The position numbers and the translations under genes were made by a program. A stretch of DNA of 64,000 nt, from assembly GCA_029531755.1 (NCBI GenBank), contig CM055964.1:35970802-36034801 (forward strand), read 5' to 3'. Of the stretch, positions 1 through 64,000 are shown one piece after another; the first letter of the stretch is position 1; each line of letters opens with the position of its first letter. Origin of the DNA: Holothuria leucospilota. Its lineage: Eukaryota. Under the pieces are notes generated by a model. That model was not told where the DNA came from. It saw nothing but the letters and a program-made list of their open reading frames with translations, and did no database searches.

Positions 1-3000
1 CAGCTACTGAATTGAAATGACCTTCACTCTAAAATCTGCTGGCTACGAATGCCACCTGGCAAACTGTTCAAGTGGCGCGGCGCCCTGGTTAAAGAAACTA
101 AGCGACTAGTTTGACCAAGCTGTGTAATTGTTTATCCAACGGCTTGTCGGGTGACAGACATACCCAGCAGTTTTGAGAGTATTGCAAATAACTCATTCCG
201 ACAGCCAGCCAACAGTAACCTAAATTAACCCTTCGGTTCAAGGGGGTGGATCCATCTCCAAAGGTGTGTGTGTGGGGACTTTTCACCATTTGTGAATCGC
301 CGTGCTGGGGGAGGGGTGTCCCCTCCCCTTTGAAGAAAAAGGAAATTAGAAGGTGCCTTTATGGCAAATGGTGTCATATTTGGGCTCAATTTAGCTCTTA
401 AAATGTAGTGTCAATTCGTAATCAATGTTATATTATAATTCATCACAGTTTTAGTTTTCATCATTTTTGAAAAAGTGGGAGTGGACTTATTGGAGCTGTC
501 CCCCCTTCCAAAAAAAAAAAGTGACGGAGACACGCCCCCCGTCCCCCCATGATCCCCGCCCATGCTTCGGTTCACAAGTTGGGCAAAAAGCTTATAACTT
601 CCTTCAATAGCCCATATAACTCTATTTCATAAATAGTGGCGGCGCTTTTCAATATTTTCCCTCGCGTATGCCCAAGCGACAAAGAAACAACCTTTATATC
701 CTGCATGTGTGGAAAGAAAAGAAAAGCAGAAAGAGGTAAAACAATCAGAGTCATTACATGTTGCTCAATAGGTCATATATTCACCACTTTTAGTTACTAG
801 TCAATTCATTTTTTTACTTAAAAATTTGTGAGAGATAATTCCAAAAATTCATCTTAAATCGTAGGATTCCTTCTTAAACCGAGGCAAGGAAACCATGAAA
901 CACACTAGAAGATATATAGGACTATTTACGCATAGAGAGATAAAAGAGGCACCATCATACACTTGCAGTGACCGGGGAGCTTACAGCTCCCTGCAGTGAC
1001 GACTAACCTTTCGGTAATTTGTCGCAAAAAGTCAGTCTTAGTAGAGCATTCGATTAATTAAAATAGGCGTTACAGTCTTCTGAAGGAATGACGTACCACC
1101 AATATTTGTCTGTTTGTGTTTTTGGCAAGAAACACTTGTATTTAGCTGATCCCATTTATGAAATAGGCGCAGGAAGCTGTTCTCAGCTGGGTGGGGCTGT
1201 TGAGGGTGTTAACGTTTTAGACTGCCGTCCTTGGGGTGGGCGTGTCCCATTGTTAAGACATGCCTTGGTGTGAGTTTTATTGCCGACAACGACTAAGCGT
1301 TCAAGTTAAGCTTTCAATCAAACGACTGCCAATAAACGTTTAAATATTACAATTTCTTTGCTGCTTTACGTCTTTGCTTGAAAGACTTTTCAAGCCTAAA
1401 CATTTCTCTCAATGTTGGCATATTTCCTCACAACTAAGGTGCATACTCGAAATGTCAGTTTTACAGGAAATTCCTCAATGACCGTAAGAAGTGAGATTTA
1501 TCAAAACGAAAGACGCCTGGAGTTTCAAATTTCACATTTTCGTATGATGACTGGCCATGACATTGAAGTAACGAGTTCGGGTGGGGAATGGGTGTTTTTT
1601 CATGGTCATTTTGACGATAAGTCCCTAACCCTAGTTGATCTTGGTGTTGTGATCACTTTGAGGAGAAAGGAAAGGTTTCCATCGGAAACGAACATTATTT
1701 CAAAGGGTCTATAGAATGTTGGTTCTCCTTCTTAGCACCTCACTGGTTACAACCAACCCCGACGTATTCCTCTATTTATAAATTGTATTAGACTAGGTCA
1801 TTTAAAAGCAATTTTCCACAGGTGAAGTGTGCCTTAAATACATCTCTTTCGAACAGAATTCTTAGCTAGATCAGTAGATTAGGCACGTATGCTCTGGACA
1901 GAAAAAGTTTGCTGACTCAGTCAGAATCTCATTACCAGGGTCGGAAAAGGTTTATGTAAATGACTCCCATTCGCTTTGGGTCCTTCATGATGACGTAAAG
2001 CGTAGTGTTACAACTTGCTCGTGTTGTGTGCCCTACTAAGTAATAAGAATGCCAGGTGCCAGTGAATTAAACCTTACAGTGCTTCATGTAAAAATTTGTG
2101 TGAGGAAAACTCATGCTCCTCTCTCGTCAACTTTGCCGGATCTGCTTGCTGGATAACTACATTGTAGTACTGGTTACACTGCGTAGTAATGCTTACGGGA
2201 TTTGATGTCTGAAAGGTGTGTGTGTGGGGGGGGGGGGCAGGCTGAAAATTGAAAGACGCCGAAGTTGCGGCAACGCAAAGCGGCCTCTTTGACGGCGTGG
2301 GTTCCAGAACCCATCGTAGGTTCCTGGTGGGGTCCAGAGGCAATGCCCCGGTGAGGGTCAAGGGGTTAACGCAACCGGAAGTGCTCAGGTATTAAAAGAA
2401 TTAAAACCATTTGAATGAAGCATTTTGGTAAAAACCCATCGGATGTGAACTAAACAGACTGTGTACTGTGAGAATAACTAAAGAACGGAAAACCTGCCGA
2501 GAGTCTGAGAGAGATCACACTTTTTGATCACCGAACGCCTTAACGCGTACAAGTTTGGACGAATCTTTCTCTGATGGGCAATCCTCACGGTGTTCATTTT
2601 GTCCCATACGGATGTTGAACAGTATACTTTAGAAGGAGTGTTAGATGAGGTTGTAGTTGTACGTCCCAGTTTCTAACCAATTGGTTTAAGTCCGGCCGGC
2701 CACGGCCTTTTTTCCATTTGTGGCCCACTGGCTTGTTTTCCCTACTCCATTGCTTATGCTGAGCACCAAGCTTTAGAAGAAGGAAAGGGAAGACATACTT
2801 TCATTAGACAGTGGAATATTATATGGTGCATGGGGTCCAAGCTGAGTGGTTTATTCCCGCTTCTGTTCACCAATGTTTCACAAGGGCGTGGGTTCGAATC
2901 AAACTCGAGGTACGTGGGTTTTTCTCCGGGTACTCCGGCTTTCCTCCTACTTGCCACGTTTTGTAATCAAATTGCCCAGCCGACGAAGTCGGTTGGACGC

Positions 3001-3096
3001 TGCCGGACTAAGACTCCGGACTAGTTAATTAGCCGACTTTGCTTTTGTATGGTACACGAGTGGAGATAACCTTTGAAAAACTTACTTTTCAAAGTA

Positions 3097-3231
3097 CCCG
3101 GTGCAAAGTGTCCAAAGTGTACCCGGTGCAATCTCCATCTGTACGCGGCTACGGCACACTTCCGGGAAGTGTGCCGTAGCCGCGTACAGATGAAAATTGC
3201 ACCGGGTACACTTTGTCCAACTATCCTACCC
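3097..3231. repeat. Near-perfect long palindrome (arms about 67 bp, 1-nt centre at 3164), possible foldback element or MITE remnant
   Basis: gtccaaagtgtacccggtgcaatctccatctgtacgcggctacggcacacttcc G ggaagtgtgccgtagccgcgtacagatgaaaattgcaccgggtacactttgtccaac. Only 2-3 mismatches between arms. Confidence 0.8.
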
Positions 3232-6200
3232 TATGGTTTACAGACTGTTAGTGGAAGGTACTTATATAAAGATACTTGTACAACTGACGTGGCGCGAGTA
3301 GTATTATACAGTAACTATCAAAATGGTCCGTCAACGGGAAAAGGTTCTCAACTCCGGCTGTAGACCCACTTCACCTGTGGCACCGCTACTTAAATCGGTC
3401 ACTTTGTAATACGTATGCACCTCTGCGCGCTTCACTGATTCTCTCGACATGGCTTTTTGTTAGCGATAGTAACTTGACGTGGGTAAACTGGGTATTCTAC
3501 TGACTATAAAACTGAGATGGTATACCGGCCAACGGCGCTGTATTCTGCGAAGGAGCACGACGCTTCCCTCATATGGCGTGAGCCAAAGTACCCCAAGGCA
3601 GGCCCTGGTGGGGTCCAGTGAAAGACCCCATAACGGATTAGGGGTGAGGCACCGCGATACTGCAGTATGTATACAAACTTGTGAGAACTAGAGTGAAGCA
3701 CTACGCCTCAAAGGCGTTAAGATGTGCTGGACTACAAAAGACCACGGATATCTCCAGCTGGTCATTTTTTGTATTTATTTGATATGTATGAAGTAATTAT
3801 GATCGAGCTTACATGAAAAATACGCGCGAAGCGCGCGACAAAAAGTAGTGTTTGTGAAGGAATTTAAATTTTTCCCCACACATGGGCTGGATGCAAAGTT
3901 ACCCACGTTTTCAACCCATTCATCACAAGGCGAGGGGTTTCTGACTCCCCAGAATCCATTTAGCTGAAAAATGTCCCATGGAAATATTTTCCCCCAGGCA
4001 AGAGCGGCGATTTGTTCTTCATATTGGGGGGGGGGGACATGACCAGATTTTCCAATAATTCACTGTGTGAAAATTCAAAGTCAATGGGCGATTTCTCAAA
4101 TGTTGTCCCCCTGTACCCCCATCGCCGCCCATGCCCCCGGGTTCACATACTGGTGACAGATGTGACAGTGTACTTCTGTTCACAAAGGCGTAAGGGGGGA
4201 GGGGAATTCGGGCAGAAAATTTGTCAGTTTCGGGCAAAATGATGGCTATTTTTCGGGAATGCGTGCTTAAAAATTCGGGCAAAAGTGCTCTGCCTCTTCT
4301 TCTTACTTAAATTTCACGTTTTTAGAATTTTATTTAAGAATTGCCTCGCGGCGCCGGATCAGATGGTCTCGCGGGCCGAAGGTCCCCCACCCCTGGTTTT
4401 CAGGCTGGACGCTGAGAAAGTAACAGCATACATGATTCAACTTCTTTCCACTGGACTTTCTTTGTAAATTTTGTATCGTCCACAATTCTGGACGTGAACA
4501 TTTTCAACTCCTAACCAGGCAGTACATAAAGCGAGAAGATGTCTAACGCAACAAAAGCATTGCAGAAGACTAACGAAAAGTTAGCGAGTGTACAAATTAA
4601 TCTATTAAGTAATACACCACTGTACGTATGTTGAAACTGTAGGTATAAATAAAAATCTTTTATTTTTCAAATTACAATGGTAAAAACCTCTTATCGTATA
4701 TATATTCACATATGGCAACAATAAATTCGGAGTCATACTCCAGAACCTGACCGCAGAAACAAGTAGCCTACCATTGTTACGACAGGTACACATCCATATC
4801 ATTGAGGATATATAATAATCAATATAACTTTTAAGGGTTATACAACAGTTAATTTACGGCTGATAAAACAGTCAACGTGAATTATATAGTAAAGATATTA
4901 GTGTTTTCTTAGCAATGCGTGAATAACTAAAATTTCAGCGAGCGACACCCTTCTTTCTTGATTTTGTTCTTGCGCTAGTAATTCGCCCACGCTAGTTCTA
5001 TACACTTATATTACACACTTTTATTCTGTTCTACATCACTGTTACTAGGCAATGTACGGTTCGGATCATACAAATTAGAGGGAGACATTTCACTAAGCCC
5101 CGTCTACGCGATCATACATTTGGTCAAAAACATTATCATAGATTTACATGACGATGCTAATGGACAACACATGATCGTTTGGTCTTTCCCAACGTGTGGT
5201 CTACTTACCCCCCCCCCCCCCAAAAAAAAATGAACAATGTCCAACATGGAAGGTGTTCAAACTTGAGGATTACGGGTGTCAGAATATTGAGACGTCGGAA
5301 CTGTATCCGCTCTGAAACACCAACAAGGTTTACTAACACATCAGGGTTACCTCCGTAGTATGAAAATCCACCTCGTACTCAGACAACTTGGATAATTCCA
5401 ATCACCAGCATCTTCGAGGCAACCTCGTATTTCAGTTTGGCGACTAAGAGGCGTTATTTCATGGCAGTTTAGTCCCAAAACCAATAATGGCCAATTATAT
5501 TTTGGTGACTGTATTTTCAGTTCCCACCAGAGAAAAAAGACAAAAATTCCACTGACAACGATCAGTGGAAACCAAAATTCTGAAAAGGGGTGGGACCAAG
5601 TATTTCAAATTTAATTACTTTTGTCGCCAGATTCATGTTTTCACTGACGGCAAAGTCTAAAGGTAATTGTTCAGGCTTGAAACCAGATGATTCAAGTCAC
5701 AAACAGAATTCTTACAAAACTTTCCACAACCTTATAGCAAGCATTCCAAGACTTTTCCACACATACCGTGCACTTTCCAATTTGGCCTACTATGGAAAAA
5801 CTAAACTAAACGGATTCATAACATTTTTGCCCCAAAAATTTGAATTTTATGACTTTCCATGACATTAACAGCAACTTCACCCTCTTAATTTATTGTCAAG
5901 GCCTGGAAATGCACAAGTAGAACTCCATGATCTCATGGCCTGTAATATCTCCAGCTACATGAGGGAAAATTAAGTGTCTTCCCATGTCAAATTTCATACA
6001 GTCCTGAAAAGACAAATTTTTCCACAGGGGAAAAAAATTTACATCAACTTTTTTGTGGCAAGACTTACGTACATTTTAACAATTTATCTTGGGCAATTAC
6101 ACTTGCTCCCTAAATGAATGTCAACAAAATGAAGTGAGGAAGAAAATCATCCATCAATTTTACAAAGTACTGTACTTTTTACATTCTTTAAACATAAAAA

Positions 6201-7233
6201 TGAACATGAATAGCACCAATAACTGGAAGAAGGTTTAATTAGTCTGAATTGCTGTGATCTCAGTCATTAGGTGTCTACTTTATTCCTTTAAAGACATTTA
6301 AGAAAGGCTGAATAAAGCAGCTGGACAAATCATGGTCATTTGTCCAAGAAACCTGAGGTGCATTCTTATTCTAACTGTGACATTCTCAAAATCTCATTCC
6401 ACTGAGGTAGGCAGCCAATAGAGGACGTGTTGATCAAAAAGATTGGCACAGTACCCACAACTATGTAGACTGTACAGAGACCTTACGACACCATAAGAGT
6501 CTTGGGCCAAGTCTAAACTTGGCCTCACAGTTGCCATTTAAGAGCCTCTGATCAGAAAGGATGTGATTGTGAACAAAAAAGAGTAAGTCTGTACTCTATA
6601 TGTTCATCTGAAGGCAAATTTTCTACTTTGTACATAAATTTGCTAACTACAGGTTAAGCACACAATTACACATTTAATATCAATTCTGAAACTGGACAGA
6701 TACAGGTATTAAGTGATCATCCTTTTTTCATTGTTTTCACAATAGGTACTGAACGTGTGGGACGGCATGATGTACACCTCCTCAAAGAGTGATAAATGAA
6801 AATTTTTGCCCCCCACCCCCCACCTCCCAATCATTTTTTCACACTTCGTAAAGTTTGCTCCAAAAGGAGGGGACAAGTTCAAAACAAAGAGTAAGTTTTG
6901 CACTCATGTGAAAATGATGAATTGGATGATCACTAACACTGCATCCCTTGTGCTTTAATACTGTCATGGCTACATCTTGCCATGCTGATGTGAAATTCAA
7001 AACAACACAAACCTGGACCAATCTCAGATAAAGCAAATTCAATAGCTACAAGAATTACCCATCTGCTAATCTTTCCCTGATTCTTGTCTGGCTGATTCTT
7101 CTTAAATTTTTCCGAGCAATAATAATTTTTAATTTAACATTTGACAGAGGAATGTTCACAAAACTGTGACCATTCTTCGGAATAAATGTGTTAAATATTT
7201 TGCGAACAACAGCACAAAGGTGATGACCTAGTT

Positions 7234-8532
7234 CTAGCTTGTCTGTCCTTTCCTCTGCCTAAAAGCATTGACTTTCTTAATAACCAACACACCAAAGTCC
7301 TGATGCATCTCAGGGAAGGACCTCACCTCCCTGACATGAAACACTGAGCGCTCTTTGTCCCGTCTCACCACTTCAGGGTACTTTTCTCGGTGGAAAAACT
7401 TGTTGGAAGCTCGAGAGGGAATATCACTTAACCTCTGATTCCAGGCAGAAAGTTCATTGTTGAGTCCAAATGCAATACCGGCCATGTTTTCATAAAAGAA
7501 GGTTTGAATCCGAGGAGGTTTTTGAGGCGGTATTTTTTTCTGCTCTCTCATCTGTACAGCAGATTTTGAAACTGGAAGTGTTTCCTTTTCTGCATACTTC
7601 AAGAAGCCCGGTAAGTCCGATTCTGAATGGGTCATGTTAAGACTGCGACCCTTCACAGTGCTTGAACTAGACAAGGATACATCTTCCAAACTGGCAGACA
7701 TGTAGGTCACATTTTCAAAGTCTATCTGAGGAGCACTGCCCCCTCCAGGTCCAAAGTGTGGATTGAGATTGGCGTATGTTAGGTCAGTGCTACCGCCCAC
7801 TCCCGCCTCCTCACTGTCACTCTCTGAATCAGTACTGTCTCTGTCCACAACAAAAATTGGCATTTTCTTTTCAGCTGTGGTCTTTTCTATAGTTGGTGCC
7901 ATAGGACTTGTAGGTACTTTGTCAAGAACATCATAAAGAGGGTTAGGAAAAGCGGCTGACTTAAGAGTAGAACCTGACTCAGATGGGAATGTTGCTCTCA
8001 CAATTGCACGGCTCTTCCTTGCATGATCACTGTGAGTAGCCTCACTGGATGGTAGATCATGGCTTTCTGCACTGCCAGTTTCATCTGTATTTTGAGTACC
8101 ATCATCTGTCTGTAAGACTTCCCCTCCCATATGATGAGAAATTTCATCCATTTGTCTCTGAAGTTCATCAACAACAGCTTTCATGTAATCATACGTAGCA
8201 CACGACAGAGCCTTCATCCATGATTCCATAGACTCTGGGCTATCAGCGACAAGGCGGTAATCTTTGCTAGCTTCCCCGGAAAAGGACAGTTGGAAAGCAT
8301 GAAAGCCTTCTGCTGTATCGGCCAACTCAATACGACATCCTTCCAAGACAATTGCACCCTGAGGCTCACGATCCCCCTTCTTATCAAAGTAAAAGAGAAT
8401 GTTTCCTTTCAAAAGAAACCATTTCAACTGGTAAGTCCCCTTGTGTTCCGAGAACTTTTGAAGAAACCCTTCCTTGTCTACGTGCGAGTTGCAGCTGGCA
8501 AAGTATGCCACATTTCGATGATTCACCCTCAT
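7234..8532 (-). CDS. PHETA: Sesquipedalian/PHETA (FAM109)-family PH-domain adaptor protein, 432 aa; N-terminal PH domain followed by a long Ser/Asp/Glu-rich tail
   Basis: Part of a 451-aa uninterrupted ORF (7234..8589, -). From the internal Met, MRVNHRNVAYFASCNSHVDKEGFLQKF...WFLLKGNILFYFDKKGDREPQGAIVLEGCRIELAD...SMESWMKALSCATYDYMKAVVDELQRQ aligns nearly residue-for-residue with human sesquipedalian-1 as I recall it ([29 protein letters not shown]...RRWFVLRGNMLFYFE...REPVGVIILEGCTVELVE...[27 protein letters not shown]). The start is placed at the MRV Met (8532) by homology. The upstream 19 codons of the ORF (to 8589) are not conserved. An ORF this long is very unlikely by chance at this GC. 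Confidence 0.8.
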   Translation of the reverse strand: MRVNHRNVAYFASCNSHVDKEGFLQKFSEHKGTYQLKWFLLKGNILFYFDKKGDREPQGAIVLEGCRIELADTAEGFHAFQLSFSGEASKDYRLVADSPESMESWMKALSCATYDYMKAVVDELQRQMDEISHHMGGEVLQTDDGTQNTDETGSAESHDLPSSEATHSDHARKSRAIVRATFPSESGSTLKSAAFPNPLYDVLDKVPTSPMAPTIEKTTAEKKMPIFVVDRDSTDSESDSEEAGVGGSTDLTYANLNPHFGPGGGSAPQIDFENVTYMSASLEDVSLSSSSTVKGRSLNMTHSESDLPGFLKYAEKETLPVSKSAVQMREQKKIPPQKPPRIQTFFYENMAGIAFGLNNELSAWNQRLSDIPSRASNKFFHREKYPEVVRRDKERSVFHVREVRSFPEMHQDFGVLVIKKVNAFRQRKGQTS

Positions 8533-9540
8533 GATGCAAGAGAGTTTGGTAAATTTTTTAAAAGAAACAGGAAAATGATTCAAGCACAAATCATCAACAA
8601 CAAATCTCTGAGGACGATGAAAGAGACGTCAATTAATGGCTCCATGTTTACTCTTTCAGTGTTGTTTTGTCAGCAGCAATGACAACCTGATTAGGAAGTA
8701 TGGAATTAGTAACATTTGCTTCCATCTGTCATTATGGTACCATTAGGGTATGGCTTGGAATGTCTGAAAGATAAAAGGGAAAAAAAAGTCAATCAGTGAA
8801 AAGTGAAACAGGAATAGTATGTGAGTGCAGAGCTTGAAATAACAAGAGCCCAATGGGCACTGTGGTTCCTTGCTGAATGTAATGAAACTGAGCCAACTAC
8901 TGAATGAACCAGTATTTCTGTTGATTCACAAAATCTGCTCTGTAGACAATGCACATCTTGTGTTAACACATTCAAGCATAAATAAATTGTTCTGAAGAAA
9001 TACAGCCTACAGGCACTTCAGGGGATATCAACACAGACAGTGTACAGTTACAATTTGTTTTATTCAATTAAGCAATCACAATTCATGCACGCTCAATGGT
9101 ATCTGATCCAAATGATCAGTAACTTGGTTCTCTTTATAAAACTAACAACCCATAGTAGCATTTAATTAATCAATTCTAATTTCCAATTCCTGCAAGCTCA
9201 CATGTCCTAATCTAAGGACAAATGTTGTCTGTCTAGTGAACTTTCACAACAGTCCTCTGCTTTGTGGGCAGAGAATCTTCTGCAATATTAAAAAGTAGTA
9301 CTTGATGCACATTTTCATAATGGCAGGATTATGGATTAAAATCATAATACTATAATTTCAATTAAAATTGAGATACTTGGCATCTCTGAAAGATGTCCCA
9401 CATCTTTCAGTCAATGATACAGTTCTGTGCTTATATTTTTTGACTTTAGGAATTCTTGGGAATTTGCTTTTTGGCATCTGGTGATTTCAACTCTGACATC
9501 CAACAAATCTCATATGGGTTTTCTGCTAGATTTAATGCAA

Positions 9541-10312
9541 CACCTCAAAGCAAAAATCTATTCAAGCCTCCTACACTGAGATATAGAGTTGAAAAGGTTT
9601 GCAGAGTTTGACCTCCAGTGACCCCAGATGACTTTTGGTCTCCACCAAAAATTTTTCCCCACCATAAGGCATTCACTAAGTATGAAATTTATCCAAGCTT
9701 CCTACCTTGAGATATTGTGCTATTAACAACAAGGTTATCAGTTTTTGACCCTTGGTGACCCCAGATGACCTTTGACCTCCACCCAAAACTGTATAGCACA
9801 GCTTCTCACTATAATGGATCTATATATCAAGTATGAAATCTATCCAAGATTTTTTCCTTGAGATATTGCGTTAACAAGGTTTTCAGTATTTGACTCTCAG
9901 TGACCCCAAATGACCTTTGACCTCCACCAAAAATGACAGGATTCATCTTCTCACCATAAGTCATCCACATACCAAGTATGAAATCTATCCAAGCTTCCTA
10001 CCTTGAGATATTGTTTTAACAACAAGTTTTCAGTGTTTGACTGCTGGTGACCCCAGATGACCTTTGACCTCCACCAAAAGCTACAGCATTCATCTTCTCT
10101 CCATAATGCATCTACATGCCAAGTATGAAATTTATCCAAGCTTCCTACCTTGAGATATCGTGCAAACAAGGTTTTCGGTCTTTGACCCCTGGTGACCCCA
10201 CATGACCTTTGACCTCCACCAAAAACAATAGGGCACACCTTCTTACTATGACAGATCCATATACCAAGTTTCAGTTTAGTCCAACTTTCCCTTGTTGAGT
10301 TACAGCGTACCG
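9541..10312. repeat. Satellite array A: about 6 tandem units of roughly 122 bp. Unit core: gacctttgacctccaccaaaa...catcttctcaccataa..catccacataccaagtatgaaatctatccaagcttcctaccttgagatattgtg..aacaaggttttcagtgtttgacccctggtgaccccagat
   Basis: Direct visual periodicity with 80-90% identity between units. The ORF 9951..10331(-) lies wholly inside it and is an artefact. Confidence 0.85.
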
Positions 10313-10316
10313 AAGC

Positions 10317-10600
10317 AAGTGTCACACACACACACGCACAAGTGTGCTTTACATACTGTTTAAGGACTTCATTGTTTTCTCTATTGTGTTTGCTTCCTTA
10401 ACCCTAACTTTAACAATAGACTCTCAATTGTTAAACTTCTGAGGACATGGGAAATCTATTGTATTTCCTTCTAAGGACCTGAAATCCATTGTTTAGGTCC
10501 TCAATCTGAATGCAAAGTAAGTGCGCACACACACACATACACACACACACACGCCAAGCTGACTACATAGGTTCCTTTTGCTAACGCAAGGAACCAAAAA
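10317..10600. repeat. (CA)n microsatellite interrupted by about 180 bp, then a perfect hairpin GGTTCCTTttgctaacgcAAGGAACC (10570-10595). This is the 3' module of composite element copy 1
   Basis: acacacacacacgcaca at 10324-10340. gcgcacacacacacatacacacacacacacg at 10523-10553. Hairpin stems are perfectly complementary. Confidence 0.8.
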
Positions 10601-12060
10601 CTGGAAAGGGCAATGTCAAATGGCCTTTGGCTGACAGATATATTTCAGGGCATTAAGGCTAAGCATAAGGGGAACTATCAAAAGCCAAAACTTGACAACT
10701 AAGGCACACCAAATGGAAGTAATATAGACAGGTATCAGGCCATTAATATGATACTGCGCTCACTAAATCCTCCATGGCTGTGTCCCCCCCCCCCTTCCCC
10801 ACAGAGCTTTTAAGGGAAACATCCTCATAAGTCATTACAACTTTCCTTCAGCAAGATCCAAACATGCTGCATAGTCTACTTCAAACCATGGCAGCTTCAG
10901 GTGTCTAGCCAGACCACTTACACCTGGTGCTCACTGCTGAAGACTTTCACACTCATAACCCTTCAGTACTTGAAAAGAATTGAAACTTGTCTGAACCTGA
11001 CAATCATACAAACCCACTAAAACAAGACCAACCAAGCTATAATCTTTGCTCTTGCTACGGTATACTACTGCAGCAGTCCATTGGGGAGGTTGGGTAAATG
11101 CAGAAGCCATTTGACCTGTTGGTAATTCAGTTTGTAAATTCATACAGTACTACCAGCATATACTTTAAAGGGTAAACCTTGTCATCCCAAACAACTCCAG
11201 TTCTCCTAACTATGCAACTTGTAGCTCCTCCCACAACTGCACAAAGCTCCTCCCTGTGCAGACACAAACCCACTTCATTGCCCAAGGTCACATCCTGGCA
11301 AGCACACAAGGCCATAATGTGCAATCAAAGCACTCCCTCACACTGTGTGGAACACGAGCTACTCTGCATCTTTTCAATTTTCAAACTGTCAATCAAAAAG
11401 CAGCCACCAATCAAGAACTCTGATGCCCCCACACTAAAAATACAATACACTTTGGGGTGATGACTGCAGTCTTTAAGGTTACACACCACCAAGTCAAAAG
11501 ATTTTCTCAGCATAATATGGTAACCCTCAAAGTCCCATTTTGGGGGGTGGGTGGGGGTGGGGTGGTAGTGGTGGTTAAGTGCAGACCAGGTTGCATACCC
11601 CTAGGGGTAGGGGGGAGGTAAAGGAGTTCAACCCTTCCCCATGACTCACAGGCAAAAAATACCCCAAATTACTTGTTTCTTGGGAAAATATTCCAATATG
11701 AAACCCTTCCCACTAACCTGAAATGCTTGTCATTAAGAACATACAAATTCCATTTTAAGTTTTCTGTGTGAAAAACCTAGTCAGGTCTACCATTCACATT
11801 AATCCCCACAGTGCCTTCTAATTTGTTTCCATATACCAACAGAAATGCCTTCACATTTGTGTATTTGTGGCTTAAAACAAGGTCTGCAATGTTGCAGGAA
11901 AAAAAAAAAACAAGAGCCCAATGGGCACTATGGTTCCTTGCTGAATGTAACGACACTGAGCCATGAGCATACAAACAAAATGTTAGTTAATGTGGAGTTT
12001 GCCTGTCACTCTGGTGACTGCTACATGACCTTTAAAGTTGTTGGCAGTGAATGAAAGTCC

Positions 12061-12960
12061 ACAACTTAACCTCAAAATGACCTCTGATAACCTTCAAATG
12101 GCCCCAGTGACCCCAGATGACCTTTCACTTCCACCAAAAACTACAGGATCAATCTTCTCACCACAATGCATCCTCATACCAAGTATGAAATCTATCCAAG
12201 CTTCCTAGCTTGAGATATTGTGTAAACAAGGTTTTCAGTGTATGACCCCTGGTGACCCCAAATGACTTTTGACCCCCCCCAAAAAAAAGAACAGCATTCA
12301 TCTTCCCACCATAACCTATCCACATACTAGGTATGAAATCTGTCCAAGCTTCATAACATGAGATATTGTACTAACAACAAGTTTTCAGTGGTTGACTGTC
12401 GGTGACCCCAGATGACCTTTCACCTCTACCAAAAGTGATAGCATCCACCTTCTCACCATAACACATCCACATACCAAGTATGAAACCTATCCAAGCTTCC
12501 TACCTTGAGATATCGTGTCAACAAGATTTTCAGTGTTTGACCGTTGGTTACCCCAGATGACCTTTGACCTCTGCCAAAAATAATAGCATTCATATTCCCA
12601 CCATAACTCATCTACATACTAAGTATGAAATCTATCCAAGCTTCCTACCTTGAGATATTGTGTTAACAACAAGTTTTCAGTCTTTGACTGCCAGTGACCC
12701 CAGATGACCTTTGACCTCCACCAAAAGCACCAGCATTCATCTTCTCACCATAATGCATCCACATACCATGTATGAAATTTATCCCAGCTTCCTACCTTGA
12801 GATATTGTGCAAACACGGTTTTCGGTCTTTGACCCCTGGTGACCCCACATGACCTTTGACCTCCACCAAAAAGAATAGGACACACCTTCTCACTATGACA
12901 GATTCATATACCAAGTTTCAGTTTAGTCCAACTTTCCCTTGTTGAGTTACAGTGTACCGA
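12061..12960. repeat. Satellite array B: about 7 units of the same ~122 bp satellite as array A
   Basis: Same unit sequence as 9541-10312. It is followed by the same tail (ccaagtttcagtttagtccaactttcccttgttgagttacagtgtaccgaagcaag). Confidence 0.85.
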
Positions 12961-12972
12961 AGCAAGGCCACA

Positions 12973-13046
12973 GACACACACACACACACATACACGCACA
13001 CATGCCAAGTTGACTACATAGGTTCCTTTTGCTAACACAAGGTACC
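12973..13046. repeat. (CA)n microsatellite plus hairpin (ggttccttttgctaacacaaggtacc). This is the 3' module of composite element copy 2
   Basis: cacagacacacacacacacacatacacgcacacatg followed by gccaagttgactacataggttccttttgctaacacaaggtaccaaaaact. This is almost identical to 10553-10600. Confidence 0.8.
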
Positions 13047-13274
13047 AAAAACTACCAGGATGTACTTCTTTAATGACAGCTTAGGTGCTCCTATTATTCC
13101 ACAGCCCCTTGCAACCCTTACCATCCACCATCCAATAACCTCACTTACAAGCCTGCTGCAGCATCTAACCAGCCCAAAGTAAACCCTAGTTGAACTTTAC
13201 AACATGGTCAATATAACATACATAATTCTGTGTTCTCTTCATGAATTTCCACAATGCTGTTTGAAGAGACTTAA

Positions 13275-14211
13275 AGTGGGTATGACACGGCCAAGGTACG
13301 TTTCTCAGTAAATATTCTTTGGGTACAGCTTAAAATGAAACGAATGTTTTCCCGACTCAACGACGTCCATAAACACAGTAATACGACCTTGTGAATTCCC
13401 AATTACAGGCCAGACTCAGCCATCTGAAATCCAAAAGCGAAAAAAAGTATGTGAGCGCGTCTCATGATCGTGACGTCATTGGAGGCACGGTTAGTAACAC
13501 TGCACCAGGCAGCTCACCCATCGTTCTACACATTGAATCATGTGCATGCTAATGCGTGTTAGCAGGTACATCATTGCAAACACCTGTGCTACGATACTAT
13601 ACAGCAGCGCGCGTGACCAGTGACCACATTGTGAACTATTCGTCGTTGCGCGGTGACTGCTTACCATTCTCAATAGCAACCTTACTGAACAGCTCACTGA
13701 GTAAAGGCGCATTTGTTATGGACTGTCCATACATGTTCATAGCTGTTCTGTACAGCGCGCCCGGACCGCGTTCTTTTTGCACAAAAACAAAGCTGTTAAC
13801 TATGTGCAGGGAAGCTAAAACACGGGCGCATATGCACGCGAACATATTGGCCAATGATATGCTTCGAAGCCCCCAACATGTTCCGCGCTTTGCGCTCTGT
13901 ATGTTAGGCGGGTATTGTGATGTAATCCTTTTCATGAAGTTTCTAAGATATGAAACTTTCCCAAAGCGTTGTATTAGTTTCACATCTAGATACGCGTCCT
14001 TACATAGCGCAGTGCGGGGTGCCGCCAATTGCGTCATAAAAGTCAGGTGACCTGTTGCGGCATTTTTCGAAATTGGATTTCTGGACGTTTTTCTTCAAAT
14101 TCTATTTATGCCGAACTGCGCAGGTTTTAATTGTGTTTGAGATGATGCTTTAACAATACTGTACCCAATTTTGCAATACACAAAAGTTATTTTGGCCGTG
14201 TCATGCCCACT
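13275..14211 (+). mobile_element. Non-autonomous TIR DNA transposon, 937 bp, copy 1. TIR: AGTGGG(T/C)ATGACACGGCCAA. Flanked by TTAA on both sides (TTAA or TA target-site duplication)
   Basis: 5' end ttaa|AGTGGGTATGACACGGCCAAgg. 3' end ttTTGGCCGTGTCATGCCCACT|ttaa. A second full-length copy of about 95% identity, in inverse orientation, lies at 52466-53405 with the same TTAA flanks. The internal overlapping ORFs (13556..14050 +, 13636..14037 -) have no recognisable transposase motifs. Confidence 0.8.
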
Positions 14212-14774
14212 TTAAATGCTTCAAGTTCACTCTACTGCTACTAAACTGTCAATGCACTTTGAGCTTTCCCCTGGTCCTCCATATGGGCATTGTCCCTGGA
14301 ACCTAATAGGTACCCTGAGATGGGTCCCTAGACCCCACCACCATAGGGAAAGATTTGCAGTCCAGCAGTAACAAAACTGAAAACAGAGTACAAGACCTCC
14401 CTCTAAAAGCTTACATAGGAAGGGTGGTTTGAACATGTTGAACACTTCCACAATGGTCACACAAAAGACCAAACGTAGTGTGTGAGACTGTAAGGCAATG
14501 TAGGAATAATTAGTGGTGTGCTATCTTGTACACAACTGAGGACAGTAATCACACTTTGATAATCTGACAACTTCCTACTTCACTACACGGCCTTAACTAT
14601 GAAGTACTGCATAGGTATGCAGTATAACCTGCAAAGCTGACTTCTTCACTACTTGACCTAACATATGAAATACAGAGTGCATACTGTGTAACCAGCAAAG
14701 CTGACTGCTTCACCATATGCCCTAATATAATGCTTGAATCACAATGTACAGTACAAGTATAACTCACAAACAGC

Positions 14775-14890
14775 AATTACAAAGGATTGTGGGATAGAGT
14801 TTTTGGTATCCGTTGTAAATGTTAATGGCATTTTACTGTGGCCAATGAGGATGTGAACAAAAATTCTATCCCACAATCCTTTGTAATTGG
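14775..14890. repeat. Hairpin / small inverted-repeat element (25-bp arms)
   Basis: caattacaaaggattgtgggatagag (14775-14800) and ctatcccacaatcctttgtaattgg (14866-14890) are perfect reverse complements. Confidence 0.7.
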
Positions 14891-17757
14891 TATTTGGAAA
14901 AGGGCCTACGGACTCTCCCCAAATCAATGCAATCCTTACAACATAGGTTGCCAGACACAGGGTACAGTACGGAATGAACCATGTGTAGCTAGGTCATATA
15001 CAGCACTGTAGATGGGCTGTAAATCACAAACCTATGGGATCAATGGGCTGGAGTCAAATTTTGCATTGTTCAGAATTAAACAAAATATTTATTAAATTGT
15101 GCCAGAGAACTGACTTCACCTGGACCATGCTTCCTCTCCCCCTCCCTGACTCTCCCATGGCTGTGAACCTAAGGTTGTAGCTACAACAGTCGGCGTTGGT
15201 CCGGCAAACCGGCACTCAAGCTTACTGACTGCCACTCAAAGTAATCTGTTAGCTTACCGACCAGCACCCCATTTCCTAAAACTGGCGGTATATCGGAATA
15301 AAATGCATTTTGTCTTTGTCTTGTTAGCATATTCTGACTACAGATTGCAATATCTGTGGCCAAATTCCAGTGTTGCATCAGTTTAACATGCTACAAAGTT
15401 TCAACAAAAATATTTTCCTTTAGGCTCTAATATTAGCACCGATTGCACGTTCAATGCATATGGGCAAATCATGTTTCAGCACAGATCTTATAGGGCTAGA
15501 CCATGGGCGTTGATTTTGGGGGAGACTGGGGGAACATGTCCCCTCCACTTTTTTGAGAGGAGGGGATGCTAACACATTTGTCCCCCCACTTTTCTTGACC
15601 TGAAACTAAAAAGTGAGGTACCCAAAAACTAAATGTAGGCAAGTAGTGGTGAAGACATACATAGATGTTCTTAGAAAGTATTCTTCATGGCTCTTTATCA
15701 GGTCCGAAGGCTGCACGTTTTGTAACAATTCTTTCTATAACTTCAAAACAATTTTGCGTGCTACGCGCGCTTTCATCTTCAGTTCTATCTGTAAGTTGTA
15801 ACACCCGCCATTTCAAACATACTGGATTTATTTAAAGTTAAACGTTCCACAAATATTGTAGTCATGATTCTAGAGAAACACGAAAATGCAACGTTTCGAA
15901 GTTCCAACCTCTTTTTCCTATCTTTTGGAAGATTCCTTTTTCAACCTCACCATCGTGGCAAACATATTTTGCAAGAGAAAGATTTTTCAGTTTCGTCTGG
16001 GAGCCTTATTGAATAAGATCTATAAAGAATGTACTCCCTGACAAAGACTGTGTGGTCATCCTATCAAATTTCTTGGTTTGCTCTTAAGTAGAACAGATTC
16101 TACAATAATAACCCAAAATTTTTCAACTTTCTTAACGAAAACAAAAATATGACATCTTTTTCACTATAACCCCAATTTTTTCAGCACGCATTGCACGCCT
16201 TATTTTTTGAGTTCTCCATTATTTCGTCAACCCACTGCATCTGTCAAGGTTTAGAGTAGCTGGCCCCCAGTCAGGACGCTTAGCCGCACGGGCGAAGTAC
16301 AATGTGGGGCACGCACTGTTCAGAGTTACCTTAAAAAGAGGCACATGTATATGCTTCATTAGGGTTCTATAGGCCTGTAACCCCCTATGTTGGCATATCC
16401 AAGCACCACCCTGCATTCCTTTGGGCAATTAAGTATACCCCCAATTTTCCTAGCATACCCCCAAATATTGAAATATTTCGCACCATTTTGGAGCTGGGCT
16501 TCCTCCTCTTAGACTCTTTAATACCAGGAGAGTCGAGAAGTTTTAGGCCAGATGCCCCCCCCCCCCCCCAACTTCCAAAATCAAATCCACGCCCTGGGCT
16601 AGACTAAGCAGCATTAATGTGTGACGTAACGTTCATTATCCTGCACATAACGTGGCTTGTGGAAGTTATACACAGTGCTGATCAGCTACACTACTGACCA
16701 AAAGCCACTCACTCTGTGTGCAGGACTCAGTGCACTTGTATGAGACTTTAGCCGACGCTCGAACTGGGCTAGCTACAACCCTGTATATACCTGCAACTAT
16801 GTTAACCATACCAGGTTCTTACATTCAATACCTTAGTAATGTTTAATTTCCTTGCCAAATTTACAGATCTGTGTCAGTCACAAGGAACTGTGCACATTTC
16901 TAGGTTTCAAAGATTTGTTCAACAGTCTACTTCACCACAAGTACCCACTTCATACTGTGTAATGATTGACTTTGAGGGAATGGCTTTACAATAACAAACC
17001 GGGTTCACTATACCATATGGTTACTCAAAGTACAGTCTAACATACAAACTACAGTACAGATATCTGCACAAACCCCAAGATAAAGTACTGTCCTCTTAAA
17101 ATTGTTGCCATTTTTTGTCACTTGCCTACTGCAACTTGCTCAAGATTGCACATCTAATGTAAGGGCTGGATTAAAGTCAGAGTGAAGGAAAGGCCCTTTC
17201 CAATTTTAAGGGCAACTTAATGTAAGATCTTGAAGGGCAATAATATATAATAGCCCTATAATGTACTGTAAGGTTCCCTAACCACATGTACTTAACTATG
17301 CACAGTCAAGATCTCACTGTCAGAAAGGGGAACCCACGTATCAGTTTCATAAAGATAGTAGCACAATGCTTTAGGCCTTCACATTAAGTAAGTATGGTAA
17401 AATCACATTGTAAGGATTTCATTTCCTTATTCAAGGGATAAAAGTAAACTATTTATATATGGTGACATCAATATTTATACAGAGATGCCCCACTGACTTC
17501 ACAGGTTCTTGCCAATGATGTCAGTGGCTTTCAATTCATAGGATTGTTTTGATGCCAATTTATCTCACTTGTTTTTTACTATTTGTATAGCCATATTATA
17601 GTAGTAGGAGCCCGGTACTGCTGTTGGAGCCTGGGGGTTATGCATGATGCAGAATGGGTGAACCTGACCTCTTTCTCCATCTAAGTAATGAGGATTTTGC
17701 ATTTTTGAAAATATGGTATAAAACACATTTACAGTTTCAGTGGTTGACCAATGCGAA

Positions 17758-18039
17758 CAGGGCTCTATTTCATAAAAGTTAGGAATATTCCTATCTTGGA
17801 CTTAGGAAGAATTCATTCCTATCTTCATGCTGAAGTTGTTCCTAGGTTTAGGAATGATCTTTGGTAGATTTAGAAATGTTCTTAATTGATTTGGCAGGAA
17901 ATTCACAGATTAAAACAATGTCACTTTTCATTTATTCCTAAATATTTGAAGGAAGGAATGATTTTGGACGAATCATTCCTAAGCAGTTTAGGAACTTTAA
18001 TTTTAGGAATATTCCTAACTTTTATGAAATGGAGCCCAG
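17758..18039. mobile_element. MITE (~280 bp) with 32-bp TIR GGGCTC(T/C)ATTTCATAAAAGTTAGGAATATTCC
   Basis: 17761 gggctctatttcataaaagttaggaatattcctatc ... 18003 ttaggaatattcctaacttttatgaaatggagccc. Internal ttaggaa(t/c)(a/g)ttcct sub-repeats. TSD not resolved. Confidence 0.6.
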
Positions 18040-20914
18040 GTGCACAACTATGGTGTTTAGATATTTTGCCACAGAGAGATGGTACAAAAGGTTCAAGTAT
18101 AATGTATTACAAATAATTCCAGACTGTTGTAATTATTAACCCTTTGACAGCCTGACAAGTATTACTACGTATTAGGTTAATGTACCATTCACAGCCACTT
18201 ATGTATTACATATCCAACCTACCATGCTTGAAATGACCAAACTACAGTTATGAACATGCCCCCAGAAGTTGGTGCGACTTTCTGAATGACTTCTACATGT
18301 ATGTAATTTGTGTGGGTGGCGCTATTGGAATTTTTCATACCTGGAACTAGTGACAATATACCGAGCAAACAAAATGGCACCTCCAAAGCAAGTTAGACTA
18401 AGGCAGTGCATATTTTTGAATCAAGGTAGGAAGTTCTGAAGCTGGCCTCAAAGAAAAAGATAGTGAAATTGATTCATGTCATATGTCCTCGAACACACTG
18501 GGGCTCTGTCAATTATCAGGGTGCTTTTCCATATCCACATTTGCGATCTCAGGGTAGGTGAAGATCAAGCATCAGTGCAGGGACCAATTCTGCAAATTTA
18601 AGCAATCGGCGGCCATTTTGAACTGTGTTCAGCCAGAACTGCAATTTAAACAACAGTAACTGATTGATATAAATTCTACATTTTTATGTTCTGAGCAAAT
18701 TGGAATTCATTTAAGGTAAAAAGTAATGTTAGATTGCCAATAATGTCAAGAACTGTGTTAAACTAGCTGGCTGAAAAGGGCATTTATAGGAAATTTGAGA
18801 TGGTAGCAAAAGGGTTAAGAGTACAGGTATAGCATTTCAGCATGCAGTATACAATGTACAACACCATGGGTGCAGACAATGCAATATTGCCCCCCGCCCA
18901 CAACTGCTCTCAGATAACTCCTGGACAATGTCCAGATGGAAATTTTCAAGAGTGGAAATTATTCAGGTAGGAAGTACCTGTACAGGTAGGTACTAGGTAG
19001 TCATCCAGGGGGCATTTTAAACAAAAATTTTCATGTTGTCCTATGTCCAAACCCCCGGTGGCACTCTGCTGTTAAAGATAGCATCAGCCATGCAATTATT
19101 CGGGCAGCTTTTTACTCACTTTCTACAGTAACTTTGCAACCTTTCTACCCTGTCTTGTGACTACACTACTATATGACTATTATTGGCAAGGGGTATTCTT
19201 GAACCAGGGAGGTGTTAGGAAGGAGATCCAATGTTGTATACAGACTCTTTGAAGCATTGTTCATTTCCGGCAGTAAACTTGCCTTGCTTCTCAAAATCCT
19301 TATCTCCATAACCCAGGTCAACTACGATCAGTGATGCATTGTCAAAATGACAATGAGAAGACACAACCCTTATGCTTAATTCGTTAACTTTTCCTTGCCA
19401 GTCGTCATGCAAAAATGTGAAATTTTAACCTTCAGTTGTCACCTCACACTAAATATCACTTCATGTAAACTCAGCTAAGAATTTCTTTACAACTTATAGT
19501 TTGAATATGTTTCTACAAGATGGGAAAATTTGCTAATTACTGTAAATCCTGATTAAAGTTTGGTCATTGGCAGACACAAACCTCACTTCAAAGAATGTAT
19601 AAACAATGACCTTCATTTTGGGTTTACTTGGAGAGGAATGGAGGAGATCATCATTAATTAAGAGGGTTTAGTCAACAGAGACTTAACAATGGTAACAAAG
19701 AGACCTGCCAATCAAATGACAGTGCCTGAAAAGCATTAAACCATTTTCCAGTACATATTATCTGACAGATTTGGTCATTGCATCTCCTTTCTAACACCTC
19801 CCTGCTTGAACACAGGTCACAGGGCTGTAAAAATATTTTCTTTTCTCAGTAAGGGAGTCAAATCTTCCACAATTCCTTTCATATCTTCATGCACATTAAT
19901 GGTGAAATTTTCCCTCCAACTGCCAAATTTCCTGGGAAGGAGCCTCCCAGCTTCCCAACTTTCTCCATCAATCATAGGCATACCGGGTCAACATTTCTGG
20001 GGAGTCAGGGATAATTTTTGCCCAATTTATGGACCAAGTTGCCTGAATTCTGATACCGCTGTTGTCGGTTGCAAAAGGGCATAATTTATTTTCTTGGCTG
20101 TCTCATTTGCCCAAATGGATCCACTATTTTTGCCCTAATTTGGGAGGGCGTACGGTATGCCACCAATGGACAGGTCCTTGGTTCCAATGCTCTACACAGT
20201 TATCCACACCAAAATGCTTGCTCTAGCCGACAATCACATGCATAAATACTGTGCTCACCTACAGTTACGTAGTGTAAGATTTACTGTCAGTAGTGGAAGT
20301 TTAAGACCAACTTTTTTTTTTTCAGATATACTGTATGACATTCTGGTAATAGATGAGTATAAAACATGATAAACAAGGAACTTTTACACTGTTGTGTAGA
20401 ACCTGATAGCACAAGGTTTCGGTTTCCGGGTCAAAATCTGGGACTGCAATCTTCTTGGTGCACATGCTAATGTAAGGATAGGTACACATTTGTCTGCAAA
20501 TTGCACTATATGTAGTACCTGGGCATGTTCATGGACTAGCAGAGACTTCTGGAAGGCAGGTTTTCTATTTTTACTTGCATACAATCCACACCCACCATTA
20601 TTCTGCCTAACGTTCAAATGTAATGTCACCAAACACTGACCCATCCACTCTTACCATAATACAGTACCACGACATTTCAATATGTTACAGTATCTGAAAC
20701 CAGAAAGCCCAAAGGCTTAGTGATTCCTTGCCGAATGGGGATGCTTTGTTGCACTGAGGTTTATCCCTCAAATTTATCTTTCTTGACTACATCATTTTAT
20801 GTTTTAACAATTTGACCTCTGCTTACCTCACATGACCTTTGAACCCCACCAAATATAACAAAAAAGAAAATCTGAAGTGTCTTGAAAGGGATTCAACTCC
20901 AATGGATCTTGGAT

Positions 20915-21478
20915 CTTGAAAATTCTTGGAAAATTTTGCTTTTTGACCTCTGGTGACCCTAGATGACGATCTTTGGAATACTTGGGATATTTTGCTGTTT
21001 GACCTCTGGTGACTCCTGATGACTATCTTGGGAATTCTTGGGAAATTTCACTTTTTGACCTCTGGTGACCCCATAATCATGATCTTGGGAATTCTTGGGA
21101 TATTTTGCTTTTTGACCTCTGGTGACCCCATACATGTATAACAATCTTGGGAATTCTTGGGAAATTTTGCTTTTGCTTTTTGACCTCTGATAACTCCAGA
21201 TGATGATCTTGGGAATTCTTGGGAAATGTTGATTTTTGACCCCAGTGACGCCAGATTACAATCTTGGGAATTCTTGAGATATTTTGCTTTATGACCTCTG
21301 GTGACCCCATATAACAATCTTGGGAATTTTTGGGAAATTTTGCTTTTTGACCTCTGTTGACCCCATATAACAATCTTGGAAATACTTAAGAAATGTTGCT
21401 TTTTGACCTCAGTGATGCCAGATTACAATCTTGGGAATTCTTGGGAAATTTTGCTTTTTGACCTTTGGTAACCCAAGA
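20915..21478. repeat. 58-bp satellite, about 10 units. Unit: gatcttgggaattcttgggaaattttgctttttgacctctggtgaccccagatgac
   Basis: Obvious tandem periodicity. It shares ttttgacctctggtgaccccagatgac with the longer satellite, so it appears derived from it. ORFs 20959..21373(-) here are artefacts (repetitive peptides NSQD..KAKFPKNSQD). Confidence 0.85.
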
Positions 21479-22455
21479 TGACCTTTGACCTCCACCAAAA
21501 ACAATAGGGTTCTTCCTTACATCATGACAAATTTATATACCAAATATGAGAAGTCGGTCATTCCTATCTTGAGATATCGTGGTTACGAGCTTTTCAGCTT
21601 TTTACCTCCAGTGACCTCAAATGACCCTTGACCTTCAACAAAAACAAAAGGCTTCTTCCTGTCAACATGACAAATCTATGTACCAAATAAGAAAAGTGTC
21701 GGTCATTGCTATCTGGAGATATCGTGTTTAGAAGACGTTTACGAGGTTTGCGCAGTTTAACCTCTAGTGACCTCAGATGACCTTTGACCTCTACCGAAAC
21801 GATAGGATTCTTCCTCTCAACATGACAAATCTATATAGGCCATTCCCATCTTGACATATGGCGATTTCAAGGTTTTCGGTCTTTGACCTCTAGTGACCTC
21901 AAATGACCTTTGACCTCCACCAAAAACGATAGGATTCTTTCTCTCAACATGACAAGTCTATATACCAAATATGAAAAGTGTCTGTCATTCCTATCTTGAG
22001 ATATCATGATTACCGAGCTTTTCGGCTTTTTAGCTGCCGGTGACCCCAAGTGACCTTTGACCTTCACCAAAAACAATAGGCCTCTTCCTCTCAACATGGC
22101 AAATCTACTTACCAAATATGAAAAGTGTCGGTCATCCCTATCTCGAGATATCGCGATTACAAGGTTTTTTGGTTTTTGACCTCTGGTGACCTCAGATGAC
22201 CTTTGACCTCTACCAAAAACAATAGGGTTCTTCCTCTCAACATGACAAATCTATATACCAAATATGAAGTGTCGGTCATCCCTATCTCGAGATAACACGA
22301 TTACAAGGTTTTCGGTTTTTGACCTCTGGTGACCTCCGATGACCTTCGACCTCCTCCAAAAACAATAGGCTTCTTCCTCTCAACATGACAAATCTATATA
22401 CCAAATATGAAAAGTGTCGGTCAATCCTATCTTGAGATATCGCGATTACAAGCAG
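21479..22455. repeat. Satellite array C: about 7 units of 125-150 bp, related to arrays A and B. Unit core: gacctttgacctccaccaaaaacaatagg(g/a)ttcttcctctcaacatgacaaatctatataccaaatatgaaaagtgtcggtcattcctatcttgagatatcgtgattacaaggttttcggtttttgacctctggtgacctcagat
   Basis: Tandem periodicity. Shared motifs with array A: gacctttgacctccaccaaaa, cttgagatat(c/t)gtg, aaggttttc(a/g)gt.tttgacc.ctggtgacc.cagat. Confidence 0.85.
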
Positions 22456-22460
22456 CGTCA

Positions 22461-22492
<32 letters not shown>

Positions 22493-22552
22493 TACACACA
22501 CACACACGACATCACCATCGCATAGATTCCTTGCCTGCCTACGGCAAGGAAT
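22461..22552. repeat. (CA)n microsatellite plus perfect hairpin GATTCCTTGCCtgcctacGGCAAGGAATC. This is the 3' module of composite element copy 3
   Basis: acaaacacacatacacacacacacacacgcacatacacacacacacacg, then gcatagattccttgcctgcctacggcaaggaatcaaaaatc. Same architecture as 10523-10600 and 12973-13046. Confidence 0.8.
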
Positions 22553-22607
22553 CAAAAATCACTCATTCTATGTCTGGGCATCCATGCTTCCACCAAAACA
22601 TACTAGC

Positions 22608-22836
22608 CAGTGTTTCCTCTAAAAAATAATCCATTGGTTCAATATACTCAATATAAGAAAATTTGGCACACGAGAAATGTCAAATTAGTGGAACTGCGTA
22701 TGGGATGGCATGTGTTATTGTTCACATTGCATCTGAATTTCTGAAAACCTATTTTTTTCATTTTCTCACAAACAATTAGTCAAATTGACAAATCATTGCA
22801 CTGAAATCACGTCATAGCAGCTTAGTGGAAACACTG
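22608..22836. mobile_element. MITE (~230 bp). TIR: CAGTGTTTCC(T/A)CTAA. 8-bp TSD. hAT-like
   Basis: cagtgtttcctctaaaaaat...cttagtggaaacactg. Flanking 8-mers are atactagc and atactggc (7/8). Related copies at 60775-60972 and 61352-61555. Confidence 0.65.
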
Positions 22837-23213
22837 ATACTGGCCATGACTGAAGTTTGACACAGTGATCAACAAAAAGGAGTCATTCTTAAATGAATCG
22901 TAGTCATATTTTAGTAAATTCACTATTCTTCATCTGCAAATATACTCAAACTTTTCTGTATTATCATAGTAGACTTATGTTGTTCTATAATGACATTATT
23001 TCCTCTGCATACCAGAAATAGGTTGTTCTCAAATTGAAAGCACCCTCAATCAGTGGCGTGTGCAGGATTTCGAAGGTGAGGGGGCACAACCTGTGATTCC
23101 CCCGACTGACATGGAGGAGTGTGACAAGTGCACCGAAGGTGCACCACGAGCGCGAAGCGCGAGTTTGCACGCGTGGGGTCCAGGCGCCAGCGCCAGGGCT
23201 CCTGGCGGGGTCC

Positions 23214-23249
<36 letters not shown>

Positions 23250-23703
23250 CCCCGGAAGCTCCTGCAATATAAGGTAATAAGACCGCCGTAAATTGGTTCT
23301 ACAGGCCTTATTGATCAGGTTTCGTTCGTTTCAGATTTTGTTCAATTCGATGTCAATGTCGGAGAGTTCAGGTCATCCAGGCTATGCGTCGTAAACTGCA
23401 GTGTGCTACAGTATGTGTCATATGCATTGACAGAACTGTACGTTAAAGATCACTAGGCCAGTCAAGAAGGCTGCTTGAGATGATCGCAAAAGTTAACAGC
23501 ACTGTTTCATCCTTAAACCTATATTATTTACCATTACAAATGGTTAAAGTGACTAGCGTGAAGGGCGAAGGGAACTTAATGGTAGTAGGCCTACCTGCAC
23601 CATGGGCCAGATATTGATACTGGTAGCATCCTGTCTGATTATTCACTGGAGGGCGATTGGAAGAGCTCTATCCTTTGGTAAACGACCAAAAAATGAAAAA
23701 TTC

Positions 23704-24256
23704 TAGACCATATCGGGGATAACATACATTTTATCGAATCACTTGGACTACCCTATGAAATAGCCAAACTTTGGTCCGTGAGTCGCTCACAAACTGACAG
23801 TACCGCATGACACACAAAAGAGAAGAACAACAACTAGCTTAGCAACTAAGCGACATGGGATGAGACTTTCGACCTCCACATGAACAATGTTCTCTGCCTA
23901 CATGCTTCGTAGTAAGGTTGGCAGGACCTGTGCTTTCTAGCAATGTGGGATGGAACTGCTGAAGATCCTGGAGTGACTGTACAGCGCGCGTAGCGCGCCG
24001 AAAAATTTGGGTTCTTTTTAAAGAAATTGTCCTCTTTCAGGCGCCGTCGGGGACTGCATACTCTATCGTATCGATTAAGACTCCCCGATGGGGCTCCCTG
24101 CCCCCACCTGGCGCCATCCCTGTTGAGTGTTCAGTGTCTCTTCAATCTTTTTCTCTTACCCTAACCCTTAAATCCCCCGACTAAGGGATTTTCCCCCGAC
24201 TGACTTCGGAAGTGGGGGGGCCAGTGCCCCCCTGGCCCCCCTTTGAACACGCTACT
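23704..24256 (+). mobile_element. Dispersed repeat family R1, copy A. Contains the GC-rich palindrome cgcgcgtagcgcgccg and ends with the CAGTGGCG-type G-rich terminus. Possibly part of a larger TIR element beginning at 23048 (cagtggcgtgtgcaggatttcgaagg)
   Basis: Shared blocks with copies at 30454-31097, 38575-39075 and 43215-43553: gaaatagccaaac..tccgtgagtcgctcac..gtaccgcatgacacac...gtgggatggaactg...cagcgcgcgtagcgcgccgaaaa(a)tttgggttc. The 3' end gggggggccagtgcccccctggcccccctttgaacacgctactg is the reverse complement of the family TIR. Confidence 0.6.
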
Positions 24257-27200
24257 GCCCTCAATCATCCTCTGCCCTAAACTTCGCTTTCATACCGAGC
24301 ACCCACCATTTCAACCAACAAATATATGCAAATACTGCGAGTGGACTTTCTTTTTGGGCAACCACTCATTATGGCAGCATCTATCTCAAAGGCAGGGTTC
24401 TACATGTATATGTACAGATTTTGTAAGCTGACAGACTGGCACATCTGGATACATGAAAACATCTGAGTGGCCCTGCATGTAACCGTTACTCCTACAGTAT
24501 ACTGATGTACCTAGCTAAAGTGATTCTCCATTGTTGCTGCTACATAGGAAGGTTGTCTGGCACCTTGGCATAAACACTAAATGTAAATATCTCTGTTATG
24601 CACTGCCGGTGCTAACAATGCTGTGCTAGGGCTTGACATAGGCTAACAGACAGCACCGATGGCAAAATGCTGTCTTGCTCTCAAAGTTTACTTTGCTGCC
24701 AAAAAAAAACACACACTGCAGACAGCAGGCATTGCCATCTTACCCTTTTCATTTTGCGGTCAGTGCCCAAGCTCCTTCAACTTTTCATTGCTAGTGATGT
24801 AGAAAATCCTCAAAGTACAAGTGTTGTTGAGAATTGCAAGTGTTGCAGAAAATGAAACAAGAAACACAAATAAGTTATTCAAGCCCTGTGTACTCCTGCA
24901 TTTTGTATGAAATTGATTAACAATAGTCAGGCAATGAATTTACACTTCTTTGTATTTGAACATCATTTTAATTTTATGAAAGAAATGTTTTAAGTAGGAC
25001 TAATTAACACAGCAGGACTGATTTTTTTCAAACTTATTCGGCTTAGACTACTGTTTTTACTTATAATTTTTGAAATTTTTCTGGGCGAAAGGGGGAACTT
25101 ACTTTAATGAACTGAGGGAGCATCTTTGTCAGGGGGTAACTTTGCAGGGGGGCATTTGTATTGGATGACTTTTCTAGGGGGTTACTTAGTTCGCTCAGGT
25201 GATGATTTGACTGACATTGCAAAATTTGCAAGGCTTACCCATCAAAACATCCCCTTTACCAAAACGTCCCCATACCAAAATGTCCCCAGGTTAAATCGTT
25301 GGTAGTTTATGACTGTTTTGTAACTATTTGGTCAGTTGCTTGTAGTGTTTTTATTATTACTAGTAGGCTACAGTTTTCTGTTTCTTCAAAGATAATGACA
25401 TACAAATTTCAATTTACAGCCTCAATCAGGGTTCTCCACTGGTCTGTTTTCTGTCCGGGGGCTCTTATGATCGCCATCCTGGGGGAGGGGTCTAAGGGGA
25501 GATGGGAAAATTTTGACAATTTAGGAGGGCTTAGAGCAAATGGTGCAATCTACAGCCTTGTTCTTAGCCTTCCCTATGTGTTCAGATCTGGGCATTTTGT
25601 GGTCCTTTTCTTTTTTTTTCAAATTGCATTTTCTAAATATCTTTGACTTTACTTGCTGATCTGAAGCTCCAGCTTCCACTTGAACGTATTCAAGAATGAA
25701 GTATAGTTCACTTTAATGGAAATTTCGGGTGAAAATCAGGAAACCTAGGGGACAGTTCAATTGAATGGTTTCGTTTAGTAAATGAGTTTGATGGTATTAA
25801 TGGATTCCTACTGTGGAAACATATGAAAGAAATGCAGTGGCCTAAGTGCATATTGAATGATATAACAGCTCAGGTGCAAGTGAGCTGGGTTTGCATCTCT
25901 GATGTTTTATTATACATTGCTTGTCATGAGTATTTGAAATCAAATATAAAAGGCAGTCAAATGACTAAGTTGTGGTGTTTGTGACTGAGGGTACAGACAA
26001 CTTCTTGACCGGGCCGGTCAATTTTCTGTGCGGGCAGCAAAGTTTTGTATAAGGGCTAAACTAGTGTAGCAGATTTTGTACTGGCAGAGCCCCTGACAAA
26101 ACAGCTAGTGGAGAACACTGCTCAATATTACTGAGTGGGTGGAGTTGGCTTGGAGGTTGAGTGTACTGCCGTGCATACTTGAGGCCCCTGGATCAAATCC
26201 CGAAGGAAATTGCTTGGTGTAGCATATGAACGCTGCCACCTCGGCGTAACTTTGGCCTCGGCTCTACATGGAATGCACCCTGGCACACATGGACTTCTTA
26301 ATATTAGGCTACGAACAGAACATATTGCACTAACCTCCCATTAGTATATTCTTTTCAAAATAATTTTGATCTCCTTTGCCACTGTTCCATAAAACATGAA
26401 TAGGCCTACATCAGGCTTTTTAATTTTGTCTTTAAAAAATAATGAAAATTTGGAGCATATTCAACACCTGATAAAATGGAAAAGATTGCACCATTTTGCA
26501 GATCTCAGCCCTTTCACAAAGCCAAAATTTTTCCAAAGGGGAGGGGACACCCCCAGGCCAGGGGCTGCAGCAAACAATGGACAATTTCAACAATTGGCAT
26601 AAAACTTCAGAAATTTCAAACTTTCCAGTATGGGTTATGGTGGAATTAGCCTAGTTCTCATGTACACTTTGTTCCCTGAACTAGACCTAGGCTACTGCTG
26701 TGCAAAGTTTTTCCTGCGTGCTTAATGTGAGACAGTAATTTCACTGACTCGGGCACCCGGGTCAATGACGCACAACTTTTCGTTTTGACGCACAGACACA
26801 AAACCTCTGGAGTCAAACTGACGCACAGCTTTTTCGCCCCAACAATCAGTAATGAAAAGCAATTTTGCCAATACATTCATTTTGCAAATTTATTCACAAA
26901 AAGTAGCACTTTCCAGTTCCCATATTGATTATCGACAGATTGAATATTATGTCTTACACGAAAAAGATAGTGGAAAAGCATCACAAATACAGAAAGTAAA
27001 CCAACAAAAAACAGCAACAAAGTTTGTTGTATTAAACTCAAATTTATTTTGACCCCTTCTCTTTTAAATTTGATTCTTGTAACTTATTTTGAAGGGTCTG
27101 TGACTCCTGACAAAAAATGATGTGTGAAAACCCTGGTGAGAGTAATGTTCATCGTCTCCATGTGTTTCTGCAATGATTGTTGTTACATACGTGTATGTGC

Positions 27201-27984
27201 GTGTAACAAGGTAACCATATAGCAATGGACTAGGCCCTATGTTCACAACTGAACAGCAAAGCGTGCTATTTAGCATGCAATAGTGTGAATGTCCTAGTAC
27301 CACAATTTAGCAGTTTCATAGAATGTTTAAAAAACAAAACAGGATTGTTTGTGTAAATCAAATTTTTTGGTCTCTTTTTGGACACTAGGCTAAGTGCAAA
27401 TAATCTTAGAAGGAAGGGTCTTAAACATTTAAAGGACCCGTAGAGGTCAATTACGTAGAAGTGTATGTGAATTTGAGAAAGACGGAGACTATTCAAAATT
27501 TCTGAAGGTGCAGTAGCCCAATTTTGCCAAAGGGTATATTGCTGACCTAGTGTGGGGAGCCACAGAGATACCCAAATACTAGGTCAGCAGACTACAAACT
27601 ATGGTGGAAGGTAATGATGGCGGAATGACACCAAGATCCATTCATATGCATGCAGGGATGTTTTTGTATTACACATGTAACACCACGAGACATTTTGGTA
27701 AAAAACAGGGCCATTTAGGTTGCCAAAAAGCAGGGACATTTTGGTAAAGGGATGTTTTGACTGGATACCCATTCCAACCTCACTGGATCTCAATGGAGAG
27801 CTAAACCAGTCTGGAAAGTTTGGAGCAATTATAGAATACCCCGCCACGCGAAAACACCCCCAAAATAAATTGGCTACTTCATTAAATTCCATACTCAGTT
27901 ATTTCGAGAACGACTCATGAATATAATATACCTGATGCACAAGGTGTATACATGTGGTCTTGCAAAAATAGACTAAGTCCACAG

Positions 27985-28260
27985 CTATTCCTCCAAGTGG
28001 CTACGCCGGCTACATCGGCTACACCGTGAAGATATGGGCCTAGGCCTATATTTACAAATACTTTTAATACATTTTGTAAAAAAAACCTAAGTTCAAATGT
28101 TTCTCCTTTAGTGGCTACGCCGGCTCCACCGACTACATCGTAAAAGTCATCCTACTGATGGAGTACACATTAACATAATATGCAGTTAAAAAATGTTGCA
28201 AAAAAGTCTAACTTCCAAAGCTTTCCCCTGATGTGGCTACGCCGGCTACGTTGTGAAGCA
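27985..28260. repeat. Minisatellite, about 3 units of 110-120 bp, each ending gtggctacgccggct(a/c)c
   Basis: aaaaa..cctaagttcaaatgtttctcctttagtggctacgccggctccacc / ...agtctaacttccaaagctttcccctgatgtggctacgccggctacg / ...ctattcctccaagtggctacgccggctacatcggctacaccgtgaag. Confidence 0.6.
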
Positions 28261-29182
28261 TGTGTGACGGTGCAGCTGGTTACAACATGGCCTTATTTCA
28301 TGGCGGGGTATTCTATAATTGTACCGAAAGTTTGTATTTGCTACACCGAATTTTTACGCCAGTCACCTCTTTTCTCAATTTTTACGCCACGCCAAATCGT
28401 CATACTGTGTTTTAAAAACAGATTTGCATCACCCCAGGTATAACTTTTAGCTGGGGGTAAGCAAAAGTCTCAGTTGGTGACTACTCTTTGATCGACATCA
28501 GAGTTACAAAATTCAAAAGATGCAGAGCAGCTCATATTACACAGCACGCACAGAGAATGTTTTGATTATACATGGGGTCTTTTATGCTCACCAGGATGTG
28601 GCCTTGAGCATTTTTGTGTCTGTACTGTCTTCCAGTTCCCTGGTCTGCACAAGGCGAAGCAGTAAAGACAATTATGAGCGGGGCTTACCACCAAGTAAAA
28701 GTCATACTTGGGGTGATGCAAATCCCTCATTAAGTACAGTATGTAAAAGACAAGAAAATCACGCCATCAAATCGGTGTAGCTTAGGCCTAAATGGTCTTT
28801 ACTGCACGCCGAAGATCTTCAGCGTAACATACATGTTTTCCAGACAGGGAGCTAAACAATGGATCAACTTTCTGTAGGCTTACCTCGAAAGTGGTAGCCC
28901 AACCTTGTAGTGAAACCTGATGCTGACTCAATGGGAAGCCACAGGACCTAACGTTAGAGTGACCAAAAATACACTGGAAAAAAGAACACTGTCCTCACAC
29001 TGTCACAGGCTACATCCTGCTCCTAGTCCTACGGTTCTTTGCTGGTAACACTAACACAACGGCCTTTAACTTTAAGTTACGTACTACGTAGGCCTAACGT
29101 TAGTCCTCAGTAAAGGACTGTGGTCCTTCGGCTATACACGGGCCTTTACTGAGGACTAATGTAACTTAGGCCTAGGGGTATC

Positions 29183-29744
29183 CAGTCAAAACGTCCCCAG
29201 ACCAAAACGTCCCTGCATTTTCGCTACCAAAACGTCCCCGCTTTTTACCAAAACGTCCCCGTACTATTATATATGGGAAGTCAAAACGTCCCCGTCATAG
29301 AGACTTTGAACATGATTTTAGGAATCGGTTGGAAACTTGAAGAAAACTTGAGACATGTTAAAAAAATTGAGTGTATGAGGATCGATTACGATAAAGTTAG
29401 GCAGGCCTAGGCCTACGATAACGTTAGAACTTACTAACGTTAGAACTGAGAACTGAGATGCTATCCGACTAACGTTAGGCCTAACTGTTAGTTTTACAAC
29501 AGACGAACGTAGAATGATTACCACAAACACTTTGGAATTTAACATAAAAGGTTAAATTTTCCAGAAAATTTCCATTTCATTCCAATAACTGTACTTTAAA
29601 AAATTACTTGAACTTCAGAGTAGGCATACTGTAAGGGAAGATAAAGGCTACCAAATCCGGGGACGTTTTTGCACGGGGACGTTTTGACCAATAGCGGGGA
29701 CGTTTTGGTACGGGGACGTTTTGGTCAGGGGACGTTTTGACTGG
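29183..29744. mobile_element. Foldback-like TIR element. TIR core: CCAGTCAAAACGTCCCC. Both arms contain 4-5 tandem GGGGACGTTTTG sub-repeats. The element is embedded in a CCTAGG/AACGTT-rich palindromic context
   Basis: 29183 ccagtcaaaacgtccccagaccaaaacgtccctg..accaaaacgtccccg..accaaaacgtccccg.. versus 29650 ccggggacgtttttgcacggggacgttttgaccaatagcggggacgttttggtacggggacgttttggtcaggggacgttttgactgg. Flanked by ggcctagg and cctaggcc. Related terminal fragments at 25243-25292 (same orientation) and 27690-27775 (inverse: gggatgttttgactggataccc). Confidence 0.55.
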
Positions 29745-30453
29745 TAAGCGGCCTAGGCCTAATGTTAGGCCTAACAGTAACATTAACTTACTACTTAGTG
29801 TAGCCTGCAAGCTAAAGCACAATTATCAATATTTTCATTTTTCAAAGCACAATTACGTTGAAATAACATGGCAAAGGCCACAAACAATACTGATCTACTC
29901 ACCGACTGCTTAAGTTGAAGTTTAAATCGACTTCCGTATAGCATTCGGCAATGTGTGGGAGTATACTCAGTAACTCAGGTCGTCAAGTGTTATTTCGTGG
30001 ACTCTGGCAGCATAGCAGGTACGATTATGGTGTACACATAATAAACTGCATGCAGCGGTAAAGCTTAGTATTTGAGCTCGTCTGTGGTAGGATCTAATTG
30101 GTGCTGGGCTCGTTTGGTGTTGGTTGGTTGTTTGTTTTCAGTTAAGCTTGTATGGACTTCAGGGCATCTTATGGGGCCTTAGCCCTCCTTTGCCCTTTAA
30201 CCTGTTATGTTATGTTATGTATGTGGAAGCACTGGACATACATAAATTGACATACATAAATATGCATCTCTGTGGACATGTGATTAACTACAGTGGTACA
30301 GGTTGGTATGTGCGCATGCTCATACTTTGCACGTTTTAATACATTTACAGACGTGTTCTTTGAATCTGGATCGTGAAATTGAAAAGCGGGCGAAGCGGGC
30401 GAAATTTTTTGATAGGCTTACACATAAAACATATGACGAAACGAAAAAAAGAA

Positions 30454-31097
30454 CTGTAGGGTTTGTAGACCGTATTGGGTGTAACATACATTGTATCGAA
30501 ACCACCTGGACTGCACGATGAAATAGCCAAACTCTGCTCCGTAAGTCGCTCACCAACTGACTGTACCGCATGACACACACACACAAGAGAACACCAACTA
30601 GGCTTTGCGATATATGGGATAAAAGTTACGACCTTCACATAAACTATGTATTCTGCCCATATGTTACTTGGTAAGGTGGACAGGACTTGTGCTATCCTGC
30701 TATGTGGAATGGAACTATTGAAAAAGAGAGTGACTCTACAGCGCGCGTAGCGCGCCGAAAATTTTGGGTTCTCATTACAGAAATTATCCTCTTGAGAGCA
30801 AAAAACAGGTAAACCGTCGATTAGTTGTCGTCTGGGACTGCGTACTTTGGACTAAGACTCCCCTATGAAACTCATATCAATTTGTTTCAAAACACTTTCC
30901 TGTCTAAACTGAAATGTGATATCTATGTATAATTCATGTACACGCTCATCCCGTACACTTGATTGGTCGTGTGGGCGTGACCAAATGTCCTGTTACCATT
31001 GCACAGACGTTCGCTGTACATACAACGCGCGCTCGGTGTAGAAGTCTATGAACCCTTCCCCCATCTGGCGCCACCGCTATTTTGACTGGGGGAGGAG
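30454..31097 (+). mobile_element. R1 family copy B
   Basis: Begins ctgtagggtttgtagaccg. Contains ctacagcgcgcgtagcgcgccgaaaattttgggttctc. Ends cccccatctggcgccaccgctattttgactggggg. ORF 30320..30586(-) is homologous to ORF 43420..43689(+) only because both lie in this repeat. Confidence 0.6.
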
Positions 31098-33924
31098 GTT
31101 AAAATACTGTACGTTGTGTTCCCTATATAGTTGCGGGGCGACTGTCAAAAACACTCTGCCAGAACAGATGACTGAAGTCGAATGTTTGCTTTTCATTTGC
31201 GACAGCAGACCGGTCATCGGTCCAAAGACGTCAAAAAATTGAACCGACTGACACTGCGTTATTTGACCTGGTGGTGATTTTATATAGTAATTTTAAAATG
31301 AAACAAACACCGATTCGTCTATTGTGACTTCTGGTCAACTCTTAGCTGTGGACTTTACCTAAGACTGGCTTTTTATTCCCATCACTAGGGCAACAGTACT
31401 CTAAAAGAAGAGAGTAATTCCAGACTATAAATATCATAGCGAAACGTATTTACGTACCCTCTTTTGTTCACGAGAGGATGGATACTAGAGGGTGGAGGGA
31501 AGGTTTCGTAGATGTAGCGTTTATGGAGTGTGAACAGATCATTATTTTGTAAGACCAAAAGACTAGCAGTGACCTTTTGGAATCAATATTAAAACCCAAT
31601 AGTAATACGTTGCATAAAGCACTAGCTAGTGAGTATGACGTAATATCTGAGTGCTTTGTGTTACTCTGAATGCCCAAGCACGCCACACGTGGTTCCAAGC
31701 GAAAAGTGATTAGAATGCCTGATTGTCACGCAGACATACTGTAGTCACATTCTCTGTAAAACGATTGCACTGTTCGGGTTTCGGGGCGGCCAATATAGGC
31801 TACCGTAGTCAAATATATTGCCGAAAGTTTCTGCGATACATGGCTAGACTGTTACGAGTGGATAGATCTATACTGGATGGGGGTAACCAAAATCTCCTGG
31901 GAATTGGACAACACTGTCATTACCTGTGAAACTGTCTGGTTTTTTTTTTTTTGCCAGTGTGAAAAAAAAAACATTTTTTGAAAAAGGGCACAATGGAAAA
32001 TTTGAGGGGGGGGGGGGTCCGGACGCCGGCGACCCCCCCGGATCCGCCACTGCTATTCGATTTCGAAACTGTCATCAAATTTTGCCTGTCCACCATCCCT
32101 CTTGCTTTACCTAAAAAGAAGGTGATATATCATATCTCCTCCCATATGGATATCGGGTAGTGAGAATCCCGTTGGTCCCTCTTTTGTATACTGTAATTAA
32201 TTTAGAACTCCTGGGAGGCTCTATACTGTTCTCTGTCAACCTTGGATATCCTTTTAAAATGTAAAGGAAAAATTTTTATTATAGTCCAAGAATGTTTCTG
32301 TGGACTCCACGCAGGCATAATTGCGTGTACAATTTTCCCATGGGCGTGGATCATGCGGGACGGGGGGACGCGTCCCCCTCACTTTTACATCGTCAAAAAG
32401 TCCCCCTCACTTTTTCAAAAATGATGGAACAGACTGCAATTATGCCTAGGAAAACGAAATTTTTAGAAGAAAAATAACCTAAAATCGTACACTTTTGTTG
32501 CACCAAATCGCATCTGAGGGCATTCAGTTCTAGAAAAATTTCCCTTAAACCCCTCCCCCATGCCGAAGATCACAAAACTTATTGCCTCCCCGTGACGCAA
32601 ATTCTGGCTACCACCAACTGCTTCTTCCACGCCACCAGGACGGCGATTCACAAATGTGAAAAAGCCCCCCCCCCCACACACACACACACTTTTGGAGATG
32701 GATCCACGCCCATGATTTTTCCTGGGACTTAAGGAGGTTTGAAGACAATATGTTAACTGTCTCTTACTCCCCTTTTTCACACGAACAAAAGTTAGAATTC
32801 ACTAAATTGTGGACATTTTCTAAACATAAAATCACTTTAGAATGACCCAAAGACACCACCATTTTGCATATAGGCCCCCTAAAATTAACAAAAATTTCTC
32901 AAAGGGGAGGATAAACCCCTTCCTGGGATTGCACTCTCATGTACTAATAAGAAAAGGCTCTCCCACTCTTGTATATAGCATATACAAAATCCCACTGCCT
33001 AAAAAGGCACGGTTTAGCAGTTATCTGCGGTTCCTCCAATCACCAACTCCCGCCGGCACCATCGGTCATAGATTTCTGAAGGGTATACCCTTCAGAAGTC
33101 CATAAAGAAGGTGATATATCATCTCTCCTCCCATATGGATGTAAGGTTGTGAGAGTCCTGTTGGTCCCCCTTCTCAGTGTACAATTAATGCAGAGTCTCT
33201 ATACCGAAAATTTTCGGCGCGCTTCGCGCGCATTTGTTTACGCTTATGGAGAGAGGTACGTTTTTATTGAGTGATGGATTTATTTTAATCACTTTTTACC
33301 AAAAGTCGTTTGAAATCTTTCACGATTTTAGCAAAGTCTTCTCAATATTTCTTGATTTTCACTTGATCTGGGCACTTTTAGCCTTGAATTTCTCCTTTTA
33401 CTATCAATAAGGAGCCAAACGTATTCGCATTACTCATCGGTGGGGTTCTACCATAAGCCAATTATTCGTGTGCATAAACGTGATTTCAGAGGAGCCAGCA
33501 TTGTAAGGATGTGAAGCAATTGATATTCATTTTTTCACCCTCCTCTTCTTATGAGAACTGAAAACTTAGTATCGAACCCACCTTCTAATTGATCACAAAA
33601 GGGAATTGACACCTTTAGTCATAGCAATGGTTTTAAATGTAAATTCAAATTTCGGCGCGCTTCGCGCGCAATTGTTTCATCTGACTTCCTAAACCCGAAT
33701 ACCGTATAACGAAAATAAAACACTCATTATGACAAAAATCATTTCAAGGTACCTGCACGGGCCTATAATGTTGGCGTGTAAGTTTTAAGATAACTTAGAT
33801 TCTCCGGAACTTCTGAAGGTACATACAGTAACTTATACTGAGCCATACACATCAAATTCCATGCAACATGAAAAGGTATAAAATCTCACTGACATAAGAA
33901 CTGGAGCCGATTTCTGTGCTCTTA

Positions 33925-34145
33925 AAAATGCAATATTGCGAGAGCTTCCGGGGGCTTCGCCCCCTGGACCCCCACCGGGGCTCCGCCCCTGGACCCCGCC
34001 AGGGGCCCTAACGCGGGCCCCTGGACCCCACGCGTAGGGACTCGCGCTTCGCGCTCGTGGTGCACCTTCGGTGCACATGAGATTTTCCATCCTGGCCCCC
34101 CCCCCCTCGAAATTTCTGGATCCGCGCCTGCTTTTATCAGTAGCT
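33925..34145 (-). mobile_element. 5' terminal fragment of a CAGTGGCG-family element, in inverse orientation. It is the paralogue of 23048-23275
   Basis: The reverse complement of 33925-34145 aligns to 23048-23275. Both include the palindromic core gtgcaccgaaggtgcac, cgagcgcgaagcgcgag, and the TIR-like ggcgcggatccagaaatttcgaggggggggggg (34110-34140). The ORF pair 23060..23272(+) and 33833..34216(-) share ..CTEGAPRARSAS..AWGPGA..RAPGGV.. for this reason. Confidence 0.6.
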
Positions 34146-35224
34146 TCGCGGGCCAGACGAATTAGTGGTCTCGCGGGCCGAAGGCTAAACGAACCAACAT
34201 TCCTGAGGTTCCTCACCCTTGCTGTATTGATCCACCGTACATACCCTAATGATCTAAGTTCTAGTGCCCCAGCAGGCTACTTACACATAGTGTTGTTTTA
34301 ACGATGGACGTGAATTCATTCATTTTACATTGACGGCGGCAGGAAGGTCCCCATTTTTCCTCAAAATCTCAAAGTCGTAACTTCTGGCAATTTAATAAAC
34401 TAGAACGTCGGCATGCCGATTTATTATCTCAAAATTAAGCATATAGCCTAGAAAGTTTCAAGTTTCCCGACGAAAATCGCCCGCGTCTAAATACCTCGTT
34501 GCTAAATCAAACAGGCTTTCCGCTGCCAACTTCGCGGCCGGATCCCCGGCCTGCTCCTGCTGGAATTAGCGCTACTCGACTCGCCTTCTGCAACTCCAGC
34601 TGTCCAGTGACACTAATAGCTGGTAATACCTTTCTCAAAGTGCTGAAAAAAATTTTCGTCTATATTCGGACGTGAAAGAGAATCACTTCTTAACGATTGG
34701 TCATCATTTAAAATTCCCACTTGAGATTGGGTCAATTTAAAAATATTCAGACTATCCCGCATGCGCGGAGCTTCAAATCGAATATTTTTTTCAATATATC
34801 AGACAGTCTCTTCGATGCATTATTTTGGTATCGTAATTTGTTTTTATAGATTCCCACCGTTCGTACGTTTCAAGAAGTCATTTGAGCATTTAAAGTCCTT
34901 CAGTTTAAGTCGAGGGGCGACAATGAGAATACGAAAAACTTTGAGATTTGAAAATGAAGGATTATGGTCAACCAAAATTCAAAACGAACAACTCGTCTCG
35001 AAAGTAGATCCGTACATACTGTTGTGTTCCACAACAAGTTTAATTAATTTTGAAAATCTGCCTTTAAGACGCCCTCTTTTACTGTACTTCCCGTAACGAA
35101 AGTAAAAGCAATCTGTGCTTATAGCGGACACCGGCTGGAAAAATAGGTCATGGAAGAACGTGCGGGCGACGCGGCTTCGTGACACCTGTTTCGTCAGAGT
35201 GGTCAAGTTTAAGGGCATTCCTGA

Positions 35225-35545
35225 GGTCAGACGCATCTTATGTTTTTCTAGATTTAGGCAAAAACTAATGGCCTGTACGAGAAGTGAATCATCTTATGTT
35301 TTACCAGATATTGGCAAAATGTAATGGGCCCTCTGATGACAGATGCGTTTTAACTTTACTCTATATTTGGGCAAATTTTAATGGGTTGTGTGCGTGGCAT
35401 CTAGGACGGTCTGGAATGTCAGGCACCACGGTGGTCAAGAATTTGTTATGTATTCTTACATTTGGGCAGAATGTTATGTTCTTTTAGATTCGGGCAGAAT
35501 TTTATGTTCTTTTAGATGCGGGCTAAATTTAATGGCTTTGACTCG
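35225..35545. repeat. Minisatellite with a period of about 57 bp. Unit: (g/t)catcttatgtttt(t/a)c(t/c)agat(t/a)t(a/t)ggcaaaa..taatgg(c/g)c
   Basis: At least 5 degenerate units are visible (35226, 35288, 35345, 35442, 35490). Confidence 0.6.
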
Positions 35546-37031
35546 AAGGAGTACTGCCACGTGGGTTCAAAGTGACACACTTATTAACTTTTCTCTTGTT
35601 TGGGCAAAAAGTTTACTTTGAACTATGCCGCCTTGCGTAGGTCTTACTTTTTTTGCATGCCCTTGGTAGAAGGCTTTACTGTTAGCATTTGTACCTTTAT
35701 GTTTTGCTTTAATTGTTTACGAATATTGGGTAATTTTGCTGACTCGAGCATTGGGCGAGGAGGCAAAATCCTTTAAAAGGGGAATGATTTCTCACCATCG
35801 GGGAGAAAGAGTTTGGAAATCACTTTGGTATCTAGACAGGGCTGGCAGCCTTAGAAGAGCTAGAGTTCAGAGACCTTGTCTCAGAAACAGGATTGGAACT
35901 TTGTGAATTTGTCAGTTTGAAACTTGTGTTATTTCCGAGGGAAAGCAAGGGAGCTAGTTCGTATTGTGACTTATTGAATTCGAGTACAAGTATCACTTCG
36001 TTTAAACTTAGCTAAATCGTGTTAGATTCTCGTAAAACTTTTACCATCTTTTGCCAGCGGATTTCCTTAATAAACTGTGTATTCTTTTACGTAAACCGCT
36101 CGTCGTCGTGTGTTTTCTGTGTACATTTTCGTGTCTATTTATTGAATTCTTTCTTCGGGGAGAACACAACAATACTTTGGTCTATGCAGGTCATGAACAA
36201 GCGTGTGTTTGTCTGATGTGTCTAGTTAATTATATTTGTCAATGGTGCGTTACACAGTACGTGCTATAAAGGTAGACCTATAAAAATACAAGTAAGCCAC
36301 TACATCCTAGGAAGCCATTTTCTAAGTCTCGTTGTCCGGCCCGTAAGGGAGCCCAATCATGAATCTTTCGTCCACACAAGCCACGTTCGACGTCTAATTG
36401 TGATTACTTTTGTAAAATATATGAGCAGTGCGAAAGTTTGCAAAGATTCTCATATTTCTTTGCTCTATTGCTGTAAATTCCTTAAATTTCTTCGAGTTAT
36501 ATTCTGTTCGCACCTGAACATTTGGAAGCTGAGTGATCCTGGTAAAACATCGTCAATGGCGACTTAATGGAATACAGGATTCTTCCACCTTTAATTCATA
36601 CGCTCAATGGAGTTCGCGTAGTGAAATGGATTACTTTCTTTTGCGCAATGTAAAAAATGTTCTATTTGGGAGTAGTTTGCCTTCCTAAATGATTAAGATA
36701 TAGGGATCTGAAATACGATTCCGTACACGTAGCCTTAGAGGCTACGTAACTACCCACTCAGGCAGACTATTCCACTCGTTAACAACTCTATGAGAAAAGC
36801 TGAACTTCCTAATGAATGTCGAGCCTTGCAAAACACTTAACTAGCTTCTTACGAACCCGAGAATCACATTGAACCTTTAAATAATTGCAAGATGACAAAG
36901 GATTCCTTTCAGAGAGAAATCTGTACACCTGAAGCATGTCCCCCCGAATCCTTGAATCCTACCAAACCTTCATTCCCATTAAGCTGTTAGTTCTGTGTGC
37001 AAAATCGCGATGGCTATAAAATACAGCTACA

Positions 37032-37927
37032 CAGGGGCGGATTTAGGGGGGGCCAGGGGGCCCGGGCCCCCCTTCCAAAAATTTTTGAAGTTTTTTCAAC
37101 TTCATCAAACAAATGACTATACCCTATTCCAATTAAATAGGCCTTTGTGATGTGTCAGAGTGAAATTCAAATTTGTTCATTATTTAAATTTCTACCTCAG
37201 AAAATAAGTCTTATGTTAATAATTCTGTTACTGACCTCCGGCTGATAACATTTTGGCTTATATTGGTCACAGTAGCTATTTCCGGGCATTGCAAGGGGTT
37301 ACCCATGAGCGTTGTATTGGATTGCTAACTTCAGTCTATTACCGGCCGGGCCCACAGCATTGGGAACACTGCTTCTACTTTCAAGGAAATTTCAGAATTC
37401 TTTAATATTTAGAGGAATATTTTCAACAACCTCAGGCTTTTAACTATAACTTGCTGCAACATTAGCGTCTTCTTTAAGCTTTGTCATTTACTTAAATGAA
37501 ATGTACTTCGAATTTAGGGTAATATAAGGAAAAACAAGACTTCAATTCGGGAAACTGCCATCCTAATATGTGGACAAAAAGGCTACTCTCCTCTTTCCTC
37601 CAACCAAAATTTAAATTTCACTAAATTATGAGCATTTTCCAGCCATATATGATCAGTTTCAAAAATATACTAAAGACATCAGCATTTTGCATTTGAGCAA
37701 TCTTAAATTAACAAAAATTTTCTTAAAGGGGAGGGGACACCCCTCCCCTTAGACCCCTCCCCCAGGACGGCGATCACTCATCACATACTTTACCCCCTAT
37801 CAAAATACCCTGCCACCACCCCTGGTGCACCGCCTCCCCCTTAGATCCCTCCCCCAGATCGGACTTTTATACAAACCACCATGACCTGGGCCCCCCCCCC
37901 TTCTGCCAAATCCTGGATCCGCCACTG
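37032..37927. mobile_element. ~0.9 kb member of the CAGTGGCG-TIR family. TIRs: CAGGGGCGGATTTAGGGGGGGCC and GGCCCCCCCCCC..CCAAATCCTGGATCCGCCACTG
   Basis: Terminal sequences are mutually inverted and match the family TIR. The internal region 37590-37900 carries the ...tttcttaaaggggaggggacacccctcccc..agacccctcccccaggacggcgatc motif shared with 41705-41936 and 40930-41520. Confidence 0.5.
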
Positions 37928-38574
37928 CTACATACATATTTTAATATAATGTACTGACTTACAACATAGGCTTAGGAGGCGGGGGAGGGGGGGTTAATCC
38001 TATGCTTCCCCCAACCTAAGGACGAAAACCCCTCATTTGTTTCCTTCCTGAGAAATCTTAAAAACTGCAGTAATTTACCTTAAAATTTGTCCAATGATGT
38101 TGCACTAAATTGCATCTAAGGAGTAAAGACCCTCAAATATTCAAAAAATTTCAAAAGGTCAGCTAGTATGAGAAAGAGAACGATTGAGAACAACACATGT
38201 TCAGATTTCGTAAATATATTCAGGGAAAGAATGGGGAAAAGTTTCAAGGAAATTAAATTAAAAAGAAAAGGTTGAGAAGCACCACCAGTTGTCGCAATGC
38301 CGTCGATGAATTAGGTATCTATGGCTATAATGTTCCCCTAAATACCATTCTTGTCTCCTCTGGTACGTTAAACCTCTCACCTCTGAGACAGAATCGAAAA
38401 TGTATTTTGTTTATTTTGAATAGTTACACATTTCAATATAAACTTTTTTGTTTTGCATTGACATGACTACAGGTAATGGTCCTGCACAGAAAGCTCAAAT
38501 TCTCGGTTTCGATTTTCTTGATACATATCATATGCTTCCGTACATCAGAATGTCCAAGCACATTTCTGTATGTC

Positions 38575-39075
38575 AGTACATCAGTGGCGTAGGAACCGGG
38601 GGGGCAGGGGGGCCATGGCCCCCCAATGTGTTTTGACGGGGGGGGGCCAAATGTCATTTTGGTCCCCCAAAATAGCGACAGTTTACAGTTTCGTTTTACC
38701 CGTTTTTTGCTCTCATGAGAACAGTTTCTCTAATAAGAACCCCAAAATTTTCGGCGCGCTACGCGCGCTATAGAGCGACCCTGGTTTCTCTAATAGTTCC
38801 ATTCTACATAACTAAATAGCGCAAGTCCCTTCCACCTTTCCAAGTAACATGTAGAGAAGTAGTTTATGTAGAGAAAGTAGTTTATGTAGAGGTCGTAAAA
38901 TAAATATCTCAAAGCTTAGTTACTATTCTCTTGTGTGTGTCATGCGGTACATTCAGATGGTGAGGGACTCACGGAGCAATGTTTGGCTACCGGTATTTCA
39001 TCGGGTAGTCGGGATGGTTTCGATACAGTGTATATTATCTCCCATATGGTCTACAACCTGTCAACCCCTATAGAT
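38575..39075 (-). mobile_element. R1 family copy C (inverse orientation). It starts with the TIR cagtggcgtaggaaccgggggggcaggggggccatggcccccc
   Basis: ccccaaaattttcggcgcgctacgcgcgctatagagcga...ttctcttgtgtgtgtcatgcggtac..ggactcacggagcaatgtttggctac...tctacaacc is the reverse complement of copy A/B blocks. Confidence 0.6.
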
Positions 39076-39226
39076 TTTCTTTCTTCTTTTTATTCTTAAT
39101 GATTACATATGTTTTTTGTGAAAACCAACCAAAAATTTCGAGCGCTTTGCAATTTTTCACTTTATATTCCGGGAAAAACATTTAAAGAACGCGGAACTAT
39201 GCTTTCCTAGTTTACACAAATTTTAT

Positions 39227-39241
39227 GCAATATATACTATA

Positions 39242-39302
<61 letters not shown>
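39227..39302. repeat. (TA)n microsatellite, about 30 repeats, inside an R-family element
   Basis: atatactatatactatatatatatatatatatatatatatatatatatatatatatatatatatatatatatatg. Confidence 0.9.
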
Positions 39303-39306
<4 letters not shown>

Positions 39307-40361
39307 CTGAATGACATGGTCTTAGTACACAGGTTTTCAATACCCGACGGTAATGGGCTGTCGGAGCTTCTGGTCGCTGTCCCCCCCCCCCCTTTCGAGC
39401 AAATCCTGGCGCCACCTCTACTCCACTTGATAATAGACTCTGGCTGTGGAAAATCTCTATTCCAATTAATCCACTGAAATTCATGGGAATAACTCCACTC
39501 TGAATATTTTTGAATAAATTCGGGTAGATTGTGACAAACGTAATGCGTTTTAGAATAAATTCAAATCAACCTTCACAAATTTTCTACAAAAATTGCATAT
39601 CTTGATGGCTGCTATTAAGGCCGACAAGTGCCATTTCCGGCGATCTGGGCTGTATTAAAATCTCAAATTTTCTTGGTACGCTCCGCGCCAACCTATGGTG
39701 GCGCTCCGCTTAGATAGTAAACGAGAACCAACGCCAACAAAACTCCCCAGCCCTCCAGAGCCACCAAAAAATATCTTAGCTACACCACTGCTAATGTGTT
39801 GTTGTTGTTGCTGTTGTTTCCTTTTTCTTTAAATATACTACTTTGAGCAAATATTAAGTTGGAGTGTGGAACGGGTCGGGGTTCAAGGTCGAAAAAACGC
39901 ATCTTGTCTGCCCCCCCATATCAAACATCTTCCTACGCCGCTGTACATATGTGTTTAGTGATGAAACGATTATTGTACTACCTACAGATAGGCCTTCTTG
40001 ATGCAATTTAAATGAATTTGGACTTTCAAAACCATCTTTCATGGATTTTTATGCCAATGTCATGTGCATATATCGGATTCTCAGTGTTTAACATATGACA
40101 AAAATAAAACAGCAGATGCTATGTGTCAAGTTCTATGTCTCCCCTACACAAATTGCTTAACGGAATAAAATGTGTCTGAGTTGTCTCTCTTTAGGGAGTT
40201 AAAAAATTTCTTAATCATGAAAGGTAGAATAGTCTTATGCAAGTGACATTTCTGGTAAATTTACTGGCATTGATACTTTGTCCAAAAATCTCTCAGTGGG
40301 CTAGACGCTAATCAATATGGGATCCTTTAATCTAATTTGTAAGCATGATGTGGAAGGTTGA

Positions 40362-42050
40362 AACTTTAAAGCACGTTGTTGCCGTTATATATTTTTCAAA
40401 AACTTTTACCGAGCGCTTAGCGCGTCGAATTATCGGTGTAGCTGGTGATTGCCAATATCCTTACAAAGAAAAAGCTGAAACGCGCTTGTTAGTCCTTCAC
40501 ATCTTTTGCTACACATATCAGGGAGGTTTAACATCACCTTACTGCACCTATTCTCTCCCTCTTGCCGATTCTCCATTGCTGGAAGCTGTTCGTCTGGATT
40601 TTCGTTCAAAATTAGTAAAAATATGATAGATGTAAAGTGCTTGGCGTCATAATCTTACCATTTGGATGTCAGGTAATAAGCGTTACGCCATTGCCTCATT
40701 TTATATAATTGATCTAGAGCTTCCAGGAGGCCCTATACAGGCATTTGCCAGCCTTAGATGCCCTTTTATAGTGCACAATGAAGGAAGGGAAAATTTTCAT
40801 AATAGTCCAAGAAAGTTTCTGACTCAACGCAGGTATTTTTGCGGAAAAACTTTGCCAGAATAGAAGCAGTAAAGTAGCCAAAAGGGGGCTTCAGGAAGAT
40901 TTCTGAAAACGTGTTCTTCTCTTAGACAACATACTCCCTTCTTTCACCTTACCAAAACTTTAAGAGTTCACTAAATTATGGACATTTTCCACCCATATAC
41001 GATCAGCTCCGAAAATGAATCAAAGTTTTACCATTTTGCATCTAATCAACATTAAATTTACAAAAATTTCTCAAAGGGGAGCCCCTTAGACCCTCCCCCA
41101 GGGAGACACCTTCATGTAGTGATAAAGGAAGGATTCCTACTGCTGTGTACAAACGCAGGGTGCATAAAAAGGTGCAATTTTAGCGTCGCCACTGCAGTTA
41201 GTAAAAGCATCCAGCCAGGCGGAAAATTAGAATTCACTAAATTATGGAAATTTTCCAGCCATATACGATCAGCTCCAGAAATATCCCAAAGATAGCACCA
41301 TTTTGCACCTAAGCAACCTTAAGTTAACAAAATTTCTCAAAGGGGAGGCGGACACCCACTCTCCTTAGACCCCTCTCCCAGGACGGCACCGTTAGGTAGT
41401 GACAAAGGAAGGATCACCACAGCTGTATACAAAACGCAGAGCGCATAACAAAGTGCAATTTATACGCCGCCGCTCTGTTGGAAAACATCCAACCAGTCAA
41501 AACTGGGGGCCTTCACACCCAAAAACATATGACCCTAGCTACAGGCGTGTTGGGGTCCATGATCTCTGAAAATGATCCACGCTGCGGAGCGTGGTTTCAG
41601 CTATTCTGGGACATGATTAAAGTAACATCTTGAAGTAGTTCTGTGGACTTCGTGTATTTCAACTGGCAGATCATCTATGATGGTCATGTTAACTTTGGAA
41701 TCGTTGGCGTAGCCAGAGTGGGGGGGGGGGGGACGGGGGCCATGCCCCCAATCGAAATCTGAAAAAAAAAATTGGCTTCAAGTGATGCTAAATGCTAAAT
41801 GTTGCACCAGATTGCATCTGAGGGTACTTAAATATTCAGAAATTTCTCAAAGGGACCCTTCCCATAGACCCCTCCCCAGGCAGGCGATCAGGCCCCGCCG
41901 TTGGCCCCCTCCAAAGAAGAATCCTGGCTCCGCCAGTGTTTGGAACTCTTATTAGAATAGGACAACGTCAGTCATCACAAGAGGGGACACAGGGAAGGGC
42001 ATAATCAAAAACAAAGGGCTTGATAGTTTGTGCTAAGTCATTTGTGTCCC
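40362..42050 (+). other. Block X of a large inverted segmental duplication (partner 49885-51907). It includes a 285-bp tandem duplication (40930-41215 / 41215-41500)
   Basis: 40362-40900 is the reverse complement of 51420-51907. 41215-41703 is the reverse complement of 50976-51420. 41705-42050 is the reverse complement of 49885-50268. About 85-90% identity by eye. Confidence 0.7.
41705..41936 (+). mobile_element. hAT-like MITE copy X (same family, TIR GGCG(T/G)AGCCAG)
   Basis: 5' end cgttggcgtagccagagtgggggggg. 3' end gaatcctggctccgccagtg. Flanks are tttggaat and tttggaac (7/8). The internal region carries the family motif attgcatctgagggta...tttctcaaaggg...agacccctcccc..ggcgatc. Confidence 0.65.
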
Positions 42051-43214
42051 CCCACCCTTTGATACGGATTGACGCCCCTGCCTTAGACCCCTCCTCAGGA
42101 CGACGATCCGAAACAACGTTCATCCCCCAGTCTGGAAAAGCTTCCTACACCTATGATGTATACAGTAATGGTGTATTAACTTTACATAATGAACTGTTTG
42201 TCTTGAGCAGTCTAAAATTAGGAATGGCAAACACCTGCCTCGTATTCTCTGTCTCTCGAGTACTCCTGTTCCCGTGTGCCCTATACCAAGCCACAGGTTT
42301 CATCAGCCCCCTCCTGCTCGCGAGACACACGTACCTCAGGTTCGACGGAGGCAGGCCCGTAGCCAGACAAGGTACTGGAGGGGGGGCCAGAATTTTTCCA
42401 GGGGGCGATTTTTTTTCAGGGGGGCCAAATGTGAACAAATGTATTAAATCATAGTAAGATTCAAACTCTCTGGGGGGGGGGGGGCTGGACGGAGGCTAAA
42501 AATTACTCTGTAAAAGACTTACTAAAACGGGTTATGACTAATTTCATCATGTGTAAGCTAAGCTTCAAGTTTAACGTTAATTCACTAATGAGAGGGGGGA
42601 AAAGTGTAGCTTGGACCACTTAAAAGATTTAAAAAGAAAGAAAATTTAAAAACACCAGTAAATTGCCTGTGATGAGCTAATACTGTCCATAGAATAAGTT
42701 GGCAGGAATATGCACAGGGCGTCCCTAGGGGTGTGTGGGGGTGACACCCCCAGTCATCCACGCAGTCGACAAAATCCTGCACTCAGTCGGCAAAATGAAG
42801 GAAAGAAGGAAGTGCAAACGAAGGAAAATTAGAGGGAAGAAGAAAGAGAAAAAAGCGGAAAAGGGGGAAAGAGAATTAGAGGAAGAGAAAAAGACCGAGG
42901 GGACAGAGAAAAGAACAAGGGAGGGAGGGTCAAAGCAGGGCAAGAGAAAGGGGATGGAGAATACAGGAGATTGGAATACATTTGTAGACAATGTTTATCA
43001 CAATATTTCCAAAGCCCGTAAGCAACACTTTTTGAAACTTAAAAAATATTCTGTCTGCAAAAAAGCTACATAGGGCTTTTCAGCATTATCGTATACTGAA
43101 GGAGTTCATCGTTCATGTGGTATTCTGGCATGAGTCGGTAAATTCTGCATCAGTCGGCAAAATGAAGGAAACATGAGGAAAACAAAGAGAAAAAGAAGTG
43201 GAAGAAAGAGGACA

Positions 43215-43553
43215 ATTTCTGTAATCAGAACCCAAAATTTTCGACGCTCTACGCGCGCTGTAACGTCACTCCCAATTTTTTCAGTAGTTCCATTCCACAC
43301 AGCTATATAGCATAAGTCCTGTCAACCTTACTAAGTAACATGTAGGCAGCTGGGGTACACAGTTTATGTAGAGGTCGTAAATTTCATCCCATATCGCAAA
43401 GCCTGGTTGCTGTTCTCTAGTGTGTGTCATGCGGTACGGTCAGTTGGTGAGCGACACACGGAGCAACGTTTGGCTATTTCATCGGGTAGTCCAGGTGGTT
43501 TCGACACAATGTATGTTGTCCCCGATATACAGTCTACAACCCCTACAGTTTTA
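43215..43553 (-). mobile_element. R1 family copy D (inverse orientation, 3'-truncated)
   Basis: acccaaaattttcgacgctctacgcgcgctgtaacg...gtgtgtgtcatgcggtacggtcagttggtgagcgacacacggagcaacgtttggcta...cagtctacaacccctacag. Confidence 0.55.
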
Positions 43554-46500
43554 TGTTTTTTTTTTTTTTGTTCTTAATGATTACATGTTTTTTGTGTCAG
43601 CCTACCAAAAAAATTCCCGCCCTTTGCAATTTCACGATTCAGACTCGAAAGAACACTATCAGTGCGCAACTCGGCTCTTGACATATTAAATGATTAAATG
43701 ATATAATGCAAATTATACTCTGCAATCAATGGCATGGGATAGATAGGCTCCTTCATATCCCTTTCTCACCCCCTCGACATGCTGTCGGATCTTGGAGTCG
43801 CTGGCATGGCCCCCTGTCGGGAAAATTATGTCGCCAACCATGGTCGGTTTACTTCTTTTAGCTTTCGAAAGGGTCATTTCTGCGATAAAACTAAAAATTT
43901 TCGGTGTTCTTTGCCCACTCTTCCTCAGTTTCGTTACGAATAGCTAAATATAGAACAAACCCTTTCCATCTTTTCAAGTAACTTAATAAGTAGAATTCAT
44001 CTTTTCATGTAAATGCCGGGAATCTCATTTCGCTAAATAAGTTAACTGGTTAATGTTCTCTTTAGTCTGTCTTTCGGTATAAGGCTAGTGACTCGAGGAG
44101 GGAAGTACAATGTAAGTTGTGCCCGATAGGGCCCAACTGCCTGGACAATTGACCTATATAAGCTTTAAATAAGTGCAGATGCTTTTAAGTGGAAGCTTAC
44201 CCCCAAAATTTCGCGCACTTCGCGCGGTTTGCAATTTCACAGCTTAGATTTCGGAAAAAACGTAAAATCGGGCAGAACTATATTTTCCTCCAGTAAATAC
44301 AAAATTTTATGCAATATATGCCCCGCAATGGCATGGTATAGTACACAGGTTTTCTTCAAATCTCCCCCATACCAACCCATCGACGGCATCGGGGCTGTCT
44401 AGGTTTCGACTCGTTGACCCCCCCCCCCCCCGGCCCCCGTCGGGCAAATCCTGGCGCCACCCTTGCTGGACCACTACCAGTTGGACTAACGGTTCTCAGC
44501 TCAGTAACTGCATGGCTTATCCAATACTTTCAGTCGGCATTTGTTTCTTCTCAGTCTGCAAATACGGGCCCCCTCCCATGATAAATGCTCTAGCTACGCT
44601 CCTGAATATGCATACACTTTATAAAAAATTGTTTTTAAAAAATGTGATCTAATGGTCCAAATTACCCATACTATGTGTAATTTGGACCATCTTCATGTGT
44701 AATATGAACCACGTTGAACTTGTACGAGTTCAACATAGACCACTCCTCGTGTAATTTGAACCACACCGTACATACTACACTGCCGAAAGTGTGGTCCAAA
44801 TTACACATAACTAAGTGTCATTGCCGTGTTTTTACATATAGTATATAGTATGAAGCTATGGTTTTCAAATATCATGGTTAGGTTGAATAAGAAAGCTGCC
44901 GAAATAAGTGTTCAAACAACACCCTCTCAAAAAAGTTGTCAAAAATGAAGCAAAACTTAAATGTCCGAAATTAACATCAAAATGCATCATTGGGAATAAT
45001 CGAAAAAATAAGGTTACATGTTATATAAACATTTGGAGCCAAGATTAGGATGTTACCATATTGAGACTTTCATATGTTAAAGAGGAATACCGCCATCTGC
45101 AATGTAACTGCTCGAAATGATGGTGGTCCAAATTACCAACTTGAACTTGCAATGATAACTAACACGTTACTTAAGTACGGTAATTACATCAGGATTCAGA
45201 ACCGGGAATTCTGTTTTCCTATCGCAGGCCACTGTGATAGTCCTAAGTGCAAAGTGCACTGCTATCTTCGTACATAGGGTATCCATTGGGCCGTTGTCCC
45301 ATACGTGGGCACTTTTGGGTCCATGAGAAACAACCCGGTCAGGGACCAGCGAGCAAAACTCTAGGGTATGAACAAGATTCTAGCAGTTATTAAAATAAAA
45401 CATACAATAATCTGATAATGGATGCGTGAAACTAAAAAGACCACAAAACCACATCTTACCACTTGTGTACATAGCATCTTAGCACGGACTAGCGGCAGGT
45501 CGATTGGATGATGTCTGAAGTGATAATGGACAAGCAGCTACGAAATGCGCGCTTAGCGCATCGGCAAAATGCGTTGTTAAAGACACCTTGTTACGTTTTT
45601 CTTCACTTTTCATTAAAAGGTTATTTTTTTTTAAATTTTCAACCCTCCCCATGGGGTTTAGAGCTCCAGAATTCATCGAAACTAACATGAAAGTGCCCAC
45701 CGAATATATTTCTTAGGGAGTTCCATACTTCAGCTAGATGTGATAGCACACTCCTGTTCAATGACATGTAGCATATCTTTTACTCAAAACTAAACATTTA
45801 CCTCTAGCTGTGCCAACTGGTATTGCACCTGGTTTATGGGTAAAGATATACATAGTCTCCGGGTTCTTAAATCACGACCTGTGGGCAACATCCTGCCCGC
45901 CAGGCGATTCAGTCCGGCCCGTGAAGAAATTGAGATCTGAAACAAAAATTGACGGTCATGAAGCAACAGCAATTATCAACATTTTTTTAATATTGTGGTT
46001 AGTGGAGACAGAAGAATAAATTTGGTTATTTTTTTAAATGAAGTAAAATATTGCTTAACTGTATGAAAAATGTTGTTTTTCGGCGCGCTTCGCGCGCACT
46101 TTTCATTGTCAATTATCTCATTATTTCTTAATATGAGAATATGAGGCAGCTTGGTTTCAAAATTTATACCAAAGCTAAATTCACCAGGGACGTGGCTAGG
46201 GTGTGTCTAACCCCATCCACCTTGGTAAACTTGACAACAGGAGAAAATTTTGGTACAAAAGTAAAGAATTTCGAAAGCTGCACTGGAAATTTTCAAGCAC
46301 AGACTGTCACAATGTTCCTTGTTGTGGGTTAAAGTTTTTCCCCATATTTTTTGTCCTAGTTAAGAAATACTTCTCTTAATTTTAGTATCCAGAAACAGAA
46401 CACAGCAAGAAAAGTGTCAGAGAGTTTCTCTGCTACATAGTCAATCTGTTTAGGTACTTTCTCTCTCAGTTCTCAATCAAGATTCTCCTCTCAAATCAAG

Positions 46501-49500
46501 AACTCCCATGTTTACCAAAGACATCCCTTTTCAACCTGTACTGTTGCTACCCAGCCCATCCTTTAGTTTGTTTGTCTAGTTGTCTGCATCATGATTTAAT
46601 TATAGGATCAATACAAAACAATACAGGGGGTCATGTCAGATTGAGTCACCTCTTATTCTAGATCTCCCCCCCCCCCCACTTGAATTCGCTGAAAACAATG
46701 GGTCACTCCGTGAACATTTGACTTCCCTACCAGGTAGTTTCTATGGGCAGAGGGAGAGACTTGACCATTCTCTGACCCCAGCTCTCACCAAAAGTTAGTT
46801 GCTATGGACGCATGAAGCAACTTGTTTCTCTGAGTAAATACGGTAGCCTTTAAAAGCCATCCATTCATTACACTGGTCTCCCTCTAATTCCTGTAACAGA
46901 AAAAGAGGATTTTAGGGTCAGTGAAATGAAAATTCCGACAGGAGAAATCATGAAAAAATAGACCATCAAGCACGATTGCATGTAGTCTTTTATTAGTATT
47001 GTAGGGTCGTTTTTGCCCAACACGAACCTCACTTCATGACATGGGTGACTGGGGCATAGCTGATGTAGGCCCACAATTTCTCTGAAACGGTGACGCCGAA
47101 CTGCTTCTAGTTGTTGACTATGTTTGCATGAGAAGAAATTGATTAATAGGCTAATTGTAAAATCAGAGTGGATGGGATAATGGGAGATAGGTGGGCTCAT
47201 TTCTTTTCAAATTTCTACCCTCTTTTCCACTGATAGGTCCATCTGAAAGAAAAATTAGTCGCAAAACTAGGTTCATGCACTCTCCGATACAGTCCAGGGT
47301 TTAACAAAACTCTCCCCATATGTGAGAAGACCGTTTCGTATATATTGCTAATGAAAATGCTGAAAACATCCGTCACTGCCCCGACTGCCTGATTGTGATC
47401 GTAAGGCCCTAAGAACCATGGCAGGAATACTGCATGTACAAGGGCTCCAAACACACCCGCAGATGCAGCTCCGGTGCTTTTATGTGAGGGCTTCTTTCTC
47501 ACAAGTAACCCCACACCTGTAAACCCCCTCTCTTTTGCCCATGGGACTGAGGAGAAATACGTTAATGAAGAGGTCAGGGGTGGGTGTAGAATTTACAAAA
47601 AAGTTACACTTGTACCGATTACACATCAGTTTTGGAATAAAAATGGAAGAGCAAAAGGTACGGTTTTTGACCATACCTCATCAAACTGAACGAATGGATT
47701 ATCCGTGACGGTATATGCTGCAGACGTTGCAGTTTTCTGGTTTCAGAAACCACCTTATTGGTATTTCACCTCCAATTCCTCATCATCGGCCCTGTACTCC
47801 CTCAATCATCATCAATCCTCCGTATATACCCACTCCTAAGTCCACTGTATAGTCAAATCAATGGGCGGATTCGACCACTGCTCCATGGCAAAACATAGCT
47901 AGGCCAGATCAGTGGAAGTTGGGTAGGGTAAAACCATGGCAAAAAGTTTTCTCTCATTTGTATTTTATTATTTGAAGTGTTGCATTTCTAAATCATGAGA
48001 TCTCAAAATAAAGAATCATATTTTTAGATGAAAATTACAAGGGTCGGTAAATGCTATTTCCGATAATCTCGGATATTTTTAGCAAAATTGTTCTTGGTAT
48101 TCTACGTGCCAACTAATGGTGACGCTCCGGTCAGAAAGTTTCATGTGCTCGCCCCTGCATGCTCTTTTCAAAGCGGATGTTCATTACTGTATCGTGTCAT
48201 ACGTTTATTACCTGCTCTGAATGTCCCAGGGTTTTCGCTATTACAAAATTAATGGTCAAATTATGATACTTGTGATCATCCGTATAGTGTGCTTCAACTG
48301 GAACATATAGAGACTATTATTTGCTTCAATCTGATGTTAAAGTTTGTTAATACCTGCAGGAACTTCTGGAGCTTTGTTCTACGGAGGCGTTGCCATGGAC
48401 CCCCACCCCGGAGCCTTTCAATGGCTTCTAGGCACACTGACACAACGCTCTCGTATGGAAAACTTTGAGTTTCCGTTGGGCAACGACCGTTTAATCATTT
48501 CAAAATGAAATTCCTAGAACAAAGTACGATTATTTGAGTATGTTCCCACTTGAGTACGAACAAGAAATCGGATCACTGAGATCAGGATCTGACCTCTGAC
48601 AGGGGATCAATTTGCTAGTGGGAACGACCGCGTTATCCAGATCAGATCTTGAGAGCTTATTCGCCTCTTCGGGAAGGATCAGACCTCGAAATACTCCATC
48701 AAAAACAAACACAGCACAAATGGGAAGAGAAGGGCCAATCAAGATGACCCTAGATCAAAGATCACGTATAACACAAAGGTAAAAAACATAACCGACAGAA
48801 GTCCATTCAATGATGCATGGCCGTACAGGACGGTTTTTCTCAGGGAGGGCGGTGATTTTTGCCACACTCCAGACCTAATTTACCTGTCCAATTTCCCTCC
48901 CGACTGAAACAAAATAGCTGCCCGATTTTGTCAGATCAGGTTCTGACATTTGGGGGGCGGCCGCCGCCAGCACCCCCGGCCATGTCAATGACGCAATTTC
49001 ATGCAGCTTCACCGGAGGAGGCGATCAGATCCCGGGCAAGAGTTCAAATGGGAACACACTTGCAGTTAGCCAGGACATTAAGGTTCCATCTGACTGGACA
49101 TGAGGATATCGTCATCTTTGGATCAAGTGGGAAGACATTCTTTTTGCTAGTCGCCCTATAACCAAATTTGTTAGGGTTTAGGAGGCTGGCCAAAGGATAA
49201 CGCAGACTAAGTTTATCTGTTCTTCACCTCAACTTGTTGAACGCAGGTGCGTAGAACTTGCAGTTGCTTTGATAAAACGTCAGGGGCGAGGGATCGAAGC
49301 GACCGAACCGAGGACGCTTGCGCGCGAGGGGGGGGGGGGGGTGTGGGAGGGGGTGTTCCCCCTCCTACGGTGAGAAGCTTCTGTGTTTTTTAATGTGAAA
49401 ATATGTGATTTGGTGCATACTTTATATGGTATTTTGTATACAAAAGGACTCAGACATATTATTATGTATTTTATGAAATATTTTGTAGGAATAACCATGT

Positions 49501-50034
49501 AGAAATCAAATACACGCATATTGCTGGCAAATAATTTATCATTCTACAAGTATGCAGAATCACATAACAGCTTCAAAAAGGTGTAAGGTGTTGCTTTTGT
49601 ACATAGGCCTACCACCAGATACCATGTGTTCCTGATATGGTAGGCCTACAATTTGTCCCCTTACGGTATCGATAGAGTTGGCAAGTATGCTGCCAGCCCA
49701 TGGGTTGGCGCGGAACGCGATAAAATTTTGGTCCGAAATGCCTCCCAGATCGCTGGAAATGGCACTTCCCAGGCCTATTTACTGCATAAAAACAGGGGAA
49801 AGACTAGTCATATTGTAAAAAAAAGACATAAAAAATGCCAAAATTTTGCTCAAAGGGGGCGGCTTCCCCCTTCGGACCCCACGGCTACGCGCCTGCACAT
49901 GACTTAGCACAAACTATCGAGCCTTTTTTGAAAAGGGCGTGTCTTTCTATAGGCCCTTCCCTGCTCTTTGTGATGACTGACGTTGTCCTATTGTAATAAG
50001 AGTTAGGATTCCAAACACTGGCATAGCCAGGATT

Positions 50035-50268
50035 CTTGTTTGGAGGGGGCCAACTGCCGGGCCTGATCGCCGGCCTGGGGGAGGGGTCTAAGAGGAGGAA
50101 GTATTCCCCTCCCCTTTGAGAAATTTTTGAATATTTAAGTACCCTCAGATGCAATCTGGTGCAACATTTAACATCATATGAAGCCAATTTTTGTGTTCCA
50201 TTAACAAATTTTTTCAGAGTCCGATTGAGGGGGCATGACCCCCTGCCTCTCCTCTGCCTACGCCAATG
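50035..50268 (-). mobile_element. hAT-like MITE copy Y (paralogue of 41705-41936 within the inverted segmental duplication)
   Basis: cactggcatagccaggattc ... ctacgccaatg. Flanking 8-mers are attccaaa and attccaaa (8/8). Flanks are homologous, as reverse complement, to those of copy X, so this is the same insertion event duplicated. Confidence 0.65.
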
Positions 50269-50281
50269 ATTCCAAAGTTAA

Positions 50282-50971
50282 AGGAGCTGAGTAGTGGCGT
50301 ACTTCCAAAATAAATACATCATACGAAACGAGATGATTACCCTCTGTGCGGGGCTAATTTTAAAAATATTTATCCTAATGCGTTTTATATTCTCATTTAA
50401 AATAATCTTGCAAAGTAATTTTGCTATAACGTTCCTATACTATTTCTTGGGCTATTTGATTTTACACCTGCAAGATATTTTACAATTTGTTTTTTTGAAT
50501 TTCAGGTTCGTGACTTTTTCTCCTGGCACCGGCAATTTTGAATCGTTTCCACTCCTATCGGTTCTGATCGATGCATCTACCCAGGCATGTAGCACACACG
50601 ACTTACAACGTACGTACGCATGTAGTATATTAGCGTTACTAGTGGCAAGGCAGACGCCCATTTCGCGCGTCATCTGCTGGAGGTTCATGAACAACATTGT
50701 GGATTTTGCAGGTATTGAAACTGTTTTTTTTTCGATCAATGAGTTTGTTTTTCGTGGTAGACCTAGGCCCTAACGCTAGCCTAAGTTAGGCTAACGTTAG
50801 TACTGTTAACGACAGTAACAAGTGTACTGTTACACCAAACACACTGCATGCATGGCTTTGATAAGTATCGGTATCAGATCGAATGGATAAACCAAGAAGT
50901 ATAACCGGATGTGACGTAACGAAGTCGGCGGGTCCGAGAATTTATTATACTTTGGCGGCTACTCAGCTCCT
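50282..50971. mobile_element. 690-bp non-autonomous TIR element. TIR: AGGAGCTGAGTAG(T/C)GGCG. Inserted at a TTAA (or TA). The empty site is preserved in the paralogous block at about 41690
   Basis: Filled site: gtgTTAA[aggagctgagtagtggcg...cgccaaagt..ctactcagctcct]TTAActttggaat (50278-50975). Paralogous empty site at 41684-41703: tggtcatgTTAActttggaat. The internal AT-rich ORF 50294..50773 has no recognisable homology. Confidence 0.75.
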
Positions 50972-51903
50972 TTAACACGACCATCATAGATGATCTGCTA
51001 GCTGAACTACACTGCGTCCAGGGAATTACTTCAAGATGTTACTTTAATCATGCCCCAAAATAGCTGAAACCACGCTCCGCAGCTTTTGTTCATTGTCAGA
51101 GATCATGTATCCCAACCACGCCCGTAGCTAGGTTTATATGTTTTGGAGTGCGAAGGCCCCCAATTCGGACTGCTGGATGTTTTTCGAACAGAGTGGAAAA
51201 AGTGTAAATTGCACTTTGTTATGCGCTCTGCGTTTTGTATACAGCTGTGGTGATCCTTCCCTTGTCGCTACATAAAGGTGTCGTCCTGGAGGAGGGGTCT
51301 AAGGGATTTTTTTTTTTTTTTTGAGAAATTTTCGTAAATTTAAGGTTGCATAGATGCAAAATGGTACTATCTTTGGTTTATTTTTGGAGCTGATCGAATA
51401 CGTTTTCAACAACCTTAATGAAGCCCCCTTGGCTACTTTTTTGGCAGTTTTCCGCAAGAATACCTGCGTTAAGTCAACAGAAACGTTCTTGGACTATTAT
51501 GAAAAATTTTTCTTTCCTTCAATGTGCATTATAAAAGGGCATCTAAGGCTGGCAAATGCCTGTATAGGACCTCCTGGAAGCTCTGGATCAATTATATAAA
51601 TGGGGCAATGGCCTAATGCTTAAATTGTAATATAGATTATGACGCTAAGCACTTTACATCTATCGTATTTTTACCAATTTTGAACGAAAATCCAGACGAA
51701 CATCTTCAAGCAATGGAGAATCGGCAGGAGGGAGAGAATAGGCGCCGTAAGGTGATGTTAAACCTCCCTGATAGGTGTAGCAAAAGGTGTGAAGGGCTAA
51801 CAAGCGCGTTTCAGCTTTTACTTCGTAAGTGTATTAGCAATTACCATCTATACCGATAATGGCTTCGCGCGAAGCGCTCGGTAAAAGTTTTTAAAAATGT
51901 ATA

Positions 51904-53479
51904 ACGGCAACAACGTGCTTTTCGATTTCAGGACGGTAGACAAAGAGGACGGAACGCGCAGCAAAAAAACTGGACTGCGCATGAGTAGAAGCGAGCATCG
52001 CTCCGTCCTGTTGATTTTCAGGACGGTCGTCGACCGATTTAACGTTCTGTTAGAAACAGGACGGTACAGGGGTTGCCATGGTAATTTCCCTCGTCCATAA
52101 CGTACGTGTTTCTGTGACGTTAAATTTGAAGTTAGCTGTATGCAAATGTACATCGTTTGTTCATGTAGCATGCAAGCTGCTGAAAAAAATGAACATGACA
52201 AACAAGAACAGTGCATATGTGGAAAGCCATTTTACGAACGATTCCGTGCTAAGCCAAAGAAAGCTATCTTGAGGTAGAATTTTTGTAAAATGCCCAGTAA
52301 CGATGGCGCCTCTATAATCCTGTGTAGGTTCGAAGTTCGTCATTGTTACAACTTAGCGATGAGTGTGGATGCTAACAAAGCACTGCAACTTAGTTAATAA
52401 ATGAGCGCGTCATTGTTTTGTTGTCATTCTACCGCACCGTCGTCTTTAAAACCGAAACGCCTTAAAGTGGGCATGACACGGCCAAAATAACTTTTGTGTA
52501 TTGCAAGATTGGGTATAGTAATGTAAAAGTATCATCTCACACACAATTAAAACCGGCGCAGTTCGGCATAAATAGAATTTGAAGAAAAACGTCCAGAAAT
52601 CCAATTTCGAAAAATGCCGCGACAGGTCACCTGACTTTTATGACGCAATTGGCGGCATCCCGCACTGCGCTATGTAAGGACGCGTATCTAGATGTGAAAA
52701 TAATGAAACGCTTTGCATGGGAAAGTTCATATCTTAGAAACTTCATTAAAAGGATTACATCACAATACCCGCCCAACATACAGAGCGCAAAGCGCGGAAC
52801 ATGTTGGGGGCTTCGAAGCATATCATTGGCCAATATGTTCGCGTGCATATGCGCCCGTGTTTTAGCTTCCCTGCATATAATAAACAGCTTTGTTTTGTGC
52901 AAAAAGAACGCTATCCGGGCACGCTGTACAGAACAGCTATGAACATGTATGGACAGTCCATAACAAGCGCGCCTTTACTCAGTGAGCTGTTCAGTAACGT
53001 TGCTATTGTGAATGGTAAGCAGTCACCGCGCAACGACGCATAGTTCACGATGTGGTCACTGGTCACGCGCGCTGCTGTATAGTATCGTAGCACAGGTGTT
53101 TGCAATGATGTACCTGCTAACACGCGTTAGCATGCACATGATTCGATGTGTAGAACGATGGGTGAGCTGCCTGGTACAGTGTTACTAACCGTGCCTCCAA
53201 TGACGTCACGATCTTGAGACGCGCTCACATACTTTTTTTTCGCTTTTGGATTTCAGATGGCTGAGTCTGGCCTGTAAATGGGTATTCACAAGGTCGTATT
53301 ACTGTGTTTATGGACGTAGTTGAGTCGGAAAAACATTTGCTTCATTTCAAGCTGTACCCAAATAATACTTACGGAGAAACGTACTTTGGCCGTGTCATAC
53401 CCACTTTAAATGTCAGGACAGAACGCCGGGCGCGCGTGCGTTTAACCCTCCGTCCTGTTGCTCTACCGTCCTGAAATCG
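51904..53479. mobile_element. ~1.58 kb TIR element. TIR: CTTTTCGATTTCAGGACGGTAGA..AGGACGGA, with internal caggacgg sub-repeats. It hosts the nested 940-bp element
   Basis: 5' end cttttcgatttcaggacggtagacaaagaggacggaacgcgc (51904-). 3' end ccctccgtcctgttgctctaccgtcctgaaatcgaaaag (-53479) is its reverse complement. Additional caggacgg repeats at 52010-52075. Confidence 0.55.
52466..53405 (-). mobile_element. Copy 2 of the ~940 bp TTAA/TA-flanked TIR element, nested inside the 51904-53479 element
   Basis: ttaa|AGTGGGCATGACACGGCCAA ... TTGGCCGTGTCATACCCACT|ttaa. It is the reverse complement of 13275-14211: the ORF-track peptides MLAGTSLQTPVLRYYTAARVTSDHIVNY... and MTQLAA.RTALCKDAYLDVK... recur. 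Confidence 0.8.
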
Positions 53480-53790
53480 AAAAGTCGCTAATAAACTTGT
53501 GTACAACTATACTACGGTCTTGAGCAAGACTAGTATGAGGACTGAACACTAACCGCACCAAAAACAGCATTTAAAGACATGTACAATATATATTATCTGC
53601 TTCACTTTGCATTGGAGAAGGTATTTAACAGGTTACCCCAAAATGGTACTTAGCGTATTTTTGTCATATTGTAAAAGTTGAGGGGGGGGGGATAAATTTT
53701 TGAATTTTATGGGTCATTCCCTGGTAAAAGTGGAGGGGAAACATCATTTGACTCCCCACCGCCCCTGATTTCCGTCAATGCACTCAAGCT

Positions 53791-54106
53791 CAGTGGCGTA
53801 GCTAGATATTTTTTGTGGGGGGCAAAAGCAAAAAATTTTCCGACAAGAGTATTATCTGGGGACTCCCCCCCCTTTTTTTTTTTTTTTTTTGCTTTCCGGG
53901 CAATTTGAGTCCGACTTTTGATTTCCACGTTCACATCATGTGTAATTCTGCTTACACACATAACAAGTGTTGTAAGTGTTTCAAATGAATTGTTTTTAAT
54001 TTATTTCCGACACTGAGAGACTATATATTTCCGACAGAGGCCTTCGGAGGCTTTGTGGGGGGGGGCGACCGCCCCCTGCCCCCCCCCCCCTCTAGCTGCG
54101 CCACTG
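53791..54106. mobile_element. hAT-like MITE (316 bp). TIR: CAGTGGCG(T/C)AGCTAGA, G-rich subterminal regions, 8-bp TSD
   Basis: 5' end cagtggcgtagctagatattttttgtgggggg. 3' end ccccccctctagctgcgccactg. Flanking 8-mers are ctcaagct and cccaagct (7/8 match). Confidence 0.7.
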
Positions 54107-54537
54107 CCCAAGCTGTATAGTATAGGAACCAGTAACGGAAAGTAACAGTGACACAACTAGTGCAAACAACGGGTGCCCATGGTATTTTTTCTAGACATTT
54201 GGGAATTGTTTCAATTCACTTAACATTGCAAAAGTTACATTAAAGTATCCACTAATTTCGAGTTTTTGTAATAGGCGTCATCGTCATCACCATCGCCATT
54301 ATTAAGAATGGGGTGAGGAGAGGAGGATTATTTCGCCAATTTTTTGTTGGGAGGTGGTCACTTTGTCACCCGCCCAGTGAAGTTACTCTCCTGTCTTCAA
54401 ATTTATCCATCAAACTGGCACAGTGGGTACGAAAAGCTTCCAGGATGTGCCCGATCGGTCTCGTAGGCTATACTGTATTGTATTATTACAATTGTTGTTC
54501 TCTCATCCTCTATTGGGTAACCCTTACGTGCAAATTT

Positions 54538-54628
54538 TTTGGGGGCAGTCAGCATATCATGCTGGGGGCAGTCAGCATATCATGCTGGGGGCAGTCAGCA
54601 TATCATGCTGGGGGCAGCATATCATGTT
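54538..54628. repeat. 24-bp tandem repeat, about 3.5 copies: gggggcagtcagcatatcatgctg
   Basis: tgggggcagtcagcatatcatgctgggggcagtcagcatatcatgctgggggcagtcagcatatcatgctgggggcagcatatcatg. Confidence 0.85.
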
Positions 54629-57600
54629 TTACTAAATATACTACATTGCAACCCTGAGCTAGGCGATCTGATATCTTGGTAATTCCTCTATGCGCCCCTT
54701 CTTTCCCAACTTTTTGTAGATAACTTTCTTCTATCTAGAATGACTATATGTATTGGTTAGGGGAGGGGCAAAACAATTTCGATTGGAATAATACCTCATG
54801 CTCTCAGGTTCGTCCGTTGATGGTAGCTTTTTTTCGACTGGGTTCAATCACTCAATTTGCCTCTCAAAATGAAAACCACGAACCGTCAGTGGTAGCACGG
54901 CTACTTGAAACAAGTTGGCATTTCAAAACCATGGAATAATTTTGTAAGAGTTTAAAGTCACTGCGGTCATGGTTTCAAGTTATTCAGTCTTGAGATTGCA
55001 CTTGACAGCCACACCAGCCATTGAGACTCGGTGTAGTTACTATTGGGACATTCTATCTGTGTATCTGGATCGGTCGACGAGTGCAAGGGAAGGAATGCCA
55101 AGAATGCGACGAGGTTGACCCAAGCTATCGACATTCTCAAGCCTTCAAGTAGGATAGCATAAACATTCTTGAAAAACTTAATTGGTAGATGTGAGTACCG
55201 CCCTTAGTAGCTTATAACAGGAAAAGGTCGGTCGTTCAATGGTTAATTTTATGGGCGCCTGTTGCTACGCAATTGTGTGTGCGTTGCTGGGCATTACATT
55301 CAACAAACGTTTATGAGGTAGATCAAACACTTGCGCATTCTCTCTTCGCCTCCCAACAGTTTCAAAATTGTTACTCTCTCTTATTACCCTGTTCTAAATC
55401 ATGGTATGACACCTTCCACGTACACTGTTCCGCATATAAAGTAGCCTAAGCCAAACCTTGTACTGATTACACCTCTATATTCTGACGTCTCTATGCTCCG
55501 ACCATCAGGGAGCTGTATTCCAGCTTTCGGATATAAAGACGTCGGAAGAGAGAACACCCCCCCCCCCCCCCAAGCCTTCTAGTAGCGTTTTTACGGCCAC
55601 CTTTTCCTGTTTACTACCATGCCTTTTCTGCTACTCTGCGAGGGATAGTCAGAGCCATTTCTGGCGATGTAGAACCTCAAGGGCATCACAGCGCGAAGCA
55701 AAACAGAGAGTAACCTAGCGTAGAACGGTCCTGTCAATGGCAACATTTCCTCCTCCGCAACCCCAAATCTATTCATGTCCACACGCATGGCAGCGGGTTT
55801 TCAATGCAAACTTTTCCCTCGATCTGTGTAAATTCCCGAGATTTTAAAATAAGATTGTTTAGATGCAGCTTGTAAGGCACGGAAAACGCCACTTCTGGCA
55901 GCCGCCCTTGAGGATATTTATTTCTTGAATTACACATGTCGCTAATTTTTGGGCAAGCTTCGGGCAATCGCGTGCACCCATCTCGAGTGCTAGTTTGTCC
56001 ATTAATGCTTCCTGTTGGACAACTTGGGTGAAGTAACTGTTGCAAAGCCCCAAGAAACCCTCACCGTCATCCTCTCCTCCAGGCTCAAGCCCCCTTCATC
56101 AATACCGGTCGGCTGTTAGACAGAATTTTAATTAAAAACTGCCCATTTGTGATTTTCGTGGTCTGCTTAGGGCCCATCCAAATTCCAGTGACGAAGCTTG
56201 AATGCACAAATCTAACGCCCACAATTCCGTAAATACCGTACCCCAGAGCTCTGGTGCATTGCCCCCCTCCCACACGTAAGTTACCCCTGGACCTCCAGGC
56301 ACATGGCCCCATGGACCCTACGCCCTGACCCCTGGGTTCCTGTGTATTGCAATGGCCCTATTCATTCAATAGTTTCAGAAACTATCAAAAGGAAGGCAGC
56401 CAGGTCACCAACACTGCTAGTCAGGGTAATTCTGCCGCAAAGTGTTTCCATTTGGTCTTTTCACTTACACATCGACGTCAGGGGCATTTTGCACTGGTTT
56501 TCACCTGCAGTAAAGGTGGAGCTTCAAGTATGCACTTATTCATTAGGAGCACTATCACTATTGGTCAACTGGAGGGTTCAGTCAATAACACTGGCATCAA
56601 ACAAGGTACTTGGAGAAGTGAAGTGATGTCATGATTTGGCCCTAGCAAATCTATCTGTAACATTTTCAATGTTTATCTGTAATGATGTAGCTGTTAAGCT
56701 TTGAAGGAGCTATGACATCCCCCAAATATGTTTAGGCATATCCACATAACATAGTTCTAAATCCAGTTGGTGACTGTACTTTGGCATTCATTCAAACAAT
56801 AATAGCATCACTCTGGTTGGTCATGACTTGGGACTGTCAGTTGTGTTCCTAATTAGGATCGCAGTCACATACAGTTTGTTTTTCAATGTTGCCTCGAGCA
56901 GGGAGCTGCCACTCTGGCAGCTCCCTGGTTCTACTACTAGACAGTTGTTTGTATTTAAATTGGAGGTGGGGCTAGAAGTTAGGTTTCTTGTGAGAATCTT
57001 TACTGTCTGGGGTGAGCCTTCAAGGAATGAAGCAAATGCTATCTTCCTTTCATGTCCTTGACTTTTCAGTAAGAACTGGATTCAATGAAAAAGATGTTGT
57101 CTTGGCACAAGAAAAGCTTGTTTTCCAACCACATCTTTCATTAACCTTAAATTTGCAATCTTATCAATATTCATAAAAGATGAGCATTCTTACCCCTGAT
57201 TGGCCCTCCACATTTTTCTGGTTGGGAAGTGACATTCTTCCCCGTTTGCTCTCTGACGTCGAGGTGTAAGTGAAAAGACCAAATGTTAAACATGTTACCT
57301 CGTGGCAGGGTTACCCTGACTACCATACTGCGTGCATGGAAGAACACTTTGTAAGCAAGATTTTAAGGACAAACATCGAGAATGCTGCCTGCTGTGCTAT
57401 GATCAAGTTTTCCAATTTCTGCATGCAAGCAGAATGTTCCACCTTACCATCTATGCTCAACTTTAACACCACAATGACTGACCACAGAGAACTGCCATGG
57501 GCCCATCTTTCAATGGATCTATTTCTGTACTGGTTGCACCATCATGCAACTCCCTGCTGAACACCTCTTGTTCTTCCTCAAGTAAACTTGTCAAAGACTG

Positions 57601-58640
57601 GGTAAATTTAGCCAAATCACCACCTGAAACCTTATCCCAAATTAACCTTGTGTTTTACATATAATGGAGGTGCTTATTCTACATTAACTTTCAAGGCCTA
57701 TGGAAAGCATTTTTGTCATTCTAGGAGGCATCTGAGCCCAATTTTTTAGGTACCTTAGCGTTACCTCATGACACCTATCGTTGGCAAATTTTCGTGCATT
57801 GCTGTAATGCAAAGAACATTACAGTTGGATTGTTGAGTTAAGGTATCACAAAGCGAGATTCAGTTCCATAATGCCAATGCCCCCCTCCCCCCCCCCCTTG
57901 TCTGATGGTGGCACTCTTCGGGGCATGACTGCACTTGCTTGCTCATCACAACCCCTTTCCCACAAGTTTATCTAATACTTACCACAGATCCACTCAGAGT
58001 GAGCTGTATGTTGCAAGACTTCTTCATACTTTAACAAAATGCACTGCTTTAATGCAATTAAAGCCTGAAGGTCCCTTAAATTTCACTGCATTACACTTTT
58101 TGAAGTGTAAGAACAGCCATACACCGGAGCAACTACAAATACATAAATTTTCTGTGTAGTACATACAAAATCAAACAACACTAATAACTGAACTTCAAAA
58201 GGGTTTAAGGTAAACAAAGGTAACTCATATATTTAATGAACTGTACAAGCTTGCCTCTTAAGCAATAAATGATAACTTGATTAATATAAAGATGGCAACA
58301 TCTGCAGACAAAAGCCTCAGAAATGCTGTTGAATACACATAGTTTTGCTTTAATATCTGTTACTTGGTACAGTTTGCAATGGACTCAGTCCATGATTTAG
58401 AACACTGGCCCAGACTTCTACGTCTCCAAAGTTGACATCTAATACATGGCCTTCTTCAACAGTTGAGTTTGTGTCAGTAGCTTTCCAGCTCTGGGTTCTT
58501 AGTAAAAAGAAAAACTTAAAAATGCCTGTAATAGGGTGCAAGGAGGATGACTAACCAAGTCCACAGAGCATAATGACACCCAAGCAACTCATGTCTAACA
58601 TAGAACCACCAGTTTTTTTATACTGCTGACAGCAGATGCA

Positions 58641-58910
58641 TTATCCAGACTTGAATAACAACACAGCTACTTGCCCAAGATAGAAGTAAATAAAATGTTT
58701 TGTTTCATGTGTAACGTAGCTGCCGAAGTTGCGTCCAACAATGCAGTGCCATGTGGGGCTGTATTTTTTGTCGAATTCTTTCTTGATGAATGCTGCAATG
58801 TCCTTTTCAATGTTGAACTTCTCCATGGCTTGGTTGGCACAATCAATGGCATCCTGCTGCATATCATCAGTCATGTCAGCATTCTTCACAACAGCTTTTC
58901 TGTCAGACAT
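58641..58910 (-). CDS. DYNLL: Dynein light chain LC8-type (DYNLL1/2, Drosophila ctp orthologue), 89 aa, CDS in a single exon
   Basis: [89 protein letters not shown] is about 90% identical to human DYNLL1 and fly Ctp as I recall them, and has the same 89-aa length. The Kozak-like context is gccaagATGtc. A pyrimidine tract followed by tttcag sits about 15 nt upstream of the ATG (minus strand), suggesting a 3' splice acceptor and an upstream non-coding exon. The ORF-track start at 58946 is an upstream non-conserved extension. Confidence 0.9.
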
Positions 58911-60426
58911 CTTGGCTGGATAACTGAAAGTAGACAAAAATACCAAGTCAACTTCAGTTTCAGTTTATTCTCTTTTCATCCTCCAAAGAGGTACTAGAGC
59001 CAATAAATATAACATTAACAAAATTATTTCAATTTACAAAGAACTTCAGAACTACTACTATACAGAAAGAACAAAAAAATACTGCAATGAAAGTCATGAA
59101 TAAGAAGCAGAAGCATTGGACGGATGAAAAACTAATAATGCTAATGGTTGGGCGTATTAATCAACTTTGGCTGACAATCTGCATAACATCACTGACAAAG
59201 AAACAAAATATTTTCATAGCTTCAAAGCCCCTAAGAGTGTAATAGACACTATAGAGGGATTTCATGTGACGTCACGCGCAATAGATTACCAGGCACTGAA
59301 GGGCAAAACACACGCAGTAAGCATATTTACAGCACACGCGCACAGCATAACCATAGCTACTACTGTGACACAATGGACGCGTGCCCGTCGAAACCAAAGG
59401 GATGCGCGATCTTGCCCTTCAAAACATAAAAGACGCGCGATCTTACCCTTCAAAATTGCGTCTTAGTTGGTTAAAGTCACATGACTGAAATCCCTCTGTA
59501 GGGAGCAGTATTCTTCACACAGCTTTCAATTGCATGACCCACTATATTACTACTAGCATAAGGCTGTGATGGTTTGTCCAAAACCAGAAACTAGTTTCTG
59601 CAGCCACTAAAACCGGTTTTTAAATCCAAACCGGTTTTTCAAAAAGTACATTGGCCTTGCATATGTACATTGCATGAGGTCTAGCCACATACTGGGAATT
59701 GTCCGAAGTTTTCTGGAAGTTACAGTCAAGGATACATTTGTATAAAAAGATAGCAGACTTTGTGTCGAGGTGTTAAATGCTTGACAGTGTAAAATTTTGA
59801 AACGTAAGTCACACCCTGGTCACTTATTTTTCAGCAACTGGTTTTTCAGTTATGCAAAAATTATGAAACCCAATCAAACCAAACTGGTTTTAACCGGTTT
59901 TGTGAACAGCCTTATACTACCATTCAAAATTAAAAGGTAGTTTCTTTCTAATGGTGGGAGACAAAATCTTCCATAACATTTGAAAAGAACCCCCTAAACT
60001 GCCAAGATTTATACTTCCTTCCCTAATTTAAAACACATTCTTCAATAATTCTTACATCATGTAGCATCTACTGTTTACAGTCATGAAACATCTACTGTCA
60101 ACACCAGATGCACTCAAGAATGCCATCACAAAACACAGTTTGACAGGTGCATCAATATCACTCACACTTTACACTGGTGGGTTTAGAGGCCATGTCCATT
60201 GTATCACAAGGCCAATTCTGAGACTTGGGGTCACAGGGAAGCATAAAAATACAACAAACACTGGCTAAATTACATGTCTGCCTATCATCATCTTTGACCT
60301 TCCACCATAATTAAGTGCATTAACAAATGCAACTAATGTTTTCCACAGGTCCTACAGGAGTAGTCACATACTTTTCAACCAACAGTCCCCCCACCCTCCC
60401 GTTTCTTACCAAAGGTCTTTGAATTG

Positions 60427-60682
60427 CTGTGTTCGCACTAAGGAATGAACATGGGAGGGAATTCCCTCTCTAGAAATTTTTTTGGGAGGGATTTTCAAAA
60501 TCAAGGAGGGGGTTATCACTTGGTAAAGACACTATTGCAATTTAATGTATGTATTACAATTGTAGTTATGACCTCAGCTGCTGAAAAGTGTGTGGGATTT
60601 TCCTGCACAGGATTTATTCTTGGGTGGGATTCGAAAGGCAAAAGCGGGATTCACACAATCCCGCACCTTAGCGCGAACACTG
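60427..60682. mobile_element. MITE (~255 bp). TIR: C(T/A)GTGTTCGC(A/G)CTAAGG
   Basis: ctgtgttcgcactaagg ... ccttagcgcgaacactg. Internal gggagggaattccctctc / gggagggattttc / gcgggattcacacaatcccgc sub-repeats. Confidence 0.5.
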
Positions 60683-60774
60683 GAACTGTTATATATAGAA
60701 CTAAAAACTTAAGACCATCTGCATGAAAACCACTTTCCATGAACAAACCATGACTGGAAAATGTATCTTAGGAG

Positions 60775-60972
60775 CAGTGTTTCCTCTAACAAAACATCCA
60801 AAGGGTCAATATATACCCAATATGAGAAAATTTGTCTCACTAGGAATTTCAGTGCAATGCATGCACACTGTATCACAAATGAAACCCACTTTATTTTATA
60901 CCATGAAAATCAGTGCGTCAAATCAAAGTCATTGTGTCAAAATTGCCTCGTAGTGGCTTAGCAGAAACACTG
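60775..60972. mobile_element. Second copy of the CAGTGTTTCC MITE
   Basis: cagtgtttcctctaacaaaacatccaaagggtcaatatatacccaatatgagaaaatttg...cttagcagaaacactg. Flanking 8-mers are cttaggag and tttaagag (6/8). About 75% identical to 22608-22836. Confidence 0.55.
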
Positions 60973-61351
60973 TTTAAGAGAGGGTCAGGGTCAAACTGTC
61001 CACAATTCTTTCTGTATTTTCATGTACAAATACAGTAAAGTTCCCTCAAAATGCCACCCACCCCAGGGAAGGGACCTCCCAGCTATTTCCACCTACAAGC
61101 CAACATTTCACATAGGGTCCAAAACTAAAGGAAAAGATCCCAACACAACCTACAAATGACTGGCACTTCAAAAGATGCCCCACTTCACAGTTTCTGGCCA
61201 CCACCTCACAGAAATTTGCTAAACCAGCTGTAGAAGTAGGCCCTACTGATAGTTCTCCCTCACTGTTGGTGCCAAGGCTGGCACCATATTACCCCCCTTA
61301 GACAAATACCACCTCACACTCTAAAACCCAGGGGGAACCCTGCAATACCAT

Positions 61352-61555
61352 GACCAGTGTTTCCTCTAAGAAATTATCCATTGGGTCAATATACCCAATA
61401 CGAGAAAATTTGACTAACTAGAAATTTCAATGCCACGCATTGACACTGTATCAACTTTAGGAACAAATGAAACCCACTTCTTTATTTTTTACCATGTGTC
61501 AAATTGAGAAATCATTGCGTCAAAATCGTGTCATAGCAGATAAATTTGTTTTTCC
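61352..61555. mobile_element. Third, 3'-truncated copy of the CAGTGTTTCC MITE
   Basis: ccagtgtttcctctaagaaattatccattgggtcaatatacccaatacgagaaaatttgactaactagaaatttcaatgcc... is homologous to 60775-60972. No terminal aaacactg is seen. Confidence 0.45.
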
Positions 61556-64000
61556 TGAAATGGCCGATTTCAAGTAATTTAAATTCCATTTCACGAAAAA
61601 TGCATTTATAGTGTGGAAGCACTGGCAGTGAAGTGCGACTGGGCCATAAGCTATATTGCTAATCTCAATTGCAAGGCATTATGGGATGCAAAAGGGAGCA
61701 ACAGCGCCAAACCTTCAACGTTACTAGTTGCTCCCTTTTGTATCCCATGATGCCGTGGTAAAGTGCATCTCGTACTGAATTAGGCGATTTGCAATATAGC
61801 TTTTAGAGTAGGATATGGGCTTGTCTACAATAAAGGGGTATAAAAGTGTTACAAAGGTGGTGAAATTTGAAGTCCTCTAAGAATAGATTTTTGTTGTGTT
61901 ATTTTGTTTGATTGGTAGTCTCAATTTTTTCCTAAGAGCAGGAAGATAGTTCTTTTCACCTATCACCACTTTTTAAGTGGTAAGTGTTACTGGTTACGTA
62001 TGTAACGGGGACAGACATGGAAACTCTTTGCTCCAGAAATCTTTAAGGAGGACAATATGTATAAATAAACCCTGTATTTAATAGAATGATAAAGAACAAA
62101 CACTTTTTCACTGAAATTGCATTACCATTAGTTAAACATGGACTAGTATGGAGATCAATGGTTACGTTGGTAACAAGGACGGACATGTCCGTCCTCGTTA
62201 AAAACGTAAACAAAACTATGTTCGAGAAAATTAAGCACCTTAAACTCTTGACTGCATTGTGACACAAGTTTTGCTCTTTCCTGAGGGTGTAAACTGATGA
62301 CATGTGAAACATTCATCAAAAACCAATGTCCCCATGTGCCTACATTATACTACCGACAAGGACATGGTTACGTTGGTAACATCTGGACGGACATCGCCTT
62401 GAAGGCTCTCATACCCTTGTTGTAAGCAAAAAGATGGAGGAAAGCACACAAACCAGTGACAAATATGGCCATCTGCAAACAGATGCAGTTTTATCAAATT
62501 CTCTGGTAATTTGTGTCCTGCAGGCCTGTTAATATGATAGTTACCAACGTAACCATTAGGGGACAGACATGTTACCAACGTAACCATCATGTGCTCCGCA
62601 ATTGACTATGATGCATTTACTGCTGGATTATTTTATTTGTGGTACTGCACATGATCAAGGTTAAGTGTTACATCATAACCTTAGCTCTGGAAATCTTTTC
62701 TTTCAGTTAAAATATCAACTATTAAGATTTAATATCCAGATGGACGGACAAATCTCAAAATTTTACTCCAAATTGCTGATAAAATTTTGCGGTGTTTGTG
62801 CACCTAAAAATATTCATTTATCATTTACCATTTATTTTGTACATTACATTTATGAAAGAAGACAAAGAACCTGCATCAGTCACATCTGCAAAGGTCCCAC
62901 TCACATCATAAATTTATTCCACATCCTATGTAACACTTATAGGTGGTAAAAAAGGCCAAAACAGCCCCAAATTCTGCCCAAAACATCCTTTACATAAGTT
63001 GGATATTGATAAAATTGTCTTTATTATCTCTCTATAGTCCTCCAAGTATGGTGAACTGTAAAATCACCAAACCATTGTGACATCTTTCAAAATATAATCA
63101 AAGCAAAAACACACACTGAATATTTTCCTTTACTGTAGACAAGCCCATATAAGAACTAGAGAGCGCACTCGTATAACGTACGTAAATCCGCTGTGATTAT
63201 ATGGATGTACATGTACTAGATCAGTGATGGGGTCATGGGGACCGATTATAGGTGGAGGCATTGGAGGCAAGAAGCTAAGCTGTGTGCGAGCATGTGTGTA
63301 CAAACTATATGGCGGCAGAGTCCCCATGCGATCACAGCTGTTTCAGGGAGTGAGCACTCTAGTTCCTATATCCTACTCTATGGACTCGACCTACTTCTTC
63401 TCAGTACATATTGTGAGAAATGACTTAGCCTACCTTGTCTTATTAATAATAATATTATATACATATAGTGTGTAGTAAATATATGTAATGCTTCGAACGC
63501 CAGTGATCCCCTTTCTTGCAAGAAAATAATTGAATACTGACAGTGTATCCTCATTGCCTCTTGCAAGTATGTGGACGGCTGATGTGAGGACGCATATCAG
63601 AGAACGGGTAAGTTTGAGTGGGCTAGCCTTGGGTACCTAACTTAGGCCTAGTTCTCACGTACACTGTTCCCTGAACTAGTATGGGAAGCCCCAAAGCTTC
63701 CCAAATACTAGGTCAGCAGACTGCGGACTAGAATAGCCAAATAAGGGCTAACGTTAAAGCTTACCTTGAATTACAGTATGCGCTGTATATGTAGTAGAAA
63801 TAGGTTTCGCCCTTTGTGTTGAGCACACGGATGATGTATCGGCCAATGAATCTTACTTGTAAAATGCAGCAACAAGGACTTCAAACGACAAGACAGGACC
63901 AGATTCCTTGCAGTTGTTGATTCGAGGAGTTCGAGAGCAGAATGACCAAATTTTACTCGTGTTGAATAATGTAAGTTGTAACTATGATAAGCATAGCCGG

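Follow-up and report, generated by a model that had tools for sequence, protein, structure and literature searches.

Probable old local inverted duplication of transposon-fragment-rich non-coding DNA in an echinoderm genome

Two related segments lie in opposite orientation within a 64-kb stretch of an echinoderm genome (the whole stretch analysed, hereafter the window), which raises the question of whether they descend from one duplicated block, from independent insertions or from the two ends of a single mobile element. A repeat search of the window recovered 14 inverted pairs, and self-BLAST gave three colinear pieces, namely 40368-40916 against 51921-51396 (85.4%, 615 bits), 41262-41692 against 51400-50972 (83.5%) and 41689-42044 against 50281-49896 (74.9%, gaps counted). 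The arms X (1686 bp) and Y (2035 bp) are colinear reverse-complement copies with an ungapped identity of 87.0% over 1274 aligned positions (K2P 0.144; 83-90% per block), far beyond chance and in agreement with the paralogy at roughly 85-90% that had been claimed. The separation of about 8 kb also held, at 7851 bp, and the limits originally given for the arms, 40362-42050 and 49885-51907, are refined here as follows.

40359-42044, + strand: arm X, consisting of block A (40359-40916), an X-only segment (40917-41261), block B (41262-41692) and block C (41689-42044)
42045-49895, no strand: spacer of 7851 bp, non-coding, with dispersed-repeat copies (e.g. 43204-43656) and small MITEs
49896-51930, - strand: arm Y, consisting of block C (49896-50281), block B (50972-51400) and block A (51397-51930)

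A 26-mer common to X and Y has exactly two occurrences in the window where 0 are expected, and the longest perfect run between the arms is 56 bp. Their differences comprise 91 transitions, 75 transversions and 25 small indels; when the arm-specific segments are subtracted (345 bp from X and 690+4 bp from Y), each arm measures 1341 bp. Within the 64-kb window, the arms are a mosaic of three repeat families and three stretches confined to X and Y (40359-40646, 41500-41701 and 41939-42044), each of the latter present in exactly two copies. Since colinearity runs through all three repeat families and all three window-unique stretches, a block (segmental) inverted duplication is supported over independent insertions, as judged from the sequence. 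We therefore consider it probable that about 1.7 kb of non-coding, transposon-fragment-rich DNA was duplicated here in a single old, local event, in inverted orientation.

The block bears no hallmarks of a transposon and has no coding capacity. Terminal inverted repeats of its own were not detected (shuffle p 0.45-0.86 with the 13-nt outer tip described below left out), and neither a target-site duplication (TSD) of the block, nor poly-A, nor Helitron-type ends were found, so that the block was rejected as a transposable element (TE) itself. No homology resumes past any of the four arm boundaries, even by word-7 BLAST, and the idea that it picks up again beyond TE insertions at the boundaries was likewise discarded. 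The reading frame of a 93-aa ORF in X is not retained in Y, and TRF detected no tandem arrays in the arms.

The relative age of the duplication can be read from the insertions that the arms do and do not have in common. Both contain the same MITE, as had been claimed, at an orthologous site.

41694-41946, + strand: MITE in X with flanks; element 41702-41938 (237 bp), TIR CGTTGGCGTAGCCAG / CACTGGCGGAGCCAG, 8-bp flanks TTTGGAAT and TTTGGAAC
50008-50276, - strand: MITE in Y with flanks; element 50016-50268 (253 bp), TSD TTTGGAAT (ATTCCAAA on the + strand)

The TIR is CAYTGGCGTAGCCAG, and the TSD TTTGGAAT is perfect in Y and matches at 7/8 positions in X. Because the insertion site and the TSD are identical in the two arms, save for this one mismatch in X, the MITE is older than the duplication, as the initial annotation had held. 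Its short TIRs, 8-bp TSD and multiple copies indicate a TIR MITE that is probably hAT- or P-like; relatives lie in the window at 53791-54106 (TSD 7/8) and 42352-42489 (TSD GACGGAGG, 8/8).

The TE content of the arms has nevertheless diverged since the duplication, as was first proposed, and the 690-bp insertion reported in Y proved to be exact.

50278-50975, - strand: Y-specific TIR element with flanks; element 50282-50971 (690 bp), 13-nt perfect TIR AGGAGCTGAGTAG, TTAA duplicated

The TTAA copies lie at 50278-50281 and 50972-50975, and a single, empty TTAA is present in X at 41689-41692. This element entered Y after the duplication. Its sequence features would place it among TTAA-specific, piggyBac-like TIR elements, but the canonical piggyBac CCC...GGG termini are absent.

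The second arm-specific difference, a 345-bp segment, was traced to dispersed repeats.

40917-41261, + strand: 345-bp segment in X, missing from Y
40932-41499, + strand: two neighbouring repeat units in X (~40932-41222 and 41223-41499), 76.5% alike, of a dispersed family of ~280 bp
51165-51423: the single Y copy of the ~280-bp repeat family
32763-33033, 37582-37771, 26438-26557 and 25473-25561: other copies of the family, from the window repeat comparison
40647-40857, + strand: repeat part of block A, with a third copy at 32130-32340 (69% identical)

Here, a 285-bp tandem duplication specific to X had been claimed. Two adjoining units do exist, but they are not an X-specific gain: both belong to a dispersed family, and at about 76% they are more diverged from each other than X is from Y (82-90%), which makes the pair older than the X/Y split. 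In Y, block A is joined straight to about position 70 of a repeat unit. This direct join and the dispersed-family membership argue that the unit pair predates the duplication and that Y lost 345 bp; the difference is most likely a deletion in Y, which began in the 5' part of unit 1 and reached to about position 70 in unit 2.

The same repeats lend some credit to a different origin, in which X and Y are members of a multi-copy composite repeat family that spread together with its nested MITE and lie 8 kb apart in inverted orientation by chance. About half or more of each arm derives from repeat families, and two of the arm pieces, a block-A piece (32130-32340) and a unit (32765-32975), recur in the same order and orientation in a third, diverged region at 32.1-33.0 kb; in addition, X unit 2 resembles the 37.6-kb copy (83.8%) no less than it does the unit in Y (82%). 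Against this, the third region is alike over just ~420 bp, at 69-71% identity and with a different spacing, the block lacks TIR, TSD, poly-A and Helitron-type ends, and the three window-unique stretches occur exactly twice in 64 kb. Two metagenome scans and a protein-space search returned no further copies, in collections with essentially no echinoderm genomic DNA, so that their outcome carries no weight. A dispersed composite repeat is thus conceivable on account of the repeat content and the third region, and we regard it as unlikely.

We then considered the edges of Y, where the following TE termini were found.

51918-53484, + strand: 1.58-kb TIR element adjoining Y (1567 bp), with 36-nt TIRs at 51918-51953 and 53449-53484
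52462-53409: TTAA-flanked element of 948 bp nested inside the 1.58-kb element
40359-40371, + strand: 13-nt stretch TGAAACTTTAAAG at the outer end of X, matching the 13 nt at the tip of the TIR (TGAAATCGAAAAG) at 9/13 positions (p ~0.002)
49799-49895, + strand: MITE-type element end, its terminus CAGGCGCGTAGCCGT on the - strand lying exactly at the inner boundary of Y

The TIRs of the 1.58-kb element are 92% complementary with identical outer 23 nt, repeated GGACGG motifs occupy subterminal positions, and no TSD was found at k = 2-10. The outer boundary of Y had been placed exactly at this TIR, at 51904. It does lie at the TIR tip, but the tip is at 51918 and the boundary falls within 0-13 nt of it: X/Y homology is unambiguous up to 51918 and arguably continues 13 nt into the TIR, to 51930, at 9/13. 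The corresponding 13 nt in X may stem from duplication of the TIR tip or from micro-homeology at the junction. At the inner boundary, the element that ends at 49895, which belongs to a family different from that of the 1.58-kb element, yielded neither a partner TIR nor a TSD. Each edge of Y abuts an outward-facing transposon terminus, from a different element on either side (the MITE end at 49895 and the 1.58-kb tip at 51918), and X may be a copy of just the inter-transposon segment plus 13 nt. In-silico excision of X or Y, carried out to rebuild a split repeat and so obtain polarity, gave no HSP or HMM match that convincingly spans the joint. The divergence has by now obscured both the polarity of the event and any microhomology at the junctions.

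The location of both Y edges at outward-facing TE termini, together with the missing TSD, is not predicted by random breakage and hints, at the level of sequence, at the involvement of a transposase or of TE ends. The earlier suggestion of TE-associated breakage or repair is accordingly plausible, given a 1.58-kb element without a TSD and a MITE-type terminus at the inner edge, yet undemonstrated, since neither a split TSD nor a footprint nor another complete TE end turned up. One form of this suggestion is alternative transposition by a transposase (sister-chromatid or reversed-ends, cf. maize Ac/fAc), with the 1.58-kb element at the junction. The process is documented to yield inverted duplications with TE-terminus bounds (bioRxiv 10.1101/2020.01.07.897926), and the maize p1-ww-id1 and p1-ww-id4 alleles described there resemble the present locus in having a boundary at the terminus of a TIR element that lacks a normal TSD, which here holds to within 0-13 nt of the terminus. 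An outer boundary 0-13 nt from the tip, the lack of a TSD at k 2-10, as if one flank of the element had been replaced exactly at the terminus, and the TIR-tip-like 13-nt trace in X, which recalls a fractured end, would all suit such an origin. However, in the maize alleles a perfect 8-bp TSD flanks the composite insertion, the symmetry centre bears an excision footprint and two TE ends (Ac + fAc) are present, and none of these features is detectable here: no 8-bp TSD is split over the junctions and no flanks match at k = 2-10, the 7.85-kb spacer has no footprint-like centre, and the window contains no second full or partial end of the 1.58-kb element besides the 13-nt trace at 40359-40371. The maize duplications also span 0.3-3.2 Mb and include TE sequence, whereas at most 13 nt of TE were duplicated here; if these were truly copied, the breakpoint would lie within the TIR and not at the transposase cleavage site, and the TE at the inner edge comes from another family. 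We consequently hold alternative transposition to be a doubtful explanation.

A related scheme, to which we give only a slim chance, would have the TE termini at the edges of Y cause breaks or stall replication forks, so that the inter-TE segment is released or copied and re-integrated nearby. Read-through transcription of the pair might, in addition, produce dsRNA against the embedded MITE families. Mu killer and Ac killer are hairpin loci of comparable build, inverted duplications with TE-derived sequence that could in principle give dsRNA if transcribed through. In contrast to the present locus, known from sequence alone and having a 7.85-kb loop and 87% identical arms, their loops are short and their arms almost identical, and their transcription and siRNAs have been demonstrated.

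The geometry of the locus, with an inverted repeat at each end of an 11.6-kb unit, also invites a reading of 40359-51930 as a single foldback or long-TIR DNA transposon, of which X and Y would be the 1.7-kb terminal inverted repeats. Foldback elements without coding capacity are known, sea urchins included (TU elements). The 7 nt outside the two ends are similar in direct orientation (GGAAGGT / GGACGGT, 6/7, p ~0.0009 at a fixed position), but this match was rejected as a TSD, since the right-hand GGACGGT is integral to the 1.58-kb element, in an intact TIR that equals the other TIR over its outer 23 nt, and is thus not a duplicated target. The foldback transposons FB of Drosophila, Tetris of D. 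virilis (PMC4079207) and TU of sea urchin share with the present locus long inverted arms round a non-coding middle and, in the case of TU, occurrence in an echinoderm; their arms consist of short tandem subrepeats and the element as a whole is TSD-flanked, whereas X and Y are mosaics of unique DNA and unrelated repeats, with an older nested MITE and no valid TSD. The spacer, moreover, contains no transposase, RT or recombinase remnant. A six-frame search of it returned 0 Pfam families at E<=1, and no ORF exceeds 160 aa, on which grounds X and Y were rejected as the bounds of a large autonomous or DIRS-like transposon, and there is no inverted homology inside the spacer or between spacer and arms. 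We find the foldback reading highly improbable. A candidate TIR pair at 42352/49895 bounding the spacer was also rejected, because a MITE of 138 bp starts at 42352 and has a perfect TSD of its own.

No Rfam family matched at gathering score, the sole match at E<=1 being mir-8908 on a spacer palindrome, at 22 bits against a gathering score of 74. The neighbouring gene encodes a PH-domain (sesquipedalian-like) protein; a spliced transcript assigns its exons to the - strand, at 29903-29998 and 6859-8764, and the arms lie at least 10 kb upstream of its first known exon.

Finally, a false inverted duplication or haplotig mis-join in the assembly is very unlikely. Artefactual duplicates are near-identical, whereas X and Y are set apart by 13% substitutions, 25 small indels, one indel of 345 bp and a 690-bp TE that has a clean TSD in one arm and an empty site in the other; the window has no Ns or gaps, and the junction sequences are clean. 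Exact look-ups of ORFs crossing the outer junctions, made for support from an independent assembly, matched no record.

An old local inverted duplication, our preferred reading, may be envisaged in four steps. Repeat copies, including the two adjoining units, would first have built up, the 8-bp-TSD MITE would have inserted, and the 1.58-kb TIR element, whole or as little as its tip, would have arrived beside the arm. An inverted copy of the block would next have been placed about 8-10 kb away, one of its junctions falling on the TIR tip or no more than 13 nt from it; DNA-break repair or replication template-switching appears the likeliest route. The copies would then have drifted neutrally to 87% identity with no conserved reading frame, and Y would at last have gained the 690-bp TTAA element and lost 345 bp.

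Inverted-repeat instability in duplex DNA drops steeply with spacer length and divergence. The initial annotation had proposed that the architecture can drive hairpin formation and rearrangement of the intervening DNA; the arms being 87% identical, sharing no perfect run longer than 56 bp and lying 7.85 kb apart, the case for this is weak and the potential today is low. Inverted repeats separated and diverged like these interact efficiently only in long single-stranded regions (PMC10164571).

The closest counterparts are the small inverted segmental duplications, or low-copy inverted repeats, known from eukaryotic non-coding DNA rich in TEs, which likewise consist of opposite colinear copies a few kb apart, combine unique and TE-derived DNA, have ancestral insertions in common and show neutral divergence with copy-specific TE gains and deletions. 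Nothing essential sets the present locus apart from them, and its special feature is that both Y edges lie at TE termini. We take it to be a real but ordinary duplication relic, with no sign of function and of little significance alone. It does illustrate cleanly how the history of a small duplication can be put in order from nested TE events, with the MITE before it and the TTAA element and 345-bp deletion after it, and it cautions that seeming tandem duplications within such blocks can be older neighbouring copies of dispersed repeats. If the association of duplication edges with TE termini seen at Y were recurrent genome-wide, TE ends would be hotspots for small inverted duplications in echinoderm genomes.

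The inverted repeat formed by arm X (40359-42044) and its reverse-complement copy, arm Y (49896-51930), was confirmed as real by a repeat search and a self-comparison of the window, and gapped alignment resolved it into three colinear blocks.

Colinear blocks of arms X and Y (Y read on the reverse complement)
X 40359-40916, Y 51930-51397: block A, 89.0% identity
X 41262-41692, Y 51400-50972: block B, 84.2% identity
X 41689-42044, Y 50281-49896: block C, 89% identity in the MITE part and 83% in the tail

Overall, X and Y are 87.0% identical over 1274 aligned positions (K2P 0.144), and differ by 91 transitions, 75 transversions and 25 small indels; the coordinates and the 85-90% identity given in the initial annotation were accurate. 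The arms measure 1686 bp (X) and 2035 bp (Y) with a spacer of 7851 bp between them (42045-49895), and each arm comes to 1341 bp once two large arm-specific segments are removed. A simple assembly duplicate is excluded by the 13% substitutions, the many indels, the clean arm-specific TE events and the absence of gaps within the window.

The anatomy of the arms was analyzed within the window with nhmmer profiles built from the X and Y blocks and with permissive BLAST, and both arms proved to be mosaics of repeat-family and window-unique sequence. X 40647-40857 has a third copy at 32130-32340 (69% identical), and the ~280-bp unit, present as two adjacent copies in X (~40932-41222 and ~41223-41499) and one in Y, belongs to a dispersed family that recurs at 32763-33033, 37582-37771, 26438-26557, 25473-25561 and elsewhere, which has a core in common with the interior of the MITE carried by both arms. 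Within the window, 40359-40646, 41500-41701 and 41939-42044 are present only in X and Y. External look-ups for arm copies were empty, in collections that hold almost no echinoderm genomic DNA. A dispersed composite repeat is an unlikely explanation of the arms. Another dispersed family, of ~450 bp, has four copies of 75-80% identity (23701-24038, 30353-30816, 38692-39155 and 43204-43656), one just left of X and another in the spacer, in direct orientation and 4.49 kb apart.

The nested insertions order the events at the locus. The shared MITE (X 41702-41938, Y 50016-50268; TIR CAYTGGCGTAGCCAG) occupies one and the same site in the two arms, and the 8-bp repeat TTTGGAAT that flanks it in both is perfect in Y and matches at 7/8 positions in X. 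The MITE therefore predates the duplication, as had been proposed from the initial reading. A TSD of 8 bp is compatible with either hAT or P, superfamilies that only a transposase would tell apart. Two more small MITEs of this terminal type, at 42344-42497 and 53783-54114 (termini CAGGCCCGTAGCCAG and CAGTGGCGTAGCTAG), have 8-bp TSDs that are perfect (GACGGAGG) and 7/8 (CTCAAGCT/CCCAAGCT), respectively, and the family is locally abundant. The 690-bp element of Y (50282-50971), whose 13-nt TIR is perfect and whose TTAA target is duplicated, entered after the duplication; its empty TTAA site is retained in X at 41689-41692. The two adjacent X units are 76.5% alike, less than the Y unit and X unit 2 (82%) and also less than X and Y overall, and in Y the end of block A passes directly into ~position 70 of the unit. 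The simplest history is that this old pair of neighbouring family copies was already there when the duplication occurred, and that Y subsequently lost 345 bp. Of the tandem duplication previously ascribed to X, the two adjacent units indeed exist, but an X-specific gain is less likely in view of their lower likeness.

At the outer edge of Y, the X/Y homology extends to the TIR tip (51918) of the adjoining 1.58-kb element (51918-53484), which has 36-nt TIRs, identical in their outer 23 nt, and repeated subterminal GGACGG motifs. No TSD of this element was found at any length from 2 to 10, and therefore one of its flanks is not original. The outermost 13 nt of X match the TIR tip at 9/13 positions (p ~0.002 at a fixed position); either 13 nt of the TE were copied along, or homeology was used at the junction. 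The inner boundary of Y, at 49895/49896, is exactly a MITE-type terminus (CAGGCGCGTAGCCGT, - strand) followed by the family G-run and core, and no partner TIR or TSD was found for this MITE-type element. Outward-facing TE ends of two different families bracket Y and not X, an arrangement that random breakage does not predict. The earlier suggestion of TE-associated breakage thus gains general support, but of the hallmarks of alternative transposition, in which transposase misuse of TE ends makes an inverted duplication, neither a split 8-bp TSD, nor a footprint at the centre of symmetry, nor a second TE end beyond the 13-nt trace in X (bioRxiv 10.1101/2020.01.07.897926) was found at the locus, and we regard a transposase-mediated origin as unlikely. 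The 7 nt immediately outside the arms (GGAAGGT at 40352-40358, GGACGGT at 51931-51937) form a direct, TSD-like 6/7 match (p ~0.0009 at a fixed position), yet the right-hand copy is integral to an intact TIR, and the match is therefore best treated as an unexplained coincidence. Readings as a large autonomous element, a DIRS-like element or a foldback transposon are unsupported, because the two block ends share no TIR after exclusion of the 13-nt tip (shuffle p 0.45-0.86), no TSD or poly-A of the block was found, the spacer has no ORF >160 aa, no Pfam domain (six frames, E<=1) and no internal inverted symmetry, homology resumes past none of the four block boundaries, and in-silico excision of X or Y rebuilt no repeat across the joint.

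Nested within the 1.58-kb element is a TTAA-flanked 948-bp TIR element (52462-53409; TIR AGTGGGCATGACACGGCC) with an oppositely oriented, 95% identical sibling at 13271-14215. These copies are far younger than the duplication that made X and Y, implying that a TTAA-specific family has been active fairly recently.

Nothing suggests a function for the duplication: the 93-aa ORF of X falls in a different frame in Y, the transition/transversion ratio is ~1.2, and no RNA family match was found. In duplex DNA, spacers of at least 100 bp and divergence cut inverted-repeat fragility by orders of magnitude. The potential for hairpin formation and rearrangement raised in the initial annotation is low here, although not zero, given the longest perfect run of 56 bp (permissive BLAST), the divergence and the long spacer. 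Where repeats are divergent and widely spaced (identity as low as 75%, distances of up to 30 kb), efficient interaction is confined to long stretches of single-stranded DNA (PMC10164571). Other repeats of the window include a 103-nt near-perfect palindrome (3113-3215), an (AT)36 microsatellite (39230-39303), a perfect 23-bp x 3.4 tandem repeat (54540-54617) and a 39-nt palindrome (44652-44690) whose sub-threshold mir-8908 match (22 bits vs a gathering score of 74, E = 0.65) is probably due to chance.

The window is eukaryotic, repeat-dense and of ~41% GC, and no tRNA genes or Rfam families were found across it. Among named proteins, a 432-aa PH-domain (sesquipedalian-like) ORF (7234-8589, - strand) is closest to those of echinoderms (Patiria, Lytechinus, Asterias and crinoids; 34-63% identity), and its only 100% match is a Logan contig (L001). 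This contig is a spliced transcript on the - strand, joining 29903-29998 to 6859-8764 at 99.3-100% identity, and an intron of ~21 kb separates these two exons of the gene. This large intron contains related satellite-like arrays of 145-bp period (292-bp higher-order) at 9554-10340, 12098-13000 and 20912-22492, together with an array of 56-bp period at 20913-21482. The exon positions therefore place the inverted duplication (40.4-51.9 kb) in non-coding DNA upstream of the PH-domain gene, no closer than 10 kb to its first known exon. The feature was well described at the outset, but slightly over-interpreted: X and Y are a real, old and non-coding inverted duplication, probably of local origin, within echinoderm DNA that is rich in TEs, and an ordinary case of a known type of feature.
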